Source: an uncultured Bacillota bacterium
Lineage (GTDB): Bacteria; Bacillota_I; Bacilli_A; RFN20; CAG-288
Direction of reading: 5' to 3'
DNA length: 64,000 nucleotides
NCBI GenBank assembly: GCA_949284445.1
Contig: CASDVP010000007.1
Coordinates: 19,107-83,106 of the forward strand
In this document: piece after piece, positions 1 to 64,000 of the stretch
Position numbering within the stretch: the first letter of the stretch is position 1
How the letters are laid out: every line of letters begins with the position of its first letter
Translations under genes and position numbers: made by a program
The notes under the pieces: generated by a model
What the model was told of the DNA's origin: nothing
The model's input: the letters and a program-made list of their open reading frames with translations, nothing else
Databases searched by the model: none

Positions 1-1589
1 AGGTTGTATTAGGTGACTTTGTCAAGACTCCGATCATTCCTAAAGGAGAGACTAAACCTGTTACTTTAACTCTGAAAGTCCAGGATATGGCATCTTATGA
101 TTATTCTGATGCAAACGAAAATGGTTTTGCAACTTACGAATTAGATCCAGGAGATTATCAGATCAGTTTAAGAAAGAATGCCCATGAGGTTATCTCTACT
201 CTAAACTATAAGATCGATGAAGAGTATATCTATGGGACTTCAGTGACTGAACACAAGGTTGAAAACCGTTTTGATGATGTTTCTGAACATATCACTAAAT
301 ACTTATCTCGTTCTGACTGGGAAGGCACTTGGCCGACTAGACCGACTGCTCAAGATCAAGAAGTGACGCAAGAATTCATCAATACTCTCAATTATTCGGT
401 CGATGACAAAGAAACTGATCCTTGGTATTCAAGCACTGCTCCGAATCAGAGCAAAACTCAGCTGACACGTGATCAATGCAAAGTGAAGATCTATCATCTT
501 TTTAATAAAGATTATGATGATCCTTTATGGGATGAACTTTTAGATCAATTGACAGTCAAAGAGATGACGGATATGATCGCAACTGGTAATTTCAGAACTA
601 TCGCTATGGATAATATCAAGAAACCTTTGACGATCGATGGTGATGGACCGATGGGCTTTGCAATCTTTATGGGTGATGATTGTATCTATGATACTTGTCG
701 CTATGCTTCAGAATCAGTCGTCGCTGCTACTTGGAACAAAGAATTAGCTTATAGACAAGGCTTGATGGTCGGAAATGAAGGACTCATCGGAAATGAAAGA
801 GAAGATAGTACACCATATTCAGGCTGGTATGCACCGGCGGTTAATATTCACCGTTCACCTTTCGGTGGAAGAAACTTCGAATATTATTCTGAAGATCCTA
901 TCTTATCTGGAAAATTAGCAGTCGAAGTCATCAAAGGCGCTAAAGAAAAAGGCGTGTATACCTATATCAAACACTTTGCCTTAAACGAACAAGAAACTAA
1001 TCGCGATACTTCTGGTTTAGTGGTTTGGGCTAATGAACAGGCTATGCGAGAACTCTATTTTAAACCGTTTGAATTAGCAGTCGTCGAAGGTAAGACTTCA
1101 GCCATGATGTCTTCGTTTACCCGTATAGGTACGACTTGGGCAGGAGGCTGTTATGAATTATTGACTGAAGTTTTAAGAGAAGAATGGGGATTTAAAGGCA
1201 TGGTCATCACTGATTTCAACCTCAAAGCTTACATGAACACTGATCAGATGATCAGAGCAGGTGGTGATTTAAACTTATCACCTTCTAAGGCTCCGACAAA
1301 AACTTCTACTCCTACTGATATCACCAATATCAGAAGAGCGGCTAAAAATATTTTGTACACTGTCGCTAATTCAAATGCGATGAATGGTCAAGATGATTCA
1401 GTTATCTATGGATATAGACTACCAGGTTGGGTCACGCTCCTCATCGTTATCGATTCCGTGTTTGCAGCTGGAGCGCTTGCTTTAGGTGGTTTATGGTTTT
1501 TCTTCAAAATGCAGAATAAACAATTGAGGTTAGAAGGTGAACAAAACGAAACTGAGAAAGGAGAAACAGAAACAAATGAACAAAATTAA
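1..1589 (+). CDS. Glycoside hydrolase family 3 (beta-glucosidase/beta-hexosaminidase-like), 5'-truncated by the window edge. C-terminal TM anchor plus acidic/Lys-rich tail.
   Basis: The reading frame is open from nt 3 with no stop, so the Met at 87 is internal. The translation carries GH3 catalytic-barrel motifs (KHFALNEQE; GFKGMVITDF with the Asp nucleophile context). It is paralogous to the ORFs at 42882..45842 and 48530..51385, for example shared ...LTSYDY... and WYAP.VNIHRSPF.GRN.EYYSEDP. The last ~50 aa are hydrophobic (GWVTLLIVIDSVFAAGALALGGLWFFF). Confidence 0.8.
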   Translation, partial: VVLGDFVKTPIIPKGETKPVTLTLKVQDMASYDYSDANENGFATYELDPGDYQISLRKNAHEVISTLNYKIDEEYIYGTSVTEHKVENRFDDVSEHITKYLSRSDWEGTWPTRPTAQDQEVTQEFINTLNYSVDDKETDPWYSSTAPNQSKTQLTRDQCKVKIYHLFNKDYDDPLWDELLDQLTVKEMTDMIATGNFRTIAMDNIKKPLTIDGDGPMGFAIFMGDDCIYDTCRYASESVVAATWNKELAYRQGLMVGNEGLIGNEREDSTPYSGWYAPAVNIHRSPFGGRNFEYYSEDPILSGKLAVEVIKGAKEKGVYTYIKHFALNEQETNRDTSGLVVWANEQAMRELYFKPFELAVVEGKTSAMMSSFTRIGTTWAGGCYELLTEVLREEWGFKGMVITDFNLKAYMNTDQMIRAGGDLNLSPSKAPTKTSTPTDITNIRRAAKNILYTVANSNAMNGQDDSVIYGYRLPGWVTLLIVIDSVFAAGALALGGLWFFFKMQNKQLRLEGEQNETEKGETETNEQN

Positions 1590-2247
1590 AAAGATCAGTT
1601 GCGGTGCGTTGATGTTGTTAGCAGGATTATCACTCGTCGGTTGTACTGAAACTTCATCCGTCGATAGCGGTGTATTTTCAACACCTTTACCCACAGGTGT
1701 GAATGAATATGTCATGGAAGCTGAATACATCGACTTAACTGATGTCAAGGGTGCCGGATTATCTAGTGAACAATCCGGTGTCGATATGATTTATGGCGAT
1801 GGAACTGATGCTCAAAAAGAATTAGGTTGGAGTGAAGGCTACTATATCGGTTATACCTATAGTATTCAGACTAAATTAGATTTTGTTTTCACAGCTACAA
1901 CTGCTGAGACAGCGACTTTTGTCTTGAGACTAGGCTCTGAATTAGGAGATTTGAATATCACTCCTGATGATATGGAAGTCGCTTTAAATGGTGAACCTAT
2001 CAGCTACGGAAGCATATATGTTGCTAATAGTGAATCAATGGCTCAGATGAAGTTCTATGACAAAACTTGCGGAACTAATTTGAACCTTAAACAAGGCGAA
2101 AACACTTTGTCTATCAGCATCAAGGAAAATAGCCTTCGTGGAAATGGAACAGGTGGTCCTTGCATCGATTGCATCAAGATTCAAACTAAGGCAGAAGTAA
2201 AATACACAGCTCACACTGATAATCCAAGTAAACGTGGACAAATCTAA
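1576..2247 (+). CDS. Surface lipoprotein with a C-terminal beta-sandwich domain, putative carbohydrate-binding.
   Basis: The signal peptide has a lipobox (LLAGLSLVGC). GAAAGGAG lies 12 nt before the ATG at 1576, so I prefer that start over the track start at 1537, which overlaps the upstream gene by more than 50 nt. The C-terminal region (..LNGEPI..NLKQGENTL..GGPCIDCIKI) resembles the C-terminus of the 41841..42857 protein. Confidence 0.6.
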   Translation: MNKIKKISCGALMLLAGLSLVGCTETSSVDSGVFSTPLPTGVNEYVMEAEYIDLTDVKGAGLSSEQSGVDMIYGDGTDAQKELGWSEGYYIGYTYSIQTKLDFVFTATTAETATFVLRLGSELGDLNITPDDMEVALNGEPISYGSIYVANSESMAQMKFYDKTCGTNLNLKQGENTLSISIKENSLRGNGTGGPCIDCIKIQTKAEVKYTAHTDNPSKRGQI

Positions 2248-2275
2248 AAGATTATTGAGATAAAACTTTTCCTAA

Positions 2276-2310
2276 AATGACCACTGACTGAATAGCCAGT
2301 GGTCTTTTTT
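2276..2310 (+). terminator. Rho-independent terminator.
   Basis: Stem GACCACTG...CAGTGGTC followed by TTTTTTTT, directly after the lipoprotein stop codon. Confidence 0.7.
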
Positions 2311-2318
2311 TTGAGCTT

Positions 2319-2978
2319 TTATTTTTTGAAATTGATATCGCCTTTATAACTGGTTTTATATCCGGGATTTTCATCAGGTCTTAAGGCGTTAGGATATAAG
2401 ATGTCTTGCTTGATATCATTGGCGATCTTTTGAAGTTGACCATAGATGAAGTAAGGATCACTGATATCTTCCATGATGGCTTTAGTAGTATCAGCTGTGA
2501 TATAAATATCACCTACTTTACACATTCTTTCAATCAAACCAATTTTGAGGTTGATACTGGTGATAGAACTATAAAAGATGCTTTGAATATTTGAACCTAT
2601 CAAACCGTTTTTTATGATGATCCTTTTATCTGTAAAGGCGTATTCCTCTCTTCTTTGTCTTTTGCTAGCAGTTATGATACTGACTATCCATATCCAGACA
2701 GGTATGAGATGTAAGGAAAAGAAAATGACTAGTATCAAAATCAACCACCAATCTAGCTTTGGCATATTAATTGCAATCATAGCGATAGCAAAACCATCGA
2801 ACAATCCCCAGATCAAAGCGATGAAGAAAAACTTAAAAAATGCAGATAGAATGAATGATAGACGTTTAGGTTTACTTCTCCAAAGGATCTGTTCATCCGC
2901 TGATAAAACAGATTCGATAGTAGGATCATAATCGACATTATTCGATTTGATAAAGTACTTTTCATCGACTCTTTTCAT
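2319..2978 (-). CDS. Membrane protein with a bacterial PH-like domain (YdbS/YdbT, bPH_2/DUF304-like).
   Basis: Two TM helices are followed by FTDKRIIIKNGLIGSNIQSIFYSSITSINL...GDIYI, typical of bPH_2. The likely start is the internal Met (MKRVDEKYF); the track ORF begins 18 codons upstream. Confidence 0.55.
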   Translation of the reverse strand: MKRVDEKYFIKSNNVDYDPTIESVLSADEQILWRSKPKRLSFILSAFFKFFFIALIWGLFDGFAIAMIAINMPKLDWWLILILVIFFSLHLIPVWIWIVSIITASKRQRREEYAFTDKRIIIKNGLIGSNIQSIFYSSITSINLKIGLIERMCKVGDIYITADTTKAIMEDISDPYFIYGQLQKIANDIKQDILYPNALRPDENPGYKTSYKGDINFKK

Positions 2979-3072
2979 AATTCTCTTAGCCTCATAATTA
3001 TTGTAAAGGAAAAAGTAGAGTTGACAAAACACTTTTAACTATTTCTATGAAAGGTATTTAAAGTTTGCTACA

Positions 3073-4449
3073 TCAGTGTAAAGATGTTCTGATCAATTTT
3101 TTAAATAGATTAGATTTATAAGGCTGATATCTCATCGGCAAATCAATGATCTGTTTTTTATCGACAATACTTTTTAAATGGCTGAAAGTATCAAATCCGG
3201 TCTTTCCGTGGTATGAGCCCATTCCTGAAGTGCCAACTCCTCCAAAGCCCATCTCACTATTAGCCAAATGGATCACCACATCATTGACACAACCACCTCC
3301 AAAACTGACATGACTCAAAGCGTGGTCAATGATCTTTTTATCATTAGAAAAGATATAAAATGCTAGTGGAGTAGGATGCTTTGAAATGATGTCAAAAGCT
3401 TCATCGTAAGTTTTAAAAGTGATGATAGGAAGAATAGGACCAAATATTTCTTCTTGCATAACTTTATCTTCAAGAGTCACATCTTGTAATACAGTAGGTT
3501 CTATTTTTAATGTTTCTTCATCATAAGAACCACCGATGATCACTTTCTTTTCATCGATCAGATTTAAAAGTCGCTTAAAATGTTTTAAAGAGATGATTTT
3601 CCCATAGTCTTTATTTTTTAATGGCTCTGGACTGAATTGTTTGATCACTTCTTCCTTTAAATAGGTGACAAATTCATTTCGGATATCTTCTTGACATAAA
3701 AGATAATCAGGTGCGACACAAGTCTGTCCACAATTGAGAAACTTGCCAAATACGATGCGTCTAGCTGCTAACTTCAAGTTTGCAGTCTTATCGATAATAC
3801 ATGGACTTTTACCACCTAATTCTAACACACAAGGTATCAGATTATTCACAGTGCTCTTCAAAACTATTTGGCCAACATTTTGTGAGCCTGTAAAAAAGAT
3901 GAAATCGAATTTTAAGTTTAATAATTCAGTTGCAACACTAGCATCGCCTAAAACGACTTCTACTTCGTCTGGGCTGAAAGTTTCAGCGATGATCTTTTTA
4001 ATGATTGCAGAAGTGTTAGGGGAATATTCCGATGGTTTTAAGATGACAGTGTTCCCAGCAATCAATGCATCTACTAAAGGCTCTATAGAAAGTAAAAACG
4101 GATAATTCCAGGGGCTGATGATGAGGGTGTTTCCAAAGGGAGATGGTAAGACATAACTTTTTGAATAGAATTGGGATAGAGGAGTATGAACACGTCTTTT
4201 CTTAGCAAATGATCGACCATGTTTAATAAAATAGGTTATTTCAGATTTGACTAAGCCGATTTCAGACATGTAAGATTCAAATTGACATTTTCCTAAATCG
4301 GTTTTTAATGCAGCGCTTATCTCTTCTTCATATTTATCGATGATTTGATATAGTTTTTTTAGTTTCTTTATCCGTTCTTTAATGTCTAATGTAGAACCTG
4401 TTTTAAAGTATGTTCTTTGTTTTTCTAAAATAAGATTTAAATCGCTCAT
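3073..4449 (-). CDS. NAD(P)-dependent aldehyde dehydrogenase, ALDH3-like.
   Basis: 458 aa carrying the ALDH motifs LELGGKSP (catalytic Glu) and FLNCGQTCVAPDY (catalytic Cys). Confidence 0.85.
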   Translation of the reverse strand: MSDLNLILEKQRTYFKTGSTLDIKERIKKLKKLYQIIDKYEEEISAALKTDLGKCQFESYMSEIGLVKSEITYFIKHGRSFAKKRRVHTPLSQFYSKSYVLPSPFGNTLIISPWNYPFLLSIEPLVDALIAGNTVILKPSEYSPNTSAIIKKIIAETFSPDEVEVVLGDASVATELLNLKFDFIFFTGSQNVGQIVLKSTVNNLIPCVLELGGKSPCIIDKTANLKLAARRIVFGKFLNCGQTCVAPDYLLCQEDIRNEFVTYLKEEVIKQFSPEPLKNKDYGKIISLKHFKRLLNLIDEKKVIIGGSYDEETLKIEPTVLQDVTLEDKVMQEEIFGPILPIITFKTYDEAFDIISKHPTPLAFYIFSNDKKIIDHALSHVSFGGGCVNDVVIHLANSEMGFGGVGTSGMGSYHGKTGFDTFSHLKSIVDKKQIIDLPMRYQPYKSNLFKKLIRTSLH

Positions 4450-4645
4450 AACAGACCTCGTTAATCATATTCAAAGCAACTGATATTAAGTCTAAATGAC
4501 TTTTATATTATATAGAAATTATCGTTTGTATTCAAATTGTAAAGAACTTTTTATTATCAGTTATTTATGTATTTACAAATAAAATAAATTATCATATTAC
4601 AAATTTATAGCTATGCGGTATACTATTAAAAAAGAGGAGAGATAT

Positions 4646-5620
4646 ATGAAAAAATCTATCTTATATTTATGTTTGCCGTTACTGCTTTTAGGTTTAAGCT
4701 CTTGTGATTCTACTGGTGGTGGTTCTGACACTACCAATACCAAACCTATCAGTGGTACTAATAACAGCAGTGGAACGACTGAAAAACAAGCTGAAGATTT
4801 CACGATTAAAACTTCAGATAATGGCTTGTCTGCTGATACAAGCAGTTATACTTTTGCTAATGCTGAAGAAGGTGATGATTATCCAGATGCCGTTATCGCT
4901 TTGACAACTGATCAAACTTGGCTTCATTGCACGGGACTCAACGAAAACTACACCAAAATCATCATCGAAGATGAAACTGTTTTACCGAAGGATTCGGTCA
5001 CGATGCATACGGTCTTAAACAGAGATATCGTCGGTGCTAGTGGTTCAAATGATATCGACGGCATCAATTTGATCTTAGATAGAAAATTGATAAAGCCTGG
5101 TGATAGTAAATTAAAATTACAAGTCAGACCGTCAAATGGAAGCTCTTCTATCGCTAAGACAACCACTATTTGTGTAGATGTTCATGTCAAAGAATTCGGC
5201 ACGATTATGGTTGATACTTATGATGTTGATGTCAAAGTCAATCTTGATGGCTTAGCTGACACGATTAAAAAAGAATCTGAAAATCCTACCTCTATAACAT
5301 TAAGTATCACTGATTCATCAGATAGAGAAGAAGTTTATGGCTATTCTGCTGATTATAGTTCTCAAACTGATATTCCGTTAGCTGAGATCCCTGCTGAAAT
5401 CAGTGTATCTGACATCAAATATGCAGTAGGTCATACCTACAAAATGTTTATTTTTGTAGAAGGTGAAAAAGTCAGTGATAGAATTTGGCTTTCACTCAAA
5501 GCAAGTTCCACCACTGATGGCTATTCAATCAGATCTGAAAGTGCTAGTCAAAGCATTTTAGAAGTCACTAAAGACGGAGTCACTGTTGAAGCTGAAATAG
5601 ATACTTATCTAGCTTTATAA
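4646..5620 (+). CDS. Surface lipoprotein, hypothetical.
   Basis: AAGAGGAGAG RBS before the ATG at 4646. Signal peptide with lipobox LLLGLSSCDS. Ser/Thr/Gly-rich linker. Confidence 0.6.
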   Translation: MKKSILYLCLPLLLLGLSSCDSTGGGSDTTNTKPISGTNNSSGTTEKQAEDFTIKTSDNGLSADTSSYTFANAEEGDDYPDAVIALTTDQTWLHCTGLNENYTKIIIEDETVLPKDSVTMHTVLNRDIVGASGSNDIDGINLILDRKLIKPGDSKLKLQVRPSNGSSSIAKTTTICVDVHVKEFGTIMVDTYDVDVKVNLDGLADTIKKESENPTSITLSITDSSDREEVYGYSADYSSQTDIPLAEIPAEISVSDIKYAVGHTYKMFIFVEGEKVSDRIWLSLKASSTTDGYSIRSESASQSILEVTKDGVTVEAEIDTYLAL

Positions 5621-5653
5621 TTCAATAACTCTTTATTATCTTAAGTATCAGAT

Positions 5654-5702
5654 ACCGATGAACGCTCTGTTATCATCAAGAGATTCATCGGTATTTTTAG
5701 TT
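5654..5702 (+). terminator. Rho-independent terminator.
   Basis: ATACCGATGAA...TTCATCGGTAT stem followed by TTTTT. Confidence 0.6.
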
Positions 5703-5839
5703 GTCATGTTTTTTAAGATTAGAGTAAAAAATGAATTAGGCTATATTTAAAAAATGACAACTTATAATTATCAAAATTGCTAATAATTATTTGACTTTTG
5801 AAAAAGCTAAATTTATCATTTTATTAACTGAAGGGGGCT

Positions 5840-7612
5840 ATGAAAATGGATAAATTAGTCATTAATCTTAAAAGAATTCTTGAACTGAGGAATATACCTT
5901 ATAAACAGTTCTTAGTGGATATTTGTAGAGAAATTTTAGCTAATGAACCGACAAAATCAGAAAATACATGTTACGAAATGGCTGAAAAAGAAAAAGCTAA
6001 CTTTTCCAATATGCTTAAAGGCGCTAGACCGCTTAGTAAGGCTTTCTATATTCCGATAGAAAAAGTGCTCGGTATATCTCTAGCTTCAATTTGTGATGGA
6101 ACTTTTGAGAAAGGGCTATTTATAAATAAAGGGCTACGTTATACAGCTAGCTTAGATGATTATCAAAAATATTGTGAGCTATTTGAGGAAAAGAGCAATG
6201 ACCATGAAGTCATAAGAGAAGTATGGCAAAATTATGATGAATATGACAATAATCTTTTGACGTATATTTTACAATATCAGTCTTTAGAAGGCTTAAAAGC
6301 TTTGCATGATAAAAAGGGTGCTAAAGTTGATTACTGTAATACACATTTGAATATATTAAATGGCTTTAAAGATGAAGTTTCTGATATTCTCAGTCTTATT
6401 TGTTCAAAGGATTCAGATGAGGTTTTTAATCAATATTTTGATATTTATCAGACATTCATAGACAATTCGTTTGATAAAGATTGGCTTGGGTTGCTGTCAG
6501 ATGAAAAAAATATGGACCAAATCTTAAAAGCCCAGAAAATATTATCAAGTATTCTTAATGACAGAAAAGTCAAAGTTAGTGAGCTCAATCCACGAAGAGG
6601 GATTAATGATGAAAAAGAAGTTATGATAGCAAGTCCATATATCTATTATCTTTTGAACTTTGCACTTAAACATTGTGATACCTATTTAGAACAAGCAAAA
6701 CAGATGATTCGTCATGGAATTTCTTACAATAAAAAGCTGAATAAGTTTTTAGAAAATAATACTGATTATTCTTATTGTAGAATAGAGGATAATGGGACCA
6801 TTTATAATGGCGTCTTGCTTTATGGAAATATCATTACTTATAAACTGGAGACTCAGACAAATTTTGATCATGAAATAGAAATGCTACTAGATGATTTGAA
6901 TAAAACTATCAATGAGATAAAGTTTTATGATAAGCCTAAGACAGGTGGTCTCTCATTAAAAGGTGTAAGAATTGTAAATGGAAATTTATTGAAAGCTCAT
7001 TCTGGCAATGAAGTCGAATATGAGTTCTTACAAAAAGTTGAAAAATATGATTTACCATTCATTCCTAAGCTGATATCGGTTAACGATAAATTCGATACTT
7101 TTACCTATTTTAAAGGAAATTCTTTAAGCTATGATTACACAGATTCTTGTTCTTTAGAAATTATTAAACAAGTCATAGAAGCCATCAAAAAGAAAGATGA
7201 AGTTTCAAAGGAAATTCTTGGCAATAATAAAGTGTATGTCCATGCTGATCTTTCTCTTAGAAATATGATTTTTGATAAAAATGAGTTTGTTGGATTTATT
7301 GATTGGGATACTGCACATATCGGTGATGAAAGTGAGGATCTTATATATTCTATTTGGCAACTTTTAAATATAGGTAGTCTAACGAGAAATAATAATTTAT
7401 TGTATGATCGATTTAAGCAAGCAATATCTTTTTATAAACCTTCAAAGGAGCTCAAACATAATTTTGCTGATAAGATGATCCTAGTTATGAATAATGTCAT
7501 CAAAGGAACTTCAAACGATAATCCTAATTATCAACGCATATATGAATGGGTAGGTTGGAGCAAGATTTGGGTTGAATTATTTAGAGATAAGATTAAGCAG
7601 GATATCGGATGA
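5840..7612 (+). CDS. Fusion protein: N-terminal XRE-type HTH, a central helical region, and a C-terminal APH/CotS-like kinase fold (phosphotransferase family).
   Basis: The N-terminus (LKRILELRNIPYKQFLVDI...NMLKGARPLSKAFYIPIEKVLGISL) looks like an HTH_XRE domain. The C-terminus carries a Brenner-type catalytic loop (VHADLSLRNMIF) and an IDWD/DFG-equivalent (GFIDWDTAHIGDESEDL), as in aminoglycoside/choline kinase-like enzymes. The stop overlaps the next gene by 4 nt. Confidence 0.6.
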   Translation: MKMDKLVINLKRILELRNIPYKQFLVDICREILANEPTKSENTCYEMAEKEKANFSNMLKGARPLSKAFYIPIEKVLGISLASICDGTFEKGLFINKGLRYTASLDDYQKYCELFEEKSNDHEVIREVWQNYDEYDNNLLTYILQYQSLEGLKALHDKKGAKVDYCNTHLNILNGFKDEVSDILSLICSKDSDEVFNQYFDIYQTFIDNSFDKDWLGLLSDEKNMDQILKAQKILSSILNDRKVKVSELNPRRGINDEKEVMIASPYIYYLLNFALKHCDTYLEQAKQMIRHGISYNKKLNKFLENNTDYSYCRIEDNGTIYNGVLLYGNIITYKLETQTNFDHEIEMLLDDLNKTINEIKFYDKPKTGGLSLKGVRIVNGNLLKAHSGNEVEYEFLQKVEKYDLPFIPKLISVNDKFDTFTYFKGNSLSYDYTDSCSLEIIKQVIEAIKKKDEVSKEILGNNKVYVHADLSLRNMIFDKNEFVGFIDWDTAHIGDESEDLIYSIWQLLNIGSLTRNNNLLYDRFKQAISFYKPSKELKHNFADKMILVMNNVIKGTSNDNPNYQRIYEWVGWSKIWVELFRDKIKQDIG

Positions 7613-8955
7613 TGAAAAACAGTATCAAAAAAATATTTCAAAACCTAAAATATTTTGATTGGCATTTATATTTTGTACTTATATTTGTCGCTTTATTTCC
7701 TGCTATTTTACAAACAGTCAGAACCTATTTCTTATCTTCGGCGATTGATGTCAGTGAGTTTGATATTTTAGGTCAAATGGAATGGTTTGACCTTTTCAAT
7801 GAATGTATCATCGCAATGTTGATCATTCCTTTATATTCCATACTTAATACGTTTTTAAAAAATGATTCTGATCTTTTTCCAAAGCAAGTATTTAAAGCAG
7901 GAATCACTGTCGTTATTGTTTATGGTGCATTTTCAGGAATCATGTATGCATATGCAAAAAATGTGGTCAGATTTATGAATCCTGATGAATTCAAAATCGA
8001 TCAAATTGTCAGCTATCTAAATATGGAAACAATCGCATTTGTGCTTGGCATCATCATTCAATTTGCAAATGTCTGTTTTATCATTCTAGGAAAAACACAA
8101 AATTTCTACATTTATACTATATTAAATTCTATTCTTCTCATTTTTACTGATTATTTGTTAATTCCCAATTACGGCGTAAATGGTGTCGCTTATTCAAACA
8201 TCGCAATTAATGGTGTGCTTGCTATAGGGATGATTGTCTTATTGGTGTCAGAACATAAAATTCAGCCAAGCTGGTTTGATAAAAAAGATAAGAAAATGTA
8301 TAGCGATTGGGCAAAGATAGGTAGTGCCTCTTTATTTCAATCCGTTTTGGACAATTTGATCTATATTCTAATGGTCGTAAAAATGGTTAATTCGGCATCT
8401 AGTGCTGGCAATTATTGGATAGCTAATAACTTCATTTGGTTATGGCTTTTAATCCCTGTTACAGCACTAGCCGAGATCATTAGAAAAGATTGCATAAACG
8501 GATATAACGGTTTGAAACAGAGCAATTATTATATGATATTATGCTTTATATTTATTATATGGCTTTATTTAATTCCTTCCTGGAAGCCATTCTTTCAAAA
8601 TGTAGAAAAATTGGAGAACTATTCTGAAATTTATGATATCACGTTTAAATTGTTTTGGTTTTATATTGCTTATGCTCTTTCTGTAGTTCCGGATAATATT
8701 TTTATTGGTTTAGGAAAAACTAAATATTCATTTCTTAATTCTTTTGTAGTCAATGTCATCTATTATGGTATTTTCTATTTGGCATATGTGACAACCGGTT
8801 TTAAGATGACAATTGATATCATCATCATGATGTTTGGATTTGGGATGGTAGTCCATTTGATTGTTAGTCTTCTTGAAGAAAAGATACTCTTAGTAAAAGA
8901 GTTACGTAACTCGAACAATAAGGAGGAGAATAACCTATTCATAAAAGGGGGTTAA
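7609..8955 (+). CDS. Polytopic membrane protein of the MOP (MATE/Wzx/MurJ-like) exporter superfamily.
   Basis: 448 aa with roughly 12 predicted TM segments. It contains the GVNGVAYSNIAINGVLAIGM motif. An ATGA overlap with the upstream kinase-like gene suggests translational coupling. Confidence 0.5.
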   Translation: MMKNSIKKIFQNLKYFDWHLYFVLIFVALFPAILQTVRTYFLSSAIDVSEFDILGQMEWFDLFNECIIAMLIIPLYSILNTFLKNDSDLFPKQVFKAGITVVIVYGAFSGIMYAYAKNVVRFMNPDEFKIDQIVSYLNMETIAFVLGIIIQFANVCFIILGKTQNFYIYTILNSILLIFTDYLLIPNYGVNGVAYSNIAINGVLAIGMIVLLVSEHKIQPSWFDKKDKKMYSDWAKIGSASLFQSVLDNLIYILMVVKMVNSASSAGNYWIANNFIWLWLLIPVTALAEIIRKDCINGYNGLKQSNYYMILCFIFIIWLYLIPSWKPFFQNVEKLENYSEIYDITFKLFWFYIAYALSVVPDNIFIGLGKTKYSFLNSFVVNVIYYGIFYLAYVTTGFKMTIDIIIMMFGFGMVVHLIVSLLEEKILLVKELRNSNNKEENNLFIKGG

Positions 8956-9237
8956 TACGAAGAAAGAGTAAATATATTTAGCAGCACTATTGTTTATCTT
9001 TTTTTAAATTTATTTCCTTTGTTTTTCATTAATCAAATCGTAATCTGATTTATCGCCTGCTTTTTAAGTATTGTCCCAAAACTTTAAGAAGTCCCAATAA
9101 GAAGTCTCAAATAGTATTAAACTCTTGCTAGAGTTCTTGCTTTTTATTTTCAAGGTTGCCTAAATAGTTATTTCTACTGCCTAATCTTTCATGAGCATCG
9201 TAGCTATTTTTCAATATTAAATATCGGAATATATACT

Positions 9238-9276
9238 TTATAACCGTAAAACTTTTAAATTTAAAAATTTTTACGA
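9238..9276. repeat. Degenerate copy of the palindromic element ATAACCGYAAAACTTTTAAATTTAAAAAYTTTTRCG. A second copy lies at 10519..10559.
   Basis: Sequence ATAACCGTAAAACTTTTAAATTTAAAAATTTTTACGATTAG. The 10.5-kb copy is a perfect 12-bp-stem hairpin. The two copies flank the ATPase gene at 9277..10491. Confidence 0.6.
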
Positions 9277-10491
9277 TTAGATTGTTTTCAATATATTTTC
9301 ATTTAATAAGAAATCAAAAATGTTTATCATCTTATATCCTTTTTCTAATCTAGTAAAAGGATTGTCATCAGCTGTTATGATCACTTTTTTATATCCATCA
9401 TCTAACCCTTTAAATGCTGATAATTCTCTTTCTTTAGTGTCAGGATCTTCAATGGTTAAAGAAATTTGAATATAGTATTGGTCATCAGATGTTTTTACAA
9501 CAAAGTCGATCTCTTTGGAATTATTTTTTCCAATATCAACTACGTAATTACGTCTGATAAGCTCTAAAAAAACTAAATTTTCTAAAATGTGTGTCATTTC
9601 AATTTGACGAAAATTGATCTTTTCATTTCTTAAACCTAAATCACATGCATAATATTTGTTCAGTGTTTTTAGATATTCTTTTCCTTTTAAGTCATATCTA
9701 GAAGTTTTATAAAATAAGAAACTATCGCAGATATACTTCAAATAATAGGAAATAGTTTCATTATTGACTGTCTTATAATTATTTGATTTCAAAGTATTTG
9801 CAATCTTGTTAGGGGAGACAACAGATCCTACCTGTGAACATAGTAATTCTAATAATGAATTAAATAATGAGGCATTTTTAATTTTGTTTCGTTCAACTAT
9901 ATCTTTAAAACCGATTGTTTCATTCAGCATTTTTAAATAATCGATTTTTTCATAAGCCTTATCTAATGTGGATATATATGGCATTCCACCATACATGATA
10001 TATTCTTTGAAGGTTTGCTTTATATCCCCACCTCTATGATCATAAAACTCTTTAAAAGATAGGGGATATACTTTTATTTCAATCCCTTTTCCACGCAATT
10101 TGGTATTTATTTCACTAGAAAGAAGCTTGGAATTAGAGCTGGTAATGTATAAATCGCAATTGAAATCGATTTTAATACCGTTGACTAAGTCTTCAAAATT
10201 ATCGATCAATTGAATTTCATCGATGAAAATATAATATTTGTTATCATCGATGATGCGTTTATTGATGTAATCATATAAAGCATTTATGTTTCTGAGATTT
10301 GTAAACTTATTGGATTCTAAATTTATTGATATAATGTGATTTTTATCGATGCCACTATCAATCAGATATTTATAGTATATTTCAAATAGTAAATAAGATT
10401 TTCCACAGCGTCTTATCCCAGTGATTATTTTTACGATGTCTTTATCTTTGTAGTCTATTAATTTTGAAAGTAACAGATCTCTTTTGATCAT
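9277..10491 (-). CDS. AAA+ ATPase of the COG1373 type (AAA_14 N-domain plus a DUF4143-like C-domain).
   Basis: Walker A GIRRCGKS and Walker-B-like YIFIDEIQ. The C-terminal EIDFVVKT...YYIQIS segment is typical of the DUF4143 restriction-endonuclease-like region. Confidence 0.7.
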   Translation of the reverse strand: MIKRDLLLSKLIDYKDKDIVKIITGIRRCGKSYLLFEIYYKYLIDSGIDKNHIISINLESNKFTNLRNINALYDYINKRIIDDNKYYIFIDEIQLIDNFEDLVNGIKIDFNCDLYITSSNSKLLSSEINTKLRGKGIEIKVYPLSFKEFYDHRGGDIKQTFKEYIMYGGMPYISTLDKAYEKIDYLKMLNETIGFKDIVERNKIKNASLFNSLLELLCSQVGSVVSPNKIANTLKSNNYKTVNNETISYYLKYICDSFLFYKTSRYDLKGKEYLKTLNKYYACDLGLRNEKINFRQIEMTHILENLVFLELIRRNYVVDIGKNNSKEIDFVVKTSDDQYYIQISLTIEDPDTKERELSAFKGLDDGYKKVIITADDNPFTRLEKGYKMINIFDFLLNENILKTI

Positions 10492-10518
10492 AATGTAATC
10501 CTCATTGATAATATTATA

Positions 10519-10559
10519 ACCGCAAAACTTTTAAATTTAAAAACTTTTGCGGTTATATT
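10519..10559. repeat. Perfect palindrome/hairpin (ATAACCGCAAAA - loop - TTTTGCGGTTAT). Probable terminator for the upstream ATPase gene and repeat partner of 9238..9276.
   Basis: 12-bp inverted repeat with a 17-nt AT loop, downstream of the 10745..12184 minus-strand gene. Confidence 0.6.
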
Positions 10560-10744
10560 TGCAACTTATATCAAGTGCTAGATATTCTTTTCTCCATTAT
10601 TTTGTAGTCAAGCTTATATATTATGATGCTTTTTATCTGATATCTTACGATGGACTTTTGCACACCCTTTTATTTCTAATTTTTTTAAATCTGTTATGAC
10701 AATATTTATTAATTGATTTTGAAATTGGTTTTCCAAATAAATTT

Positions 10745-12184
10745 CTATTTTAATGGTTTTAACATCGTCTTTAAATCGATCAAATGAAGCCTATGATCAG
10801 CAACTTTTCTTAAAGAACTATCGAATCCATTTGCTCCGAACAAATAGAACTCAACATTTTTGTAATTTGATAGAGATGGTACAGATATATCTTCACACAT
10901 ATCTTTATAGTCTTGATAAGTTCTTTCCTGTTTAGAAAATTTTGATTTTCCGATAAGTAAATTATCACCAGCAGTACCGACAATATCTAGCTCTATACTT
11001 CTTCCTAAATTTTTACTATTTATATTCAAATTTTCAAATTGTTGGTAGAAAGTTTGTAGTCTTCCTTTTTTATTAAGAAAATTTAGATAAGTCATGCATT
11101 CTTTCTCGAAAGCATGTTCTATAAATTCTTTTATAGCATTTTCGTATTGCTTTCTTATGACTTTTCCAGCTCCGCTTTTAATCCATTCAACATTTCCTCT
11201 AATAAAGCGATAAAAGAATGCCATCATTTGATCAAAAATTTCATAGTGAACATCTCTTTTAGAATGAAAAGAAGATCTTCTAATCAACACGTTATCTTCG
11301 ACAAGTTGAGATACATATTTAGTTATTTTGCTACTATCTTCTGAAAAAAAGAGACTTAGATCTTTTATAGTATCATAGCCTTCACTAATAGCTTTGATGA
11401 TTGAAGCATATAAGCCACCAGTTGCTACATCAGAGGTAATAACTTTGCTAGGATCGTCTGCAAAAATAGCAGTTCTATCAAAAAAGAGACGATTCATATT
11501 GTCGTTGAAACTCTTGCTAGTATCTATCAGTGAAAGATAATATGGGAATGTGTTAGTCAATGCTAAAAACTTAGCTTTTTCCAAAAGATCTTTCACATCG
11601 GATAATGCTGAGATAGCTTCATCAAATTCAAATTTGTTTAGTAATAGTTGAAAGGTGTTTCTTTTGTAAAGAGGTGCCTTACTATCTTGAATTTCTTTTT
11701 CCATAAATGAAACATTACTTCCAGTTAGAATAAGAGTGAATTTTCCTTTTCTAAATAACATATCTATAGCTTTTTGAAGCGAAGAAGTGAAATCAGTTTT
11801 CTTTCTTTTGCCGTCTCTAGTCAGAATGAGATTCGGATATTCATCAATGACTAAAAGTCCTTTTTCATCCCCAAAATATTCGTTTACACTTTCAAAAAAT
11901 GCATTCCAATCTGTATATACTCCACTAGAATAACCTAAAAGCCTATTTAATTCTCTAGAGAAAACTAATCTATTATCAAGATCTTCACTATCAGTTGCAA
12001 AAAGAAAGAGTGATTTTTCCCCTTCAGCTAGCATTTGCATCAAAGTTGTTTTACCGATTCTTCTTTGCCCATAGACATATCCAAATTCAAAACGATCACT
12101 ATCATAAAAACTATTAAGCAATTTAAGTTCTTCTTTTCTTCCATAATATCTTTTCATACAGCAACTCCTATCAGAATATGTCAT
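10745..12184 (-). CDS. AAA+ ATPase of the COG1672 type (Arch_ATPase N-domain plus a DUF234-like C-domain).
   Basis: Walker A GQRRIGKTT and Walker B LLVIDEYPNL. C-terminal ..IELDIVGTAGDNLLIGKSKF, as in the DUF234 PD-(D/E)xK-like region. The true start is probably the internal Met (MKRYYGRKEEL). Confidence 0.7.
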   Translation of the reverse strand: MTYSDRSCCMKRYYGRKEELKLLNSFYDSDRFEFGYVYGQRRIGKTTLMQMLAEGEKSLFLFATDSEDLDNRLVFSRELNRLLGYSSGVYTDWNAFFESVNEYFGDEKGLLVIDEYPNLILTRDGKRKKTDFTSSLQKAIDMLFRKGKFTLILTGSNVSFMEKEIQDSKAPLYKRNTFQLLLNKFEFDEAISALSDVKDLLEKAKFLALTNTFPYYLSLIDTSKSFNDNMNRLFFDRTAIFADDPSKVITSDVATGGLYASIIKAISEGYDTIKDLSLFFSEDSSKITKYVSQLVEDNVLIRRSSFHSKRDVHYEIFDQMMAFFYRFIRGNVEWIKSGAGKVIRKQYENAIKEFIEHAFEKECMTYLNFLNKKGRLQTFYQQFENLNINSKNLGRSIELDIVGTAGDNLLIGKSKFSKQERTYQDYKDMCEDISVPSLSNYKNVEFYLFGANGFDSSLRKVADHRLHLIDLKTMLKPLK

Positions 12185-12556
12185 CTTAAATGTAACAATA
12201 ATAAATCATATTTGCTAGTATTACGGAATACGTATTCAGTGAATACGTAGTAAGCAAACTTAAAACCATAACTTTTATAACGGATTTGTATCGTCTTTTC
12301 ATTTTTAAATATCTATTCATCATGGTTGTAGTTCTAGGACCAACTATTATTTCATTTTTAACGCAGAAATATTTGTCTGATAGTAATTATTTTTTAGCAT
12401 TTTAGGTGATATGGTTATTTCATCTTTTTTATCTATTTATTAGGGTTCTCTTTTTCTGACTTTTGAAAATAAAGATTTATCACATCTTGTATTTGTATTT
12501 AAGACGATTGATAAATCTGACATTGAATTTGAATATGAATAAAAGCAAATAAAAAC

Positions 12557-12578
12557 TACAATGCCTAGGCATTGTAGC
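12557..12578 (-). terminator. Terminator hairpin downstream of the tRNA.
   Basis: Perfect palindrome CTACAATGCC-TAGG-CATTGTAG, followed on the minus strand by TTTTTATTTGCTTTT. Confidence 0.6.
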
Positions 12579-12593
12579 ATTTAACAAGATAAT

Positions 12594-12667
12594 TGACCCT
12601 AACGGGATTCGAACCCGTGGATGCAGCCTTGAGAGGGCTGAGACTTAAGCCGCTTGTCGATAGGGCC
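12594..12667 (-). tRNA. tRNA, 74 nt, no encoded CCA. By my hand fold the anticodon is CUC (Glu).
   Basis: Minus-strand sequence GGCCCTATCGACAAGCGGCTTAAGTCTCAGCCCTCTCAAGGCTGCATCCACGGGTTCGAATCCCGTTAGGGTCA. The acceptor stem is GGCCCTA/TAGGGTC with a G-U pair. T-arm is ACGGG-TTCGAAT-CCCGT. The anticodon stem is CAGCC/GGCTG with loop CTCTCAA. The D-loop contains GG. The anticodon assignment is less certain than the tRNA call itself. Confidence 0.75.
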
Positions 12668-12736
12668 ATCAAGCGCCTTAATAATATAAATTAAAGAAGT
12701 GAATTAAGCAAGTATTATTATAGTTGAATCAGTTGA

Positions 12737-13558
12737 CTAAATTGGTGTTTGATCATGATTTATCAGACTTTTAATAGAAATTATTTCTTCGATAATTGCT
12801 TTAAATGACATAAAGCAAAAAGCGGTGATACACAAAGTGAAGAAGCATTGTGATAGGGAGTGATTAGAAAACATTTTTCCACTCATATCTGAAAAGCCTA
12901 TTGTTGTAAACAGAATTATAGAAATAGTGATCAGAAAGATGTTGATGATAGATATTGTTATGAAACGATGTAGCTTGTTGTTTGAATTTTGCTTTATCAG
13001 TATTAGCAATGGAGATGAGAATAGCGACAGCGCACTTATCGCTATCAGCCAAGATGGTCCTAAAAAATTGTTTTCTACACTATACATAATTAGGTTAGAA
13101 ATGACCATGAGATTTGATGCCATTCCAAAACTATATTCAGTGATCAGCAAGTGATAAGTTTTTCTATCATTTGAATGATAAGTCTTCAGTTTAATAAAAG
13201 CTGGTTTATAAATGAAGAAGAAAATAATCAAAAATTCTATGCAAGCCAAAATGCCTAAAATATAAAGAATAGTTGAACCAAAAGAGTTGAAGGACAGAAA
13301 ACCTAAAATCATAAAAGGTAGTAATAATATGACCTCTTTAATAATTGATATTATGAAATACAAAATTTGGATATTTTCTTTGTCTCTATATGCATAAACA
13401 TAAAGTGTTTGTAAACAACATAAAACAATGACCGGAATGAAGAAGAGAAGCGTGATAGATGAAAAAGACGTTATTAAAAAGTAGATGAAATAAATCAGTA
13501 ATAGAAATGTGATCAGTGAGTTGATGGTGAATAGCATGATATTTTTTAGATTTTTCAT
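12737..13558 (-). CDS. Polytopic membrane protein, hypothetical.
   Basis: 273 aa with 7-8 hydrophobic segments and no recognisable motif. Separated by only 4 nt from the upstream gene at 13563..14849. Confidence 0.45.
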   Translation of the reverse strand: MKNLKNIMLFTINSLITFLLLIYFIYFLITSFSSITLLFFIPVIVLCCLQTLYVYAYRDKENIQILYFIISIIKEVILLLPFMILGFLSFNSFGSTILYILGILACIEFLIIFFFIYKPAFIKLKTYHSNDRKTYHLLITEYSFGMASNLMVISNLIMYSVENNFLGPSWLIAISALSLFSSPLLILIKQNSNNKLHRFITISIINIFLITISIILFTTIGFSDMSGKMFSNHSLSQCFFTLCITAFCFMSFKAIIEEIISIKSLINHDQTPI

Positions 13559-13562
13559 ATAT

Positions 13563-14849
13563 CTATATTTTGTTATAGACTACACTAAAAGTATATTCTG
13601 TTTTAGATAAATTGTTTGCAGCAGTTATATATCTTACATTAGTATCATTAACCCAAGAGAATGTGATTGAAGTAGCTGACCAATTTTGATAGATATCTAC
13701 TGTGTTTGATTGGCGAGCTGCTAATTTAAAACTTTTAATATCTCCTAATCCTTCCCAATCTCTAGCGTGTTCTTCAAAACACATTTTAGTATTGTACTCA
13801 ACAGTAATGTCAAAATTATTAGGATTGAATACTTCAATAGTCCAAAAACTACTGTTCCACCAGAATTTATCAGTAAAATCATATAAATGGAGTTGTAAAA
13901 AATTATCCATAGCTATTGATATCGAAATGGTATTTATACCTCTAGTTAAATCAACTGGTAAGCATGGCATAGTTTTTGGATTAAACTTATAATTATAAGT
14001 AGAGACGATGTCTAATCCTGCATAGTAATAGGCAGCAAAAATAAGTTCAGAACAATACCAAGAAGGGGAATTGATATCCGTTCTTGTATATTTAAACTCA
14101 AGTGGATTCGGCTCATATGGCTTGCCTAATTGCTGTGAGATAAATTCTTTTGCGACTTTAGTAGCACCTAATTCACCCGCTCGATAAATTCTGTAGATTG
14201 TAACGCCGTAGTCCAAAACTCTTGTATCATCTACAAAGCCATATTGCACGCCACCAGCAACAGCTTCAACTGTTTGGATATAATTACCATAATCACTATC
14301 CTTCGAGTTATTATAAACAAATGCCACATGTTTTAAATCAAAACTGGCCATAGCTTCAAAAACTATGTCACCAGTTTGGATTACTGAATAATCATAGTTA
14401 GAGTAAACTGGTTTTCTTTTAAAATATTTTTTATTTGTTTTATTTGGCTCTCCAATGTCACTATCTAATATATAATTTGCATCTGTAGAGCTAGAGTTGG
14501 AACTAGCACTTAGAGGATTTATAAATGGATAATCATTTGAACATAAAAAAATGATAAATTCATCAATTGAATACTGGTGCTCATAGTACAAATCAACAAA
14601 CATATCATAAGAGACAGGTTCGAAATCTGTATTTTTTTCTAAATAAATATCATAATAATATTCAAATAAGTCAAGATAACTAAAGACTTCTTCACCAGTA
14701 TATTTTTGTGTTTTATTATTCTGGTTTGTTTTTCTTATATTCGAAACAACTTTATTAGAGGCGCATTCATTCTTGCTTGTAGATAAATTTGCAGAACCAA
14801 GAGTCAGCAAAGAGGTAAACACAAAGAAAATAAATTTTGTATTTAACAT
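13563..14849 (-). CDS. Secreted protein with a permuted papain-fold (NlpC/P60-superfamily, YiiX/YaeF C92-like) amidase/acyltransferase domain.
   Basis: N-terminal signal peptide (MLNTKFIFFVFTSLLTLGSANLS). The order TGDIVF...HVAFVY (His) then ...SPSWYCSELIFAAYYYAG (the YCSE Cys motif) places His before Cys, as in permuted NlpC/P60 members. Confidence 0.5.
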   Translation of the reverse strand: MLNTKFIFFVFTSLLTLGSANLSTSKNECASNKVVSNIRKTNQNNKTQKYTGEEVFSYLDLFEYYYDIYLEKNTDFEPVSYDMFVDLYYEHQYSIDEFIIFLCSNDYPFINPLSASSNSSSTDANYILDSDIGEPNKTNKKYFKRKPVYSNYDYSVIQTGDIVFEAMASFDLKHVAFVYNNSKDSDYGNYIQTVEAVAGGVQYGFVDDTRVLDYGVTIYRIYRAGELGATKVAKEFISQQLGKPYEPNPLEFKYTRTDINSPSWYCSELIFAAYYYAGLDIVSTYNYKFNPKTMPCLPVDLTRGINTISISIAMDNFLQLHLYDFTDKFWWNSSFWTIEVFNPNNFDITVEYNTKMCFEEHARDWEGLGDIKSFKLAARQSNTVDIYQNWSATSITFSWVNDTNVRYITAANNLSKTEYTFSVVYNKI

Positions 14850-15094
14850 ATAGTCATTCCTCTTTTTTGTTCTATAAAAATCTTAATTAAAAATTCCTTT
14901 TAAAACAAGTTGTTTTATTTTTTCATTAAATATGATATTCTTTTCTGTAGCACTTTTTATGTGCTAATAAACATAGATGTGAATCTTGTCGACTAGTCCT
15001 TTATGCCGCACCAACCTATAGATAAGTTTCAACGCTTAGCATACTGGGTTGACATCTCGAAACATCTAGAAGAACAACAAAAAGGAGGCTCAAA

Positions 15095-16144
15095 ATGAGC
15101 GAAGAAGAGAAGAAAGAAGTCGAAACTACTGCCCCTGCTACTGATGTCATGGCTAGCACAGTCCATGCTGAGACTGATAGAGTTGTCAGTCCTAAAACCT
15201 TATTAGATGCCGGTTGCCATTTCGGACACCGTGTCTCTCATTGGAATCCGAAGATGAGACATTTCATCTATGGCAAGAGAAACAATCTCCACATCATCGA
15301 TTTAAACAAGTCTGCTGAACAGATTCAAACCGCTTATCATGCTTTAAAGGACATCGTTTCTAAAGGTGGTAAAGTCTTATTTGTCGGCACTAAAGCCTAT
15401 GCTCAAAAAGCTATTCAAGAAGAAGCTGTTCGTTCTGGTTCTTTCTATGTCTCACATAGATGGTTAGGCGGAACTTTGACCAACTTCAGAACTATCTGCA
15501 AACGTATCGCTTTACTCAAAGAGATCGAACAAGAAGAATTGACTGGTGGTTTTGATAACCTCTCCAAGAAAGAAGTCGCTGAAAAGACCAAGTTAAAGAA
15601 CAAGCTCAGCCAAAACTTAGAAGGTATCAAAGAGATTAGATTACTTCCTAACGCTTTAGTCGTTGTCGATCCTAAGACTGAACACAACGCTGTCGCTGAA
15701 GCAAGAGCATTACATATCCCTGTTTTCGCTTTAGGTGATACCAATACTGATCCTGATGAGATCGATTATTTGATCCCTGCTAATGATGATGGCGAAGCTT
15801 CTATCCGCATCGTCGTCGGTTTATTAGCTGATGCTGTTGTCGAAGGTAAAGGCGGTGAACCCTTATATGCTTATAAAGATGCTGAAGCTGCTTCTTCCAC
15901 TATGGCTGAAATGCTCAAAGCTGTCGATCCTAATGAACAGATCAAATCCATCCGTTCTAAGCTCAGAGATGATGCTATCGCTATGAGAAAGAGCGCTAAA
16001 GGTGGAAGAGTCGTCAGAAGAAAAGTTAATAAGAATTTTAAAAAAGCTCCTGCTAGAAGCAAAGAAGCTAACTCTGCTGAAGCTCCTGCAACTGAAAAAC
16101 CTGCTGAGACTACTGCTGAAGTTAAAACTGAGGAGAGCAAGTAA
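15095..16144 (+). CDS. rpsB: 30S ribosomal protein S2, with an N-terminal extension of about 30 aa and a C-terminal Lys/Ala/Glu-rich extension of about 90 aa.
   Basis: S2 core (LLDAGCHFGHRVSHWNPKM...VSHRWLGGTLTNF). AAAGGAGG RBS 7 nt before the ATG. TAATG overlap with tsf. Confidence 0.95.
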   Translation: MSEEEKKEVETTAPATDVMASTVHAETDRVVSPKTLLDAGCHFGHRVSHWNPKMRHFIYGKRNNLHIIDLNKSAEQIQTAYHALKDIVSKGGKVLFVGTKAYAQKAIQEEAVRSGSFYVSHRWLGGTLTNFRTICKRIALLKEIEQEELTGGFDNLSKKEVAEKTKLKNKLSQNLEGIKEIRLLPNALVVVDPKTEHNAVAEARALHIPVFALGDTNTDPDEIDYLIPANDDGEASIRIVVGLLADAVVEGKGGEPLYAYKDAEAASSTMAEMLKAVDPNEQIKSIRSKLRDDAIAMRKSAKGGRVVRRKVNKNFKKAPARSKEANSAEAPATEKPAETTAEVKTEESK

Positions 16145-17031
16145 TGAGCAATATTATTGAACTTATCAAACAGCTCCGTGATCGCACTGGTGCTGGTTTG
16201 ATGGATTGTAAGAAAGCCTTGATCGAAAACGGCGAAGATTTAGAAAAAGCCGCTCTTTGGTTAAGAGAAAAAGGCATTGCCAAGCAAGAGAAGAAAGCTT
16301 CTCGTACTGCTGCTGAAGGTGTCGCTTGGGTTAAGACTAGCGGAAACAAAGCGGCTATCATCGAAATTAACTGTGAAACTGATTTCGTCGCTAACTCTGA
16401 TCCTTTCAGAGAATTAGTCAAAGGTGTTAATGATATCGTCTTAGCTGCTGAACCTAAGACCAAAGAAGAAGCCTTAGCTTGCACTGATAAAGATGGTAAA
16501 TCTATCAAAGATTTATTTGTCGATGCTGGTATCAAACTCGGTGAGAAATTAGATTTCCGTCGTTTTGCTATCATCGAAAAGAGCGATGATGAAATCTTTG
16601 GTCCTTATATTCATATGAATGGTAAGATCGCTACCTTAGTAGTTTTAAAAGGTGGTGATGCTGAAATCGCTAACGGTATCGCTTTGAATGTCTGCAATGA
16701 TAATCCCACTTATATCTCTGATGCCGATATCCCTAGTGATGTCATCGCTAGAGAGACTGAGATCGAAAAAGAAGCTTCTTTAAACGATCCTAGCTTTGCA
16801 AAGAAGCCTGCTAATATCCAAGAGAAGATCATTGAAGGTCGTGTTAAGAAGAATTTAGGTTCTTCTGTCTTGACCGAACAGGTCTATATCTTAGATCAAG
16901 AGAAGAAAGTCGGCGATGTTCTCAAAGCTAGCAAAGCTACTGTTTCTTCCTTTATCCGTTATGCAGTCGGTGAAGGTATCGAAAAGAAACAAGAAGATTT
17001 TGCTGCTGAAGTCGCAAGTCAAATGAAGTAA
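16144..17031 (+). CDS. tsf: Elongation factor Ts.
   Basis: IKQLRDRTGAGLMDCKKAL N-terminal UBA-like motif; follows rpsB as in most bacteria. Confidence 0.95.
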   Translation: MSNIIELIKQLRDRTGAGLMDCKKALIENGEDLEKAALWLREKGIAKQEKKASRTAAEGVAWVKTSGNKAAIIEINCETDFVANSDPFRELVKGVNDIVLAAEPKTKEEALACTDKDGKSIKDLFVDAGIKLGEKLDFRRFAIIEKSDDEIFGPYIHMNGKIATLVVLKGGDAEIANGIALNVCNDNPTYISDADIPSDVIARETEIEKEASLNDPSFAKKPANIQEKIIEGRVKKNLGSSVLTEQVYILDQEKKVGDVLKASKATVSSFIRYAVGEGIEKKQEDFAAEVASQMK

Positions 17032-17088
17032 AAATCTTATAAAGCACCCAACTATTGGGTGCTTTATTTCTAAGCAGGAGAAAAAAAG

Positions 17089-17799
17089 ATGTATAAGAGA
17101 ATATTATTAAAAATATCTGGTGAAGCCTTAGAAGATAAAGATAACCATCATTCTTATGATCCCGCTTTTATTAAAACTATTTCTGACGTTGTTAAAGAGA
17201 TCTCTGATATGGGAATCGAAATAGCTATCGTTGTCGGTGGTGGCAATATTTGGCGCGGCAATTTAGCTCCTTCTATCGGCATCGATAAAACCACTGGTGA
17301 TTATATGGGTATGCTGGCTACTATCATGAACGGCATGGCTTTACAGGCTACTTTTGAAAAGAATGGATTAGTCACTAGAGTGATGTCTGCATTACCGTTA
17401 AACGCTTGTTGTGAACCATATATCTTAAGAAAAGCTATCAGACACTTAGAAAAGAAACGCGTCGTCATCTTCGCTTCGGGTGTCGGTTCACCATTCTTCA
17501 CCACTGATACCGCTGCGGCTTTAAGAGCTAAAGAGATCAAAGCTGATGCAATATTGATGGGCAAAAACGGTGTGGAAGGCGTGATGGATGACGATCCGCG
17601 AATCAATAAGAATGCTAAACTCTTAAAGAATGTCACTTATCAAGATATCTTAGCTAAAAACTTAAAAGTTATGGATTCGACCGCTGTCGGTCTATTAGCT
17701 GATTCTAATATCCAGATCAAAGTTTTTAATATGTCTGATCCTTTTAATGCTGTGAGAGTCTTAAAAGGGGAAGAATTAGGCACTACCATAAAAGCCTAA
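17089..17799 (+). CDS. pyrH: UMP kinase.
   Basis: ILLKISGEAL...VVGGGNIWRG motifs; conserved rpsB-tsf-pyrH-frr synteny. Confidence 0.95.
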   Translation: MYKRILLKISGEALEDKDNHHSYDPAFIKTISDVVKEISDMGIEIAIVVGGGNIWRGNLAPSIGIDKTTGDYMGMLATIMNGMALQATFEKNGLVTRVMSALPLNACCEPYILRKAIRHLEKKRVVIFASGVGSPFFTTDTAAALRAKEIKADAILMGKNGVEGVMDDDPRINKNAKLLKNVTYQDILAKNLKVMDSTAVGLLADSNIQIKVFNMSDPFNAVRVLKGEELGTTIKA

Positions 17800-17854
17800 A
17801 GATTTTTTTGTCTAAATATAGTAAAATATTAACATTATATCGGAGGTATTTCTT

Positions 17855-18397
17855 ATGGATATAAAACAAGAATGCATAGAAAAGATGGATAAGACTATCA
17901 GCAGTTTCAAAGAGACTTTAGGAACTATCAGAGCTGGTAGAGTATCTCCTTCTCTTTTAGATAAAGTTTTAGTCACTTGCTATGGTGAGTCGATGCCTTT
18001 AAAGCATGTCGCTTCGATCACTGTTTTATCACCTACTGACTTAGGTGTTAAACCTTTTGATCCTTCTACTCAAAGAGATATTCTCTCTGGTCTCAACAAA
18101 GCTGATTTAGGTTGCAATCCTGTCGTCAATGGTGGCACTATCATGCTGAAATTTCCAGCTCCTAGTGAAGATAGACGCAAAGATTTGATCAAGCAATGCA
18201 AGAAGTATGGTGAAGATAGCAAAGTCGCTTTGCGCAATATCCGTAAGGACTTCAATAATAAAGTCAAAAAGGATGAAACTCTTTCTGAAGATATGCAGCA
18301 CGATATCTTAGACGAGATCCAAAAAGCGACTGATAAACACACTAAAATCGTCGATGAGCTTTTAGCGAAGAAGATCGAAGAGATCGAAACGATATAA
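17855..18397 (+). CDS. frr: Ribosome recycling factor.
   Basis: 180 aa with the typical RRF sequence (RAGRVSPSLLD...), plus synteny. Confidence 0.95.
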   Translation: MDIKQECIEKMDKTISSFKETLGTIRAGRVSPSLLDKVLVTCYGESMPLKHVASITVLSPTDLGVKPFDPSTQRDILSGLNKADLGCNPVVNGGTIMLKFPAPSEDRRKDLIKQCKKYGEDSKVALRNIRKDFNNKVKKDETLSEDMQHDILDEIQKATDKHTKIVDELLAKKIEEIETI

Positions 18398-18400
18398 TAA

Positions 18401-19144
18401 ATGGAGCTTCAGCAATTTCAAGCTAAGACTCCTTTAAAGCACTTAGCATTCATCATGGATGGCAATGGGCGTTGGGCTAAAAAACGTCTTTTGCCTCGTT
18501 CTATGGGTCATAAAGCCGGTGTGAAAAGAATCAAAGAGATCATTGATTCCTGCTTTTTTGATTATGGGATCAAAGCGGTCTCTCTTTTTACTTTTTCCTC
18601 TGAAAACTGGAATCGTCCTAATGAAGAAATACAGACTCTTTTTCAATTGTTAAAAGAGTTCTTCAAAGCTAATATTCAGGAATTCAAGGAGAAGGGTATC
18701 CGTATCTTTGTCTCTGGTGATTTAAGTGATCCTAGAATTCCGCCTGATGTTTTAGAGACGATCAAAGAAGCTTTAGATGAGACTAAGAATGGAGATTCTC
18801 ACTATTTCAATGTCTTATTCAATTATGGTGGAAGAAAAGAAATAGTTAAAGTCTGTAAAGAGATCTCTTCGGAAGTTTTAGAAAATAAAACATCAGTCTC
18901 CGATATCGATGAGAGTTTGATCTCTAAACACCTTTATTTTTCAAAACTTCCTGATGTTGATCTCCTCATAAGAACCAGCGGTGAAGAACGATTATCCAAC
19001 TGTCTTTTATATGAATGCGCCTATGCTGAATTCGTTTTTACGCCTTGTTATTGGCCTGATTTCACTTTGAAAGAATTATCTTCTTGTTTAGAACAATATC
19101 AAAGACGTTCACGTCGTTTTGGAGCTATCAAAAATGATCAATAA
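18401..19144 (+). CDS. uppS: Undecaprenyl-diphosphate synthase (cis-prenyltransferase).
   Basis: HLAFIMDGNGRWA and FSSENWNRP motifs. Confidence 0.95.
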   Translation: MELQQFQAKTPLKHLAFIMDGNGRWAKKRLLPRSMGHKAGVKRIKEIIDSCFFDYGIKAVSLFTFSSENWNRPNEEIQTLFQLLKEFFKANIQEFKEKGIRIFVSGDLSDPRIPPDVLETIKEALDETKNGDSHYFNVLFNYGGRKEIVKVCKEISSEVLENKTSVSDIDESLISKHLYFSKLPDVDLLIRTSGEERLSNCLLYECAYAEFVFTPCYWPDFTLKELSSCLEQYQRRSRRFGAIKNDQ

Positions 19145-20237
19145 ATTGAGTGTTTCGTCCAAGAATTCTATGCTGACTCGCATCATCACCGGTGTGGTTT
19201 TATTAGCCTTATTGGTGCCGTGTTTAGTGTTAGGCGGCTGGTTTTTCTTCGCTTTCTTTTTGGTTTTAGCAGTCGTCGGTGTCCATGAGATATTAACAGC
19301 TCCTGGTAGCACCAAGTTTCCTTGGTATGTGAAAGTTGGTGTTTATATTTTCCTCTTATCTTTTATATTCTGGATATTTATTAAAAATTGGGCTTCTAAT
19401 GGTGAAGTTCCTGGTGATTTCTATTTGAAAGACATCTTTGTGTCGATCTCTGGTCTCATCATGTATGCCTTATTCTTATTGATGGTCGCTGTCTTTTCGA
19501 CCAAAGTCACTCTTTCTGATGTCACTTATCTCTTCACAGTCGGCATCATTTTCGCTTTAGGTTTCCAGTGCATGTATTTCTTGAGATATTTTCCTAATGC
19601 GCCTGGCATCTGTTTAGATGAAGGTAATACTTTAAGAGATACTTTAGTCAATCCTTCTTGGTCTTCGTCTCCAATTTTGATTACTCAGTACATGTCTAGA
19701 TATTACGAACACTTCCATCTTTCTCAACGTTATAATTCCTCTCTCATCTTCTTCTTTATGCTGATAGGAACTTGGGGTGCTGATGTCGGGGCCTATTTCT
19801 TCGGAACTTTCTTTGGTAAACACCGCATGAATCCTCGAATCTCTCCACATAAGACTTGGGAAGGATTTATCGGTGGTGCTTTCTTCTCTGCGCTGTTATC
19901 TTTAGGTTTTGCAGCTATCTGTGAATACTGTTTCAATTCTCCTTTAGTTCCTGGACTCATTCAATTTGCGGATTCTCCTCTTTTAAAGTCGATTAATGTT
20001 TTATCAGGTACTGCTTGGCCGTTCTTAGTTTGCTTAGCTGTTTTGATGCCGATCATCGGTAATGTCGGTGGTTTTGCTTTCTCTCTGATCAAACGTCAAT
20101 TCGGTATCAAAGACTATGGTAAACTCTTTCCAGGACATGGTGGTGTCATCGATCGTTTTGATTCGATATTGACCAATTCGATCATGTGCTCTTTAGTTCT
20201 TCTCTTCACTTCACATGCCTGGAACTTCTTATTATGA
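19119..20237 (+). CDS. cdsA: Phosphatidate cytidylyltransferase, with an extended N-terminal membrane region.
   Basis: PHKTWEGFIGG signature. 372 aa against roughly 270 for a typical CdsA. The start is uncertain; the track ORF overlaps uppS by 26 nt. Confidence 0.9.
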   Translation: MELSKMINKLSVSSKNSMLTRIITGVVLLALLVPCLVLGGWFFFAFFLVLAVVGVHEILTAPGSTKFPWYVKVGVYIFLLSFIFWIFIKNWASNGEVPGDFYLKDIFVSISGLIMYALFLLMVAVFSTKVTLSDVTYLFTVGIIFALGFQCMYFLRYFPNAPGICLDEGNTLRDTLVNPSWSSSPILITQYMSRYYEHFHLSQRYNSSLIFFFMLIGTWGADVGAYFFGTFFGKHRMNPRISPHKTWEGFIGGAFFSALLSLGFAAICEYCFNSPLVPGLIQFADSPLLKSINVLSGTAWPFLVCLAVLMPIIGNVGGFAFSLIKRQFGIKDYGKLFPGHGGVIDRFDSILTNSIMCSLVLLFTSHAWNFLL

Positions 20238-21418
20238 GAGAAAAAATCATCGTTTTAGGTGCTACTGGTTCCATCGGTAGACAATGCTTAGATATTTTAA
20301 AATATTCCTTCGACTATGAATTAGTCGGTGTTTCTTTTAATTCTCAGATCGAACTATTAGAACCTTATCTCTTTTATTTTGATTCTTTAAAATATGTCGC
20401 TATCTCTGATGAAACGAAAGCGAAAGTCTTTCAAAAGCGACATCCTTCTTATGTCGTTTTATCTGGTCCTAGCGCTAATGTTCAATTAGTTAAAGAATGT
20501 CGTTCGACAGTTTTTAATTCTTTGATGGGTAATGTCGGCTTAGAACCGACGATCACCGCCATCAATCTCGGTTTAGATGTTCTGTTGTCGAATAAAGAAT
20601 CGTTAGTGATCGGTTCTTCACTGATCAAAAAAGCCTTAGAAACTTCTAAGAGTCATCTCTATCCTGTCGATAGCGAGCATGTTGCCCTAGCTAAATTGCT
20701 TGCTACTTTAAAAGAAAAAGGGATCAAAAACGAAGATATATCTTCTTTATATGTGACTGCTAGCGGTGGTTCTTTAAGAGATAAAAAATATTCAGAGTTA
20801 CCTAGTGTCACTAGTGAAGAAGTTTTACACCATCCCACATGGCACATGGGAAATAAGATCACAGTCGATTCAGCTACTCTAGTCAACAAAGGTTTTGAAG
20901 TCATAGAAGCCAGTGTCTTATTTAATTTTCCGTTAGATAAGATCAAAGCTTGCATCTGTAAGGAATCCTTAGTTCATGCTCTAATTGAATATCAAGAGCA
21001 TGGTGAGACTAAATACATCTATGAATATTCACCATGCGACATGAAAGTCAGCATCTCTTATGCTTTATCTAAAGGAACTTTAAAAACACATGAGTTGGAT
21101 GCTGAAGATGAAGAAGAGGTGAGAAAACTTCATTTTGGCAAGATCGATAAAGCGTTTTATCCTGCATTTGATTTAACAATTGCGATGTTTAAGAAATATT
21201 CTAATATCGGGATGATATACTATAATGCGGTTGATACTAAGGCTATCAATGCTTTCTTAAATAAAGAGATCGCTTATCTTGATATTTATAAAGCCTTAAA
21301 ATACGCTTATGATCATCTACAAATAGATGAAGAATTCACGTTATTCAATCTTCCTTTGATCATCAAACAAGCTGAAGTATATGCTGATGAAGTCATCAGA
21401 CAGATAGGAGAAAGATAG
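20234..21418 (+). CDS. dxr: 1-deoxy-D-xylulose 5-phosphate reductoisomerase (MEP pathway).
   Basis: Carries VLGATGSIG, LSNKESLV, PVDSEH, VTASGG and HPTWHMGNKITVDSATLVNKG motifs. The start is taken at MREKIIVLG, giving an ATGA overlap with cdsA; the track ORF starts 16 codons upstream. Confidence 0.9.
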   Translation: MREKIIVLGATGSIGRQCLDILKYSFDYELVGVSFNSQIELLEPYLFYFDSLKYVAISDETKAKVFQKRHPSYVVLSGPSANVQLVKECRSTVFNSLMGNVGLEPTITAINLGLDVLLSNKESLVIGSSLIKKALETSKSHLYPVDSEHVALAKLLATLKEKGIKNEDISSLYVTASGGSLRDKKYSELPSVTSEEVLHHPTWHMGNKITVDSATLVNKGFEVIEASVLFNFPLDKIKACICKESLVHALIEYQEHGETKYIYEYSPCDMKVSISYALSKGTLKTHELDAEDEEEVRKLHFGKIDKAFYPAFDLTIAMFKKYSNIGMIYYNAVDTKAINAFLNKEIAYLDIYKALKYAYDHLQIDEEFTLFNLPLIIKQAEVYADEVIRQIGER

Positions 21419-21420
21419 TT

Positions 21421-22761
21421 ATGCAAATATTCATCAATATCGTTGTCTTTATCGTCGCTTTATTATTAGTCATCTGTATTCATGAATTAGGTCATTTCAT
21501 GGTCGCAAAGATCTGTAATGTCTATTGCTTTGAATATTCGATCGGCTTTGGACCGGCTATCTTCAAACATAAATTCAAACATAAAAGATATGTTCATCCG
21601 AAACAGAAAAAAGATGAACCTTTATATGATGCTCTCACCAAAGATATCGATAAAGAAGGCAAGTATGAAAAAGTTGAAGGTGAGACTCAGTTCTGCATCC
21701 GTCTTTTACCATTAGGCGGATATGTTTCTATGGCTGGTGAAGACGATGATGATGCCGATATCAAAGTGCCTAAGAACCGCACTTTAAACGGTGTCAATCA
21801 CTTCAAACAGATCTGCATCATGTTAGCTGGTATCGCTATGAACTTCATCCTCTGCTTCTTGTTATTCTTCATCTCTTTCTCATTCTGTCCTCAAACCGCT
21901 TATCATAACGATTCCAATACTGTTGAAGTTGCTAAGGATACCGCTATCTATGATGCTGGTTTAAGAAGCGGTGATAAGATCACTTCTTTATATCAAGTGT
22001 ATGAAAATCTCGTCGATATCAAGACACAAGAAGTCATCCCATCGATCTCTTTCCCAGCTGAAGGTGATCGTCAACCCTTAGATAGTTATATGTTATTTAA
22101 TGATGGAGCTAGTTCTGGAACCTTTGACGAATTAGAACACACCAGTATCGCCTATGCTTCTCAGAACATGCTCACGATCGAATTTGAAAACAATCCTTTT
22201 GCAGATTTAGTCGCTAATGCTAATTCTAAAAGGATCATTCATTTAGATTATGTCGATAGTGAAGGTGTCACTCACGAAGATATCAGCTTCACTATCTCAC
22301 CTGAATTAGTCGATGATGTCTATGTTTTTGAAAATATGGGTATTTCAGCCACTTCTTATAATTTCACTTATGGAGCTGCTGAAGGTGTTAAGATCGCTGG
22401 TCAACAATTCGGAAACCTCTTTGTCGGTATCTATCAAGCTTTAGGAAATCTTTTCACCGCTAGTGGTTGGCAGAATATCGGTGGTCTCATCTCTGTTTAT
22501 CAGATGTCTGCTCAAGGGGTTGAATCTGGTTCGATCGCTTATGTTCTATATCTCTGGGGTTATATCTCTTTAAACTTGGGCTGCTTTAATCTTCTTCCTA
22601 TCCCAGGTTTAGATGGCTGGCAGACTCTTATAGCCTTAGGAGAAACCATCACTAGAAAGAAAGCTCCTACTAAGTTTAAAGCTATCGCTAATACTATCGG
22701 TTTATTATTGCTATTAGGATTAGGTGTCGCTCTCATCATTAAAGATGTGATCATGTTCTGA
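21421..22761 (+). CDS. rseP: RIP zinc metalloprotease (site-2 protease) RseP.
   Basis: HELGHFMVAK HExxH motif in TM1, a PDZ-like middle region, and C-terminal LDG...membrane segments. Confidence 0.9.
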   Translation: MQIFINIVVFIVALLLVICIHELGHFMVAKICNVYCFEYSIGFGPAIFKHKFKHKRYVHPKQKKDEPLYDALTKDIDKEGKYEKVEGETQFCIRLLPLGGYVSMAGEDDDDADIKVPKNRTLNGVNHFKQICIMLAGIAMNFILCFLLFFISFSFCPQTAYHNDSNTVEVAKDTAIYDAGLRSGDKITSLYQVYENLVDIKTQEVIPSISFPAEGDRQPLDSYMLFNDGASSGTFDELEHTSIAYASQNMLTIEFENNPFADLVANANSKRIIHLDYVDSEGVTHEDISFTISPELVDDVYVFENMGISATSYNFTYGAAEGVKIAGQQFGNLFVGIYQALGNLFTASGWQNIGGLISVYQMSAQGVESGSIAYVLYLWGYISLNLGCFNLLPIPGLDGWQTLIALGETITRKKAPTKFKAIANTIGLLLLLGLGVALIIKDVIMF

Positions 22762-22786
22762 TGTTATCGATTTAAAAATGAAAAAG

Positions 22787-22830
22787 AAACTACGATCTAT
22801 TAAAAGTGGGTCGTAGTTTTTAATGAACAG
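22787..22830 (+). terminator. Rho-independent terminator after rseP.
   Basis: ACTACGATC...GGTCGTAGT stem followed by TTTTTAA. Confidence 0.6.
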
Positions 22831-22948
22831 GTGTTTTTCTGATTGTACTAATTAAAAACATCATCAGTATGACTGGTGTTTGTGGCTTTATCGAAAGTAA
22901 TCAGATCGTTTTGCTATGTAAGATTTAAAGCTTTTGAAAATTAATAGG

Positions 22949-23128
22949 TTATTCTACTTCTTTTTCAAATACTATGACGCAGGCGTAAAGCCATTGAGAA
23001 AATTCAAATTGAACAAGTCTCCAACCTTCACTAGCTTTTTCATCAAGAACCTCTTGTAACTTGTTTGTTAGTGATTTCTTGGTTATAGCATAGCCGATTG
23101 TCACTGTTTCATATTGATATTTTTTCAT
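22949..23128 (-). CDS. Small DUF4177-like protein (59 aa). It is absent from the supplied ORF track, which only lists ORFs of 60 aa or more.
   Basis: Translation: MKKYQYETVTIGYAITKKSLTNKLQEVLDEKASEGWRLVQFEFSQWLYACVIVFEKEVE. The EGWRLV core and overall pattern match DUF4177. GGAGAT lies 7 nt upstream of the ATG. Confidence 0.55.
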   Translation of the reverse strand: MKKYQYETVTIGYAITKKSLTNKLQEVLDEKASEGWRLVQFEFSQWLYACVIVFEKEVE

Positions 23129-24273
23129 TTTATCATCTCCAATTATTTCATCTCATCTAATGTATTCTTGTTATTAACTAATCTAATAAAAGCATAAATT
23201 TGAATTGTATGACAACTGAGTACTTGTAGCCAAAAAAATTAGTGCACAAAGCTTATCCATATTATATTCGACGCACTTTTTCTCAACAATAGTAGCTGTT
23301 TATTGAGTTCTAATGACTATTACAATCAAAACATATTTATTTTGAAATATTGCGATAAAATAGGCACTGATTTTTGATTTTGTTGAATTTTCGGAAAATC
23401 ATTTTTTATACAAAAATGGCTCCTTCTTTTTGTTATCATTTTATGGGTATAGTCCAATACCAAAAAATGAAGCAAAAAGGTGGAAACCATGCTTAATTTT
23501 AGCAATTTTAATCGTGACGTAAAAGAGATGTTTTTAAGGTATGTTGGAAAAATTACAAAGTCAACAGAAATAACTAGAAAAAATAGGTAAATATGCTCTA
23601 GAGATATATCAAATAAAAATAGGGCTTCAGAATCTAATGCAACATATAAAAACACAACCACAAGTAAAGCGAAGAATAAGAAGAAAGATAGCTGTCCAAA
23701 TGCGACTTTTTTAAAATAATTCTCTATTTTTAAGTGGCAAAACATTAAAACTCAATTAGATTCATGCTTGTGAGATTTTTACAAAATGAATGAGTAAACT
23801 TTAAGGTGCCTTTTTCTAATAGAACCAAACGGCTAAAAATGTGGCAGTTCTAACCTGTTTTTATCTGTTAGTGAAATGCTAAAACTGAAAAAGCGCCCGA
23901 TTTTTCAAGCAAAAAGCTTTCATTTTGACACCATTGGTGTGTTTCAAAGTGTTAGTTATAAAATATCAAGCGGACTTCTTAACAGTTATTAATAATCCAG
24001 AGGAAAAAAGTTGAAGAATAGAATGTTGTAAAGTCTTTGAAGGACAATGTCTCTCAAAATGTCCTCTAAAAACCATTTAAGCTTTAATCAAGATGTGATT
24101 ATAAAACTTTACAGTTACAAATTCAAAACAACTATTACTCAAAAATGAATCTGTTGTACAAGATGCTCAAAAGTATAAAAATATCTGCAAAATTATGAAG
24201 AACTAGTTATATTAAGTTTGTTATAGATAAAGGTGGTCAGTAAAAAGATTGCGATTTTTTATATAGCACAATT

Positions 24274-24535
24274 GTGTTGTTGAAAAATGTCGGTAAAGAT
24301 ATCGGTAAAAATGACGGTAAATATGTCGGTGAAAATGTCGGAGAAAAAACTCTTGAAGAGCAGCTGATTAATGCAATTAAAAATAAGCCTAATATTTCTC
24401 AAAGAGAAATGGCTACGTTAATCGGAAATTCAACCAAAACTATTGAGAGAATAATCAAGTTTTCAAATAGAATAAGACGTATTGGTCCAAACAAAAGGCG
24501 GCTATTGGGAAATCATTGACAGAAAAGAAGATTAG
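24274..24535 (+). pseudogene. Frameshifted C-terminal fragment of an AlbA_2/'RecG C-terminal' HTH-domain protein (putative transcriptional regulator or ATP-binding protein family).
   Basis: The ORF encodes ...EEQLINAIKNKPNISQREMATLIGNSTKTIERIIKFSNRIRRIGPNK. After the A-run at about 24492 the +1 frame continues GGYWEIIDRKED*, which is the canonical family ending (..RIGP.KGGYWE.). No N-terminal domain ORF lies upstream. The fragment starts with VGKDIGKNDGKYVGENVGEK repeats, a typical linker in this family. Confidence 0.55.
24286..24345 (+). repeat. Five tandem 12-nt repeat units (GTCGGTAAAAAT-like) that encode the VGxx repeats.
   Basis: Units are atgtcggtaaag / atatcggtaaaa / atgacggtaaat / atgtcggtgaaa / atgtcggagaaa. 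Confidence 0.6.
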
Positions 24536-24595
24536 ATTACTGTTATTAAAAATATTCTAGATATCATTAGATTAAAGTGTTTTAAATAAATACTA

Positions 24596-24640
24596 AAAAA
24601 GCCCACTAGGCCTGTTGTAGCTTAATGGGCTTTTATAAGA
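24596..24640. terminator. Bidirectional rho-independent terminator; ends the hsp20 transcript on the minus strand.
   Basis: AAAAAAGCCCA...TGGGCTTTT: a stem flanked by an A-run and a T-run. Confidence 0.6.
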
Positions 24641-24644
24641 GGGA

Positions 24645-25124
24645 TTACTTGATCTCGATGTATTTATCTTCTTCTTGCTGAGGTTTATTTTTAGGGATAG
24701 TAATAGTTAAGACACCATTATTAGTAGAAGCGTTGATATCAGATTTCTTCACGCTGTTACCGACATAGAAGGAACGAGAATAGTTGCCACTAGAACGTTC
24801 ATAGTGGATATATTTACCTTCTCCTTCTTTGCTAGAATGATCGAATTTGGCTTGAACATTAAGATAACCGTTCTCTAATGAAATCTTGATATCTTTCTTA
24901 TCGACACCAGGGATTTCGACTTCGAGTTTATAGTCGTTGCCTTCATCTTTGATATCAGTTCTCATCAAGTCGAAGCTCTCGTCATCTCCATTGAAGAAAC
25001 TGTCATCGAATAAATTTAAGAAAGGATGGAAGAAGGATAAGCTAGAATGGTTTCTGTTTTGACGATCTTTACGATAGTTCTCGTTTTCATTTCTTCTTTG
25101 CATCTCATTTTTTTGTTCATTCAT
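24645..25124 (-). CDS. ibpA: Small heat shock protein of the Hsp20/alpha-crystallin family.
   Basis: Alpha-crystallin domain with a C-terminal GVLTITIPK motif. 159 aa. Confidence 0.9.
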   Translation of the reverse strand: MNEQKNEMQRRNENENYRKDRQNRNHSSLSFFHPFLNLFDDSFFNGDDESFDLMRTDIKDEGNDYKLEVEIPGVDKKDIKISLENGYLNVQAKFDHSSKEGEGKYIHYERSSGNYSRSFYVGNSVKKSDINASTNNGVLTITIPKNKPQQEEDKYIEIK

Positions 25125-25139
25125 AATTAATTGCCTCCG

Positions 25140-25166
25140 TTAGCACTCACTTTTCTTAAGTGCTAA
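25140..25166. promoter_or_regulatory. CIRCE operator (HrcA binding site), copy 1.
   Basis: TTAGCACTC-N9-AAGTGCTAA against the consensus TTAGCACTC-N9-GAGTGCTAA (one mismatch). It lies immediately upstream of the hsp20 RBS. Confidence 0.8.
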
Positions 25167-25184
25167 TTATAGTATAGTCAGAAA

Positions 25185-25211
25185 TTAGCACTTTTCAAGT
25201 GCAAGTGCTAA
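25185..25211. promoter_or_regulatory. CIRCE-like operator, copy 2.
   Basis: TTAGCACTT-N9-AAGTGCTAA, 45 nt from copy 1. Confidence 0.65.
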
Positions 25212-25396
25212 ATATTTTTAATCAATTTTGAAATATTGCGATATTTATCGACAAATTTATTAAAAAAATATTTTTGTAAAAATGACTTTCATAATTTTCT
25301 TAATGCGTTTTTATAGCCCTAGTGCTAGAATAATTACTAGTAATTTTTCCCCTCTATTCAGGTCTAAAATCGTGTTTTGATAATAAAGGGCTCAAT

Positions 25397-28300
25397 ATGG
25401 ATTCATTATTTGAAAGATTTTTAACAAAGGTTAAAATCAATGATTTAAAACCTTTCGAAGAAGGTTCTTTTGATAAGTTAATAAACGAAAAAGAAAACAA
25501 TTGTGTTGTCGCTAACATCGTCTTTCCCCACTATTTACCTTATAAGGCCTATCAAGATTTCTTCGATGCTATTTCTACTTTCACCGCCATCGGTGGTTTT
25601 AGCATGAAGATAACTTTTTCTTATAAAGATGAGAGATCTTATTTTCCACGTCTTTTAGAAGAATTCAAAGAAGCGATGAAATGTCAGCTTTTAGATGATG
25701 TTTACTTTTATGAGACTGAAAACAAAGTCCTGTTTTATTATCAAAAGACTGAACAAGCTAAACAGATCAGCGATGAGATCAGAAAGTTCAACGACTTTCT
25801 AGATTCCATCTCTTCATCTTATAAATTGATGATGCAAGAGAAGATCTATATGAGTGATGATTTTTCTAAGAAAAGAGATCAAGAATATCAAAAGACAGCT
25901 CTTGATACGATGAAGAACATCAAGATTCAAGAAGAGATCAATTCCACCTATCAGCCTTGTAAATTAAAAGATATCGAAAATTTTCCTAAAGTCATCGTTG
26001 CTGGCACTATTTTTAAAGTCGATGATCGCAAATCTAAAAAGATGACTCTCATCCGTTCACTAGAACTATATGATGGGACTGATTCTGTTAAGGTCACTAT
26101 CTTTGAAGGTAAAAAGATGACCTTAGAAGAGGTCTTAAAATATGATGTCGGAGTCAAAGTTAAGATCTATGGAAGAACTTTTTATGATTCATATTCTAGG
26201 GATGAGATCTCTATCGAAGTAGATAAGATTGAACAGATCGAAAACGATCCTTTAAGAATGGACACCAGTCCGGAAAAGAGAGTCGAATTACATTTACATA
26301 CTAAACTTTCAGCTTTAGATGGTTTAGCTGATTTTGCTTCTTATGCAGAAGCTGCTAAACGCTTTGGTCATAAAGCTTTAGCAGTCACCGATCACGGTGT
26401 TTGCCAAGCCTTTCCGAAAGCTCAAGCAGCAGGTAAGAAATACGGTCTTAAAGTTTTGTATGGAACGGAATTTTATATCGTTGATGACTCTCTCAGATAT
26501 ATTTTCAATCCCGATAAAACCCGTGTGTTAAATAAGTCAGACTATGTCATCTTCGACTTAGAGACGACCGGTTTATCAGCTAGATATGACCGCATCATCG
26601 AATTCGGTGCTGTCAAAATCGATTCAGCTGGTCAAGTCATAGATACGATTGACTTCTTCGTCAATCCTGATAGAAAGCTATCGAGGTTCTCTATCGAAGA
26701 ATCACATATCTCACAAGAACAGGTCGATCACGGTAAACCCATTAAAGAAGCTTTGAAGATGATCAAAGAATTCTTCGGAGATAGTGTTTTAGTCGCTCAT
26801 AACGCTAGCTTTGACTACGGTTTTTTAAATGAAGCTTTAAAGAATAACGGATTAGAAGGGATCAAGAATCCAGTCATAGATACTCTTCCTATCTCTATTT
26901 ATTTATATCCGGAAAAGAAACGTCATACTGAAGGAACCTTAGCCAGGGAATTAGATATTCAGTTTGATGAGATCTCCGCTCACCGAGCTAATTATGATGC
27001 TCTGATCTTATCTAAAATATTGCAGGTTTTTATCGCTAAACTGACTAAAGACAACGAGAAACTCACCCATGCTGATTTAGCTGACTTACCTGTCACTGAT
27101 CAGATGATCTTATGCATGCATCCTTATCATGCTACTTGTTATGTGAAGAACACCGCTGGTTTAAAAGACTTATATAAATTGATCTCTTTATCACAGATCA
27201 AATATATCTCTTCTAACGGCTATCCGCTTTTACCTAAGAGCGCACTGACTAAAGCGAGAGAGAACCTCATTATCGGTTCAGCCTGTTTAAACGGTGAAGT
27301 CTTTGAAGCAGCTATGACTAAATCCTCAGATGTCTTAAAAGAAGTTATGTCTTACTATGATTTCATCGAAGTTCAACCTCCTGCTAACTATTTATATTTG
27401 ATCAACAAAGGTCAGTTATCGAATATGGATGATGTCAAACATATCCTTTCAGATCTGATATCAGATGCTTTATCTATCAATAAACTTGTCTGTGCAACTG
27501 GTGATTGTCATTATTTAAATCCCGAAGATAAAATTTTGAGAGATGTTTATATCTCGGCTAGAGGCTTAAAAGGTGCTAGACATCCTCTTAACTTAGCTCC
27601 GTATGAAAATGCCAGTGAAGAAGTCAAAAAAGCATATTATAAGCATCCTTTTATCAATCCAGATCAGCACTTCAGAACCACTGATGAAATGTTAGAATGT
27701 TTTTCATTTTTAAACGATGATAAATTAGTGCATGATATCGTCATCACTAACACCAATAAAGTCGCTGATATGATCGCAGATGATATCAAGCCAGTTAGAG
27801 ATAAACTTTATCCACCTAAGATTGAAGGAAACGAACAGCTTTTGACTGACTTAGTTTTTAAAACTGCCAAGGAAAAGTATGGTGATCCATTACCGAAAGA
27901 GATTCAAGAACGTCTCGACACTGAATTACATGGTATCATCTCTAACGGTTATTCAGTCATTTACTGGATCTCATCCCTTTTAGTCCGTTGGTCTAATGAA
28001 CAAGGCTATATGATCGGTTCACGTGGCTCAGTCGGTTCCTCATTAGTCGCAACCATGTCTGGCATCACAGAAGTCAATCCTTTACCCCCACATTATATCT
28101 GCCCGAAATGTCATCATTTAGAATGGGTAGATCCTAATAAATACGGTTCTGGTTATGACCTTCCGGAAAAGATCTGTCCTGAATGCGGAAGCAAATTAAA
28201 GGGCGATGGTCAAAATATTCCTTTCGCGACTTTCTTAGGCTTCCATGCTGAAAAAGTGCCTGATATCGATTTGAACTTTCCATCTGATTTCCAAAGCATC

Positions 28301-29740
28301 GCCCAAGAGCATATCAAAGAGTTATTAGGTAAAGATAACGTCTTTAAAGCTGGTACTATTCAAGCTGCTAAAGAGAAGAACGCTTTAGGTTATGTCAAAG
28401 GCTATTTTGAATCTTTAGGAAAAGATCCTACAAAAATCAGACAAGCTGAACTGGATAGATTAGCGATTGGTTGCTCAGATGTCAAAAGGACTACCGGCCA
28501 GCATCCAGGTGGTGTCATCGTCATACCCGATGATATGGAAGTCTATGATTTTACACCTGTTCAATACCCAGCTGATGAAGTCGATTCCACCTGGAAAACA
28601 ACACATTATGACTTTAAAGCGATTCATGATACTGTTTTAAAGTTTGATATGTTAGGACACGTCGATCCCCAAGCTGTAAAAATGATGTGTGATCTCATCG
28701 GTATCTCATTTAAAGAGGTTTTAGAAAAGATACCTTTAAATGATCCAGAAGCTCTCTCTTTATTCTGGTCTCCGGATGCTCTTCATCTCAAAAAGAACGT
28801 TTTAAAACAAGAGACCGGTGCTTTAGGCTTACCTGAATTTGGAACCACCATCGGTAGAAGAACACTGTTAGAGACTAAACCGCGCTGCTTTTCTGACTTG
28901 GTCAGAATCTCTGGTCTATCACATGGTACTGATGTTTATGCTGGTAATGCTCGTGATCTGATCTTAGAGAACAATTTGACTCTAAGAGATGTCATCGCTT
29001 GCCGTGATGACATCATGATCGGACTTAATGAGAAATATGGAATGGATCTCAATGACACTTTTAAAATCATGGAGATCGTCAGAAAAGGTAATTTCTGTAA
29101 GCCAGCTTTTAAAGAACAACGTGAAAAATATACTGCGATGATGAGAGAGCATAATGTTCCTGATTATTACATTCGTTCTTGTGAAAAGATCCAGTATCTC
29201 TTCCCGAGAGGACATGCTGTCGCTTATGTGAACATGGCTATGAGATGCGCTTATTTTAAAGTTCATTATCCTCTAGAGTATTATGCGACTTATTTCACTT
29301 TGAGATGTGATGCTTATGAGATAGAGACTATGTGCAAAGGTTTACAGGCTTGTGTGAAAAGATTAGACGATATCAATTATCGCATCGCCAATCACAAGAA
29401 GGTCGAAAACAAAGAAGTCTCTTTGATAAATGCTTTAGAACAGACTATCGAAATGTATGATCGCGGTTATGAATTCTCTCATGTCTCGATCAACAAATCC
29501 TTATCGACTGCCTTTTCAATCGATCATGTGCATCAGAAAGTCATACCATCTTTCTCTTCTATCAACGGTTTAGGAAGCGCAGTTGGTGATCAGATTGTCA
29601 AAGCGAGAAATCAGATGCCTTTCACTTCCGTTGAAGATTTAAAAGCCCGTGGTAAAGTCTCTGATAAACTCATAGAAGAGCTGAGAAAATTAGGTGCTTT
29701 AGAAGATTTACCTGAATCTGATCAGATGACTTTGTTTTAA
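25397..29740 (+). CDS. polC: DNA polymerase III, PolC type, with a 3'-5' exonuclease domain.
   Basis: 1447 aa. Exo I motif (VIFDLETTGL). Zinc finger (CPKCHHLEW...CPECG). PHP and polymerase core motifs. Confidence 0.95.
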   Translation: MDSLFERFLTKVKINDLKPFEEGSFDKLINEKENNCVVANIVFPHYLPYKAYQDFFDAISTFTAIGGFSMKITFSYKDERSYFPRLLEEFKEAMKCQLLDDVYFYETENKVLFYYQKTEQAKQISDEIRKFNDFLDSISSSYKLMMQEKIYMSDDFSKKRDQEYQKTALDTMKNIKIQEEINSTYQPCKLKDIENFPKVIVAGTIFKVDDRKSKKMTLIRSLELYDGTDSVKVTIFEGKKMTLEEVLKYDVGVKVKIYGRTFYDSYSRDEISIEVDKIEQIENDPLRMDTSPEKRVELHLHTKLSALDGLADFASYAEAAKRFGHKALAVTDHGVCQAFPKAQAAGKKYGLKVLYGTEFYIVDDSLRYIFNPDKTRVLNKSDYVIFDLETTGLSARYDRIIEFGAVKIDSAGQVIDTIDFFVNPDRKLSRFSIEESHISQEQVDHGKPIKEALKMIKEFFGDSVLVAHNASFDYGFLNEALKNNGLEGIKNPVIDTLPISIYLYPEKKRHTEGTLARELDIQFDEISAHRANYDALILSKILQVFIAKLTKDNEKLTHADLADLPVTDQMILCMHPYHATCYVKNTAGLKDLYKLISLSQIKYISSNGYPLLPKSALTKARENLIIGSACLNGEVFEAAMTKSSDVLKEVMSYYDFIEVQPPANYLYLINKGQLSNMDDVKHILSDLISDALSINKLVCATGDCHYLNPEDKILRDVYISARGLKGARHPLNLAPYENASEEVKKAYYKHPFINPDQHFRTTDEMLECFSFLNDDKLVHDIVITNTNKVADMIADDIKPVRDKLYPPKIEGNEQLLTDLVFKTAKEKYGDPLPKEIQERLDTELHGIISNGYSVIYWISSLLVRWSNEQGYMIGSRGSVGSSLVATMSGITEVNPLPPHYICPKCHHLEWVDPNKYGSGYDLPEKICPECGSKLKGDGQNIPFATFLGFHAEKVPDIDLNFPSDFQSIAQEHIKELLGKDNVFKAGTIQAAKEKNALGYVKGYFESLGKDPTKIRQAELDRLAIGCSDVKRTTGQHPGGVIVIPDDMEVYDFTPVQYPADEVDSTWKTTHYDFKAIHDTVLKFDMLGHVDPQAVKMMCDLIGISFKEVLEKIPLNDPEALSLFWSPDALHLKKNVLKQETGALGLPEFGTTIGRRTLLETKPRCFSDLVRISGLSHGTDVYAGNARDLILENNLTLRDVIACRDDIMIGLNEKYGMDLNDTFKIMEIVRKGNFCKPAFKEQREKYTAMMREHNVPDYYIRSCEKIQYLFPRGHAVAYVNMAMRCAYFKVHYPLEYYATYFTLRCDAYEIETMCKGLQACVKRLDDINYRIANHKKVENKEVSLINALEQTIEMYDRGYEFSHVSINKSLSTAFSIDHVHQKVIPSFSSINGLGSAVGDQIVKARNQMPFTSVEDLKARGKVSDKLIEELRKLGALEDLPESDQMTLF

Positions 29741-30432
29741 ATTAGATTATTTAAAAAACTTTATAGTTTTTAATTACTAATGCAAACTTTTGACACTAGT
29801 GTCATAGATTTTTATTAAACTATCTGAAAATAATAAAATACGATCAAAAAAAGGAGTGATTATTCCACTAGTAGTGTTGTGAACTCACATCTTTTTTAAT
29901 GAATAAGTTTAAATATAAAAGCACCTGAATCTCGATAGTTTCAGTCAGAAACATAAAGCAAGTTCCTGATTATTTCAGTTATTGTTCTAACATTTGAAAT
30001 CTAGTTAAAGCTTAATAATGTAATTCAAAGCAAATTTTATATTTCAGCTATATTCAAGGATGAAATGGGAAAATATAGATGAATAATCGTGACAAAAATA
30101 TATAAATGTAAAATAAATTACAGATTTTTTGTTATTTCTGATCATCTAGCTGCAATCGCTTACACAAAGCGTTGATTTCATCTGTCGAATTATTCTGAAA
30201 AATAGCGATACTTATCGAAATATTTAAGATTTTCCTTTATTTTGATAAATAACTTTGAAAATGTTAAAAATACTTTTAAATACTTTTATGTATAAAATGA
30301 TTATTTTATTTATAAAATGTCGTATTTATCGATATATTTTGAAATAAATAGACTGCTATTATAACCGTCTATATTTTTTCTATTATCACTTTAACTTGAT
30401 TTATTAGTGATACAATGTAAGCGGTTTAGCAA

Positions 30433-31944
30433 ATGGCATATAAAGTGAGTGGAATTGCATTACCTATTTTTTCTCTTCCTTCTAATTATGGAATTGGAAC
30501 GATAGGTTGTGAAGCAAAGAGATTCATCGACTTCTTAGCTGATTCAGGTTTCAGCTATTGGAGCATCCTACCTTTAGGTCCTACTTCCTTTGCTGACTCC
30601 CCCTTCCAATGCTTTAGCGCTAGAGCGTTAAACCACTACTTCATCGATTTAGATGATCTCATCGAAAAGGACTTACTTAAAAAGAGAGACTTAGAAAGCT
30701 TCATGTGGTGTGAAGATGAGAGGGAAGTCGACTATCATCTCATTTACACAAACAGAAACAAAGTCCTGAAAAAAGCATTCAATCGCTTTAAAAGAGGAAA
30801 TGGGGATTATTGGCGCGGATACACTTCATTTCTCAGAAAAAATGAATTTCTCGATTATGCTTGCTTCATGGTCTTAAAGGAACTTAATAAAGGTAAGCCT
30901 TGGCCGAAATTTGAGAAAGGCTACGATGAGTATTCCTTCAAAGCATTTAAGAAGATCAAGCACCAGTACTGGAATGAAGTTGAGTTCTATCTTTGGACTC
31001 AATACATCTTCTTAAAACAGTGGAATTCCTTGAAAAAATATGCTGCTGAAAGAGGGATAAAAATCATCGGTGAAGAACCCTTCTATGTCGCATTCGATTC
31101 GATAGATGTCTATAAACATCATCGTAACTTTAAACTCAACAGCCATAATCAAATGGAAAAGGTCGGAGGATATCCACCTGATTGTTTCTCACCTGATGGA
31201 CAAGTTTGGGGATCTCCTATCTATGACTTTGATTATATGGCTAAACACGATTATCGCTTCTTTAAAAATCGTCTGAACTTCTCTTTAAATCTTTATGATC
31301 AAGTCATTTTGAATCATTTTCGTGGTTTCTTCAATTACTATGCTCTTAATGCAGATAGTAAAAATGGTTTAAATGGTGAGTTCTATCAAGGACCTGGTGC
31401 CTTGATGTGTGACGCCTTAGTGAAAGATCATACCGATAAGATCATTGCCGAACACGTCGGCTATTCTTCTCCGCTCATCGAAGAATTCTTAGAAAAGAGA
31501 CAGGTTCCTGAGATCAGCGTCCTGGAGTTTTCTTTAGCTGATCAAGATAACTTTCCTCTACCTGAAGACTATCCTTATCAGACCATCGTCTATTCGACAA
31601 GACATGATAACGAGCCGTTATGCAGCTATATCTTCTCTTTAACTGCTGAAGAAAAGATGCATATGCGCTCTATCTTAGATAAGAGCTGTTATCAGTTAGG
31701 GGTGAGATTAGTCGATGATTCGATCGAAGGCTGGTGTAAAACGATTTTGGAATTAGGATTAGCTTCCCAAGCTAAATTGATGATCATCAACATGCCTGAT
31801 TTGTTATTAGAAACTCATAGCGGAAGGATCAATACTCCTAATACTATCACCAACAATTGGACTTATCGAATAGGTAAGAATGACTTGACTAAAGAATTGA
31901 GTCAAAAATTAAAACGACTCAATCACTATTATGGACGCATATAA
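30433..31944 (+). CDS. malQ: 4-alpha-glucanotransferase (amylomaltase, GH77).
   Basis: N-terminal SGIALPIFSLPSNYGIGTIG...FSYWSILPLGPT and DSPFQCFSARALNHYFIDLD are typical of GH77. Confidence 0.85.
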   Translation: MAYKVSGIALPIFSLPSNYGIGTIGCEAKRFIDFLADSGFSYWSILPLGPTSFADSPFQCFSARALNHYFIDLDDLIEKDLLKKRDLESFMWCEDEREVDYHLIYTNRNKVLKKAFNRFKRGNGDYWRGYTSFLRKNEFLDYACFMVLKELNKGKPWPKFEKGYDEYSFKAFKKIKHQYWNEVEFYLWTQYIFLKQWNSLKKYAAERGIKIIGEEPFYVAFDSIDVYKHHRNFKLNSHNQMEKVGGYPPDCFSPDGQVWGSPIYDFDYMAKHDYRFFKNRLNFSLNLYDQVILNHFRGFFNYYALNADSKNGLNGEFYQGPGALMCDALVKDHTDKIIAEHVGYSSPLIEEFLEKRQVPEISVLEFSLADQDNFPLPEDYPYQTIVYSTRHDNEPLCSYIFSLTAEEKMHMRSILDKSCYQLGVRLVDDSIEGWCKTILELGLASQAKLMIINMPDLLLETHSGRINTPNTITNNWTYRIGKNDLTKELSQKLKRLNHYYGRI

Positions 31945-32003
31945 CTTTGAAATTATTAGAGACGTATAGCAGTTGAGACTTTTATTTACAGGAGGAAAAA
32001 ATT

Positions 32004-33278
32004 ATGAAAAAAGTCACAAAAATCAGTTCCTTAGTCGCTCTCTCTTTATTGATGTTAGCCGGTTGTAATGGGGGGGGTGATTCCACCACAAAGCAAGATA
32101 ACTCCAAATACAACTGGACGATCACTGTTTCTTCACCAGTAGAACAAACTGCCTTTATTACTGAACAATGCAACAATTTCAAAGAAGAGAATGGTTATAC
32201 GAATGTCAAATTCAACTTTGTCAACTATCCAGAAGGTGAAGTCGATACCAAAGTCGCTGATTGGTCAGCGACCAGTGCACCTGATGTTTATGCGTTTGCA
32301 TCTGATAAGACTTTAAGCTTAGTACAAAAGGGTGCGTTAGCCCGTGTTCCTTCTAATTTCCAATCTCAAATGACGAAAGATATGACTTCTGGTGCTATCG
32401 ATGCCGGAAAATTAGGCGATAATATGTATGCATATCCCTATGCTGGTGATAACGGTTATTTCTTATATATCAACACTGACTTTGTCTCAGTAGACCAAGC
32501 TGCTAAGGTAGAAGATATCATCGCTGCTTGTGAGGAAAAAGGAGTCAAATTCGGTTATCCATTAGGCGAAGCTTTCTATTCGATGGCAATGTTGACCACC
32601 TTCGGTGCTTCTTATACTGTCAAGATGAACGATGATTACTCTAATGTCAGCAGTATTGAAGCTTCTTATGATACCGAGGATGGTTTACAAGCTGCTAAAG
32701 GCTTCCGTGATCTGATCAATAATCCTAACGTCATGACTGGTAATGCTAATGATGTGTTAAAAGCTCCTACTCAAGCTAACGGTTTAGGCGCTATTGTCGG
32801 TGGTTCTTGGAATGCTGCTGATTTTGAAGAAGCTGTCGGTAAAGATAAATTAGTCGCTTTGAAGATGCCGACTATCACTGTTGATAATGAGACTAAGACG
32901 CTTCGTTCGTTCTTGGGTTATAAATTATATGGTGTTAATCCTCAAGTGAGTAAAGAAGATACTGCTAGATTAGCTTTCGATCACTCTTTAGCCAATTATT
33001 TAGTCGGTGCTAAAGTTCAAGAGAATCGCTTTGATACTTTCTCAACCGCTCCTACCAATACGACCGTCGCTAAAATGTCTAAAGTCACTAATAACCAATA
33101 TGTCAAAGCTATCAATGATCAAGCTAATGATGCTATTGCTCAAACTATTGTCCCTCAAGGTCTTTGGGATTCTCCTAAGGCTTTATACGATGGTATCAAA
33201 GCAGGAACGATCAGCACTGACCAACAATTACAAGAAGCTTTGACTGCTTTGAATACTGCTGTAGAAACTTCCAAATAA
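32004..33278 (+). CDS. Lipoprotein sugar ABC-transporter substrate-binding protein (maltose/maltodextrin-binding-like).
   Basis: Lipobox LLMLAGC, then GGG encoded by a poly-G tract. The fold is MalE-like (cluster B SBP) and the gene sits directly upstream of two sugar permease genes. Confidence 0.8.
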   Translation: MKKVTKISSLVALSLLMLAGCNGGGDSTTKQDNSKYNWTITVSSPVEQTAFITEQCNNFKEENGYTNVKFNFVNYPEGEVDTKVADWSATSAPDVYAFASDKTLSLVQKGALARVPSNFQSQMTKDMTSGAIDAGKLGDNMYAYPYAGDNGYFLYINTDFVSVDQAAKVEDIIAACEEKGVKFGYPLGEAFYSMAMLTTFGASYTVKMNDDYSNVSSIEASYDTEDGLQAAKGFRDLINNPNVMTGNANDVLKAPTQANGLGAIVGGSWNAADFEEAVGKDKLVALKMPTITVDNETKTLRSFLGYKLYGVNPQVSKEDTARLAFDHSLANYLVGAKVQENRFDTFSTAPTNTTVAKMSKVTNNQYVKAINDQANDAIAQTIVPQGLWDSPKALYDGIKAGTISTDQQLQEALTALNTAVETSK

Positions 33279-33335
33279 TGATTTTATAAGGATAGCGGAT
33301 TTTTCCGCTATCCTTTTCTTCCTTAAGGAGGATTT

Positions 33336-34916
33336 ATGGATAATAGAGAACAAGTGGTCGCTAATCAATTAGAATATCTTTCCTTATCTAAGCCGCAGAG
33401 AGCACTATATAAGATCAGTCATTTCTTTCTTGATCTGCCTAAAAGAGTGATGGCATCACTGAGAAGGATTCCTGGCAAGACTAGAAGAGTAAAACAATCT
33501 GCAGAAGGCATCTTTTCATCTATCTATCACGCAGGTAAAGAAGGTGATTATAAAACCCGACTCTCTTTTATTTTAATGGGTTTTGGATTGGTCACTAGGA
33601 ACCAGATTTTACGAGGCGCTTTTTATTTTTTATATGAGGTTTTTTTCATCGTTTTCATGTGCTTATTAGGTGGAAGCTCTCTAGCTTCTTTACCGTTTTT
33701 AGGACAGATAGGTCGTGTCACTTACACCGTTATCGATCCTGATTTTTTGATCGATGTCGAAACCACTGCCTATTATGATAATTCTTTTACGATTCTCTTG
33801 TTTTCAATCATCACTATCGCATTGATATTGATCTTAGTTTTTCTCTGGTATAACCAGTTAAAAGACAGTTTGAGATTACAGAGATTGAGTTATATCGGAA
33901 GAAAAGCATCTGATAAAGAATCATTTAAAAACATCTTCGATAAAAGCTATGAGAAGACGCTTTTATTCTTACCGATGTCAGGTCTCATCCTATTTACAAT
34001 CATCCCGATTATCATCATGATTTTGATCGGATTTACAAACTATAATTCCGCCCATTTGACACCTACTAATCTCTTCGATTGGGTGGGTTTATATAATTTT
34101 GAAGAGCTGTTTTCTACCGGAGCATCCACTAATAACAACATTTTCTTAGAAGTTTTTGGTCAGGTGCTATTGTGGACTTTAGTCTGGGCATTTTTTGCGA
34201 CGTTTTCCAATTACTTTTTAGGGATGATCATGGCTATGATCATCAATATCAAAGGCATCAAACTAAAAAAGGTGTGGAGAACTATTTTGATTTCAACGAT
34301 CGCGGTTCCACAATTCATCTCGCTATTATTAGTCTCTTATATTTTCTCTGATTATGGTGTTGTCAATGGAATACTGACTTCTTTAGGCTTGGTTTCCGGT
34401 CGAGGAATACCATTCCTATCTGATGCCTTACTAGCTAAAGTGATGATCATCTTGATCAACACTTGGGTCGGAATTCCATACACGATGCTCATCTGCTCTG
34501 GTCTATTGATGAATATTCCTGATGATCTATATGAATCTGCCCGAATCGATGGCGCTTCACCATTAAAGATGTATATCAAGATTACACTCCCTTATATGTT
34601 ATTTGTCACTACACCTTATTTGATTTCTCAATTCGTGGGTAATATCAACAACTTCAATGTCATTTATTTATTGACTTCTGGCGGACCGGCATTTTCTTAT
34701 CCAGTCGCTGATGTTCCTTATCAAGTCTCATCAACGGGCGTCGGTCATACTGATTTGCTCATCACTTGGATCTATAAGATGACAGTCACTTCTAATTCTA
34801 AAGACTACGGAGCTGCTTCAGTCATCGGTATGCTCATCTTCGCGGTTGTCGCCGTCATCTCTTTGATCTTCTACAACCGTTCTAATTCTGTGAAAAATGA
34901 GGAGGAATTCCAATGA
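33336..34916 (+). CDS. Sugar ABC transporter permease, MalF-like with a long N-terminal region.
   Basis: 526 aa with multiple TM segments. EAA loop YESARIDGASPLKMYIKITLPYM. Confidence 0.85.
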   Translation: MDNREQVVANQLEYLSLSKPQRALYKISHFFLDLPKRVMASLRRIPGKTRRVKQSAEGIFSSIYHAGKEGDYKTRLSFILMGFGLVTRNQILRGAFYFLYEVFFIVFMCLLGGSSLASLPFLGQIGRVTYTVIDPDFLIDVETTAYYDNSFTILLFSIITIALILILVFLWYNQLKDSLRLQRLSYIGRKASDKESFKNIFDKSYEKTLLFLPMSGLILFTIIPIIIMILIGFTNYNSAHLTPTNLFDWVGLYNFEELFSTGASTNNNIFLEVFGQVLLWTLVWAFFATFSNYFLGMIMAMIINIKGIKLKKVWRTILISTIAVPQFISLLLVSYIFSDYGVVNGILTSLGLVSGRGIPFLSDALLAKVMIILINTWVGIPYTMLICSGLLMNIPDDLYESARIDGASPLKMYIKITLPYMLFVTTPYLISQFVGNINNFNVIYLLTSGGPAFSYPVADVPYQVSSTGVGHTDLLITWIYKMTVTSNSKDYGAASVIGMLIFAVVAVISLIFYNRSNSVKNEEEFQ

Positions 34917-35830
34917 TGGCTGATCTATCTCTAGGAAAAAAGAATTCGCATTATCGTTCTCATAAACGGGCGATTCTCACTAGAAATATCTTCGTTTATA
35001 TCTTTTTAACAGTCATATCTATCATCTGGCTGATCCCGTTTGTATATCTAGTTTTCCAGTCTTTGTCTTCGATATATTCGCCTTCTAATTTCATGCCTTT
35101 TTTACCAACAGAAGAGAATATCGCAAACGGATATCCGGTCTGGACTTTTGATAATTATATCAATCTCTTCACTAACGACAATTATCCGTTCTGGAGATGG
35201 TATCTAAACACTTTTATCATCTCACTAGTGACTATGATCATTCAGACGATCTTGGTGTTAGGCACTTCGTATGCACTGTCTCGTCTGAGATTCAAAGGTC
35301 GTCAAGGGATCATGAGATTGATTTTAGTCTTAGGTATGTTCCCTGGCTTTTTAAGCACGATCATCATCTATTTCACACTGCAATTATTCCATTTGGAGTC
35401 CAATATCTTTTCTTTGATTCTGATCTATATCGCTTCTTCTGCGATGCAGTATTACATTGCTAAAGGATTCTTTGATACGATACCTAAATCACTGGATGAA
35501 GCTGCTATGATCGACGGAGCTAATAAGAATACAATTTTCTTTAAAATCATCATGCCTTTATCTAAACCGATCATTGTCTACACTCTGCTCATCTCTTTCA
35601 CAGCACCTTGGGGTGATTTTATGACCGCCTCTTATATCGCAGGTGGAAACCCGAGCATGATGACAGTCGCTGTCGGTTTACAACAGATGATCACTTTGAC
35701 ACAGAGAGTTCAGATGTTCCCAACTTTCTGCGCTGGTGGTGTCGTAGTCGCTATCCCAATCATGGCTTTATTCTTCTGGTTACAGAAGTATTATGTTGAA
35801 GGAATCACTGGTGGAGCAGTCAAAGGATGA
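34913..35830 (+). CDS. Sugar ABC transporter permease, MalG-like.
   Basis: EAA loop DEAAMIDGANKNTIFFKIIMPLSKP. ATGA overlap with the upstream gene. Confidence 0.85.
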   Translation: MMADLSLGKKNSHYRSHKRAILTRNIFVYIFLTVISIIWLIPFVYLVFQSLSSIYSPSNFMPFLPTEENIANGYPVWTFDNYINLFTNDNYPFWRWYLNTFIISLVTMIIQTILVLGTSYALSRLRFKGRQGIMRLILVLGMFPGFLSTIIIYFTLQLFHLESNIFSLILIYIASSAMQYYIAKGFFDTIPKSLDEAAMIDGANKNTIFFKIIMPLSKPIIVYTLLISFTAPWGDFMTASYIAGGNPSMMTVAVGLQQMITLTQRVQMFPTFCAGGVVVAIPIMALFFWLQKYYVEGITGGAVKG

Positions 35831-37434
35831 GAAAAGCACTTATACTTGGATTATTACCGGTTTTAGTCTCTTGTCAAACTGCATCTTCATCAGTCATCGA
35901 AGGTCAGATATTTGAAGAAGAGATTAAAAGACAAGTCATTGATGATAAATATCGCAATTATTATGAGATATTTGTCAGTTCTTTTGCTGATAGTGATCAG
36001 GACGGGATCGGAGATCTAAACGGAATAACTTCGAAGATTTCATATCTTTCAGAGTTAGGATTCACAGGTTTATATCTAACGCCTATTTTTGAATCTAATT
36101 CTTATCACAAATATGATGTCAACGATTATTTTGCTATCGACGAAGATTTCGGAACGATTGATGATTTAAAAACGCTTATCAATACTGCTCATGCATCTGA
36201 GATGAAAGTGATTTTAGATTTGCCATTAAATCATACCGGTTATTATAACAAGTGGTTTGAGAAATCTCTTTTAGCGCATCAAAAAGAGATCAATGGTCTA
36301 GAGATGACAGACGAAGAGAAGAAGTATTCAGACTTATATGTTTTCTATGATACTTTAGAAGAAGCCAAACAGAGCGGTAAAACGTATTATAGAGCAGGTG
36401 CTAATCCATTCTATTATGAAGCTAATTTTTCTTCTGATATGCCAGAACTCAATTATGATAATCCACTGACTTATGATCTTGTTGAAACAGTCTTTAAATA
36501 TTATTTAGATTTAGGTGTAGATGGGTTCAGGCTCGATGCTGCTAAGTATTATTACTTGAATGATACTAGTAGGAATATCGAAGTCTTAAACAACTTTAAA
36601 AAGTATTGTCAGACTATTAAAGACACTTATATCGTCGCTGAAGTTTGGGATAGTCAAAGCATTATTAAAGAATATTCCAAATCCGAGATCGATTCTTTCT
36701 TTTATTTTCCGATGTCCAGTGCCTACCCTTCATCATTCATCACGAATAGTTTTGGATTTGAAGGCATGCATAGAGATAAATATTTAAATGGGCAATTAGA
36801 GATGCTTTCTTGTGATACTAAAATTGCAGCACCATTTTTAGATAATCATGATATGAATAGATTGACACAAAGCGGTGATATCAGACGTACTAAGATGCAA
36901 TTAGGATTATTAGCGATGTGCAACGGTTCTAGTTTCACTTACTACGGTGATGAAATCGGGATGAGCTCTTCAAATAATCCAGGCGGTGATTACGCAGATA
37001 GCAATTATCGCACCCATTATTATTGGGGTGATGAAAATATCGAATGTCATGATCCAAGCTATAGCAATCGACAGACAAATTATTTTGGTACAGCAAAAGA
37101 ACAATCCGAAGATCCGAATTCCATTTTGAATTATCAAAAAAAAGCTAATCTATTGAGAAATGCCTATAAGTCGATAGCTAGAGGTGAGATCTCAGTCACT
37201 GAAGAAGATGAGAAGGTCAACGATAATGATGATGTTTATCTTTTAGCATATGATAAAACCTATGAAGATGAGAAGGTCAAATTAGTCTTTAATTTTTCGA
37301 TGAATCAGACTTTGAGTTATAAGACTGATTTGAAAGTCTCACACGTTTTGTTATCTGATGTTAATAAAAAGGCGACATATTTAAATGGTGAATTAGAACT
37401 TCCACCATATAGCATCGCCTTATTAGAGTATTAG
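35827..37434 (+). CDS. GH13 alpha-amylase-family lipoprotein (alpha-glucosidase/neopullulanase-like).
   Basis: Lipobox LPVLVSCQ. GH13 region II GVDGFRLDAAKY, region III VAEVWD, and the ...NHDMNR region. Confidence 0.85.
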   Translation: MRKALILGLLPVLVSCQTASSSVIEGQIFEEEIKRQVIDDKYRNYYEIFVSSFADSDQDGIGDLNGITSKISYLSELGFTGLYLTPIFESNSYHKYDVNDYFAIDEDFGTIDDLKTLINTAHASEMKVILDLPLNHTGYYNKWFEKSLLAHQKEINGLEMTDEEKKYSDLYVFYDTLEEAKQSGKTYYRAGANPFYYEANFSSDMPELNYDNPLTYDLVETVFKYYLDLGVDGFRLDAAKYYYLNDTSRNIEVLNNFKKYCQTIKDTYIVAEVWDSQSIIKEYSKSEIDSFFYFPMSSAYPSSFITNSFGFEGMHRDKYLNGQLEMLSCDTKIAAPFLDNHDMNRLTQSGDIRRTKMQLGLLAMCNGSSFTYYGDEIGMSSSNNPGGDYADSNYRTHYYWGDENIECHDPSYSNRQTNYFGTAKEQSEDPNSILNYQKKANLLRNAYKSIARGEISVTEEDEKVNDNDDVYLLAYDKTYEDEKVKLVFNFSMNQTLSYKTDLKVSHVLLSDVNKKATYLNGELELPPYSIALLEY

Positions 37435-37447
37435 GAGGGTATTTTTT

Positions 37448-39985
37448 ATGGCAAGTTTAAAGCTCGAACACATTTACAAGGTGTATCCTAACGGAACAAA
37501 AGCAGTCAACGATGTCTCACTCGATATCAAAAATGGTGAATTCATCGTTTTTGTCGGTCCATCAGGTTGTGGTAAATCGACAACTTTAAGAATGATTGCT
37601 GGCCTAGAAGAGATCACGGCTGGTGAATTATATATCGATAACCAGATCGTCAATGATGTCGAACCCAAGGATAGAGATATCGCTATGGTTTTCCAAAACT
37701 ACGCCTTATATCCTCATATGACCGTCTATGAAAATATGGCTTTTGGTTTAAAGCTGAGACATGTTCCTGATGATGTGATTCAAGAAAAAGTTTTATGGGC
37801 TAGTGATATCTTAGGAATCAAAGAATATCTAGATCGTAAGCCTCGTGCGATGTCTGGTGGTCAAAGGCAGCGTGTAGCTTTAGGAAGAGCTATATTAAGG
37901 GATCCTAAAGTCATGCTTTTAGATGAGCCTTTATCTAACCTTGATGCTAAGTTGAGAACTCAGATGAGAACTGAGATTGCCAAACTGCATCAGAAGTTGA
38001 AGACGACTTTCATCTATGTCACTCATGATCAAGTCGAAGCTATGACGTTAGGAGATCGAGTCGTCGTCATGAAAGCCGGTCGCATTCAACAGGTTGATAC
38101 TCCTAAGAATTTATATGATTACCCTTCTAATATCTTTGTCGCTGGATTCATCGGAACACCTCAGATGAATTTCTTTGACTGCACATTGCTTAAAGAAGAC
38201 GAAAATATCATCATCAAATTTGAAAATGAAAATGTGCGATTAAAAGTTTCTTATAATCAATTGATAAAAGTCAATCCGGATTACTTAGATGGAAAGCATC
38301 CGATCATCTTAGGTATCAGATGCGAGCACGTGCATCTGACAGATAAAGCTGATTCCTTAGCTATCAAAGTCAAGATTTCAAGATTTGAAGAATTGGGATC
38401 TGAAGCACTGATCTATGCTAAGCTTAGCGACGATGATGATTCAATAGTTTCAGAAAAAGGACAGATGATCATCAAAACAGATAGGATCGATGATCTCAAA
38501 GCCGATGATGTCGCCTATGTGAGATTCGATTTATCACACACTTATTTCTTTGATAAAGAGACGGAAGAAACTATTACTCCAAGACTTCCAAAAGAAAATG
38601 TTTTCGATGTTAAATTATCAGAAAAAGAACTTGAATTATTAAATATCCGCTTACCTCTTCCAGAGGTTTTACAAGGTAAAAATGCTTCTGATGCTAAGCT
38701 TATAATTCCTGTGGATGCTTTTAGAATAGATGAAAAAGGAACTGATGTCAAAGTTGTTGATAAAGAAGTTCTAAACGGAATTAAACTATATCATCTATGC
38801 CTTAATAATCGTGTCTTTTTCGCTGTTTTAGATGAGGATTTAGAGATTGGAAAAGAGGCAAAGTTATCTTTTGATTATTCTGAGATAACTGTTAAAAAAG
38901 ATGATGAAGTAATAATAGAGCCTCTTAAAGAATATGATGAATATAAAGCTGCTTTTTATAATTACCAAACCGTTATTTCTAAAGGAGATTTTTCTGAATT
39001 TACCCAGCTTAGAGATGATAAGATCAAAGCAGCTACTCAGTATATGGACGCTCAGATCTTATTAGAAAATAATGAGTATGAAAAACAGAGATTAGCTCTC
39101 AGTGAACTGACTGAAGAAGAGAAAGCTGACTCGAATAAACAATTGCAAGAATTTATATCTAAAAATAAAGCTGAAATCAAAAAGATCAAAGCTGAGAATA
39201 AAAAAGGAGCTAAAGAACTCAAACTTAAATTTAATGTGTTAAAGAAAAAGCTTAAAGCTGATAATGATCGATTATTCGATCAGAAGAAAGAGCTTGAGAT
39301 CAAAGAATATAATGAATTCAAACAGAATAATAAAGACGTAGATGCTCTCAAGCGACGTAAGGATGAATATCATATCTTCAAAGATAATTTGCAGACTGAA
39401 AAAGAAAACACTTTGAATTTAGCTATCAATGGAGCGACGATGGATTATGAATCTAAACTTTCTTCTTTGAATGCTTCTTCAAGAAGAAAGATCACTCTTT
39501 TAAAGAAAGAGATCACTGAAAAGAAGAAAGAATATGCTCGTCAGATAAACGGTGAAAAAGTTTTATCTAAAGAACATCAAAAACGCTTGAAAGTTTTGGA
39601 AACCAAACGAAAAGAAGCTATCGAAAGAGCGTCATTAGTCTTCTTCTTTAAGATCGAAAATGAGTGCTATTCTTTATTGACTGATATCATCTCTAATAAA
39701 TTGATACAAGGCTTAGGGACAAGAGTGTTCAGCAAAGAATTTAAGGTCGAAGTTCCTCATGATGCTTATAAGCTGACTCATTCATCAAATTCGATAAAAG
39801 GGACTGTGATTGATAATTTAAACTTTGAATCAGCTTTATTTGCCAAGATCAAATTAAATTCACTCGATAAATATATCTATATGAAAGTAGACAAACCTTT
39901 AGAGATCAACAAAGAAGTATCTCTTGAAATCGATGTTTCTAAAGCTATGATCACTGAAACTGGCATGAATATCAGGTTGTATTAG
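37448..39985 (+). CDS. Sugar ABC-transporter ATPase (MalK/MsmK-like). It carries a C-terminal extension of about 475 aa: a Lys/Glu-rich coiled coil followed by a second MOP/TOBE-like domain.
   Basis: N-terminal 370 aa: Walker A GPSGCGKST, signature LSGGQRQRVALGRA, Walker B LLDEPLSNLD and a TOBE domain. Residues 500-700 are low-complexity K/E repeats. The C-terminus is EFKVEVPHDAYKLTHSSNSIKGTVID... Confidence 0.85.
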   Translation: MASLKLEHIYKVYPNGTKAVNDVSLDIKNGEFIVFVGPSGCGKSTTLRMIAGLEEITAGELYIDNQIVNDVEPKDRDIAMVFQNYALYPHMTVYENMAFGLKLRHVPDDVIQEKVLWASDILGIKEYLDRKPRAMSGGQRQRVALGRAILRDPKVMLLDEPLSNLDAKLRTQMRTEIAKLHQKLKTTFIYVTHDQVEAMTLGDRVVVMKAGRIQQVDTPKNLYDYPSNIFVAGFIGTPQMNFFDCTLLKEDENIIIKFENENVRLKVSYNQLIKVNPDYLDGKHPIILGIRCEHVHLTDKADSLAIKVKISRFEELGSEALIYAKLSDDDDSIVSEKGQMIIKTDRIDDLKADDVAYVRFDLSHTYFFDKETEETITPRLPKENVFDVKLSEKELELLNIRLPLPEVLQGKNASDAKLIIPVDAFRIDEKGTDVKVVDKEVLNGIKLYHLCLNNRVFFAVLDEDLEIGKEAKLSFDYSEITVKKDDEVIIEPLKEYDEYKAAFYNYQTVISKGDFSEFTQLRDDKIKAATQYMDAQILLENNEYEKQRLALSELTEEEKADSNKQLQEFISKNKAEIKKIKAENKKGAKELKLKFNVLKKKLKADNDRLFDQKKELEIKEYNEFKQNNKDVDALKRRKDEYHIFKDNLQTEKENTLNLAINGATMDYESKLSSLNASSRRKITLLKKEITEKKKEYARQINGEKVLSKEHQKRLKVLETKRKEAIERASLVFFFKIENECYSLLTDIISNKLIQGLGTRVFSKEFKVEVPHDAYKLTHSSNSIKGTVIDNLNFESALFAKIKLNSLDKYIYMKVDKPLEINKEVSLEIDVSKAMITETGMNIRLY

Positions 39986-39995
39986 AGGCTCAGTT

Positions 39996-40631
39996 ATGAA
40001 AACGAATAAATTATTATTGTTACTCGCTTTGCCTTTTCTCACCTTAGCTTCTTGCTCTGATAGTGGAATCGAAGCTTTAGAAGCTTCAAAAGAAGCTGTT
40101 AAGAATTTGAATGAGGTGACAAGCACTGAGTATTCTCTCAGCGTTGAAGGTAATATTTCGCGCTTTGATAGCTTTGAAGAACCAGAGAATAGTTATAAAG
40201 TTCCTCAAGGCATCTTAGGTGATACTGGGTATTCATATATATTAAGAACTCCGCTTTTGCTCAATGAAGAGACTTATTATCCAAAAGAAGATATTTCGGA
40301 GTCTATAGATACTTCTCAATACGGGTATTTTAAAATCATCAGTCGTCTTTTATGGGATTATGATACTCGCACTTCCTTAAAATTTGAAATGAGAGACGAT
40401 GATTTAGTCTTTTATGTCAAAGGTTTATCTAAGAATTTAGTCTTTTATCACGTTTTAACCGATCCGGACAATTTCCTCTATTCCGAAGTTCAGATCTATG
40501 CCCGTTTTGATATCACTTTAGTTTATAATTCAGAAGGGTTGCTCATCGAAGAAACTATCAAGAGTCAGAATCCTTTAAGCGATAGCAAAGAAAAGACAGT
40601 GAATGTGAAAACAACCTATTCTTATTCTTAA
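39996..40631 (+). CDS. Lipoprotein, hypothetical.
   Basis: Lipobox LTLASCSDS. Confidence 0.6.
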   Translation: MKTNKLLLLLALPFLTLASCSDSGIEALEASKEAVKNLNEVTSTEYSLSVEGNISRFDSFEEPENSYKVPQGILGDTGYSYILRTPLLLNEETYYPKEDISESIDTSQYGYFKIISRLLWDYDTRTSLKFEMRDDDLVFYVKGLSKNLVFYHVLTDPDNFLYSEVQIYARFDITLVYNSEGLLIEETIKSQNPLSDSKEKTVNVKTTYSYS

Positions 40632-40633
40632 AT

Positions 40634-41422
40634 ATGAAGAAAACTTATCTATTAGTCAGTTTATTTTTACTTTTATCTTCTTGTAACAATGATATCCGAC
40701 AAGATATCTCCGATTTTTTGAGCGGATGCAGCTTAGAAAAAGCTAAAGGATTCACTAAAACCATCTCTTTGAATTATTCATCTATTTTAGAGACGAGAAA
40801 AGAACAAGAAGAGTTAGGAAAGAGCGATATTTTATTCGTCGCTGATTTGACTAGCACTGAAGATTACTTTTCCTATGTTAAAGAAACCTTTTCAGGAGAA
40901 AACCATCTCTTTGATCAAGATAGTCAGATGTATGTGAATCTGACTGTTGCTGAAACCGAATTTGATGAAAGCAACGATGTTTACACCACTACTGTATATA
41001 AAGAAGGTTATAAAGATCTAAACAATCCTGAAGAGATCAGCATCTATCAAGAGGTGACTGAAACACCTAAAAGCCTCATTCAATCTCGAATCGATAAGAT
41101 TTTTTATTCCTCTAATCAAATAGATGGTGTCTCTGGTGGTCTTTATTATGCTGATTTCTTTATCTCAATAGCTAAATTCGATATGTATATCGATATTAAA
41201 GAAGATAAATTGTTCTATCATCTCGACGATTATCCTTTTAAAAATGATAAAGAAGAAGGACTGGTCAACGAGAAGATAATCATGAACGAAGTCGGCATGC
41301 TTGAATCATTAGAATTGACTAATGATAACTTTACGACTTCAGAAAGAAATAAGACTCTGATAAATGTCGTTTATAATGTTGATATAGATAGAAATCAGTA
41401 TGATTTAAGCGATAAAAAGTAA
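40634..41422 (+). CDS. Lipoprotein, hypothetical.
   Basis: Lipobox LLLSSCNND; starts 3 nt after the previous lipoprotein gene. Confidence 0.6.
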   Translation: MKKTYLLVSLFLLLSSCNNDIRQDISDFLSGCSLEKAKGFTKTISLNYSSILETRKEQEELGKSDILFVADLTSTEDYFSYVKETFSGENHLFDQDSQMYVNLTVAETEFDESNDVYTTTVYKEGYKDLNNPEEISIYQEVTETPKSLIQSRIDKIFYSSNQIDGVSGGLYYADFFISIAKFDMYIDIKEDKLFYHLDDYPFKNDKEEGLVNEKIIMNEVGMLESLELTNDNFTTSERNKTLINVVYNVDIDRNQYDLSDKK

Positions 41423-41450
41423 TCGCTTTTATCATTTCATATTTTATAAA

Positions 41451-41490
41451 TAGGACGTACTTCAGATTATAAAACGTTCCTTTTTTAGTT
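41451..41490 (+). terminator. Rho-independent terminator.
   Basis: AGGACGT...ACGTTCCT stem followed by TTTTTT. Confidence 0.5.
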
Positions 41491-41640
41491 TAAATCCCTT
41501 TAAAAATACTACAGATTGTCAAAAGTGCATTCTTTATATAATTTAATTATTTTTAAGTTGACTGTGCCCAATCATTGATTTAGAATAATCAAGAAAGGGG
41601 TTTCAACGCTTATTCAAACCATGGAAAGGAAATTATTTAC

Positions 41641-42857
41641 ATGAAGAAAAAAGCATTAGGCTTAGTCGCTTTATCGCTAGTATTCGGTATGTCATTTGCT
41701 ACTTCATTGATCTCTTGTACCAAAACTAGTTCGACAGTTGGGGGGGTGGTCAAACTGAAAAGATCTTAGAATCCATCGCAGTCACTAAAGCACCCACCAA
41801 AACCACTTATTTAGAAGGAGAAGAATTCGATAAATCAGGTATGGAAGTCACTGCTACTTACAGTGATGATTCCACTGAAAAGGTTAACAATTATCGCATC
41901 AAAGTCGCACCAGATGGTCCTTTAACTCCGAGTGATACATCCGTTACGCTCACTTATGAAGATAAATCTACTACTCAAGCTATCACTGTCAATGCGATCG
42001 TTTGCACCAAATTAGAGATCACTAAAGATCCTATCAGCACCGTCTTCGCACGTGGTGGCACCTATGACTTCACCGGCTTAGAAGTCACAGCTACTATCGA
42101 ACATCAGGATGAACCTAAAGTATTGAGCACTGATGAATACACCTTAACAGTCGGCGGTAAAACAATCAAAGATGGTGATACTGTTGAATTAGATGGTGCA
42201 GAAGCCTCTTATCCTGTCACTGTCAGTTATAAGAATCAAACTGATACCTTCGATATCAGAGTCATCAACGGTTATAAGATTGAAGGCGAAAATATCCTCT
42301 ATACTGAACCAACCGATGAAGATAATAATTTCGTAAGATTAAAACTATCTGAAGACTCAGGCTATTTAACTGAACCGAGTAAAAATGGTACCATTCGTGC
42401 TGTATCTGGAGTGGCTGATGCTGAATATGCAAGTGGAAAAGCATACTTAGGTGACTTAAAGAATGGTAACGTCATTGAGTTCTATTTCAGAAGTGAAGTT
42501 GCTACTACTGCTGATATTTCTATTTCCGCCGCAAGCGGTTATCTAGTTAAAGATGATGGTAACTGGACTCCTGAAGAAATGGGCGATATGCAGTTTAATA
42601 AAACTGTCACAGTGACACTTAATGGTACTGTAGCTAATGTTCCTGATGATGTCATCCTTGAAGGTGGAACTCCTGAAGATGTCGGTGGTGTCAATGCTAT
42701 GCTTTGGACTAACTGGAAGACAGTTAACTTTGGAACAATGGAAGTTAAAGAAGGACTCAATGTTGTTAAGTTTGTAGTTGCTAGTGAATATACAAATTGC
42801 CACAATGGCAGCTGTGCGTTCAACTTAGACTATTTATCTGTTGATTTTGGAGCTTAA
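41641..42857 (+). pseudogene. Surface lipoprotein gene split by a frame change at a poly-G tract. A 42-codon lipoprotein signal peptide ORF (41641-41769) is followed by a 338-aa ORF (41841..42857) that encodes two Ig-like repeats and a C-terminal beta-sandwich domain. It is either a phase-variable gene or a frameshift pseudogene.
   Basis: The signal peptide MKKKALGLVALSLVFGMSFATSLISC has a lipobox. A G7 run sits at about 41740-41746. Downstream of the tract, in the frame of the 338-aa ORF, the sequence is open back to the tract and encodes ...GGQTEKILESIAVTKAPTKTTYLEGEEFDKSGMEVTATY..., which is a complete Ig-like repeat. One extra G would fuse the two ORFs. The C-terminal domain resembles that of the 1576..2247 lipoprotein. 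Confidence 0.6.
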
Positions 42858-42881
42858 AATTATTTAAAGGAGCTAAAATAC

Positions 42882-45842
42882 ATGAAATTAAAACTCAATA
42901 AACTTACGCCTGGTAGGATAGCTCAACTCATCGGTGCTGGTGTATTATCAATCGCCTTTATAGCTGGCACATGTGTAGCAGCTTATTATGCACCTATGAT
43001 CACCACGTTCTTGTGTGGTACTGGTGTCAGTTTCGAAACTGAAGAATTCAAACAATCTGCTAAATTATCTGATCAACTTTGTCAAGAAGTTGCTGAAGAA
43101 GGTGTTGTTCTTCTTAAAAATAAAGACAATGCTTTACCAATCAATACCGACAAAGTGAATATCTTCGGTTGGAGAGCTACTGATCAAGGCTTCCATCTCT
43201 CTGGTATTGGTAGTGGTGCTTCTACTATCAATGAGAATAAGAAGGTCACTTTGTTAGATGCATTTGAAAAAGAACATATCGACTATAATAGCGAATTGAT
43301 TGATTTCTATAATAGCTATGATTCTTTTAATGGTGGATATGGCACTGGCAATGGTGAACGTATGACCTTCAGAGAGCCATCTCTAAGCGATTATAGTGAT
43401 GAGTTATGGGCAAATGCCATTGACTATTCTGATACTGCAATTGTTGTTCTTTCTAGAGTCTCTGGTGAAAACGTCGACGAAATTCCGATGTATCAGAATA
43501 AAGCTCATCAATCTCGTGATAATGATAGACATTATCTTGAACTCACTACTGAAGAAGAAGCTTTGCTTCAAAATTGTCGTGAGAATTTTGATAAAGTCAT
43601 CGTCTTATTAAACACATCCAATCAAATGGAATTAGGTTTCTTAGACGAATATGATATCGATGCCTGCTTGTTAGTCGGTCTCACTGGTCAATCTGGTGCT
43701 TTAGCTATTCCTCGTATCTTAAAAGGTGATATCAATCCTTCAGGTCGTACAACTGATATTTATCCATATGATTTGACTTCTGATCCGACATTTAATAATT
43801 ATGCTAGAAGTGGAGATCATGTCACCTATGTAGAAGATATCTATTATGGTTATAAATACTATGAGACAAGATATGCTAACGACGAAAATGGTTATAAAGC
43901 TGCTATCCAATTCCCGTTCGGATATGGTTTATCATATACTGATTTTGACTGGAATCTCGATAGTATGACTATCGATGGTGAAGAATATGATGTCTCTGGT
44001 TATAATGATACAAAGCCGATTGAATTAAGCAAAGATACAGAAGTGGAACTTTCTTTCAGCTGTCATAACAGCGGTGCTGTTGATGGTGCTGATGTCATTC
44101 AACTCTATGTCAATGCGCCATACACTAAAGGTGAAATTGAAAAACCAGTCACAAAGTTAGTCGATTTTGCTAAGTCAACCAGTGTTCCTGCTGGTAAATC
44201 TCAAACTGAGATCACTATGTCATTCACCGCATATGATTTAGCTTCTTATGACGCTTATGATGCTAATGATAATGATGCTGCAACTTGGGAATTAGATGCT
44301 GGTGAATATTCTCTTAACTTTATGGATAACTCTCATGAAGCTAAGACGATGACATCAGATGGCAATGGTATCAATTCTTTAAAGTTCGAAGTCAAGAATG
44401 ATATCGTCTATGATACCGATCCGGTAACCGGTAATGAAGTCACCAATCGTTTCACTGGTGCAGATGCAATCGCTGGAGTTCCTATCGATGGAAGTACTGT
44501 TTTCAGTCAACCAGTCGATTATTTATCTAGAGCTGATAATTTTGCTAACTTACCTAAAGCTCAAGGACAGCCTTCTAATTCTAATGAAGTTTCTAAAGCT
44601 AATAATTATAGTAACACCGGTTTTGATCAAACAGAGATGCCTACTCTCGATCAAAATAATGGTCTCTATCTCCACACTCGTAAAGATGGTAGTAAGGCTA
44701 CATTAGAAGAATTAAATGGCAAGAACTTCACTGAAACAGGTCCTCTTGCATATAACGATGAACTCATCAATGAAATCGGTGCTAATTATGATTCTGAAAA
44801 GCTTGATCAACTTGTCGATCAATTAAGTGCCAATGATGCTTGTAAAATAGTTGAGGATTCCGGCTTTGGTTCTCCAGCTGTTGAATCTATCGGTAAAGCT
44901 CGTGCTTATGACTTTGATGGTCCTGCTGGATTCAATAGTAACACCCAGACCGGTGTCACTTCAGGTGAGTGGACTGCTTATCCTAATCAAACGTTAATCG
45001 GTCAAACCTTCTCTAAACGTCTTGCAAAACAGATCGGCTTATCAATGGGTGCTGAAGGAAAAAATACTGATTTACAAGGATGGTATGCTCCTGTTGTCAA
45101 TCTCCATCGTTCACCATTCAATGGTAGAAACTATGAGATGTATTCAGAAGATCCAGTCTTAAGTGGTAAATTAGGTGCTCAGACTATCGATGGTGCTAAG
45201 GCTAATGGTGTCTATTGCTTCCTTAAACACTTTGGTCCGACAGAACCTGGTCAAAACTCTCGTAATCAAAACTCTTGGATGACTGAACAAAACTTACGTG
45301 AAAATTACTTCAAAGCTTTCGAACTTGCTGTCAAAGAAGGTGGATGTAATGCTGTCATGTCTTCATTCAGTTCTTTAGGTGGTGTTTGGACTGGTGCTAA
45401 CAACGGTATCTTCGTTGATATCTTAAGAAATGAATGGGGATTCAGAGGTTGTGTCTTAACTGACTGGTGCGATGGCGGCGGTAACATGAATTGCCACGTT
45501 GGTGTCAGAGGTGGAAATGACATCTGGCTCAATCCTAATGTCGGTAATAACAGGAGTAAATTAGACAGAAGCAATCCTACTGAAGTCTATTGCGCAAAGC
45601 AAGCTGCTAAGAACGTTATCTACACTATTTGTAACACTAGATACTATTCACAAACCTATGATCATTCTCAAGATGAAATGGTCTTCCCGATCGGTGAAGC
45701 AAGTATCAATGTTCCATTTGCTTGGTGGATTCCAACTTTAGCTGCTATTGATGTCGTGATGATCGGTGGTTCTCTTGTCTGGGCTGGTTTCACACTCTTC
45801 TATCATAAAAAAGAGAAAGAAACTGAACAAGAACAGAACTAG
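42882..45842 (+). CDS. Glycoside hydrolase family 3, with a domain-permuted order (alpha/beta sandwich, then Fn3-like, then catalytic barrel) and predicted TM anchors at both termini.
   Basis: N-terminal signal-anchor (IAQLIGAGVLSIAFIAGTCVAAYY). GH3 alpha/beta-domain motif EEGVVLLKNKDNALPI. Catalytic barrel near the C-terminus (KHFGPTEPGQ...; GFRGCVLTDW). C-terminal TM segment (WWIPTLAAIDVVMIGGSLVWAGFTLFY) with a charged tail. 986 aa. Confidence 0.85.
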   Translation: MKLKLNKLTPGRIAQLIGAGVLSIAFIAGTCVAAYYAPMITTFLCGTGVSFETEEFKQSAKLSDQLCQEVAEEGVVLLKNKDNALPINTDKVNIFGWRATDQGFHLSGIGSGASTINENKKVTLLDAFEKEHIDYNSELIDFYNSYDSFNGGYGTGNGERMTFREPSLSDYSDELWANAIDYSDTAIVVLSRVSGENVDEIPMYQNKAHQSRDNDRHYLELTTEEEALLQNCRENFDKVIVLLNTSNQMELGFLDEYDIDACLLVGLTGQSGALAIPRILKGDINPSGRTTDIYPYDLTSDPTFNNYARSGDHVTYVEDIYYGYKYYETRYANDENGYKAAIQFPFGYGLSYTDFDWNLDSMTIDGEEYDVSGYNDTKPIELSKDTEVELSFSCHNSGAVDGADVIQLYVNAPYTKGEIEKPVTKLVDFAKSTSVPAGKSQTEITMSFTAYDLASYDAYDANDNDAATWELDAGEYSLNFMDNSHEAKTMTSDGNGINSLKFEVKNDIVYDTDPVTGNEVTNRFTGADAIAGVPIDGSTVFSQPVDYLSRADNFANLPKAQGQPSNSNEVSKANNYSNTGFDQTEMPTLDQNNGLYLHTRKDGSKATLEELNGKNFTETGPLAYNDELINEIGANYDSEKLDQLVDQLSANDACKIVEDSGFGSPAVESIGKARAYDFDGPAGFNSNTQTGVTSGEWTAYPNQTLIGQTFSKRLAKQIGLSMGAEGKNTDLQGWYAPVVNLHRSPFNGRNYEMYSEDPVLSGKLGAQTIDGAKANGVYCFLKHFGPTEPGQNSRNQNSWMTEQNLRENYFKAFELAVKEGGCNAVMSSFSSLGGVWTGANNGIFVDILRNEWGFRGCVLTDWCDGGGNMNCHVGVRGGNDIWLNPNVGNNRSKLDRSNPTEVYCAKQAAKNVIYTICNTRYYSQTYDHSQDEMVFPIGEASINVPFAWWIPTLAAIDVVMIGGSLVWAGFTLFYHKKEKETEQEQN

Positions 45843-45869
45843 ACATTCATTCGGTTAAAAACAAAGGGG

Positions 45870-45900
45870 TTGGGTGATAAAGCTCAGCCCTTTTTTGGTA
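45870..45900 (+). terminator. Probable rho-independent terminator.
   Basis: GGGTTGGG...CTCAGCCC stem with G-U pairs, followed by TTTTTT. Confidence 0.4.
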
Positions 45901-45918
45901 TAATTTTGTTGAAAACTG

Positions 45919-46359
45919 ATGATTAAAATTCAAGAAATTATTTGCCTTAATAAAGATCTTATCGCTGACTTATTAGCAATTTGGAGAAGATCAGTAAAGA
46001 CTAGTCATACTTTTTTAAGCGATGATGAGATCTCTAGGGTTGAAAAGTATGTACCTGAGGCTATCTCCAGTGTCTCTCACTTGTTAGTAGCTTATGAAAA
46101 TGAAAAAGCTGTCGGTTTTTTAGGGGTTATAGAACAGAAAATAGAGATGCTTTTTATCGATGATAAAGAACAAGATAAAGGCATCGGCTCTTCTCTTGTC
46201 AATCAGGCTATTAAAAGATATGGTGTCGAGAAAGTAGTCGTCAATGAAGAGAATCATAAGGCGCATGCCTTTTATTTAAAATTAGGTTTCAAAGATATAG
46301 AAAGAAAAGAAACAGACGAACAAGGAGGTCCTTATCCGATCATCATTATGAAAAGATGA
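45919..46359 (+). CDS. GNAT family N-acetyltransferase.
   Basis: 146 aa with the Q/RxxGxG/A-like motif QDKGIGSSLVNQAIKRYG. Confidence 0.75.
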   Translation: MIKIQEIICLNKDLIADLLAIWRRSVKTSHTFLSDDEISRVEKYVPEAISSVSHLLVAYENEKAVGFLGVIEQKIEMLFIDDKEQDKGIGSSLVNQAIKRYGVEKVVVNEENHKAHAFYLKLGFKDIERKETDEQGGPYPIIIMKR

Positions 46360-46372
46360 ATGCGAGATAACA

Positions 46373-47719
46373 CTAGCTTTCTTTATCAGGTATTGAAACT
46401 GTGATTGTAAAGACATCATCATCGATTGTAATCTCTGATATTCCATCATACTTATGAGCTAATAATTCGATGCTTTTGATTCCTAGTCCGTGATTGACTT
46501 TGTCGCTTTTATGAGTTTTAAAGGACTTATTATTCTGATCGTATTGAATATCACCGCTGAAATAGTTGTAACAGACAATCTTAGATAAATGCTGTTTATC
46601 ACTGACATCTACAGAAATGATTCTCTTTTCTTTGTTTTGAATTTGCATGACGGCTTCGATTGCGTTATCAAGGATATTTCCTACTAGTGTATATAAATCA
46701 GTGTTAGACACTTCTTTAAAGGCATTAGGATTGACATTCATCGTCAGCTTGATATCGTGTTTTTTGCAATAATACCATTTTTCTTGCAAGATGATATTTA
46801 AGACCTGGTTATCAGTGACTATGATTTCATTATAGGCGCTGATATCATCATCTAATTGATTCAACAATTCTTCGGCTTCTTTTCCGCCTTGTCTCAGAAT
46901 TCTCACTTGATGTTTTAAATCATGAGCTTTAATCTTTAAAGCTTCCATATTGGTTTTAGCATATTTATATTGCCATTCTTGCTGTTTTAATAGTCTTGAA
47001 GCGATGTAATTATCAATCTTCAGATCATTGTTTCGTTTGACAAAGTTATCAAAAGAGATGATCAGAGTGAGAGATAAAAGCTCTGAGATCATCGCCATGA
47101 TGTACATGAGACTGTTATCACGGCTGAAATATTCGCAGATAGAGCTGAGGATGATATTAAATAAGATGATTATACTGTAGAAAAAGAACAAGGGTTTATC
47201 TAACTTGTTCAGTGATGAATCGATGATGTTTTTGAGCAAGAGAATGCCAAAAATGAGATAGACAAATAGATAAGTGCCAACATAAAGGAATCCGCTAGCG
47301 ACCGTGATGTGTGAGATATCAAGAAAGTTCAAACTAGGATTGAATCCTTCGACGATCAAGATATAGATCGAAAAAGAAAACTGTCTTAAGGAATAAGCTT
47401 TTAAATAATTAGAAAACAATTCATATGGTCCGCCTTTAAAGAGGATTAACATCCATAAAAAGATGACGCCAAAAAGAAGTATATAACAGAAACAAGAAGT
47501 GAAAATGATCGCGACATTATTGTAGTTTACGGCTTCAAAAAAATAATTTTCAAAATAAGTGAGACCAGCTATAATACCTGCTAAAATTATAAAACCACTT
47601 ATTAATTTTAAAATAAAATGCTTTCTTCTCTCCAGCTTGTAGAAAAATAAAAAAGAAGCGAGCAAAGTCTCTATGATCAGAAGCGTCCATCTGAACGCAT
47701 AAAATGAAATCGAGTTCAT
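46373..47719 (-). CDS. Membrane sensor histidine kinase of the HPK10 (AgrC/LytS-like) type, GHKL ATPase.
   Basis: 6-7 N-terminal TM helices. H-box region KAHDLKHQVRIL. The C-terminal HATPase region has an N-box (NILDNAIEA) and G-box (HGLGIKSIE). It lies 4 nt downstream of the LytTR regulator gene. Confidence 0.75.
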   Translation of the reverse strand: MNSISFYAFRWTLLIIETLLASFLFFYKLERRKHFILKLISGFIILAGIIAGLTYFENYFFEAVNYNNVAIIFTSCFCYILLFGVIFLWMLILFKGGPYELFSNYLKAYSLRQFSFSIYILIVEGFNPSLNFLDISHITVASGFLYVGTYLFVYLIFGILLLKNIIDSSLNKLDKPLFFFYSIIILFNIILSSICEYFSRDNSLMYIMAMISELLSLTLIISFDNFVKRNNDLKIDNYIASRLLKQQEWQYKYAKTNMEALKIKAHDLKHQVRILRQGGKEAEELLNQLDDDISAYNEIIVTDNQVLNIILQEKWYYCKKHDIKLTMNVNPNAFKEVSNTDLYTLVGNILDNAIEAVMQIQNKEKRIISVDVSDKQHLSKIVCYNYFSGDIQYDQNNKSFKTHKSDKVNHGLGIKSIELLAHKYDGISEITIDDDVFTITVSIPDKES

Positions 47720-47723
47720 GATT

Positions 47724-48431
47724 TTAATTTATATATGAGCTAAAAGCTAATAAGAAACTGTCTTTATACATCCTAGTCAAAGGGATGCGATTATCGCTAT
47801 CAGTGAGTATAACTTCTTGTTTATTGATCTCTTTCACATATTTTAAGTTTACTAAAAAGGAATTAGATGGGCGAGCAAATTTATTAGAGATAGTTGCTGA
47901 TAATTCCTTCATGGTGCCTCTGACAATATGGGTTTTATCTTTTAAATGGATATATAAATAATGTTTGATGATCTCGAAATAAAGGATGTCGTTTTCTTTC
48001 AGGGTGATGATTCCATCAGTTGATTTAAAAGTCAGGATTTTGTCACTTTCTTTATTGATGCGTTTGAGGGCTTTTTTGATTTTTAATGAAAATTCAAAAT
48101 AGCTTAGTGGTTTTAAGATATAATCGATAGCATCGACATCATAGCTATCTACTGCAAATTGAGCAGTTTTAGTTATGAACATGATCGGAATATCTGGGTT
48201 AGTTAATCTTATTTTCTTAGCGACATCGATACCATTGACTTGTTCATTCAGAATGATATCTAGAAGAACTAAGTCATAGTTATTAAAATCCAGTTTTAAA
48301 AACTCATCGGATTTACTGAGAGCAGTGAGCTCATATCCGATATCGTTTTCCTTAGAAAAGCGAGAAAGAAACTCCTCAGTGATCTTTCTTTCAGCTTCTT
48401 CATCTTCTAATAATGCAATTCTAAGTTTCAT
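47724..48431 (-). CDS. Response regulator with a LytTR DNA-binding domain (AgrA/LytR family).
   Basis: Receiver domain (MKLRIALLEDEE...DLVLLDI) and LytTR domain (ILTFKSTDGIITLKENDILYFEI...LYIHLKDKTHIVRGTMKEL). Confidence 0.85.
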   Translation of the reverse strand: MKLRIALLEDEEAERKITEEFLSRFSKENDIGYELTALSKSDEFLKLDFNNYDLVLLDIILNEQVNGIDVAKKIRLTNPDIPIMFITKTAQFAVDSYDVDAIDYILKPLSYFEFSLKIKKALKRINKESDKILTFKSTDGIITLKENDILYFEIIKHYLYIHLKDKTHIVRGTMKELSATISNKFARPSNSFLVNLKYVKEINKQEVILTDSDNRIPLTRMYKDSFLLAFSSYIN

Positions 48432-48483
48432 AGCTCTAATAGAATATATAGCACAAGAAAGCGCTTTTTTAAAGTAAAAAAGT

Positions 48484-48515
48484 ACCCGTTTTATTTAAAC
48501 AGGTACCTTTTTCTT
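48484..48515. terminator. Bidirectional hairpin between the GH3 gene and the two-component-system genes.
   Basis: GTACCCGTTT...AAACAGGTAC stem flanked by A and T runs. Confidence 0.45.
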
Positions 48516-48529
48516 ATAACAAGGAGTTA

Positions 48530-51385
48530 TTAAGCGTTGTCTTCTGGTTGATCTTTCTTGGATTTCTTGTTGAGGATGTACATCAACCAGCAATAACCAA
48601 TTCCACCTAATGATAAGACGAAGACAAGACAATCGACAGTGATCAAGACAGGTCTCCACGGGAATGTCCAGGCTGTACTGGCGATCAGATCACCAGAATC
48701 ATTGACTTTATATGATTCATCGACTGCCCAGGAATTAGTGATCGCATAACAGATGTTTTTAGCAGCGCGATGGATGTAATATTGCATGGTTTTATCGTTT
48801 TGATAATCAGTGAGTTGCCAGTTGCTTTGATTGGTGTTTAACCAAATATCTGTGCCAGCCCATAATCCGGAAACGATATCTTGATAGAACATTGCAGAGA
48901 CACTGGCTTGGTCGGTGATGACCATTCCTTTAAATCCCCATTCATCTCTGAGCAATTCGGTCATCGCACCTCTATGAGCACCGATCCAACGAGAACCGAT
49001 TCTATTCATAGCAGCCATCAAGGCATTGGTTCCACCTTCGACTGCACCTTCAAAGCCTTTGGTATAGATTTCACGGATAGCTTGTTCATTAGCGAAGATC
49101 GCACCACCATAACGATTGGTTTCCTGATCGTTTAAGAAGAAGTGTTTGGTATAAGTGATGACACCTTTGGATCTCAAGCCTTCGACTTCACTTTTTGCCA
49201 TCTCATATGAGAGATGGGCATCTTCAGAATAATATTCAAAATTACGACCGGAATATGGTGAACGATGGATATTAGCACCAGGGCCATAGACACCAGCGAC
49301 ATTGATTGAGATGGTATCTTGACCAAATAAGACACCTAAATCATGGATCAGTTCAACGTTCCAAGTGGAAGCCATCAACACTTCAGCCGGCCAAGCCATT
49401 GAACTGACACCGCTGACTAATGTTCCAGAAACACCGCTAGGTCCATCCTTATCTTGAGTAGGTGGCAAACCGATTTTGTCGATTTGAATGGTAGAATAAC
49501 CGCCTAATCTGATGAGTCTAGTCATCTGTGAATAAGATAATTGATTGACTAAGTCATCCCATTTTGGATCATCATAAGGAACACCGATTAAATCTTTGAC
49601 TGAATATGAAGTAGATGTGCTGTTTTGAGTGAATGTGAAATTATTGATCGCTTCATCATCTTCAGTATCAGTGTTTACATCGTAAAATGGTAAGTCATCA
49701 AGTAGATCTTGGCTAGCATTCCATGAGCCATTAGAATAAGTTGTTGGATATGTACCTCTCCAATCACTTCTGGATAAATATTTGTATTCAGATTCAGAAT
49801 AATAGTTTATATCTACATCTTCAAAGAGGTTTGTGATCTCTGTACCTGTGTCTGAGGTGCTATAAGTAGTTGAATCAGTGCTTTCTTGGTTGAATGCTAC
49901 TTTTGCAAAAGAGCTGTTACCATCATAGTCCATGCCATCAGCAGTGGTCTTTCCCTTCAAAGCGAGAATATTGTTTAAAGCATCATGAGCATTTCTACCG
50001 ACGGATAAATAATAATCACCTGGAGTCAAGACATAAGTTTTAGCTGTTTGATAATCATAAGAGGTCAAATCTTTTTTATCGACGGTGATAGTGACATCGG
50101 TTTCAGCATCTTTAGCTAATTCAATAGTTTTGCTGAACCCGACTAATTCGACAGATGAAGTTTCTACTCCACCTTTTGTATATGGCTTTTGCGCATATAG
50201 TTCAACAACATCTTTTCCGGCTCTATCACCGGTGTTTTTGACATGAACGGTGACATCAAATGATTTTTTATCATCGCTTTCAGTCACTGAGAAGTTAGAC
50301 CATTCAAAAGTTGTATAGCTAAGACCATATCCGAATGGATATTGGACCTCAGAAGTATAGTCATAATCACCAGCATTTCCTTGTCCGAGGACTCTATCTT
50401 CGTATCTGGTCTCATAATATCTATAACCGACATAGATACCTTCACCATAGACTAAGTATTTATTTCCTCTGTCGACATTGCTGTTAGTGATGTTGTAATC
50501 TCCGAAATTTTGGATTGAAGGAGCGCTTTTTGAATCATAGGCATAAGTATCGACTAATCTTCCTGAAGGATTGACATCGCCTTTTAAAATATTAGGAATC
50601 GCATACATACCTTCTTGACCAACACCGCCAATCCAAAGGGCAGCTTTGATGTTTTCGTATGCAGGATCTTCTAAGACATCTAGTTCGATCGGATTATTAG
50701 TGTTGATGACAAGAATGACTTTGTCAAAATTATCGCAAGCTAATTTTAATAAGTCACGTTCGTTTTGATCGATTTGTAAATAAGTATATCCAGTGTTTAA
50801 ATCAGCAGTCGGAATATCGGCGCTCTCTCCACCGCTTCTTCCTAAAGAGACAACGGCTACATCATCGTCTTTCAAGGAACTTATCACTTTATCAGTGTAG
50901 ACGTTTTGTGGAACTTCATTGACAGCAAAGTCACCCTTTCCAGATTGATCGGGAGTCTTTTTACGATAACCTTTGCCAGCGCCAGAAGTGTAGAAATTCC
51001 ACAATGTTTCATTGACTTTATAGCCTTCTCGTTCAAATGCGCTCTTTAAAGTCGGTGCATTAGCTGTATCAACTGATCCTGAACCAGAGCCACCATAGAC
51101 GAAATCAACTGAATTCTGACCTAATAATGCAACATTAGTCTCAGCAGCTGCTAATGGTAAAGCATTATCTTCATTCTTTAATAAGACAGTGCCTTCATCA
51201 GCGACTTCTTCACACAATTTTTTGGATGCTTCACTAGCAGTATAATCACTTCTAGTGAGATAAACATCGAGCAGGTTTTGATATTGATAAGCAAATATTG
51301 TTCCTACAATCAAAGCAGCAGATAAGATTCCACCTATTGAAGTTGTGATGATCGCTGCTTTCAAAGAGACTTTTCTCTTTTTCAT
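48530..51385 (-). CDS. Glycoside hydrolase family 3, paralog of the 42882..45842 gene. Same permuted, doubly membrane-anchored architecture.
   Basis: N-terminal TM (AAIITTSIGGILSAALIVGTIFAY). EEGTVLLKNEDNALPL. Catalytic barrel near the C-terminus (KHFFLNDQETNR...GFKGMVITDQ). C-terminal TM (VLITVDCLVFVLSLGGIGYCWLMYIL). 951 aa. Confidence 0.85.
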   Translation of the reverse strand: MKKRKVSLKAAIITTSIGGILSAALIVGTIFAYQYQNLLDVYLTRSDYTASEASKKLCEEVADEGTVLLKNEDNALPLAAAETNVALLGQNSVDFVYGGSGSGSVDTANAPTLKSAFEREGYKVNETLWNFYTSGAGKGYRKKTPDQSGKGDFAVNEVPQNVYTDKVISSLKDDDVAVVSLGRSGGESADIPTADLNTGYTYLQIDQNERDLLKLACDNFDKVILVINTNNPIELDVLEDPAYENIKAALWIGGVGQEGMYAIPNILKGDVNPSGRLVDTYAYDSKSAPSIQNFGDYNITNSNVDRGNKYLVYGEGIYVGYRYYETRYEDRVLGQGNAGDYDYTSEVQYPFGYGLSYTTFEWSNFSVTESDDKKSFDVTVHVKNTGDRAGKDVVELYAQKPYTKGGVETSSVELVGFSKTIELAKDAETDVTITVDKKDLTSYDYQTAKTYVLTPGDYYLSVGRNAHDALNNILALKGKTTADGMDYDGNSSFAKVAFNQESTDSTTYSTSDTGTEITNLFEDVDINYYSESEYKYLSRSDWRGTYPTTYSNGSWNASQDLLDDLPFYDVNTDTEDDEAINNFTFTQNSTSTSYSVKDLIGVPYDDPKWDDLVNQLSYSQMTRLIRLGGYSTIQIDKIGLPPTQDKDGPSGVSGTLVSGVSSMAWPAEVLMASTWNVELIHDLGVLFGQDTISINVAGVYGPGANIHRSPYSGRNFEYYSEDAHLSYEMAKSEVEGLRSKGVITYTKHFFLNDQETNRYGGAIFANEQAIREIYTKGFEGAVEGGTNALMAAMNRIGSRWIGAHRGAMTELLRDEWGFKGMVITDQASVSAMFYQDIVSGLWAGTDIWLNTNQSNWQLTDYQNDKTMQYYIHRAAKNICYAITNSWAVDESYKVNDSGDLIASTAWTFPWRPVLITVDCLVFVLSLGGIGYCWLMYILNKKSKKDQPEDNA

Positions 51386-51410
51386 ATAAAATCACCTTAA
51401 TTTATAGTCG

Positions 51411-52496
51411 TTAAGCGTTAGGATCAGTTAAAGACATTTCAGCAGCACCATCTTTGAAGTAGCAGACATATTCTTGACCATAAGCTTTGATGACATCTTC
51501 TTTGCCTTGAGCCATGTTCTTTTCACCTTGGGTTTTAGCAGGTAATTCTGTCGGATAAACTTGATTTTTATCTCCAGTATTGATCTGAATATTAAAACCA
51601 CCTGCTTTAGAATAGGAATTTAATAAGACATCACTAGCAGTGCCTAAAGTGGTCTTGGTATAGCCATCAACCGGTGCGTCTTGAGTATAGGTGCCTTGAT
51701 TATAAACAATGGTGGTTGCTAATATTTGCGAATATCCGTATTGAACATTAGTTGAGAAATATTCGTATTTATCATCAGTGTAAGTGATGACTATATCAAT
51801 TTTAGCGTCATAAGAACCTTCGCCCATGCTTCCTGGCACCGCAGTTTTATCAGTGATTCTGACATCTTTAAAATCACTTGTTAATAATTTAGAGACATCA
51901 CCAGAAGCGGTGGAAACAGTCGTTTTGACTTTGCTACCATCTTCATTTGATTCCTCTGTTTCATTCGGATCAGTGAAAGAGAAGACGTTTTTACTATCTT
52001 CGGCATAAATTTTAAAACCGGTAGCATAATCGCTGTTAAGAACATCTTCTTTGTTCTGAGCCATGTTCTTTTCACCTTGGGTTTTAGCAGGTAATTCAAC
52101 TGGGTAAACCTGATCCTTATCAGCGGTGTTTATAGCTATAGAAAAACCACCGGCGGTAGAATAAGAATTGATGAGGAATTCACTCGCTTTATTGAGATCA
52201 TATCCAGTGACACCATCTTCAGAGGCTCCTTTAGTATAAGTGCCGTAACGAATACTGGCAGTTGAAGCCATGACCATGCCATAGCCATAATTGACTGAAG
52301 TGTAGATCATCTCATAAAGACCACCTTCGTAGAATTGAACTTGATAAGCATCAGCAACCCATCCACCATAAGCGTTGGTGTAGGTTTCTGAATAGGCATA
52401 AGAATCGATCAATTCAGCTTTTTGTGTTGTGTTTCCACAGGCTGTAAGACCGCTTACAGCTAAGAGAGATAATAAGGGTAATAATACTTTTTTCAT
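51411..52496 (-). CDS. Surface lipoprotein with an internal tandem duplication, immediately upstream of and co-oriented with the GH3 gene.
   Basis: GGAGG lies 8 nt before the ATG of MKKVLLPLLSLLAVSGLTACG (lipobox); the track ORF starts 12 codons earlier. Two repeats of about 180 aa each end ...AGGF.I.INT.DK.QVYP.ELPAKTQGEKNMAQ.KEDV. The DNA repeat gttcttttcaccttgggttttagcaggtaattc occurs near 51519 and 52063. Confidence 0.65.
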   Translation of the reverse strand: MKKVLLPLLSLLAVSGLTACGNTTQKAELIDSYAYSETYTNAYGGWVADAYQVQFYEGGLYEMIYTSVNYGYGMVMASTASIRYGTYTKGASEDGVTGYDLNKASEFLINSYSTAGGFSIAINTADKDQVYPVELPAKTQGEKNMAQNKEDVLNSDYATGFKIYAEDSKNVFSFTDPNETEESNEDGSKVKTTVSTASGDVSKLLTSDFKDVRITDKTAVPGSMGEGSYDAKIDIVITYTDDKYEYFSTNVQYGYSQILATTIVYNQGTYTQDAPVDGYTKTTLGTASDVLLNSYSKAGGFNIQINTGDKNQVYPTELPAKTQGEKNMAQGKEDVIKAYGQEYVCYFKDGAAEMSLTDPNA

Positions 52497-52821
52497 ACAT
52501 GTTTCCTCCTTGTTAAGAAACCACAAAAACATTAGTTTAAAAACGCTTACATTTCAAATAATTGGCATAAAAGTATAATTTTTAGGCACAGAATTCTTTG
52601 ACTATGCTGATTTGATCACTATTTTGTTTGTAGAAAAAAAGGGCTTTCATTTACATTTGACTTTATTTTCAAAATCGGTGGTTATGAGAAGGCGAGAATT
52701 TTATGGTATAAGTGATATGAGGTAAAATTTAATAAAAAAACATTTACTTTAAAACGTTGTTAGTTATATAATACTCAATGCTGTTTTCAGCATATTTTAG
52801 ATTGATACGGAGGATAAGCAT

Positions 52822-53010
52822 ATGGCAGTACCTTTTAGAAGAACTGGTGTCACCGCTAAGAGATTGAGAAGAACTCATTTTGTTTTAAAAGCTACCAATA
52901 CTCAATCTTGTTCTCATTGTGGTGCACAAATCCAACCTCACCGCGTTTGCCCTAATTGTGGTTTCTATAGAGGCAAAAAGGTTATTGAAGTTAAATCTTC
53001 CGCTGAATAA
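52822..53010 (+). CDS. rpmF: 50S ribosomal protein L32.
   Basis: MAVPFRRTGVTAKRLRRTHF...CSHCGAQIQPHRVCPNCGFYRGKKV is typical L32 with Zn-ribbon cysteines. GGAGGA RBS. Confidence 0.9.
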   Translation: MAVPFRRTGVTAKRLRRTHFVLKATNTQSCSHCGAQIQPHRVCPNCGFYRGKKVIEVKSSAE

Positions 53011-53024
53011 TTTATTATCAGATG

Positions 53025-53060
53025 AAAAAGGACTGCAGGTCAAAAGCTTGCAGTTTTTTT
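53025..53060 (+). terminator. Rho-independent terminator after rpmF.
   Basis: CTGCAGGTCAAAAGCTTGCAG followed by TTTTTTT. Confidence 0.7.
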
Positions 53061-53088
53061 AGTATCATTAAGATAAAAGAGGTGAATC

Positions 53089-53547
53089 ATGACACATGAA
53101 GAAGAGATCGGTCTTTTGACAGGTGAATATTTACAGGTGAGCCAATATGCTTTATATACAGCTTTTAAAGCTACAAGTTTATATGTTCAGAGCTTAAGAA
53201 ATGATAATTATCGACACGGGTCTGAAGAAGTCGACTTAGCTTTATCTGAAAGCGATAGACTAGTGAAAGAATTCCAAGGGAAAAGCCAAGCTGAAATACT
53301 GTCCTATTTTGAGAATAAAGGATTGTCTGTCAAAGAGATCAGTTCATTAAAAAAGATGTTAGAAAGAAGAGACTATCTGGTCTCTAATTTCTTCATCGAT
53401 CATTCTGATGAATTAGCTAGTCAAGATGTTCAGGCTTATGACAAAATCATCGATGAATTGAACAAGTGGATTGATGAGACGTCTTACTTGAACCGATCAC
53501 TGAGCAAAACAATGAACAAATCGATCGACTCTTTCAGTAAAATTTAG
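53089..53547 (+). CDS. Hypothetical protein.
   Basis: 152 aa, acidic/helical, no motif recognised. GAGGTG RBS. Confidence 0.4.
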   Translation: MTHEEEIGLLTGEYLQVSQYALYTAFKATSLYVQSLRNDNYRHGSEEVDLALSESDRLVKEFQGKSQAEILSYFENKGLSVKEISSLKKMLERRDYLVSNFFIDHSDELASQDVQAYDKIIDELNKWIDETSYLNRSLSKTMNKSIDSFSKI

Positions 53548-53581
53548 TTAAAAAACAAGCTTTAATAGCATATAATTTTAC

Positions 53582-54868
53582 TTGTTAGGAGCTGTTCAGA
53601 ACGAAATGTTTTATTTTTCACAACTCAATACTGCACTGGATAAAATCATCAATCAACATCGACCTTTTCGCAAAGTTTTTTTCAAAATTTTTGTGAATGA
53701 AAAAATCGCTGCTATCGATCAGAAGAACTTTGTTTCGATCACGCTTGATATCTTAAGAAATTATTTTATTTTAGATTTTGCCTTAGCTGATACTCTTGAA
53801 CACTATCAGAGCAAATCAAAAGAGGCTTTTTTGTTTTTGATCGTTTTATATCTTTTGAGATTTAAAAAAGCCGATGAAGAAGATATCTACGAACAATATC
53901 TTAATTGTAAGACGTTGTTAAGATTAAACGCCGATAAGAATGATTTTACGATGATAGTTAAGCTTTCTAAGCAACCTCATTTATTAAGCGATGAGATCAA
54001 GAGGCATCCGTATTTATATAATTCTTTAATTCTTAATGTTCCAGAATTTTTGTTGCGCAGTTTTGTAGCTGATTTTGGAACTGAGATGGCACCAAAGATC
54101 GCTATCTCTTTGCATTCTAAAGCGGCTTCTTTTTATCTGCCGTATAAGAATGATGAGATCGAATCACCATTATTATCTAAAATCCGTTTATCTTCGAGTG
54201 AATACATCTATCGAGCTATAGATAAGCAAGCTGTTAAGAATGAGATCAAATCAGCTTCTTTAGATGCTATTCCACTAGATTTTTCATTCGCTTATTATCT
54301 TTCTAAAATAGATGAATTTGTTTTGGGATCAAAAGTTATCGCTTTCAATCAAACATCACCGTTTATGTCTTTATATTTAGCGAAGAAATTATCGTCCTGC
54401 TTAGGTAAAATCACTCCGGTTTTTGTTTCCGATGATTCATATAGATTAGCACTTGATATCAAGAAGAAATATCAGGCTGATAACTATTATCCTTTATTTG
54501 CAAAAACTGAACTGGTCAAGACTTATGAAGCCTATGAGGATTTCCAGATCGTTTTATTCGAAGGAAAAGATACTGGAATCGGCAAGATCTCTTCTGCCTT
54601 TTCCCTTTTACCATCTCTGAGAGAGACCGATTTCCAAGCTTCTTATCAGTGCCAACTCTCTGGCTTGATCGAAGCTAGTGATTTTGTTAAACCTGATGGT
54701 TTGCTTCTCTTTTATAATCATTCATTATTAAATGTTGATAGCAAACGAGTGACCACGATGTTTTTAAGAGAAAAGAAGAACTTCACTGTGTTAAAAGAAA
54801 GCTATCTATTCCCGTTTGATCATGATTCCGATGGTGGTTATTTTTCTCTTATGAGGAGAGCATACTGA
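53582..54868 (+). CDS. RsmB/Sun-like protein (NusB-like N-domain plus a Rossmann-fold methyltransferase-like C-domain) with degenerate SAM-binding and catalytic motifs. Probable pseudoenzyme.
   Basis: It sits in the rsmB slot before rlmN, the PP2C gene and the kinase gene. The C-domain aligns by eye to RsmB motifs. Motif I VLDLCAAPGGKT reads VIAFNQTSPFMS. Motif IV FDRILLDAPCSG reads FQIVLFEGKDTG. Motif VI GG.LVYSTCS reads DGLLLFYNHS. Confidence 0.6.
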   Translation: MLGAVQNEMFYFSQLNTALDKIINQHRPFRKVFFKIFVNEKIAAIDQKNFVSITLDILRNYFILDFALADTLEHYQSKSKEAFLFLIVLYLLRFKKADEEDIYEQYLNCKTLLRLNADKNDFTMIVKLSKQPHLLSDEIKRHPYLYNSLILNVPEFLLRSFVADFGTEMAPKIAISLHSKAASFYLPYKNDEIESPLLSKIRLSSSEYIYRAIDKQAVKNEIKSASLDAIPLDFSFAYYLSKIDEFVLGSKVIAFNQTSPFMSLYLAKKLSSCLGKITPVFVSDDSYRLALDIKKKYQADNYYPLFAKTELVKTYEAYEDFQIVLFEGKDTGIGKISSAFSLLPSLRETDFQASYQCQLSGLIEASDFVKPDGLLLFYNHSLLNVDSKRVTTMFLREKKNFTVLKESYLFPFDHDSDGGYFSLMRRAY

Positions 54869-55911
54869 TGAGAAGCATATATTCTTATTCTTTAGAAGAG
54901 CTGACTAGCAAAATGATTTCGATGAATCAGTCTAGCTATCGCGCTAAACAGATTTTTAGTTGGCTTTATAAAAAGAGAGTGACCTCATTCGATGAGATGA
55001 GCGATATATCCAAGGCTTTTTGTGCAGTTTTAAAACAAGAATTTGATTTTTCTTTACCGACTCCGACCGTCGTTCAAGAATCTGCAGATGGAACGATCAA
55101 ATGTCTTTTTAAATTAGAAGATGGCGAAGAGGTCGAAAGTGTCTTGATGCATTATGTCTATGGCTATTCCGTCTGTGTTTCTTCTCAAGTCGGTTGCAAT
55201 ATGGGATGTGCTTTCTGCGCCTCTGGTTTATTAAAAAAGAAGAGAAATCTATTACCGCATGAGATGCTCGGTCAGGTTTTAGCTTTCGATAAACTGTTAA
55301 AAGCGAGAGATCCTGAATTACGTGTCACCCATGTAGTCATCATGGGTACTGGTGAGCCTTTTGATAATTATGATAATGTTCTTTCTTTTATCAGAAATAT
55401 CAATTCCCCATTCGGAATCGATATCGGAGCTAGACATATCACTGTGTCAACTTGCGGTGTCGTTCCCGGCATTTTAAAATTTGGCAAAGAAGGTTTACAA
55501 GTTAATTTAGCGATTTCTCTCCATGCCCCTAATGATGAATTGCGAAACAAATTGATGCCGATCAACCACGCCTATCCGTTAGAAGAATTGATTCCAGCGA
55601 TCATTCAATACAGCAAAGATTCAAATGACAGACGAGTCACTTATGAATATATCATGATCAAGGATTTAAACGATTCTTTAGATTGTGCTAAAGAATTGTA
55701 TGATTTGATAAAACCTACCTTCGGTTATGTCAATCTCATCCCTTATAATCCAGTCATCGAAAACGGTTATGAAAGAAGCCCGAACAATAGAGTTAAAGCT
55801 TTTCATAACTATCTTCTGAAAAAAGGTATAAAATCTACTATAAGAAAAGAATTCGGCAGTGATATCGATGCTGCCTGTGGTCAATTAAGAGCTAAACATA
55901 AGGGGGAATAA
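54868..55911 (+). CDS. rlmN: Radical-SAM 23S rRNA (A2503 C2) methyltransferase RlmN.
   Basis: CNMGCAFCASG radical-SAM CxxxCxxC motif. N-terminal ..YRAKQIFSWLYKK.. Confidence 0.9.
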   Translation: MRSIYSYSLEELTSKMISMNQSSYRAKQIFSWLYKKRVTSFDEMSDISKAFCAVLKQEFDFSLPTPTVVQESADGTIKCLFKLEDGEEVESVLMHYVYGYSVCVSSQVGCNMGCAFCASGLLKKKRNLLPHEMLGQVLAFDKLLKARDPELRVTHVVIMGTGEPFDNYDNVLSFIRNINSPFGIDIGARHITVSTCGVVPGILKFGKEGLQVNLAISLHAPNDELRNKLMPINHAYPLEELIPAIIQYSKDSNDRRVTYEYIMIKDLNDSLDCAKELYDLIKPTFGYVNLIPYNPVIENGYERSPNNRVKAFHNYLLKKGIKSTIRKEFGSDIDAACGQLRAKHKGE

Positions 55912-55913
55912 AA

Positions 55914-56657
55914 ATGGATATCTCTAGCAAAATCATCGCTCTCAGCGATATTGGTAAGAGAAGGAAAAATAATGAAGATGCTGCTTATGCAGCTTATTCC
56001 CAATATGGTGTTTTACTAGTTGTCGCTGATGGTATGGGCGGACATCGAAAGGGTGAAGTCGCCTCTAAATATGTCATCGATGAGTTATCGATCGAATTTG
56101 CGAGCAATCGTCATATTTTTTCGATCGCATCAGCTCGAAAATTTGTTCATCGTTGCTTAAAAAAGAGCAATCGTGAAATCTATAAGATGTCATTATCAGG
56201 TGAAGAGTATAAAGAGATGGGAACGACTGCAGTGGTCGCTTTAAAAGCCAAAAACGGCACCTATGTGATGTGTTTAGGCGATTCTCGCTGCTATACTTTC
56301 TCTAAGGAGACAGGTCTCACTAAGCAAACGATCGATCAGACTTATGTTGAATTATTGTTTGAAACAGGAAGGATCAATAAAGCTGAGATGCTCACCCATC
56401 CTCAAAAAAATCTTTTGATCAACGCTGTTGGTATCAATCCTGATCTTTCACAGATACAAGAAAAGATCATCGATAACGATTCTTATGACTTTTTGCTTCT
56501 TTGCTCTGATGGTCTTTATAATCTGGTCTCCGAAGAAGAGATCTCACGTGTTTTATCAGAAGATACAACGGTGCCAGAAAAAGCTGAAAAGCTGAAAAAT
56601 TTGGCTTTGGAACACGGTGGAAATGATAATATAGCTGTCGCTTTGTGGGAGAATTGA
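55914..56657 (+). CDS. PP2C-family Ser/Thr protein phosphatase (PrpC/Stp-like).
   Basis: RKNNEDA..., VADGMGGH and GGNDNIAVAL motifs. Confidence 0.85.
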   Translation: MDISSKIIALSDIGKRRKNNEDAAYAAYSQYGVLLVVADGMGGHRKGEVASKYVIDELSIEFASNRHIFSIASARKFVHRCLKKSNREIYKMSLSGEEYKEMGTTAVVALKAKNGTYVMCLGDSRCYTFSKETGLTKQTIDQTYVELLFETGRINKAEMLTHPQKNLLINAVGINPDLSQIQEKIIDNDSYDFLLLCSDGLYNLVSEEEISRVLSEDTTVPEKAEKLKNLALEHGGNDNIAVALWEN

Positions 56658-56658
56658 T

Positions 56659-57636
56659 ATGCCAGAAGAAAATCGAATGAATGAAATAATCGATGACCGC
56701 TATAAAGTCGAGAGCGCCTTAGGCAAAGGCGGCATGGCCATCGTTTATAAAGCACATGATCTCATCACTGATAAAGATGTCGCCGTCAAAATGATGAAAG
56801 ATGATACGGCTTCTGATAAAGTCAATCTTTCCCGTTTTGAACGTGAAGCTCGTGCAGCTGCTAGCTTGAATCATCAGAACATCGTCAAAGTGGTCAATGT
56901 CGGATCTTATAATGGTTTACCATATATGGTGAACGAGTTTGTTCAAGGTCAAACTTTGAAACAAGTGTTAGATGTCCGAGGTAAATTTTCCTTTCTAGAA
57001 GCTTGTGACATCATGTATCAGCTATGTTCAGCAGTGATCTATGCTCATCAGCACGGTGTCATTCATCGCGATATCAAGCCTATGAATATCTTTTTAACGA
57101 GAGATGGAACGATCAAATTAGGTGATTTCGGTATCGCAACTTTCCAGAATTCAACCCATGTTACCCGCTCTGATTTCGTCATCGGTTCAGTTCATTATAT
57201 GGCACCGGAAGTCGCACAATCCAATCCGGCTACTGAAAGAAGTGATATCTATTCTATGGGAATCACTTTCTTTGAACTCATCACTGGCCGTGTTCCGTTT
57301 GATGCTGAAAGCCCAGTTCAAGTAGCTGTCATGCAAGCTAAGGACAAGTTCCCTTCCATCAAGAAATTCAATCCTAAGACACCGGAATGCATCGAAGCTA
57401 TCATATATAAAGCTTGCCAAAAAGATCCGTTAGATAGATATTTTTCTGCTGAAGATATGCGCAAAGATATCGAGAGAATTTTAAGAAACACCTCTTTATT
57501 AAAAAAGAAAAGCAGTTTCTTTTATAACCTTTTGCATCCTCATTCACCTGATAATGAGGCAAGACGTGTTGAAAAGAGGCAAAAACGCGCTTTAAAAAAA
57601 GCTGCTAAAGCTGCTAAGAGTGATAAGAATGAGTGA
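56659..57636 (+). CDS. Hanks-type Ser/Thr protein kinase. Catalytic domain only; no TM segment or PASTA repeats.
   Basis: GKGGMAIVYKA...VAVK (Gly loop and Lys). HRDIKPMNIF. DFGIA. APE. 325 aa with a basic C-terminal tail. Confidence 0.85.
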   Translation: MPEENRMNEIIDDRYKVESALGKGGMAIVYKAHDLITDKDVAVKMMKDDTASDKVNLSRFEREARAAASLNHQNIVKVVNVGSYNGLPYMVNEFVQGQTLKQVLDVRGKFSFLEACDIMYQLCSAVIYAHQHGVIHRDIKPMNIFLTRDGTIKLGDFGIATFQNSTHVTRSDFVIGSVHYMAPEVAQSNPATERSDIYSMGITFFELITGRVPFDAESPVQVAVMQAKDKFPSIKKFNPKTPECIEAIIYKACQKDPLDRYFSAEDMRKDIERILRNTSLLKKKSSFFYNLLHPHSPDNEARRVEKRQKRALKKAAKAAKSDKNE

Positions 57637-58516
57637 TAAAATCGTCCTATCATCTGGCTCTTTAGGCTATGAGATATTCGATGTAGAAACCCGTGAGGTT
57701 TCTTTACATAGATCACGAGGAAATATTTCTTATAAAGGTTCTAACATCTTGATAGGAGATGAAGTCTTATTGGATAAAAGTGGTTTTATCTCTGGAATTG
57801 TTCCCCGAAAAAATGTTCTTCACCGTCCGAGGCTAGCTAACGCGGACTTTGTCTTTATCGTCATCTCACTAAAAAAACCTGATTTTTCATCATATCTATT
57901 AGATAAATTTCTAACCCTGATCAATTCTTCACATATCACTGTCAAGATCATAGTCACGAAAGTTGATTTAGCTTCTTCATCAGAATTTGAAAAGTTTAAA
58001 TCATATATGTTTTATTATGAAAGAATCGGTTATGATGTGTTTTATCTCGGTAAGAATGATGAATATGATTTTAATAAAGTGAAAGATGTGATCTCAGGTA
58101 AAAAAGTTGCCTTTGTCGGACAGACTGGTGTCGGTAAATCAACATTGCTTAATCGATTATACCCTGACTTCAATCGCAAAATTGATGAATTATATATCAA
58201 TTCTGGGCGTGGTAGACATACTACTAAAGAGGTTATTTTATTACCGCATAATGACGGGTTCCTTTTTGATACACCTGGATTTTCACAACTAGAATTAAAA
58301 GATTTTAAACCGATAGATCTCACGATTTATTATCCTGGCATCAAGGATTATTATGGTAAATGTCATTTTGCGGATTGTCTACATCTTCCTAACACTAAAG
58401 GTTGTCAGGTGCAGAAAGCGATTGAATCTGAGACGATTTCTGCTGAATCTTACAAAAATTACTGTAAAATATATGAAGAGGTGAAATTAAACGATATATG
58501 GAAAAAGAAACTTTGA
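57620..58516 (+). CDS. rsgA: Ribosome small-subunit-dependent GTPase A.
   Basis: Circularly permuted GTPase (G4 TKVDL, then G1 VGQTGVGKSTLLN, then G3 DTPGF). C-terminal Zn finger CHFADCLHLPNTKGC. Confidence 0.85.
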   Translation: MIRMSDKIVLSSGSLGYEIFDVETREVSLHRSRGNISYKGSNILIGDEVLLDKSGFISGIVPRKNVLHRPRLANADFVFIVISLKKPDFSSYLLDKFLTLINSSHITVKIIVTKVDLASSSEFEKFKSYMFYYERIGYDVFYLGKNDEYDFNKVKDVISGKKVAFVGQTGVGKSTLLNRLYPDFNRKIDELYINSGRGRHTTKEVILLPHNDGFLFDTPGFSQLELKDFKPIDLTIYYPGIKDYYGKCHFADCLHLPNTKGCQVQKAIESETISAESYKNYCKIYEEVKLNDIWKKKL

Positions 58517-59172
58517 TTTATCCATCGATCTTATCAGCGGATTTTTTACATCTATCTAAAGATTTTGCTTGCATGATAAAAGCTGGCATCAAAACTGTTC
58601 ATTTTGATGTGATGGATGGCTTGTTTGTCAAAGATATATCTTTTGGGGAGAAATTATTTAAAACGTTATATCAACGTTATCATCAAAAATTAAATTTCGA
58701 TATCCACCTGATGACTGAAGAACCATTTAGACATATCAGGCAGTTCTTAAAGCTTGGTGGCAGTGATTTCACTTTTCATTATGAGAATACTATCAACAAG
58801 TTAAGTGAATTGAAATCATTAAGAGATGAATATCCATATATCAAACTCGGTATCGCTATTTCACCTGATACGGATGTCTCCAGAATTTTAGGATTAGCCA
58901 ATAATTTTGATCAGATATTAGTCATGTCCGTTGTGCCAGGAGCTTCAGGTCAATCTTTTATTCCTGAATCAGTTGAAAAAATCAGGAGGTTAGCTAATTT
59001 TAGAAAAGACAATAATCTTTCATATCTCATCGGTGTTGATGGCGGAATCGATGATAAAACAGGCCCTCTTTGTTTAGAGACAGGCGCTGATTATTTAGTC
59101 ACAGGTTCTTACTTCTTTTCCTCTTCTGATAAAAAAGTTGCTTTAGAAAAAATAGTGAGGAAAGACGTATGA
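58498..59172 (+). CDS. rpe: Ribulose-phosphate 3-epimerase.
   Basis: PSILSADF...HFDVMDGLFV and VMSVVPGASGQSF motifs. Confidence 0.85.
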   Translation: MEKETLIYPSILSADFLHLSKDFACMIKAGIKTVHFDVMDGLFVKDISFGEKLFKTLYQRYHQKLNFDIHLMTEEPFRHIRQFLKLGGSDFTFHYENTINKLSELKSLRDEYPYIKLGIAISPDTDVSRILGLANNFDQILVMSVVPGASGQSFIPESVEKIRRLANFRKDNNLSYLIGVDGGIDDKTGPLCLETGADYLVTGSYFFSSSDKKVALEKIVRKDV

Positions 59173-59837
59173 ATTTTTCACAGATCGCTATTGGCTTATT
59201 TGTTTGTTCTCTAGCTTTCTTCATCGTATATGTCATCCTGATGGTCTATTTCAAGTCCTTGACTTTAAAAGGTCAAGATGTCAATTTTCGCAACTCTTAT
59301 CCATATGAGATATATTCAAAATTAAGCATTCCTAATCGAATTTTGCTATATGGATCATTATTTCTCAACGGTATTTTAGGCGCTTTAGGTCTATCCTTTT
59401 CGTTTATGAGCCTGAATTCAAATTATTCTTTTATCATCGGTGTCGTTTATTCGGTTAGTTTTATTTGTTTGATCGCTTCTAATGTGTTGTCTTTGAACTT
59501 TTATAAGAGTCATTTATTGACTTCTTTATGTGGAATTTTAGGATTTGCTTTTGCGTCTATTCTCTGCTGCTTTATAACTGTTATCCCTGAAGCTTTAGGT
59601 CCTGAAAAGACTTTTTACTTACCGATATGTATCATTATTGGTGTCTTAGGATTTTTAGTATTGTTCTCGTGTTTTAATCCTAAACTGTTATCTTGGGCTA
59701 AGATGGATAAAGCTGAAGAAAATGGTAAGACGATTTTCTTGAAACCAAAAGTCAATTATTTGGCTCTTTATGAATGGCTGGTCTATATTTTTTATAACGT
59801 TATTTCCTTGATAATCTTCATCTCTCTTTTCTTCTAA
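59169..59837 (+). CDS. Polytopic membrane protein, hypothetical.
   Basis: 222 aa with about 6 TM segments. ATGA overlap with rpe. Confidence 0.45.
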   Translation: MNFSQIAIGLFVCSLAFFIVYVILMVYFKSLTLKGQDVNFRNSYPYEIYSKLSIPNRILLYGSLFLNGILGALGLSFSFMSLNSNYSFIIGVVYSVSFICLIASNVLSLNFYKSHLLTSLCGILGFAFASILCCFITVIPEALGPEKTFYLPICIIIGVLGFLVLFSCFNPKLLSWAKMDKAEENGKTIFLKPKVNYLALYEWLVYIFYNVISLIIFISLFF

Positions 59838-59867
59838 GACAGATCTGAAATTTAAGAGGTATGCTCT

Positions 59868-60110
59868 ATGGTTGGACTAGCTGATGCTGATTTTGTTTTT
59901 CAAAAAAAGCTCTTATATCTGTTTGCATTGATCGATAGGATTTATATATATGATATAACCAATAATTTTTCGCATCTATTTCAAAACGATTATCGGATTT
60001 TAGAGTATTTACTATTTATTTCCATCGAAAAAAAGTTAGAAGAGTTTAATCAAATCTACGCTTATTGCACTCACAAAACTGATCTGTTATTAAAAGAATG
60101 CGATTTGTAG
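59868..60110 (+). CDS. Small hypothetical protein.
   Basis: 80-aa ORF with AAGAGG 7 nt upstream. No homology recognised. Confidence 0.3.
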   Translation: MVGLADADFVFQKKLLYLFALIDRIYIYDITNNFSHLFQNDYRILEYLLFISIEKKLEEFNQIYAYCTHKTDLLLKECDL

Positions 60111-60120
60111 GTTTTTAATC

Positions 60121-60768
60121 ATGGCTTTTGATCAGTTATCTAAAAAGTTATCAGATAAAGAAGTGCTTGTCTTTTTAGATTTAGAGGGGACACAATTTTC
60201 ACATGATCCTATCGAGATCGGATTAGTGACTTATCAAAAAAAAGATAATCTCTTTATTGAAGAAAAACTGTTCACTTATCAATCATATATCAAGGCTAAA
60301 GATAAGATAGGAAAAGTGGTCTCTAATCTCACAGGCATCACCAAAGATTTACTTTTAGAGAAAGGCAAGACTAAACAGACGGTTCTAAAAGAGATCATCA
60401 ATCTTTTAAGGCCATATTCTAAGAAAAATTTTATCGCATATGGTGAACAAGATTTGAAAATGTTAAAGCATTTCATCACCGATGAAAGTTTCACATCTGA
60501 TTACATCAATCATATCGCTAAGAATTATTTTGATTTTCATCTCTACTTAGCATCGCTGATCTCTGATAACAAAAGCAAATCACCATCTCTATCGAAACTT
60601 GCGGAGTTATTTGAAGTATCTAATTCTAACGCTCATGAATCTTTATCAGATGCTCAAGTATTAGCTGATATTTACCAAGAATTTATCAAGGATGAAGAGA
60701 ATACTGTCGCTATTCTAAAATCATTTTATCCCGATGTCGATGAAGAAAGGATGAGAAAATTGTTATGA
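60121..60768 (+). CDS. DnaQ-like (DEDDh) 3'-5' exonuclease.
   Basis: Exo I LVFLDLEGTQ (D.E). Exo III HESLSDAQVLADIY (H-x4-D). Confidence 0.65.
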   Translation: MAFDQLSKKLSDKEVLVFLDLEGTQFSHDPIEIGLVTYQKKDNLFIEEKLFTYQSYIKAKDKIGKVVSNLTGITKDLLLEKGKTKQTVLKEIINLLRPYSKKNFIAYGEQDLKMLKHFITDESFTSDYINHIAKNYFDFHLYLASLISDNKSKSPSLSKLAELFEVSNSNAHESLSDAQVLADIYQEFIKDEENTVAILKSFYPDVDEERMRKLL

Positions 60769-61394
60769 GAATCATTAATTATCCTGATGGTCGAAAAGCA
60801 GTTGTCAAAAAGGAAAAGCCTTCAAAAGTTGACCGTCGATTGACTGAAAACAAAACCGAATCTGAACGGATCAGAGATAGTATGATCAAAAGAAACATGG
60901 GCATGGCATTTGAGTCCGATGTTTCTAAAAGCTGCGATTTTTATCGTGAAAAAGGACTGGCTGATATTTATAAAAGACCGACGCCTATCAAAGTTGTCAA
61001 AATGAGTAAAACTAAAAAAGGAATGATTGAAGAAGCATATTTCCAAGAGAAATCCACCACTGATTATGTCGGTATTTATAAGGGAAAATATATCGATTTT
61101 GAATGTAAAGAGACCATTCATGATGAAGTTCCTTATCATATGATCAGAGAACAACAATTTCGTCATTTGGAACTCATCACCAAATTAGGTGGGATCGGTT
61201 TCTTTTTGGTTTCATTTAAAAAAGTTCAAGAAGTTTATCTGATGCCAGCGACTATCATTCTAGAAGAGATCAAATTGAAAAAGCATCCCGGTTTTAAAAG
61301 ACAATTCTTTCAAGAGCACGGTGTTTTAGTCAAACGATCTTATTTACCGCCTTACTTGCTTTTAGAGGCGATAGATGAAGCTTTCTTCAATTAG
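60765..61394 (+). CDS. recU: Holliday junction resolvase RecU.
   Basis: YKRPTPIKVVKMSK...AYFQEKSTTDYVGIYKGKYIDFECKET matches the RecU catalytic core. Confidence 0.8.
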   Translation: MRIINYPDGRKAVVKKEKPSKVDRRLTENKTESERIRDSMIKRNMGMAFESDVSKSCDFYREKGLADIYKRPTPIKVVKMSKTKKGMIEEAYFQEKSTTDYVGIYKGKYIDFECKETIHDEVPYHMIREQQFRHLELITKLGGIGFFLVSFKKVQEVYLMPATIILEEIKLKKHPGFKRQFFQEHGVLVKRSYLPPYLLLEAIDEAFFN

Positions 61395-61827
61395 CTTTTT
61401 CTTCTGGTAATCTTAAAAAGTATTTATCTTCGACCTTGATGACTTTAACTTCTTTGACATCGCTATCCAAGGTGAAAAGAGTTCCTTGTCTGGTGTAAAT
61501 ATTTTCTTTACCGTCTTCAACAGTTTTGACTGTGACATTGATGCTTTCATCGTGATCGACTTTGGTCACATAAAAGTAATGGTCTTTCTTTTCATCAACG
61601 ATCATAGAACCATATGGTGCATCGACTATACCGTAAACTAGAAGGGTGTTATTTTCTAAATCTAATTTACCATGCATCAGTTTACCATCGAATAAGTCAT
61701 TTCCGGTGTAGAGATAGAAAGAATCATTAGCTTTATTAAAAGCAATTTCTAATGAATTCTCTAGAACAACTGAATTGAATTTCTTCTTAAATTTGTTTAA
61801 AAATCCGTCTTTCTTTTCTTCAGCCAT
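61387..61827 (-). CDS. Hypothetical protein.
   Basis: 146 aa, immediately downstream of the nuclease gene; no motif recognised. Confidence 0.4.
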   Translation of the reverse strand: MAEEKKDGFLNKFKKKFNSVVLENSLEIAFNKANDSFYLYTGNDLFDGKLMHGKLDLENNTLLVYGIVDAPYGSMIVDEKKDHYFYVTKVDHDESINVTVKTVEDGKENIYTRQGTLFTLDSDVKEVKVIKVEDKYFLRLPEEKAN

Positions 61828-63551
61828 TATCGTTTCCTCCTCTTGTTATACGCTCTACTACTAGCTTTTTTAGAACCTTTTTTATTCACGTGATGAACGA
61901 TGAAAATTATCGCTAGAATGACTAAAACAAGCAACACCGCAGCGATGATGATTATCAAAAGATATTTTTGTCTTTGGTTCAGTTCGATCGTCAATTTGAC
62001 GGTGGTTAGAACCTCGCTTTGCCCATCACTTTTTGTAAGTGAGATTTGAAGATTACATGTTCCAGGCTTTTTCCCGTGAATGATAAGTTCATCATCGATA
62101 GTTGCGATATCTTCATCATCGATGGAATAGGTGATTTTTTCATCAGGGAACAGATTGAGAAAGCTTAGCGATGGGAATTGATAAGTCTCGTCTGCAAACA
62201 TTCGAATCTCAGTGAAATCTAATCCGTTGATAGTGACTTTATCCTGAACAGTGATGGTTGTTGATACCGATTTAGTGCTGCCGTTATTACTATATTCGAT
62301 TGTTAAATCGGTAACTCCTGTTTTCAATGGAGTTATAGTTAAGTTAGTTTTATCTATCTCAATGATTTCTTCATCATAAGTCAGTTTGACATCACTGAAT
62401 TCAGAGAGATTGACATCTAATTGAAGAACATCGCCGATATGAAGATTATAATTTTGGTCTAATTCTATATCTGGAACAGTCAGTGAATAATTTTCATCAA
62501 AGACTCTTCTCACCCATTCAGGATGATCAACATAAGGATTTCGATTTCTTTGAACATTTTTATAGATGAGATTATTGCGGTGATATTCATATTCGTCTAC
62601 CGGATCTAAATCATTCCATTCTAATAATGTCGATAAATTGTGATGAACACCATAATATTTGCTATTATCATCCTCTAATGTGTCATCATCAGTCACGACT
62701 AGATAAGGTTCAGTTTTACTGTTTTGACCGGTGTTTTTACCATATCTAGTAGCCATATAGAAGATCGCCCTTGCGATATCACCTTTGTATTCATCTAATG
62801 GTTCAAAAACCATCTCACCGTCGATGTCATAGCCTTTATAACCAGATAAATCAGTGGTTCCATCTGCTAAATAACATTCGACTTCATCAGTATCTGGATC
62901 ATTTAAATCATAAACTTCACCATAATATAAATTATTATGGATGTTGTTAGTTCTATGATCAGCTGCTATCAAATGATGTAAATCAGTTCCTGCACCTTTG
63001 ATCGGATCACCATCAAAGCCATGACTTTTAGCCCAAACATGTTCTCTATCTACTTGAATCGTGCCATTCGGTTTTTCTCTTGCATCATAGTCGATATGGT
63101 CTAATGACGAATTGACTGAATAGCCGTTTACGGTGTTGTTATAAGCAGTTTCTTTGCTATCATTACCAGTCGAATATAAAAGTCTCAGATAATAGTCATC
63201 ATCAGCTTCAGATGCAAAAGTAAAAGTCTCTGGGCTTATCTCGTTTGATAATTCCCAGTTTCTATCTGTGATCTGATAGTATTTACTGACACCACTGCTA
63301 GTTCCTGAACCATAACTCAAGAAATAATTGTTTTTGCTTATCACATCATAGAGATAATATTTGAGTTCATCGCCGGTTAAATCTTGAATATCGCCATAAT
63401 ATTCATCGACTTCTTCGGTTGTGGAATCAGTGAAATCCATCATCAAAGATGAATCATAAGCACGACCATCAAAACTAGCTTTAGGTGCTTGTTTGATGCT
63501 TAATGGTGAAATCAAACTTGTGATAAAGATTGTTAAAAATAACTTTGTCAT
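61827..63551 (-). CDS. Membrane-anchored extracellular nuclease (Endonuclease I / EndA-like domain) with Ig-like domains and a C-terminal TM anchor.
   Basis: N-terminal signal peptide. The core DREHVWAKSHGF...GTDLHHLIAADHRTNNIHNNLYYGEV resembles an Endonuclease_1 fold. Beta-rich Ig-like repeats follow. C-terminal TM (LLIIIIAAVLLVLVILAIIFIV) with a KR tail. Confidence 0.6.
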   Translation of the reverse strand: MTKLFLTIFITSLISPLSIKQAPKASFDGRAYDSSLMMDFTDSTTEEVDEYYGDIQDLTGDELKYYLYDVISKNNYFLSYGSGTSSGVSKYYQITDRNWELSNEISPETFTFASEADDDYYLRLLYSTGNDSKETAYNNTVNGYSVNSSLDHIDYDAREKPNGTIQVDREHVWAKSHGFDGDPIKGAGTDLHHLIAADHRTNNIHNNLYYGEVYDLNDPDTDEVECYLADGTTDLSGYKGYDIDGEMVFEPLDEYKGDIARAIFYMATRYGKNTGQNSKTEPYLVVTDDDTLEDDNSKYYGVHHNLSTLLEWNDLDPVDEYEYHRNNLIYKNVQRNRNPYVDHPEWVRRVFDENYSLTVPDIELDQNYNLHIGDVLQLDVNLSEFSDVKLTYDEEIIEIDKTNLTITPLKTGVTDLTIEYSNNGSTKSVSTTITVQDKVTINGLDFTEIRMFADETYQFPSLSFLNLFPDEKITYSIDDEDIATIDDELIIHGKKPGTCNLQISLTKSDGQSEVLTTVKLTIELNQRQKYLLIIIIAAVLLVLVILAIIFIVHHVNKKGSKKASSRAYNKRRKR

Positions 63552-63607
63552 ATCTATATATTAACATTTACAAACTCAAACAAGTCAAAAAATCTATTCA
63601 AAGAAGA

Positions 63608-63640
63608 AAAGACCCAATCGCTCCTGATTGGGTCTTTAAG
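63608..63640. terminator. Bidirectional rho-independent terminator.
   Basis: AAGACCCAAT-cgctcctg-ATTGGGTCTT hairpin flanked by A and T runs, downstream of the 63645.. minus-strand gene. Confidence 0.6.
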
Positions 63641-63644
63641 ACAA

Positions 63645-64000
63645 CTATTCTTTATGATTGATGATATCTTCTAATTCTTTGATCCTCTTATCCTTCTCTT
63701 CGAGCTCTTGTTTGAGCTTTGCAATCTCTTGCTTTTTAGTGCTCGGTTTATGCAAGAATGCGAAGAAATTATTCTTTTTTTCCTCTTTATCTGGTTGGAC
63801 CGTTCCATCGGCTAAGACTTTCTTTTTTCTATCTGGTAAGAAGAAATAAATGATCGAGAAGATGAACACACCGAATATGATAACATTGATCACTACTACG
63901 ACAGGCACCCACCAGTTGAAGCCTTTCTTAATAGGTTTAGGATTGGTGATGGTCACCGTGAATTCATTGGAATCAGTATTGGTTTTTGCTTGGTAGTATG
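63645..64000 (-). CDS. Membrane-anchored coiled-coil protein, 5'-truncated by the window edge.
   Basis: The ORF stays open to nt 64000 (...YYQAKTNTDSNEFTV TITNPKPIKKGFNWWVPVVVVINVIIFGVFIF...), so the track start at 63956 is not the true start. It has a TM helix, then a K/E-rich coiled coil. Confidence 0.5.
   Translation of the reverse strand, partial: YYQAKTNTDSNEFTVTITNPKPIKKGFNWWVPVVVVINVIIFGVFIFSIIYFFLPDRKKKVLADGTVQPDKEEKKNNFFAFLHKPSTKKQEIAKLKQELEEKDKRIKELEDIINHKE

Follow-up and report, generated by a model that had tools for sequence, protein, structure and literature searches.

Introduction

Surface glycan-binding proteins of the SusE/SusF type (SGBP-B), which belong to the PULs of Bacteroidota, are lipid-anchored, non-catalytic, all-beta proteins whose genes neighbour those of glycoside hydrolases acting in the same pathway. 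They consist of an Ig-like N-terminal part followed by one or more CBM-like sandwich domains. In the gpPULs of gut Bacillota, the lipoprotein is an ABC solute-binding protein (SBP), and the enzymes are wall-anchored or secreted. The mechanism of glycan foraging is known for Bacteroidota (Sus-like) and for a few wall-bearing Firmicutes, but not for the abundant uncultured Bacilli and Christensenellales of the gut with small genomes. Lipoproteins of Mycoplasma, such as Vaa of M. hominis and P78 of M. fermentans, are known to be phase-variable by homopolymer slippage in the coding region.

Among glycosidases, GlyA1 (5k6l), a broad-specificity beta-glucosidase/xylosidase of animal-gut origin, founded the GH3 subfamily of permuted topology with the domain order ABS-FLD-ABB (PMC5104943). 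It carries in cis a C-terminal domain predicted to be CBM6/35-like, a module present in only half of the permuted GH3s. Deletion of this module (GlyA1-Ct) lowered the activity 2-18-fold (kcat-type) and left the specificity unchanged, and the module bound none of the tested polysaccharides (PMC5104943). A CBM fold is therefore no proof of glycan binding. For cloning and expression, the GlyA1 construct began at residue 2, and neither a transmembrane (TM) segment nor a lipoprotein is mentioned (PMC5104943), suggesting that GlyA1 is soluble and non-anchored.

Here, we describe three gene modules found in the window, i.e., the whole 64-kb stretch of DNA analysed, which originates from an uncultured gut bacterium. 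In each module, a permuted GH3 gene adjoins a lipoprotein gene. These modules are real and conserved, and they appear to represent an undescribed form of the "surface binding protein plus glycosidase" theme, for which we propose a function below. As the earlier note on this DNA had anticipated in calling them a candidate undescribed system, no description of such pairs was found in the literature, including a search combining GH3, lipoprotein and CBM35. The three lipoprotein families, termed LP1, LP2, and LP3, have no match above threshold in Pfam and NCBIfam except for a Big_3 domain in LP2, and three unannotated protein families are thereby defined.

Each GH3 gene in the window adjoins a lipoprotein gene

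The window encodes exactly three GH3 enzymes and no others, sharing about 31-37% identity with one another, and one copy each of LP1, LP2, and LP3. Each GH3 gene adjoins a co-oriented lipobox lipoprotein gene with an RBS-bearing junction, either a 14-nt overlap or a gap of 24-25 nt. In module 1 (plus strand), GH3_1 (1..1589, cut by the window start) is followed by LP1 (1576..2247 from its ATG, with an alternative GTG start at 1537), the start of which overlaps the GH3_1 stop by 14 nt, with an AAAGGAG RBS inside the 3' end of GH3_1. The order is reversed in module 2 (plus strand), where LP2 (from 41641) precedes GH3_2 (42882..45842) by 24 nt with an AAAGGAG RBS before GH3_2, and in module 3 (minus strand), where LP3 (52496..51411, with an in-frame upstream ATG at 52532) precedes GH3_3 (51385..48530) by 25 nt. 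All three modules are thus present where the earlier note had placed them.

The N-termini of the lipoproteins, MNKIKK...LSLVGC in LP1, MKKK...TSLISC in LP2, and MKK...SGLTAC in LP3, are basic and then hydrophobic and end in the lipobox signature [LVI][ASTVI][GAS]C, as predicted for Lgt/LspA substrates. The lipobox Cys expected in all three proteins was confirmed in the motifs LVGC, LISC, and LTAC, and it is nearly invariant within each of the three families. At least seven lipobox proteins are encoded among the approximately 50 genes of the window, raising the question of whether abundant lipoproteins fall beside GH3 genes by chance or through secretion-related clustering, in which case the adjacency would be meaningless. 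With about seven lipoproteins among about 50 genes, we estimated the chance of adjacency for all three GH3 genes to be only about 1-2%.

The pairing is conserved in related genomes

LP1 relatives are located directly downstream of a GH3 ORF in 22 of the 23 assessable species-representative genomes and in all five metagenome contexts; one LP1 locus (L024) lacks any GH3 gene within 10 kb. LP3 relatives directly precede a GH3 gene in 3/3 contexts. For LP2, a single close relative (58% identity) was examined; its gene sits immediately 5' of a GH3 gene, which it overlaps. An LP2 relative at 33% identity is divergent from its GH3 gene and not co-oriented with it. The adjacency is kept down to 39-45% protein identity and across MAGs labelled as different classes.

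The partners are also specific. The GH3s adjoining LP1 are 55-64% identical to GH3_1 as compared with 41-46% for other GH3s, and GH3_1 shares 92% identity with the GH3 preceding LP1 in L001 and L023. Likewise, GH3_2 shares 72% identity with the GH3 that adjoins the LP2 orthologue of L019, and the GH3s after the LP3 orthologues in L012, L014, and L016 are 64-65% identical to GH3_3. Judged by these identities, every lipoprotein family is accompanied by a GH3 clade of its own. Because the adjacency is conserved across genomes and specific from family to clade, the pairing is not fortuitous, and chance neighbourhood is effectively refuted, with next to no probability left. The earlier note would have abandoned the modules had the pairs not been co-conserved in related genomes; they are co-conserved with their cognate GH3 clades. 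Its picture of a two-gene module needs to be widened, however: the pairs hold, but the unit is often larger, as some LP1 relatives show the order GH3-GH3-LP1, and LP3-GH3 is extended by a LytTR regulator and a kinase (see below).

The GH3 enzymes are permuted and membrane-anchored

All three GH3s are circularly permuted in their Pfam domains, with GH3_C, Fn3-like, and GH3_N in this order (only a part of which is visible in GH3_1). In the 986-residue GH3_2, GH3_C spans residues 75-352, Fn3-like 404-479, and GH3_N 690-863. The 951-residue GH3_3 has the same order, and the GH3_1 fragment (Pfam Glyco_hydro_3, 3e-23, plus Fn3-like) comprises the end of the Fn3-like domain, the GH3_N barrel, a C-terminal TM helix (VTLLIVIDSVFAAGALALG), and a charged tail. 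The best PDB sequence match of GH3_2 is the permuted beta-glucosidase GlyA1 (5k6l, 2.6e-77), its closest solved relative, and the top matches 5k6l and 5wug both align in the permuted manner. The domain order of an (alpha/beta)6 sandwich, an Fn3-like domain, and an (alpha/beta)8 barrel places the window GH3s in the GlyA1-like subfamily. The translations contain the nucleophile Asp motif G-x-V-x-[ST]-D (GMVITDF, GCVLTDW, and GMVITDQ) and the barrel motif KH[FY] as KHF; GH3_1 carries both, with GMVITD as its nucleophile motif. NCBIfam returned only equivalog matches for the GH3s, every one far below its cut-off, and no substrate call is therefore possible.

Both complete enzymes, GH3_2 and GH3_3, have a predicted TM helix at either end, and a C-terminal TM anchor was found in 46 of the 49 distinct GH3 tails from related loci. 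We considered an Asp residue within the C-terminal TM helix as a possible interaction residue. It occurs in all three GH3s of the window but in only 15 of the 46 related TM tails, and was therefore not used as an argument. The window enzymes share with GlyA1 the ABS-FLD-ABB order and the gut origin. Unlike GlyA1, which has its module in cis, they lack the GlyA1-type C-terminal domain and are TM-anchored, and the CBM35-like protein is encoded by a separate lipoprotein gene. A CBM-like domain fused within the long GH3s of relatives was sought as well but not found; their C-terminal extension turned out to be He_PIG-like Ig repeats and a TM helix.

LP1 and the C-terminal domain of LP2 share a CBM35-like fold

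The predicted model of LP1, a lipoprotein of 223 aa, is all-beta and consists of a single CBM35/CBM6-like beta-sandwich, with about 50 highly conserved residues forming an additional loop. LP1 shares 15-20% identity with CBM35/CBM6/CBM36 domains without matching any Pfam or CAZy-type profile, and it differs from them by this loop and by being a free-standing lipoprotein instead of an enzyme module. Neither LP1 nor LP2 matched the Pfam families CBM_6 and CBM35, and PF14683 matched only weakly, in 13 of 49 relatives. Searches of the PDB with the LP1 sequence and with the LP1 profile (A1) gave nothing meaningful and found no CBM, and the profile of the LP2 domain (A2) matched CBM35 2wz8 weakly (E 0.073). 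Because the beta-sandwich superimposes on those of CBM35/CBM6 members but comes without a family-profile match, we use the term "CBM35-like fold" and do not assign LP1 to CBM35 or CBM6.

LP2 combines a lipid anchor, an Ig-like region with a Big_3 domain (Pfam, 3.4e-8) and a second similar segment, and, at the C terminus, a CBM-like domain (about 200 aa, ~42261..42854). BLASTP between LP1 and LP2 was not significant (E 0.45), whereas hhalign aligned the A1 and A2 profiles over 115 columns with a probability of 96% and an E-value of 3.7e-9. Judging from this profile-profile comparison, LP1 and the C-terminal domain of LP2 are homologous, which bears out the similarity of the C-terminal domains already suspected in the earlier note.

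The order of an Ig-like part and then a CBM-like domain in LP2 is reminiscent of SusE/SusF, in architecture only: there is no sequence relationship (no match to the SusE/SusF Pfam families), no SusC/SusD pair (no match to the SusC/SusD Pfam families in the window), and no outer membrane. Moreover, the lipoprotein here is partnered by an exo-type GH3 that is TM-anchored at two sites, with one lipoprotein family per GH3 clade. The SusD half of the SusD/E-like analogy drawn previously fails, as SusD is alpha-helical and TPR-rich and has the TonB-dependent transporter SusC as its genomic neighbour, whereas the LP1 and LP3 models are all-beta and LP2 is made of Big_3 and a beta-sandwich. The modules also resemble the clusters of glycoside hydrolases, a regulator, and ABC-transport lipoproteins in Roseburia and Eubacterium, the gpPULs (PMC5320581), from which they differ in that the lipoprotein partners do not have an SBP fold and the GH3 is TM-anchored at both ends.

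We consider it probable, though well short of certain, that these operon-like pairs combine a TM-held, extracytoplasmic exo-GH3 with a cognate lipoprotein and that LP1 and LP2 act in trans as a carbohydrate-recognition or enzyme-assisting module. The permuted GH3 would be an extracytoplasmic exo-glycosidase held on the cell membrane by its N- and C-terminal TM helices, and its cognate partner would be non-catalytic and lipid-anchored. In modules 1 and 2, the CBM35/CBM6-like beta-sandwich of the partner, borne on an Ig-like stalk in LP2, would supply the module that other GH3s carry in cis. At the surface of the membrane, the partner might capture or orient beta-linked oligo- or polysaccharides, and the adjacent GH3 might trim them to monosaccharide for uptake. 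From sequence, models, and gene context, we infer glycan binding, physical association with the GH3, co-transcription, and the identity of the substrate. Permuted GH3s without the GlyA1-type C-terminal module may thus receive the module in trans. The uncultured gut lineages would thereby gain a testable surface apparatus made of a bitopic permuted GH3, a cognate lipoprotein of CBM35-like fold, and a conserved regulator.

Alternatively, the GH3s could depend on the lipoproteins as obligate subunits, structural or activating, which might for instance shape the mobile active-site loop or stabilize the bitopic enzyme as a trans equivalent of GlyA1-Ct, without any independent capture of glycans. 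The effect of GlyA1-Ct on activity but not on specificity, together with its failure to bind polysaccharides, speaks for such a role (PMC5104943), and so does the strict 1:1 clade-specific pairing with overlapping start and stop codons, which suggests stoichiometric co-synthesis. In addition, the most conserved part of LP1 is a family-specific loop (residues ~59-90) and not a canonical CBM site. On the other hand, 5k6l was absent from the A1 and A2 profile searches at E <= 10, i.e., no sequence link connects LP1 or LP2 with GlyA1-Ct, and the idea of a trans equivalent has only fold class and gene context behind it. Two copies of the LP2-type domain are also found in 668-aa lipoproteins encoded immediately before other GH3s, and in L040 the domain is joined to an esterase-like domain; by analogy, this is typical behaviour of freely shuffled CBMs. 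The Ig-like stalk of LP2 suggests reach away from the membrane instead of tight docking. We regard a purely structural or activating role as rather unlikely and keep recognition in trans as the preferred reading.

A G tract sets the reading frame of LP2

The region 41641..42857, previously taken as one lipoprotein gene, is 1217 nt long and is not a single ORF: LP2 is frameshifted in the window. The signal peptide, the lipobox LISC, and the first mature residues are encoded by 41641..41769 (plus strand), where the frame ends early at a TAG (41767-41769), and the body (~41751..42857), from the Big_3 Ig-like region to the CBM-like domain, lies in a different frame. A G7 homopolymer (41740..41746), eight codons past the lipobox Cys, accounts for this frameshift (OFF) state. 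Near-identical assemblies with G8 encode an intact LP2 of 405 aa, and full-length homologues have 398-414 aa. Among the assemblies, L050, L051, L052, and L054 have G8-TGGT, and the window, L049, L053, and L056 have G7-TGGT; L055 has G7-T and L018 G8-T. Over 8961 bp, a single indel in the G tract is all that separates L052 and L054 from the window. G7 and G8 thus both occur among nine assemblies, with each state found in two allelic backgrounds.

Genomes that are otherwise identical accordingly vary in the length of the tract and hence in the reading frame, as expected for a phase-variable locus, although an assembly error at the homopolymer might produce the same difference. The occurrence of G7 and G8 in near-identical assemblies suggests phase variation of LP2, and from these assemblies, as opposed to clonal lineages, we infer ON/OFF switching as a regulatory mechanism. 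As in the phase-variable lipoproteins of Mycoplasma, a short homopolymer just past the signal peptide and lipobox varies by +/-1 nt and turns the lipoprotein ON or OFF. The LP2 tract, however, is poly-G in a code-11 uncultured gut bacterium, and LP2, which is not a known adhesin or antigen, would bind glycans as the partner of a glycosidase. If true, the switch would make a nutrient-acquisition lipoprotein of a commensal phase-variable, bearing on strain-level heterogeneity in metagenomes. A scan of JGI metagenomes for the second G tract, at 32070-32077, and a plasmid search with module 2 gave no match. A promoter-like site (TTGACT-17-TAGAAT, 41558..41586, plus strand, from a consensus scan only) lies upstream of LP2, and a terminator-like hairpin (41407-41428) closes the preceding gene. 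Because the promoter and terminator scans showed no enrichment over shuffled sequences, both are used descriptively only.

LP3 is a tandem barrel next to a LytTR two-component system

LP3 (361 aa) consists of an orphan beta-barrel domain (about 150 aa) that is present twice in tandem. The internal duplication noticed previously is unambiguous, with 55% identity over 118 aa (E 6e-40). Each repeat is modelled confidently as an all-beta, 8-stranded antiparallel barrel that is lipocalin-like. A Foldseek search of the PDB revealed no close structural relative of LP3, and the LP3 profile (A3) found nothing meaningful in the PDB. A CBM-like fold is seen in LP1 and, by homology, in the C terminus of LP2; LP3 is not CBM-like at all. 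The best structural matches of the repeats, though weak, are the VtrC/ToxS co-receptors, with VtrC as the best analogue, and APCDD1, the ectodomain of which contains tandem beta-barrels (PMC10193966) like the two barrels of LP3.

Immediately downstream of GH3_3 on the minus strand, a LytTR response regulator (48431..47724) is followed by a GHKL histidine kinase (47719..46373; both by Pfam) of the multi-TM HATPase_c_5 type, which lacks an obvious extracellular sensor domain of its own. The four-gene order of LP3, GH3, regulator, and kinase recurs in L014 and L017, and the regulator-kinase pair is found beside GH3 clusters in L005, L010, L012, and L021. This arrangement would also agree with the lipoproteins, LP3 above all, being extracellular ligand sensors for the LytTR system that control expression of the GH3 instead of its catalysis. 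VtrC, a lipocalin-like co-receptor for bile salts, and ToxS serve as such co-component receptors (PMC4933562), and both the conserved gene order and the kinase architecture fit a sensor. As an account of the lipoproteins, we nevertheless judge a sensory role to be improbable. Under recognition in trans, module 3 would contribute a tandem lipocalin-like beta-barrel partner in a four-gene unit with the LytTR two-component system.

A more far-reaching reading, which we put forward only tentatively and as a whole, is that the three orphan lipoprotein families form cognate heteromeric complexes with the doubly anchored permuted GH3s. They would constitute a "split CBM/enzyme" surface apparatus serving as the polysaccharide-utilization machinery of small-genome, possibly wall-less gut Bacillota. 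In it, G8 tracts just past the lipobox Cys would stochastically switch one partner, LP2, and perhaps also the maltodextrin-binding lipoprotein. LP3 would represent a novel ligand-binding fold, built as a tandem barrel, that couples substrate recognition to the LytTR system.

Host and genetic code

The host had been called a Mollicute, an assignment that the sequence does not establish. TGA ends 14 of the 47 long ORFs, and table 11 leaves every GH3 ORF intact. TGA is thus used as a stop, and the organism is not a code-4 mollicute of the Mycoplasma or Spiroplasma type, in which UGA encodes Trp. A PrkC-like kinase in the window, a hint only with regard to a cell wall, has 325 aa and no PASTA match. 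The relatives carry public labels of gut MAGs from Bacilli, Clostridia, Christensenella/Christensenellales, Ca. Coproplasma, and Acholeplasmataceae. Mollicutes of the Acholeplasma type also use code 11, which is compatible with a wall-less lineage of Bacilli.

GH3 enzymes of permuted topology

Translated with table 11, the 64-kb window contains exactly three GH3 glycosidase genes: GH3_1 (..1589, plus strand; its 5' part is lost at the window start), GH3_2 (42882..45842, plus strand; 986 aa) and GH3_3 (51385..48530, minus strand; 951 aa). They share 31-37% pairwise identity and are deep paralogues. Because Pfam places GH3_C, an Fn3-like domain and GH3_N in this order in GH3_2 and GH3_3, we assign them a circularly permuted topology, and the partial GH3_1, running from the Fn3-like domain to the GH3_N end, matches the complete pair. 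Among solved structures the closest relative is GlyA1 (PDB 5k6l, 2.6e-77), a rumen enzyme that is itself permuted. The nucleophile motif G-x-V-[IL]-T-D was found, as was KHF. In GH3_2 and GH3_3 a basic N terminus leads into a hydrophobic helix, and all three enzymes end in a hydrophobic helix (~1431-1487, ~45729-45800 and ~48590-48660) with a short charged tail. Given a helix at each terminus, the catalytic body should be extracellular, with a membrane tether at each end. Among related loci, 46 of 49 distinct GH3 tails have the C-terminal TM anchor. An Asp lies within this helix in all three window enzymes (LIVIDSV, AAIDVV, ITVDCL); of 46 related tails, 15 have D here and the rest N, T, A or V.

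Conserved pairing of GH3 and lipoprotein genes

The earlier note had described each GH3 as paired with a surface lipoprotein, and such pairs were indeed co-conserved in relatives, for LP1 in 22 of 23 loci and for LP3 in 3 of 3 contexts. The pairing goes beyond chance. LP1 (ATG 1576..2247, plus strand; lipobox LVGC) and GH3_1 overlap by 14 nt at the GH3_1 stop, and the AAAGGAG RBS of LP1 is inside the GH3_1 gene. The search recovered 73 LP1 relatives; apart from one precomputed CBM-like match (P0049, PF14683), they had no name and no Pfam family. Taking one genome per species gave 26 loci; with three at contig edges set aside and ORF extents used, LP1 immediately followed a GH3 ORF in all the others but L024. 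Five independent metagenome contexts (43-87% identity) also show LP1 directly 3' of a permuted GH3, often overlapping its stop codon. An LP2 orthologue at 58% identity overlaps the start of its own GH3, and a relative at 33% adjoins a GH3 in divergent orientation. The neighbouring enzymes correspond as well: GH3s beside LP1 are 55-64% identical to GH3_1 (92% in the closest species), versus 41-46% for the remaining GH3s of those loci, while the GH3 beside the LP2 orthologue is 72% identical to GH3_2 and those beside LP3 orthologues are 64-65% identical to GH3_3.

The commonest order at LP1 loci is a long GH3 (~1350-1415 aa), the GH3_1 orthologue and LP1; in L005 and L044, LP1 stands between the two enzymes. 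Since relatives usually have the long GH3 ahead, module 1 is probably a three-gene unit starting beyond the window edge. Clusters in relatives are larger, with a 668-aa lipoprotein ahead of the long GH3 (found in L023, L005 and other loci), the GH3_1 orthologue and LP1. The C-terminal extension of the long GH3 comprises 4-5 He_PIG-like Ig repeats and a TM helix, and in L002 two GH3 units are joined as a single 2367-aa protein.

A CBM-like domain possibly acting in trans

In LP2 the lipid anchor is followed by a Big_3 Ig-like domain, a second segment resembling it, and a sandwich shared with LP1. The resemblance of the LP1 and LP2 domains, proposed from sequence inspection, was not significant by BLASTP; it did emerge from family profiles (hhalign probability 96%, E 3.7e-9; LP1 residues 85-203 against LP2 residues 227-365). 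The invariant residues of the LP1 family include E48-A49-E50-Y51 in the first strand, P195 and D198 in the last, and G59...W85 and G88 in a loop specific to the family. No membership of a CBM family was found at the sequence level; the Pfam 'CBM-like' entry PF14683 was matched weakly by 13 of 49 relatives (best E 4.8e-6). Two LP2-type domains occur, together with Big_2, in 668-aa lipoproteins directly 5' of long GH3s (L027, L029 at 870-2873, L034, and L038 at 3550-5553), and L040 fuses a single copy to an esterase-like domain. Such recurrence, in paired copies and an esterase fusion, is typical CBM behaviour.

GlyA1, a broad beta-glucosidase/beta-xylosidase, bears an additional C-terminal domain predicted to be CBM6/CBM35-like; its removal lowers activity 2-18-fold and leaves specificity unaltered, and a comparable domain is present in only about half of the permuted GH3s (PMC5104943). 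Unlike GlyA1, the window GH3s have a TM helix in place of this domain, and a CBM35-like protein is encoded in an overlapping or adjacent gene rather than in cis. Our best reading, with moderate confidence, is that LP1 and LP2 would provide the accessory sandwich in trans on the membrane surface shared with the GH3, so that beta-linked glycans would be captured or oriented there for an exo-acting enzyme. The main rival to this model is that LP1 and LP2 are activating or structural GH3 subunits lacking independent glycan capture.

A putative phase-variable G tract in LP2

The single LP2 gene claimed at 41641..42857 spans 1217 nt, is not divisible by three and proved to occupy two frames. The signal peptide and lipobox LISC (41641..) are out of frame with the body (~41751..42857), which ends 24 nt before GH3_2, a gene with an AAAGGAG RBS. 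The break is a G7 run (41740-41746), eight codons past the lipobox Cys. We compared eight assemblies with an identical GH3_2 protein and L018, whose LP2 is 98% identical. G8 was found in five assemblies, as G8-TGGT with a 405-aa LP2 in L050, L051, L052 and L054 and as G8-T with an intact LP2 in L018. The window and four others have G7 and a broken LP2, as G7-TGGT (L049, L053, L056, window) or G7-T (L055). Over 8961 bp, the G-tract indel is all that separates L052 and L054 from the window. The tract is likely a phase-variable ON/OFF switch, with homopolymer assembly error as the alternative explanation; the OFF state might also lower GH3_2 expression via polarity.

The only other G run of at least six in the window, G8 at 32070-32077, lies directly behind the lipobox Cys (LMLAGC-NGGGDS) of the SBP_bac_8 maltodextrin-operon lipoprotein (32004..33278); about 0.34 runs of G7 or longer are expected by chance. 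A JGI scan for this tract in other assemblies gave no match. Its post-lipobox position, as in LP2, suggests a general lipoprotein switch in the source organism, and the tracts look like slipped-strand phase variation of surface lipoproteins.

The starch/maltodextrin operon itself (30433..39985) encodes a GH77 4-alpha-glucanotransferase, the SBP lipoprotein and two permeases, of which the first, at 526 aa, is unusually long. Its further genes specify a GH13 alpha-amylase and an 845-aa MsmK/MalK-like ATPase whose ~470-aa Lys/Glu-rich C-terminal extension has no Pfam match. Three further lipobox proteins (211, 262 and 335 aa; 39996..40631, 40634..41422 and 4613..5620) have no Pfam or NCBIfam family; the two genes between the operon and LP2 are kept in all near-identical assemblies.

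LP3 and the adjoining LytTR unit

A gap of 25 nt separates LP3 (52496..51411, minus strand; lipobox LTAC) from the downstream GH3_3, whose RBS is AAGGTGA. The internal duplication reported for LP3 was confirmed (55% identity over 118 aa, E 6e-40). LP3 had no sequence match in Pfam, NCBIfam or PDB, and of 1.84 billion cluster representatives an exhaustive profile search retrieved only 46, some of them single-barrel forms of ~180 aa. A search for LP3 relatives recovered 45; in 3 of 3 contexts the gene lies 17-32 nt 5' of a permuted GH3. In L014 and L017, as in the window (46373..48431, minus strand), LP3-GH3 is followed by a LytTR response regulator and a multi-TM HATPase_c_5 (AgrC-like) kinase. 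This regulator-kinase pair also stands beside permuted-GH3 clusters in L005, L010, L012 and L021, and likely regulates the permuted-GH3 genes. The conserved place of LP3 in this four-gene order and a faint VtrC-like fold allow for a possible sensing role.

The permuted GH3 subfamily, the CBM35 fold, lipoprotein phase variation and the logic of a surface glycan-binding protein plus hydrolase are already known. Apparently undescribed, by a literature search only partly aimed at the combination of GH3, lipoprotein and CBM35, are the conserved one-to-one association between doubly TM-anchored permuted GH3 clades and three lipoprotein families that lack annotation, the likely move of a CBM-like module from cis to trans, and the LP3 tandem-barrel family.

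Source organism and other genes

The label 'Mollicute analogue' is unproven: TGA is a stop, and the relatives, gut MAGs, are variously labelled Bacilli, Clostridia, Christensenella, Ca. Coproplasma (Christensenellales; PMC8035907) and, once, Acholeplasmataceae. Because TGA ends 14 of 47 long ORFs, the organism is, as judged from its reading frames, not a code-4 mollicute. The window has Firmicute-type synteny (rpsB-tsf-pyrH-frr-uppS-cdsA-dxr-rseP, plus polC). A PrkC-like Ser/Thr kinase (56659..57636), next to a PP2C phosphatase, RlmN and RsgA, has only 325 aa, and no PASTA or TM region was detected; this is compatible with a wall-less lifestyle, only as a hint. A 574-aa protein (61827..63551, minus strand) combines Endonuclease_I, Big_2 and HL_N-beta domains and is probably a nuclease, secreted or surface-located, as in mollicute-like nutrient scavengers. 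A low-GC stretch (28-30%; 9277..12184, minus strand, and 5840..8955, plus strand), possibly a mobile or defence island, contains two ATPases (AAA_14/DUF4143 and ATPase_2/DUF234), a 590-aa APH-like kinase-domain protein and a 448-aa ORF without annotation.

Follow-up and report, generated by a model that had tools for sequence, protein, structure and literature searches.

A putatively autoregulated HTH-ankyrin-like-kinase gene coupled to a MATE-like gene in an accessory island of an uncultured Bacillota bacterium

The window, the whole 64,000-nt stretch of contig CASDVP010000007.1 (assembly GCA_949284445.1) that was analyzed, contains two overlapping genes on the forward strand, ORF1 and ORF2 (Table 1). 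Their shared ATGA indicates translational coupling, and an AGGA Shine-Dalgarno-like site lies 7 nt 5' of the ORF2 start. In relatives, the ORF1/ORF2 junctions have 1–4 nt overlaps or 17–18 nt gaps. GC content is 0.26–0.31 around the gene pair vs 0.38–0.42 in the flanks. The product of the gene upstream of ORF1 has a lipobox (LLLLGLSSC), and two ATPase genes on the opposite strand match PDC-S01 and PDC-S27, which are PADLOC candidate defense families. A preliminary description had noted the stop/start overlap between the 590-aa gene and the transporter gene, and had placed the pair in an accessory region between a lipoprotein gene and "orphan ATPases"; the overlap was located, and the low GC, the lipobox, and the PADLOC matches agree with that setting. 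ORF1 was found in five near-identical strain variants, on contigs of up to 200 kb, and is intact in all five. An inverted repeat between the lipoprotein gene and ORF1 is, from its sequence, probably the terminator of the former, in which case ORF1 and ORF2 would begin a separate transcription unit. The repeat was not called by a simple terminator scan because it has a 21-nt loop. We read the gene pair as one conserved, mobile operon in a low-GC accessory island of the defense-island type.

Table 1. Features of the ORF1/ORF2 locus, in window positions
Feature	Position	Strand	Basis or remark
Perfect 11-nt inverted repeat (ATACCGATGAA...TTCATCGGTAT), then T-run	5652..5694	+	sequence
Distal operator-like site AGTTGTCAT (inverted copy of ATGACAACT)	5699..5707	-	~-140 from start codon
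Operator-like site ATGACAACT	5754..5762	+	~-85 from start codon
Promoter-like TTGACT-17-TATCAT, 10/12	5791..5819	+	consensus match only
Shine-Dalgarno-like GAAGGGGG, 6 nt before ORF1 ATG	5826..5833	+	sequence
ORF1	5840-7612	+	590 aa
ORF1 aa 1-92, divergent XRE/Cro-C1-type helix-turn-helix	5840..6115	+	AF2 model, hhalign
ORF1 aa 96-365, mostly helical middle domain, ankyrin-like repeats	6125..6934	+	
ORF1 aa 370-590, compact APH/Bud32-like kinase domain	6947..7609	+	
Catalytic loop H468-A-D470-LSLR-N475	7241-7264	+	
D488-W-D490	7301-7309	+	
ATGA overlap, ORF1 stop and ORF2 start (translational coupling)	7609..7612	+	
ORF2, divergent MOP/MATE-superfamily membrane protein	7609-8955	+	448 aa
Neighboring island cargo, both ATPases together	9277..12184	-	
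AAA_14/DUF4143 ATPase, island cargo outside operon	9277-10491	-	PADLOC PDC-S01, 453 bits
ATPase_2/DUF234 ATPase, island cargo outside operon	10745-12184	-	PADLOC PDC-S27, 134 bits

ORF1 had been described as an HTH_XRE domain fused to a kinase. Both parts stand, and a third domain between them had been overlooked. No Pfam HTH model (HTH_3, HTH_19, or HTH_31) matches ORF1 aa 1–100 even at E ≤ 10, and 0 of 94 family members match one at E ≤ 0.01. Despite this, the AF2 model of the N-terminus has five helices (residues 3–16, 21–32, 41–59, 67–77, and 81–86; pLDDT 84.3 for the N-terminal part and 82.9 for full-length ORF1). Alignment to canonical XRE HTHs with hhalign scored 88.8% (E 2.5e-6, 69 columns), whereas reversed and shuffled controls scored ≤0.8%; the reference consisted of eight canonical HTHs, seven of them entered by hand. 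The domain is unusual in having an insertion of ~17 aa at the turn, before the recognition helix (EKEKANFSNMLKGARPL). The recognition helix hardly varies across the family; close relatives all share N54 and F55, and F55 is kept in nearly all family members. In BFVD, the fold matches phage Cro/CI repressors weakly and partially (probability 0.85–0.96, TM 0.6–0.73 relative to target), without significance (E 1.5–3). One relative matches phrog_4, a "transcriptional repressor".

The overlooked middle domain is ~270 aa long, has a family-wide conserved motif (D133-E134-x7-Y142), and is also present in kinase-less proteins of ~360 aa. It matches Pfam Ank_5 in one relative, and no significant structural neighbor was found for it by Foldseek or in BFVD. 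The best PDB matches in Foldseek for ORF1 aa 1–367 were PlcR (E 0.15) and PrgX (E 0.35), both non-significant with TM ~0.2. Like these and other RRNPP regulators (ComR, NrpR), which are also a Bacillota family, ORF1 places an XRE-type HTH at its N-terminus, ahead of ~250–300 aa of helical repeats. Unlike them, it has repeats that look ankyrin-like rather than TPR-like, a C-terminal kinase, and no identified pheromone gene. Since Foldseek values are E 0.15–3 with TM ~0.2, no RRNPP membership can be claimed for ORF1.

The motifs HADLSLRNMIF and GFIDWD, from which an APH-fold kinase had been proposed, align with the catalytic loop and the Mg-binding Asp of APH(2'')-IIa in an HMM alignment. The same alignment gives a complete catalytic set (K385, E393, H468, D470, N475, D488, and D490), including the catalytic Asp and Asn. 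Pfam APH (PF01636) matches at 42.5 bits vs a gathering threshold of 23.2, covering only aa 445–506 (profile positions 154–211 of 239), and 23 of the 94 relatives also match it. Profile matches to APH(2'') in the PDB align HxDxxxxN and DxD. Foldseek against the PDB recovered the bilobal kinase fold, with 3HAM first (E 8.9e-6), then 2PPQ, 5UXD, and Bud32 4WWA; TM values were modest (0.42–0.46 relative to target). These neighbors comprise APH(2''), HSK, MphH, and Bud32 at E ~1e-5, and RIO1 is also among the matches. The catalytic loop reads HADLSLRN here and HGDLSPRN in other strains, a difference of two substitutions. With APH-family kinases (APH(2'')-IIa, MphH, and homoserine and choline kinases), ORF1 shares the bilobal fold, the HxDxxxxN loop, the Mg-binding Asp in (I/V)D(W/F)(D/E), and the N-lobe Lys/Glu. 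It differs in that only the catalytic core aligns by sequence, in its fusion to an HTH and an ankyrin-like domain, and in its length, which at ~220 aa matches that of Bud32 or RIO kinases and falls short of 260–300. A kinase of this size may be without the helical substrate-binding insert of antibiotic kinases.

These matches bear on the functional proposal of the preliminary description, phosphorylation of a small molecule plus export. In its full form, the kinase domain would bind and phosphorylate an antibiotic, toxin, or metabolite, the ligand would relieve repression by the HTH, and the compound, or what becomes of it, would leave through the MATE-like pump. By sequence and structure the kinase is nearest to APH(2''), capreomycin/viomycin, macrolide, homoserine, and choline kinases, which is in favor of this explanation. 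Scores against all of the resistance-enzyme models (NCBIfam APH(3'), APH(2''), Cph, and Mph equivalogs) are, however, far under the cut-offs (15–22 bits vs 205–625), and the possible lack of a substrate-binding insert and the Bud32 and RIO1 matches also speak against it. Together with the genomic evidence below, we consider drug handling unlikely.

ORF2 had been proposed to be a 12-TM transporter of the MOP superfamily. NCBIfam NF045539 spans its full length at 338.2 bits, just under the cut-off of 350, and a Kyte-Doolittle scan gave ~11–12 hydrophobic segments. Pfam MatE (PF01554) does not match ORF2 itself and is matched weakly by 8 of 29 relatives (best E 1.4e-4). No sequence match was found between ORF2 and solved MATE, MurJ, or Wzx structures, even with a profile against PDB sequences. 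The motif GQxEWFDLxxE (aa 55–65) is invariant. Judged by its sequence, ORF2 is a divergent MOP/MATE-like protein with ~12 predicted TM segments and is assignable to no MOP subfamily. It resembles MATE/MOP transporters (NorM-type pumps and Wzx/MurJ flippases) in its ~12 predicted TM segments and its NCBIfam MATE name; its family differs from them in its recurrent neighbors, which are nucleases, an IetA-like AAA+ protease, and HTH proteins.

Genomic-context profiling addressed the earlier suggestion that the kinase and the transporter belong together. The pairing is kept in ~11 lineages, down to ~30% kinase identity. All full-length relatives with an intact K-E-H-D-N-D-D set are followed, on their own strand, by a MATE-like gene, directly adjacent in all but one. 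The ORF1 family comprises 436 clusters at 50% identity, and neither a published description nor a dedicated Pfam or NCBIfam model was found for it. About a third of scored family matches have an active-looking kinase, and many members are pseudokinases or kinase-less. For the MATE-like family, 45 of the 56 loci with enough upstream DNA (~80%) are without such a kinase. An accidental overlap, a wrongly called HTH, or an inactive kinase could be suspected from the missing Pfam HTH match and the ORF2 score just below the NCBIfam cut-off. Such an artifact is very improbable, being already contradicted by the conserved pairing, the confident models, the controlled hhalign result, the intact catalytic residues, and the presence of ORF1 in five strain variants. 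The analysis shows the domain architecture, the catalytic residues, the conserved pairing, and, as described next, an operator motif.

Upstream of ORF1, operator-like sites precede a promoter-like site whose -35 also reads as TGACTTT, a third, degenerate motif copy. Family-wide, an inverted GT(T/A)GTCA is kept at ~-131 to -140 and a direct TGAC(A/T)AC at ~-78 to -86, and relatives have a proximal TGACTAC site at ~-55 to -64. The motif TGAC[ATC]AC/GT[ATG]GTCA averages 1.97 sites in each 360-nt upstream region vs 0.076 in control windows (26-fold). At least one site is present in 57 of 60 non-redundant upstream regions, at fixed positions of ~-135 (inverted), -80, and -60. This family-wide enrichment upstream of the genes suggests autoregulation by ORF1-type proteins. 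From the conserved array and the near-invariant recognition helix we infer, indirectly, that the HTH binds DNA sequence-specifically. Part of the enrichment could reflect promoters, since the motif includes the -35 consensus TTGACA, and a factor other than the ORF1-type HTH may be the binder. Among MATE-like loci that have a cluster of motif sites, the cluster lies 5' of HTH genes in five of eight.

Copies of the cassette occur in defense islands, in a mobilizable element, and at the end of a prophage. Next to one relative are genes for a MobL relaxase and a serine recombinase, and a kinase-less relative is the one at the prophage end. In many relatives, the third gene encodes a Y_phosphatase3 (PtpB-like) phosphatase fused to a DEDDh exonuclease, or alternatively a HEPN-like protein; the phosphatase-exonuclease gene is absent from the window copy. 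Kinase-less ORF1 relatives adjoin genes for HEPN-like, weakly CD-NTase-like, and zinc-ribbon membrane proteins, which match phage PHROGs. The MATE-like family is also paired with the IetA-like AAA+ protease, DEDDh exonucleases, and HTH proteins. Matches to PADLOC-DB v2 among neighbors and partner genes were PDC-S01, PDC-S27, IetA, DEDDh, and a weak cyclase; against its system models, ORF1 had only a 12-bit DpdH match and ORF2 had none. Defense and mobile-element genes dominate the cassette neighborhoods, an association that is qualitative.

Drug phosphorylation and efflux fit part of this picture. NCBIfam names the ORF2 family a MATE efflux transporter, many kinase-less members adjoin MarR-like regulators and ABC exporters, as ordinary efflux pumps do, and the operator motif is consistent with a repressor. 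Autoregulated regulator-pump pairs are the norm in efflux systems. Detoxification would, however, have no need of the phosphatase-exonuclease or HEPN-like partners, and it is also at odds with the many pseudokinase or kinase-less family members and with the defense and mobile-element neighborhoods.

The MOP protein could instead move a sugar, a choline-like head group, a lipid-linked precursor, or a nucleotide that the APH-type kinase phosphorylates, with the HTH tuning expression. Possible parallels are the LicA/TacF pair, known from the choline teichoic acids of pneumococci, and the AmgK-type anomeric sugar kinases. The APH fold covers choline, sugar, and homoserine kinases, one ORF1 relative matches Choline_kinase, and one MATE-like relative is labeled "O-antigen/teichoic acid export membrane protein" by JGI. 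Tight ATGA coupling is also in favor, as are two kinds of fusion: P0238 joins the C-terminal half of a MATE-like protein to an ORF1-type kinase domain, and fusions of this kinase domain to PHP/TrpH phosphoesterases hint at phospho-ester or nucleotide chemistry. P0238 is, however, a singleton on one contig, and the neighborhoods have no conserved pathway gene, whether for a cytidylyltransferase, a glycosyltransferase, or another enzyme. A patchy, mobile, island-borne distribution would also be unusual for envelope biosynthesis, and we regard this explanation as improbable.

The preliminary description knew of no characterized protein with this fusion of an HTH to an APH-like kinase. Taken as a claim on HTH-kinase fusions in general, it has to be qualified: HipH/YjjJ carries an HTH at the N-terminus of a HipA-type Ser/Thr kinase (PMC8262856), although this kinase belongs to a different family. 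Both proteins combine an HTH, probably self-regulatory, with a protein-kinase-like domain in one polypeptide. Unlike ORF1, HipH/YjjJ has a HipA_C rather than an APH kinase, is monocistronic, and has neither a middle domain nor a transporter partner. HipA/HipH membership was rejected for ORF1, as no HipA_C or Couple_hipA Pfam match was found in it or in 94 relatives. The precedent of a toxic kinase fused to an HTH (PMC8262856) nevertheless raises the idea of a growth-inhibiting kinase that the HTH and middle domain of the same protein, or else a phosphatase, keep in check, with the MATE-like gene as a co-transcribed passenger; its role may be island stabilization or abortive infection. The genes are putatively autoregulated, mobile, and island-borne, the phosphatase partner could serve as an antidote, and the catalytic-loop substitutions between strains could mean attenuation. 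Opposed to this are the different fold family and the window copy, which has no phosphatase, yet its gene is intact in five strain variants. The near-obligate tie of active-signature kinases to a MATE-like gene argues against a passenger role. A toxin of this type seems to us a poor prospect.

We favor an autoregulated module for conflict with phages or mobile elements, or for stress, over drug phosphorylation and efflux, although with less than even confidence. Recurrence of the pair beside anti-phage genes in other gut bacteria makes a regulated defense or stress module more likely than a simple antibiotic-resistance unit. What follows on DNA binding, the substrate of the kinase, the species transported, and the role of the module is inferred. 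ORF1 would be a one-component regulator-kinase, in which an XRE-type HTH is joined to an ankyrin-like domain for sensing or interaction and then to the compact APH-fold kinase, and the ATGA overlap would let ORF2 be made in step with it. The HTH, to judge from the conserved motif, would bind the two TGAC(A/T)AC operators and the degenerate -35 copy, autoregulating the operon. A signal read by the ankyrin-like and kinase parts would alter the HTH/operator state, and the route could be autophosphorylation or phosphorylation of a partner. The PtpB-like phosphatase co-encoded in most relatives would reverse the phosphorylation, and the MATE-like protein would be the membrane output, either as an exporter or as a membrane effector. 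Companions and neighborhoods point to phage or mobile-element conflict or stress as the role, and make classical drug inactivation with efflux less likely. Several observations count against a conflict or stress module: neither protein matches a PADLOC model, most MATE-like loci are without such a kinase, the best kinase matches are small-molecule kinases, and the window copy has two catalytic-loop substitutions and no phosphatase-exonuclease.

A more specific and rather doubtful possibility is that the cassette is an unrecognized anti-phage or anti-mobile-element system of gut Bacillota, with three genes in its full form and an HTH-ankyrin module that is swappable among effectors. The three genes may then be an HTH-ankyrin-kinase sensor-regulator, a MOP effector or signal exporter, and a PtpB-like phosphatase-DEDDh exonuclease, and other effectors of the module may be the HEPN-like, CD-NTase-like, and zinc-ribbon membrane proteins.

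If the favored conflict or stress reading is true, gut Bacillota have a new family of one-component regulators that unites a DNA-binding domain, an ankyrin-like sensor, and, in part of its members, an active-looking kinase. The family is directly testable because its operator site is predictable from sequence alone. The strict link between intact kinases and MOP/MATE-like proteins, in many cases joined by a phosphatase-exonuclease, suggests that phosphorylation controls a membrane function in defense islands. This would be either a new defense system, unusual in its 12-TM component, or a new form of efflux control. Caution is warranted in gut-metagenome resistome surveys where such genes are labeled aminoglycoside phosphotransferase or multidrug efflux.

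The ORF1 family also resembles CapK-CapS, in which a kinase and a DNA-binding repressor lie upstream of varied effector genes in defense islands (PMC13373217). CapK and CapS are separate proteins, the former an anti-sigma-type (HATPase) kinase and the latter of the STAS type (PMC13373217), and their folds are unrelated to those of ORF1. Control of downstream genes by the ORF1 module is putative; its HTH and middle domain stand together upstream of several unrelated genes.

Both open reading frames of the proposed translationally coupled pair were recovered intact on the + strand, encoding a 590-aa three-domain protein (ORF1) and a 448-aa MATE/MOP-like membrane protein (ORF2). The ORF1 stop and ORF2 start share positions 7609–7612 in the ATGA overlap of the preliminary description; an AGGA lies 7 nt upstream of the overlap and GAAGGGGG precedes ORF1. 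Because the upstream lipoprotein gene ends in a hairpin and T-run, the pair appears to form its own two-gene transcription unit. Between the two genes, promoter and terminator calls did not rise above shuffled-sequence level, and no riboswitch or other Rfam family was found in 5400–9500. The same arrangement occurs in a strain represented by a 200-kb contig, and the ORF1 protein has five near-identical variants. Genetic code 4 (TGA = Trp) was rejected because every homolog stops at the same ...DIG residue and table 11 leaves the ORFs intact. The architecture of ORF1, its coupling to a MATE-like gene, an upstream operator array, and a mobile island-type context were all established with the tools used here. 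A literature search returned no description of the ORF1 family; the pair is a genuine, conserved, and undescribed feature whose regulatory site can be tested directly.

Locations of features in the window and in loci (L-numbers) that carry relatives
Feature	Location	Strand	Details
Lipoprotein gene	4613–5620		upstream of ORF1; lipobox LLLLGLSSC
Perfect 11-nt hairpin and T-run	5652–5694		end of lipoprotein gene
Operator-like site AGTTGTCAT	5699–5707		
Operator-like site ATGACAACT	5754–5762		
Promoter-like TTGACT-17-TATCAT	5791–5819		upstream of ORF1
Degenerate motif copy	window		at -35 of ORF1 promoter-like site
ORF1	5840–7612	+	590 aa
N-terminal HTH	ORF1 aa 1–92		XRE-like
Middle domain	ORF1 aa 96–365		mostly helical, few hairpins (AF2)
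C-terminal kinase	ORF1 aa 370–590		APH fold
Catalytic loop	7241–7264		ORF1 aa 468–475
ORF2	7609–8955	+	448 aa
Two TGAC(A/T)AC-type sites	8746–8795		~43 nt apart
Tandem direct repeat TAAGAAGTCCCAA/TAAGAAGTCTCAA	9085–9110		13 nt
Orphan ATPase, AAA_14 + DUF4143	9277–10491	-	PADLOC PDC-S01, candidate single-gene defense family, 453 bits
Orphan ATPase, ATPase_2 + DUF234	10745–12184	-	PADLOC PDC-S27, candidate single-gene defense family, 134 bits
tRNA-Glu(CTC)	12593–12668	-	inside low-GC stretch
273-aa protein	12737–13558	-	low-GC
428-aa protein	13563–14849	-	low-GC
Ribosomal protein S2	15095–16144	+	349 aa
Phosphatase-exonuclease fusion	L010 3402–5879; L008 3959–6514; L016 12963–15542		825–859 aa
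Kinase-less relatives, examples	L092 10001–11089; L078		Sporofaciens musculi; Catenibacterium mitsuokai
Loci with intact kinase signature	window, L001, L004, L008/L016, L009, L010, L014/15/17, L079/L097, L106, L109, L170		
MATE-like gene in two ORFs	L009 5951–7272; L017 11719–13037		
FtsH-like AAA+ metalloprotease	L161; L164; L165 (e.g., L165 3956–5281)		

The C-terminal phosphotransferase held up in profile and structure comparisons. Pfam APH matched ORF1 with 42.5 bits (gathering threshold 23.2), spanning only the catalytic core (aa 445–506), and a family profile matched the PDB sequences of APH(2'')-IIa and -Ib, pairing VHGDLSPRN...GFIDWD with VHNDFSANN...GVIDFGD and aligning the N-lobe as well. 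The AF2 model of ORF1 (pLDDT 82.9) matched APH(2''), homoserine kinase, MphH, choline kinases, and the minimal kinase Bud32 (E ~1e-5). ORF1 keeps the full catalytic residue set (K385, E393, H468, D470, N475, D488, and D490), and on paper its kinase is competent for catalysis. The loop reads HGDLSPRN in three strain variants and HADLSPRN in a fourth, and the window has HADLSLRN; every one retains the catalytic Asp and Asn, and the differences could reflect drift or tuning of activity. The domain is short (~220 aa), and NCBIfam resistance-enzyme models gave 15–22 bits against cut-offs of 205–625, so that ORF1 fell within none of these families. Judged by length and scores, the C-terminus is an APH-fold kinase and not a recognizable resistance enzyme.

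The membrane protein had been described as a 12-TM MOP-superfamily transporter. The NCBIfam model NF045539 ("MATE family Na+-driven efflux transporter") aligned with ORF2 end to end and hydropathy indicated ~11–12 TM segments, but the score of 338.2 bits is below the cut-off of 350 and Pfam MatE did not match ORF2. MatE weakly matched 8 of 29 relatives (best E 1.4e-4), hhalign gave an uninformative 1.2% for the family against a single partial canonical MatE protein, and the family profile matched no solved structure among PDB sequences. We treat ORF2 as a putative, divergent member of the MOP/MATE superfamily. Its family comprises >1,100 clusters among 7,380 candidates scored, mostly with ~50% identity to ORF2, and recurs next to an IetA-like AAA+/FtsH-type protease, DEDDh exonucleases, and other HTH proteins. 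Some MATE-like genes (L161, L164, and L165) have a soluble FtsH-like AAA+ metalloprotease before them (anti-phage IetA models, 91.6 bits), with a DEDDh exonuclease after them in L161 and L164, possibly another cassette around the same membrane protein. The preliminary description proposed small-molecule sensing and phosphorylation plus export. Taken as drug sensing, phosphorylation, and efflux, this is an unlikely reading that stays viable because small-molecule kinases give the best matches to the kinase domain and, for a large part, the MATE-like family resembles ordinary pumps beside MarR and ABC genes; the evidence leans away from simple antibiotic resistance.

Relatives of ORF1 numbered ten in a word-indexed search and 436 clusters in an exhaustive profile search (E ≤ 1e-3); a broad 42-sequence alignment was unusable for locus finding and was dropped. 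Genomic-context profiling found the kinase–MATE pairing conserved: every full-length relative with the catalytic signature K-E-H-D-N-D-D has a MATE-like gene downstream on the same strand, with kinase identities down to ~30%. The genes usually overlap by 1–4 nt or are 17–18 nt apart, and a 585-aa gene intervenes in one lineage (L079/L097). One lineage that lost the catalytic Asp (KEHQNND) is without the MATE-like gene, and in a pseudokinase lineage (VFHNIGQ) an additional 149-aa gene precedes the MATE-like gene. From the membrane protein side, among loci with enough upstream DNA, an ORF1-type protein is upstream in 11 of 56 MATE-like loci and absent in 45. In two loci, the MATE-like gene is in two ORFs (frameshift or assembly error) beside an intact kinase gene. 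The 557-aa protein P0238 combines the kinase domain with the C-terminal half of a MATE-like protein; it was counted as weak as Rosetta-stone evidence because it is a singleton from one contig. Several clusters of ~500-aa proteins (P0230/P0232/P0252/P0269) join the kinase domain to PHP/TrpH phosphoesterases. Kinase activity would be functionally tied to the membrane protein.

The N-terminus is XRE-like by fold and profile, as the preliminary description claimed, though it lies outside Pfam models. Pfam found no HTH in ORF1 (E ≤ 10) or in 94 relatives, in which the only models found were APH, PHP, DUF1679, EcKL, TCAD9, and Ank_5 (the last in one relative); Pfam and NCBIfam gave nothing for aa 1–100 or aa 101–370 searched alone. 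AF2 placed five helices in the region. A 90-sequence family profile aligned by hhalign with eight canonical XRE HTHs (one a Pfam-positive protein from L009) over 69 columns with 88.8% probability (E 2.5e-6), compared with 0.1% for a reversed template and ≤0.8% for twenty column-shuffled templates; the alignment places a ~17-residue insertion immediately before the recognition helix. Foldseek against BFVD gave partial matches to phage Cro/CI-type repressors (probability 0.85–0.96, TM 0.6–0.73 relative to target), none significant at E 1.5–3, and a kinase-less relative matches phrog_4, "transcriptional repressor." No stretch of the family is better conserved than the helix EKxNFSKMLKGxRPL. The middle domain, absent from the original two-domain description, contains a motif, D133-E134-x7-Y142, that is nearly invariant throughout the family, and has no significant structural neighbor; its best, non-significant matches are with ankyrin-repeat proteins and with RRNPP regulators (PlcR, PrgX, ComR, and NrpR). 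PADLOC and PHROGs gave no meaningful match for ORF1 or ORF2.

TGAC(A/T)AC sites recur in a fixed arrangement upstream of the genes of this family, with an inverted copy, GT(T/A)GTCA, at about -131 to -140 and direct copies at about -80 and -60, the latter overlapping a TTGAC(A/T) -35 element. GTTGTCA and similar heptamers are ~20-fold over-represented (11 observed and 0.5 expected in 8 non-redundant full-length loci; 56 and 3.3 in 51 kinase-less loci). Site density was 1.97 per 360-nt upstream region versus 0.076 in control windows taken from those loci; at least one site is present in 57 of 60 upstream regions. Clusters of at least two sites occur in 8 of 80 MATE-like loci, five of them immediately upstream of the HTH-kinase gene. 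Promoter consensus may account for part of the enrichment, and the sites could be bound by another factor. Given the array and the invariant recognition helix, putative autoregulation through the protein's own HTH is the simplest reading. The helix is nearly invariant and A and T variants occur in the same upstream regions, which makes a helix-operator covariation test impossible. Two more sites inside the 3' end of the MATE-like gene may be chance matches. A TGACAACT pair at 60800/60992 was treated as chance because it is within RecU coding sequence.

Most close relatives have a third gene after the MATE-like gene, coding for a fusion whose N-terminal part is a Y_phosphatase3 domain (157 bits; PDB relatives 8DHI and M. 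tuberculosis PtpB) and whose C-terminal part is a DEDDh exonuclease, or for a split 343 + 514 aa pair, as in L001. No published description of such a PtpB-like fusion was found, and the window has neither a third gene nor a phosphatase-exonuclease remnant. In this place, a more distant lineage has a 518-aa relative of a protein family that carries an RNxxxH HEPN-like motif. The HTH and middle-domain module also stands alone in ~360-aa proteins without the kinase, which are widespread in MAGs labeled Clostridia, Erysipelotrichaceae, and Bacilli and occasional in other phyla. In this ~361-aa family (L018–L095), the recognition helix is near-identical even between distant taxa, and the upstream operator array is the same. 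Genes downstream code for zinc-ribbon membrane proteins matching phage PHROGs (21 loci), a 213-aa nucleotidyltransferase with weak CD-NTase similarity, or a HEPN-like protein; one kinase-less gene directly follows a holin at a prophage end.

We tentatively suggest a role in conflict or stress because companion genes encode nucleases and phosphatases, one HTH and middle-domain module is swapped onto other effector-like genes, and catalysis is frequently lost in the kinase domain. The neighborhoods are a fourth reason. ORF1 would be an autoregulating one-component regulator, fused to a kinase and with a membrane partner, whose ankyrin-like and kinase parts would read a signal; in most relatives, a dedicated phosphatase would oppose the kinase activity. 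In its possible mode of action, ORF1 resembles three known systems without belonging to any of them: HipH/YjjJ, an HTH-kinase fusion (PMC8262856); RRNPP regulators, which combine an HTH with a helical sensor; and CapK-CapS, kinase-repressor regulators of immune operons (PMC13373217). Kinase-coupled transport or envelope chemistry and a HipH-like toxin are lesser alternatives to this conflict or stress role.

The pair had been placed in an accessory region between a lipoprotein gene and orphan ATPases; both neighbors are present, and GC content is 0.26–0.31 at ~5.5–15 kb compared with 0.38–0.42 on both flanks. Elsewhere, one kinase-MATE cassette adjoins a MobL relaxase and a serine recombinase. 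The tRNA-Glu gene, whose 3' end faces the kinase/MATE/ATPase block, may have served as a site of island integration, but a search for att-like repeats (≥11 nt) between its region and 2000–9400 found none. The tandem direct repeat lies in the 320-nt spacer of the convergent MATE-like and AAA_14 genes. The 273-aa protein had no match in Pfam, NCBIfam, PADLOC, or PHROGs, and the 428-aa protein had a sub-threshold match to Peptidase_C92 (permuted papain-like amidase). Ribosomal protein S2 has a ~100-aa C-terminal extension; its score with the NCBIfam "sunset domain variant" model was 235 bits, below the cut-off of 710.

What the first reader, a model, noticed from the sequence alone, without database searches (positions are those of the whole stretch)
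9238..12184. Tandem orphan AAA+ ATPases (COG1373/DUF4143-type and COG1672/DUF234-type) flanked by a palindromic repeat and sitting next to a tRNA gene
Two same-strand genes encode STAND/AAA+-like ATPases. Their C-terminal regions (EIDFVVKT..YYIQIS; IELDIVGTAG..IGKSKF) belong to families predicted to have restriction-endonuclease-like folds. The first gene is bracketed by two copies of a 36-41-nt palindromic element: a perfect 12-bp-stem copy at 10519-10559 and a degenerate copy at 9238-9276. The pair lies about 400 bp from a tRNA gene. This layout (a tRNA-adjacent, repeat-flanked ATPase plus nuclease-like unit) is reminiscent of small defense or mobile islets, but no integrase or transposase is present and the function is unknown.
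Basis: partly seen in the sequence, partly recalled or inferred. Interest (0 to 1): 0.55.

Follow-up and report, generated by a model that had tools for sequence, protein, structure and literature searches.

The report
Self-flanked ATPase gene modules beside tRNA
Two independently acquired single-gene modules, each encoding an ATPase fused to a DNA-binding and a nuclease-like domain (untested phage-defence candidates), sit in a variable slot next to a tRNA gene, and the "palindromic repeat" is one gene's own promoter-embedded recognition site, repeated at its stop codon, a layout that recurs across this very abundant family.

Summary
Two minus-strand genes are present: AAA_14+DUF4143 (9277-10491) and ATPase_2+DUF234 (10745-12184). 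A palindrome lies at 10516-10556, a degenerate copy at 9240-9280, and tRNA-Glu(CTC) at 12593-12668.

The genes match PADLOC candidates PDC-S01 and PDC-S27, which are untested. One published heterologous test of each type was negative.

They are not a pair. Close homologues of each occur alone in unrelated contexts.

The palindrome is not a terminator or genome-wide repeat. Half-sites TAACCGCAAAA/TTTTGCGGTTA, 17 bp apart, enclose the -35 and abut the -10 of the DUF4143 promoter in about 20 genomes. A second copy sits at the stop codon in about a third. Distant subfamilies keep this layout with different palindromes, so the site is most likely the protein's own operator.

The DUF234 gene has its own 15-bp tandem repeat.

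Relatives keep the tRNA but carry different cargo 3' of it, so the locus is accessory. The DUF234 module is 97% identical to a copy in another species' defence island, against 78-84% for core DNA. Here it carries E413K in the nuclease motif.

Function is unproven, and a mobile-cassette reading is not excluded.

The parts
9277..10491 (-). DUF4143-type AAA+ ATPase gene (404 aa; PADLOC PDC-S01). It has Walker A GIRRCGKS and Walker B IFIDEIQ, a wHTH-like three-helix region at about residues 207-257, and a C-terminal alpha-beta-beta-beta-alpha-beta domain with conserved E304, E327-x-D329 and Q342-x-S344.
   Evidence: (PDLC04787, E=1.7e-136, full length)
10516..10556 (.). Upstream cognate palindrome of the DUF4143 gene. 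The half-sites are TAACCGCAAAA and TTTTGCGGTTA with a 17-bp AT-rich spacer. On the minus strand the spacer holds the -35 (TTTAAA, 10541-10536), and the right half-site runs straight into the -10 (TATAAT, 10518-10513). The core ends 27 nt before the ATG.
   Evidence: (best promoter-like hit of the region, 10/12)
9240..9280 (.). Second, degenerate copy of the same palindrome, beginning at the stop codon (the TAA is part of the left half-site). The C-to-T change in one arm is matched by a G-to-A change in the other, so dyad symmetry is kept (1 arm mismatch).
10745..12184 (-). DUF234/ATPase_2-type STAND-like ATPase gene (479 aa; PADLOC PDC-S27). Architecture is AAA+ followed by a MarR-like wHTH and a PD-(D/E)xK domain. 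This species' allele carries E413K in the otherwise nearly invariant E-x-K motif.
12222..12252 (-). Cis-element of the DUF234 gene: two 15-bp-period direct repeats (minus strand TACGTATTC-ACTGAA-TACGTATTC). They lie at the 5' edge of the 1.5-kb segment that is 97% identical to L053. Homologues carry repeats with an equivalent ACGTA core.
12593..12668 (-). tRNA-Glu(CTC), conserved in related species and marking the edge of the variable slot. Its own intrinsic terminator lies at 12555-12578.
5617..12592 (.). Species-specific cargo 3' of the tRNA: an APH-like kinase, a MATE transporter and the two ATPase modules. G+C is low (26-31%), and the segment is replaced by other genes in relatives.

Best explanation
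The locus holds two autonomous, horizontally acquired single-gene modules in a hypervariable slot 3' of tRNA-Glu(CTC). Each encodes an AAA+/STAND-type ATPase fused to a winged-helix DNA-binding domain and a C-terminal PD-(D/E)xK-type domain. These are members of PADLOC candidate families PDC-S01 (DUF4143) and PDC-S27 (DUF234).

Each module carries its own cognate repeat in its promoter.
- For DUF4143 the repeat is the 'palindromic element': half-sites TAACCGCAAAA/TTTTGCGGTTA, 17 bp apart, that enclose the -35 and abut the -10.
- For DUF234 it is a pair of 15-bp direct repeats with an ACGTA core.

Inferred mechanism. The protein's own wHTH binds these sites and represses its own promoter. This keeps a potentially harmful ATPase-nuclease at a low level. 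The second DUF4143 palindrome, at the stop codon, is a second binding site for the same protein. It may act in cooperative binding or looping, or as a 3' boundary or roadblock.

What is shown:
- gene families and domain order;
- position, conservation, fixed spacing and subfamily-specific covariation of the sites;
- accessory status of the locus, and recent transfer of the DUF234 module.

What is inferred:
- which protein binds the sites;
- that binding represses transcription;
- any anti-phage role.
For: Site and gene travel together.
- In about 20 loci from different genomes and unrelated gene contexts, a 35-nt core ACCGCAAAA-N17-TTTTGCGGT lies mostly 21-27 nt before the ATG of 62-80%-identical homologues (extremes 14-35 nt, with one at 274 nt). 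It is followed by TATAAT, and a TTGAnA-like -35 sits in the spacer.
- Across the window and the first 52 loci fetched (those held), the motif occurs only beside these genes.

Second copy.
- An intact second copy lies 0-24 nt after the stop codon in L014, L015, L020, L023, L024 and the window.
- In L020, L024, L043 and the window the two copies are identical or nearly so, even in the unconstrained spacer.

Covariation with the protein.
- Subfamilies at 34-40% identity keep the same layout with different palindromes: GTGTTACAA.., TGTGTCACAAATT.., and TCGTTGGAA-N20-TTCCAACGA. One MAG (SUG1176) carries two subfamilies, each with its own palindrome.
- Symmetric arm variants (CCGTAAAA/TTTTACGG, CCGAAAAA/TTTTTCGG) go with changes in the putative recognition helix, DNETIS to DNDxxS or DNETIA.

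Statistics.
- The best inverted-repeat score in the 100 nt upstream has median 11, against 6 for 144 control genes in the same loci (Mann-Whitney p=1.6e-11).
- Upstream-versus-downstream self-similarity exceeds shuffles in 10-12 of 32 loci.

Site decays with the gene. The palindrome is eroded in the pseudogene L051.

DNA-binding domains.
- The DUF4143 model shows a three-helix wHTH-like region.
- The DUF234 model (pLDDT 90) has a winged helix.
- The DUF234 family profile hits the MarR repressors AdcR and ZitR at E=4e-4.
- The DUF234 repeat recurs in homologues at 57-97% identity, at or around the promoter.

Accessory status and transfer.

Family assignment.
Against: - No binding or expression data exist. 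The promoter assignment is a consensus match in AT-rich DNA, and the total number of promoter-like hits in the region is not above chance.
- The half-sites are about 26 bp apart centre to centre, roughly 2.5 helical turns. This is unusual for a simple dimeric HTH repressor.
- In a related group (38-39% identity, downstream of rplQ) the same half-sites lie upstream of a consensus promoter rather than inside it.
- About two thirds of loci lack the downstream copy, so it is dispensable.
- The Moraxella plasmid homologue shows no obvious palindrome.
- Homologous loci are phylogenetically related, so the statistics overstate independence.
- The DUF4143 structural model is only moderate (pLDDT 66), and Pfam wHTH matches are below threshold.
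- One heterologous test of one representative each of PDC-S01 and PDC-S27 gave no phage protection.
Confidence: 0.6

Rival explanations
1. The palindromes are the ends, or recombination or recognition sites, of a mobile single-gene cassette. On this reading the DUF4143 gene with its flanking palindromes is a selfish module. It would be moved or homed either by its own ATPase-nuclease or by a host recombinase acting at the palindromes.
For: - Homology between loci in different contexts begins and ends at the outer edges of the palindromes.
- The two copies within a locus are identical or nearly so, even in the spacer, in L020, L043, L024 and the window. This suggests recent duplication or conversion.
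- A contig with 94-99% identical flanks (L149) lacks exactly 1243 nt, the ORF plus its 5'UTR, while keeping the palindromes.
- Solo palindromes with no gene nearby exist in L153, L152 and L084.
- The neighbouring DUF234 module moved between species as a 1.5-kb unit bounded by its repeat and its last codons.
- PDC families were defined because they are found embedded inside other defence operons.
Against: - Most loci have only the upstream copy.
- The L149 breakpoints do not fall between two repeated palindromes. They share only a CTT microhomology, and 8 unexplained nucleotides remain.
- No filled/empty pair was found in which the empty site carries exactly one palindrome.
- There is no recombinase nearby.
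- The upstream copy has a sufficient explanation as a promoter/operator.
- The DUF4143 nuclease motif lacks the canonical (D/E)xK.
Confidence: 0.2
2. The palindrome is a generic intrinsic terminator or a REP-like intergenic repeat scattered through the genome, and only happens to flank this gene.
For: - As RNA it would fold stably: -19.3 kcal/mol (z -5.8) for the upstream copy and -11.1 kcal/mol for the downstream copy.
- The upstream copy lies downstream of the co-directional DUF234 gene.
- In a very large metagenome scan, the bare arms pattern also matches many unrelated terminator hairpins.
Against: - There are only two copies in the 64-kb window, and none elsewhere in the first 52 loci searched.
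- It has no T-tract and was not called by the terminator scan, which did find the tRNA terminator.
- In other genomes it keeps a fixed distance to the ATG of DUF4143 genes whatever the upstream neighbour's orientation.
- The spacer is not consistently self-complementary.
- No Rfam family matches.
Confidence: 0.03
3. The two ATPases form one two-gene defence system, a sensor ATPase plus an effector, acting together.
For: - They lie on the same strand, 253 bp apart.
- A DUF4143 gene and a DUF234 gene are also adjacent in L053.
- Both are PADLOC candidates.
Against: - Homologues of the DUF4143 gene at 75-80% identity stand alone next to UDG, Fic, RNase J, MATE or flavodoxin genes.
- DUF234 homologues stand alone in L055-L058 and L168.
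- In L053 the order is reversed and the DUF4143 partner belongs to another subfamily.
- Each gene has its own promoter element.
- PADLOC models both as single-gene systems.
Confidence: 0.05
4. The palindrome is the operator of another regulator encoded elsewhere in the host genome, and the DUF4143 gene is merely one member of that regulon.
For: - A few solo palindromes lie next to other genes, for example between a macro-domain gene and nadE in L153.
- Binding by the DUF4143 protein itself is untested.
Against: - The palindrome type changes with the DUF4143 subfamily, even within one genome.
- The site accompanies the gene across Bacilli, Clostridia and a spirochaete.
- Most extended-arm matches lie next to DUF4143 genes or their remnants.
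Confidence: 0.07

Closest known systems
PADLOC phage-defence candidates PDC-S01 (AAA_14+DUF4143) and PDC-S27 (ATPase_2+DUF234)
   Same: Both proteins give full-length HMM matches: 1.7e-136 to PDC-S01 and 1.8e-39 to PDC-S27. Both are single-gene ATPases fused to a PD-(D/E)xK-superfamily domain, as described in PMC12988326. Both sit in accessory, island-like contexts.
   Different: These families are predictions from 'guilt by embedding' and are untested. One representative of each gave no protection in E. coli B against T7, T5 and T4. The papers I could search do not mention the flanking or promoter-embedded cognate repeats. The window's DUF234 allele has E413K in the catalytic motif.
Archaeal Orc1/Cdc6 initiators with ORB inverted repeats next to their own gene
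   Same: Both have an AAA+ module followed by a winged helix. Orc1/Cdc6 and ORC subunits are among the fold matches. Both have inverted repeats flanking an AT-rich spacer immediately upstream of the gene.
   Different: These loci sit between ordinary chromosomal genes and show no evidence of replication function. The proteins carry an extra nuclease-like domain, and a promoter is embedded in the site. This is a resemblance in layout only.
MarR-type autoregulated winged-helix repressors (AdcR, ZitR)
   Same: The DUF234 family profile matches their wHTH at E=4e-4 to 2.5e-2. Repeated sites lie in the gene's own promoter region.
   Different: Here the wHTH is one domain of a 479-aa STAND-like ATPase-nuclease. 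The sites are direct 15-bp repeats, not a short palindrome. Binding is untested.
PABY2304 (PDB 2qen) and SSO1545 (PDB 2fna) archaeal Walker-type ATPases; STAND NTPases (Apaf-1, plant NLRs, Avs3)
   Same: These are the best structural matches of the DUF234 model: TM 0.63-0.66 normalised to the target for 2qen and 2fna, followed by NB-ARC/STAND proteins.
   Different: The two archaeal structures have no assigned function. STAND immune receptors carry large sensor repeat domains that are absent here.
Integron gene cassettes (attC), pdif modules, REP/RAYT units
   Same: In each, a single gene is bracketed by imperfect palindromes. The stop codon lies inside the palindrome, as is often the case for attC.
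   Different: The element is 41 nt and fully symmetric, against 57-141 nt with extrahelical bases for attC. Its spacer is 17 bp, against 6-8 bp for dif sites. No IntI, Xer-type context or HUH transposase is present, and the palindrome is not dispersed in the genome.

Membership tests
PADLOC PDC-S01 | Full-length match to a PDC-S01 HMM, as a single-gene system | tested here: met
   PDLC04787 E=1.7e-136, residues 1-398 of 404
PADLOC PDC-S01 | Confers anti-phage protection | not testable with these tools
   The family is listed as an untested candidate. One representative was negative against T7, T5 and T4 in E. coli B.
PADLOC PDC-S27 | Full-length match to a PDC-S27 HMM | tested here: met
   PDLC04984 E=1.8e-39, residues 10-420 of 479
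Pfam AAA_14 + DUF4143 (COG1373) | Both domains above the gathering score, with Walker A and Walker B motifs | tested here: met
   113.7 bits against a cut-off of 27, and 64.8 bits against 28.1. GIRRCGKS and IFIDEIQ are invariant in alignment A1.
Pfam ATPase_2 + DUF234 (COG1672) | Both domains above the gathering score | tested here: met
   54.7 bits against 33.2, and 24.1 bits against 22.5
PD-(D/E)xK nuclease (DUF234 domain) | Intact catalytic D ... (D/E)xK motif | tested here: not met
   E398-x-D400 and K415 are invariant. E413, which is E in 21 of 22 aligned sequences, is K in the window allele. K413 is fixed in this species' copies.
PD-(D/E)xK nuclease (DUF4143 domain) | alpha-beta-beta-beta-alpha-beta core with E, D and (D/E)xK | tested here: inconclusive
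   The predicted topology fits. E304 and D329 are conserved, but the third motif is Q-x-S/A/C in all sampled relatives.
STAND / ORC-type AAA+ with winged helix | NTPase, helical lid and winged-helix fold | tested here: met
   The DUF234 model (pLDDT 90) matches 2qen, 2fna, Apaf-1, NLRs, Avs3 and Orc1/Cdc6. The DUF4143 model (pLDDT 66) gives generic AAA+ matches to clamp loader, ORC, DnaA and MalT.
Classical tRNA-integrated genomic island | Integrase gene plus a direct repeat of the tRNA 3' end at the far border | tested here: not met
   There is no second copy of the tRNA 3' end at up to 3 mismatches, and no integrase among neighbouring genes. The slot is nevertheless hypervariable.
Intrinsic terminator | G+C-rich stem, short loop, T-tract | tested here: not met
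   Neither palindrome was called by the terminator scan, which did find the tRNA terminator.
Integron cassette / attC | 57-141-nt imperfect palindrome with R''/R' cores and extrahelical bases; IntI or an attC array nearby | tested here: not met
   The element is 41 nt and symmetric. There is no integrase, and only the two copies flank this one gene.
REP / RAYT unit | Many dispersed REP copies and a flanked HUH Y1 transposase gene | tested here: not met
   There are two copies in 64 kb and none elsewhere in the first 52 related loci searched. The flanked gene is an AAA+ ATPase.
Autoregulated wHTH repressor with an operator in its own promoter | The protein binds a repeat overlapping its own promoter | not testable with these tools
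   The position, conservation and covariation of the sites fit this, and the wHTH has MarR similarity. Binding itself was not measured.

The most novel reading that the evidence does not exclude
DUF4143/PDC-S01 genes, reported as the fourth most common 'defence' call in prokaryotes, are self-recognising single-gene cassettes. On this reading the encoded ATPase-wHTH-nuclease specifically recognises the palindromes that bracket its own gene. It uses them for more than autoregulation: for its own excision, insertion or homing, or as a 'self' reference site. That would make these genes a new class of selfish or guardian element. It would explain their abundance, their embedding inside other defence operons, gene-sized presence/absence polymorphisms such as L149, and the near-identity of the two flanking copies within a locus.
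Probability: 0.15. Interest if true: 0.8.

Novelty: new member of a known kind. Interest (0 to 1): 0.5.

Why it matters
[quoted passage not shown] The only reported test of each was negative.

This analysis shows three things:
- DUF4143 genes carry a subfamily-specific palindrome inside their promoter.
- That palindrome is often repeated at the stop codon.
- DUF234 genes carry their own 15-bp repeats.

Together these give a concrete, cheap handle. The proteins are very probably sequence-specific DNA binders whose first target is their own locus. That allows direct experiments (EMSA, reporter fusions, ChIP, two-site cleavage assays). It also cautions against counting these genes as defence systems before their activity and possible selfish mobility are understood.

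The window's locus itself is an ordinary member of these families.

Tried and rejected
- **Terminator or REP reading.** Rejected on copy number, lack of a T-tract, and fixed position relative to the ATG.
- **Known RNA family.** No Rfam match on the palindromes.
- **tRNA-island att repeat.** None found.
- **Operon or two-gene system.** Rejected from the contexts of homologues.
- **Reverse search.** The bare pattern ACCGCAAAA-N17-TTTTGCGGT found 94 loci in the metagenome collection. Most are unrelated hairpins, so 18 specified bases are too weak at that scale. Only matches with extended arms (TAACC...GGTTA) were informative.
- **Strain-level empty site at the window locus.** Exact-protein look-ups for the neighbouring MATE gene returned only the same arrangement.
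- **Tandem-array explanation for the downstream copy.** L024 was checked and has no second paralogue. Downstream copies generally lack the -35 and -10.
- **Phage carriage.** No close relatives in IMG/VR. Only homologues below 45% identity were found in 18 'phage' records and 237 plasmids.
- **Plasmid examples.** The 2.6-kb Prevotella 'plasmid' and the Moraxella plasmid copy gave no clear support for a replicon or pdif-module reading.
- **Sequence searches of the PDB.** Nothing was found for DUF4143.


Full report
**What is in the window**

Two ORFs lie on the minus strand: 9277-10491 (404 aa) and 10745-12184 (479 aa). Pfam assigns AAA_14 plus DUF4143 to the first and ATPase_2 plus DUF234 to the second, all above the curated cut-offs. 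Both Pfam families are listed as PD-(D/E)xK superfamily members of unknown function in Steczkiewicz et al. 2012 (PMC3424549).

It gave one match at up to 3 mismatches, against none in shuffles. The degenerate copy lies at 9240-9280 with 5 mismatches and overlaps the stop codon of the 404-aa gene. The two copies form a 46-nt direct repeat at 89% identity.

tRNA-Glu(CTC) lies at 12593-12668 on the minus strand. It has its own terminator hairpin at 12555-12578.

**What the genes are**

Both proteins give full-length matches to PADLOC candidate families: PDC-S01 (E=1.7e-136) and PDC-S27 (E=1.8e-39).

These are 'phage defence candidates' proposed because such genes are found embedded in other defence systems. 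They are explicitly untested (bioRxiv 10.1101/2024.01.29.577857). PDC-S01 is reported as the fourth most common defence call in prokaryotes, and both types are described as ATPases fused to PD-(D/E)xK domains (PMC12988326). The one heterologous test I found used E. coli B challenged with T7, T5 and T4. It gave protection for other candidates but not for the PDC-S01 and PDC-S27 representatives (bioRxiv 10.1101/2024.09.26.614923).

The DUF234 protein:
- An AlphaFold model has pLDDT 90 and pTM 0.86. It shows an AAA+ core, a helical lid, a winged helix (helices 257-296, wing 300-316) and a C-terminal beta-beta-beta-alpha-beta domain.
- Its best structural neighbours are the uncharacterised archaeal ATPases 2qen and 2fna. 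Next come STAND proteins (Apaf-1, plant NLRs, Avs3) and Orc1/Cdc6.
- A family profile hits the wHTH of the MarR-type repressors AdcR and ZitR (E=4e-4 to 2.5e-2).
- The nuclease motif of the family is canonical: E398-x-D400 ... E413-x-K415. The window allele is E413K, the only exception among 22 aligned homologues. K413 is fixed in all copies of this species, while the 96-97%-identical copy elsewhere keeps E.

The DUF4143 protein:
- Its model is weaker (pLDDT 66). It shows the same domain order, with a three-helix wHTH-like region and an alpha-beta-beta-beta-alpha-beta C-terminal domain. Fold matches are generic AAA+.
- Its family conserves E304, E327-x-D329 and Q342. However, Q-x-S/A/C replaces (D/E)xK in every relative sampled, including archaeal ones. 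Nuclease activity is therefore uncertain.

**The two genes are not a unit**

Homologues of the DUF4143 protein at 75-80% identity stand alone among housekeeping genes:
- after UDG (L005);
- between Fic and RNase J (L009, L013);
- between a MATE gene and a flavodoxin gene (L020);
- before an EF-G-like gene (L015).

DUF234 homologues also stand alone (L055-L058, L168). In L053 a DUF4143 gene of another subfamily precedes the DUF234 gene, so the order is reversed.

**What the palindrome is**

In every close homologue the same element lies upstream of the ATG: AAYCGCAAAA-N17-19-TTTTGCGGTTATAAT.

Across 20 loci the 35-nt core ACCGCAAAA-N17-TTTTGCGGT has these properties:
- its length is fixed;
- in most loci it ends 21-27 nt before the start codon (range 14-35 nt, and 274 nt in L024);
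- it is followed directly by TATAAT;
- its spacer carries a TTGAnA-type -35.

In the window this is the best promoter-like match of the region: -35 at 10541-10536 and -10 at 10518-10513 on the minus strand, 10 of 12 positions. The half-sites therefore bracket the -35 and fill the -35/-10 spacer.

The motif occurs nowhere else in the window or in the loci held at that point (L001-L052). It is not called as a terminator and matches no Rfam family.

An intact second copy lies 0-24 nt after the stop codon in L014, L015, L020, L023 and L024, often with the TAA stop codon forming the start of the left half-site. A decayed copy is present in L005.

Homology between loci in different contexts is confined to about 60 nt (palindrome plus 5'UTR) upstream and about 40 nt (the second palindrome) downstream.

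**Covariation**

Subfamilies only 34-40% identical to the window protein keep the same architecture with different palindromes:
- AAGTGTTACAA..TTGTAACACTT upstream, with a related copy just after the stop (L037, L039, L041);
- TGTGTCACAAATT.. (L042, L044, L045);
- an identical 38-nt TCGTTGGAA-N20-TTCCAACGA on both sides of the gene (L043).

One MAG (SUG1176) holds two subfamilies, each with its own palindrome (L018 and L045).

Within the window's subfamily, symmetric arm variants occur: CCGTAAAA/TTTTACGG and CCGAAAAA/TTTTTCGG. They coincide with substitutions in the putative recognition helix. Phylogeny is a confounder here.

The window's downstream copy itself carries the compensated CCGT/ACGG variant.

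Statistics:
- Inverted repeats in the 100 nt upstream are much stronger for DUF4143 genes than for 144 control genes of the same loci (median score 11 against 6, p=1.6e-11).
- Upstream-versus-downstream similarity exceeds shuffles in 10-12 of 32 loci.

When the gene decays, the palindrome decays too (L051).

The most economical reading is that the palindrome is the protein's own recognition site: an operator within its promoter, plus an optional second site at the 3' end.

**The DUF234 gene has its own element**

Its upstream region carries TACGTATTC-ACTGAA-TACGTATTC, two units with a 15-bp period, at 12222-12245. Homologues carry equivalent repeats:
- AACAACGTAGTTACT twice, between the -10 and the RBS (L056-L058, 57% identity);
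- GAATACGTAGTGCCT-GAAGACGTAGTGCCT, present twice around the promoter (L168, 62% identity).

**Accessory status and mobility**

A sister species (S2 protein 95% identical; L063-L067) and a more distant one (88%; L068) were compared with the window.
- Both share the flanks: window 3-5616 and 14913-22757, at 78-84% nucleotide identity for the sister species and about 74% on the rpsB side for L068.
- Both share tRNA-Glu(CTC).
- Everything 3' of the tRNA differs. The sister species has two unrelated genes there, and L068 has a ResIII/Eco57I/DUF4357 cluster.
- The window also has a 2.2-kb insertion between the tRNA and rpsB that both relatives lack.
- The G+C content of 5.5-15 kb is 26-31%, against 35-42% outside.
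- No integrase and no repeat of the tRNA end are present.

The DUF234 module (window 12252-10747) is 97.2% identical to L053. The L053 copy lies in a different locus next to a resolvase, an InsA-like gene and a Gabija-like OLD/UvrD pair. L053 comes from the same sample as the sister-species contig. The homology begins exactly at the upstream repeat and ends about 15 nt before the stop codon. This indicates recent transfer of a single-gene module.

Evidence for the DUF4143 family comes from a group at 38-39% identity located downstream of rplQ. It uses the same half-sites in a doubled arrangement upstream of a consensus promoter. One contig in this group (L149, flanks 94-99% identical to the others) lacks exactly 1243 nt. 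The missing segment is the ORF and its 5'UTR, while the palindromes remain.

Other states seen:
- 5' and 3' remnants of the gene, and solo palindromes (L133, L137, L153, L152, L084);
- one copy split by an element carrying two large serine recombinases (L052).

These facts keep a 'mobile cassette' reading alive. However, no clean recombination between two palindromes was seen, and most loci have only the upstream copy.

**Verdict**

The finding is real, and its 'accessory islet next to a tRNA' flavour is right. The pair is a juxtaposition of two independent single-gene modules from known but uncharacterised candidate-defence families. The palindrome is the DUF4143 gene's own cis-element, not an islet border or a terminator.

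- The mechanism I favour (confidence 0.6) is autoregulation through the protein's winged helix at promoter-embedded cognate sites, with the second site serving cooperative binding.
- The main rival (0.2) is that the palindromes also serve mobility of the module.
- An anti-phage function remains unproven.
- In this species the DUF234 copy probably has a disabled nuclease (E413K).

The locus is an ordinary member of its families. What has value beyond this window is the family-wide architecture of flanking cognate repeats. I found no mention of it in the papers I could search: three for DUF4143, and none for DUF234 function.

Noticed in passing
window 10946-10948 (codon 413 of the gene at 10745-12184): E413K substitution (GAA to AAA) in the otherwise nearly invariant E-x-K nuclease motif of the DUF234 protein. 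K413 is fixed in all four copies of this species, while the 96-97% identical copy in another species keeps E. This suggests a nuclease-dead allele.
   Followed up: yes
window 12721-14912: A 2.2-kb insertion lies between tRNA-Glu and rpsB. It carries a 273-aa multi-pass membrane protein and a 428-aa secreted protein with a weak Peptidase_C92 match. It is absent from both related species, where the tRNA lies about 250-450 nt from rpsB.
   Followed up: partly
window 5840-8955: A 590-aa protein with a C-terminal APH/RIO-like kinase domain overlaps by 4 nt a 448-aa MATE-family transporter gene. Both are species-specific cargo of the same variable slot.
   Followed up: no
L149 5530-5600 versus L086 3351-2108: Near-identical contigs (94-99%) differ by exactly 1243 nt, equal to a DUF4143 ORF plus its 5'UTR. 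The doubled palindrome TTTTGCGGTTATAACCGCAAAA is retained in the gene-less version. The junction shows only a CTT microhomology and 8 extra nucleotides.
   Followed up: partly
L052 4001-7473: A DUF4143 gene is interrupted after codon 26 by an element encoding two large serine recombinases (557 and 498 aa). The palindrome and the 5' stub remain.
   Followed up: partly
L053 1-17440: A defence-island-like region holds a second DUF234 gene, a DUF4143 gene of another subfamily (upstream palindrome TCGATTATAATCGA), the 97%-identical DUF234 module, a resolvase, an InsA-like protein, an OLD/TOPRIM ATPase with a UvrD-like helicase (Gabija-like), and DUF6339.
   Followed up: partly
L068 3233-9489: In a related species the same slot 3' of tRNA-Glu(CTC) holds a ResIII helicase, an Eco57I-like methylase and a DUF4357 cluster (RM-like). 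The slot therefore collects defence-type cargo.
   Followed up: no
L059 (NZ_CP133466.1, 2630 bp, circular): A Prevotella nigrescens 'plasmid' consists only of a DUF4143 ATPase gene and a TaqI-like specificity-domain gene. Two GCGTWTTTACGC motifs lie upstream of the ATPase. It could be an excised circle or an assembly artefact.
   Followed up: no
L115 96-365: An environmental metagenome contig has five tandem matches to ACCGCAAAA-N17-TTTTGCGGT at a 59-nt period. This is an unrelated repeat array.
   Followed up: no
L009 5714-5770 and 7814-7867: Two copies of a terminator-like hairpin element (AGGATTAG..CTAATCCTATTTTTCAA) bracket the 2.1-kb segment that holds the DUF4143 gene and an apparent coding remnant, between the Fic and RNase J genes.
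   Followed up: no
L164-L167 (IMG/VR contigs): Viral contigs matched the pattern only through clusters of TTTTGCGG iterons (..TTTTGCGGTTATTTTGCGG..) and carry no DUF4143 gene.
   Followed up: no
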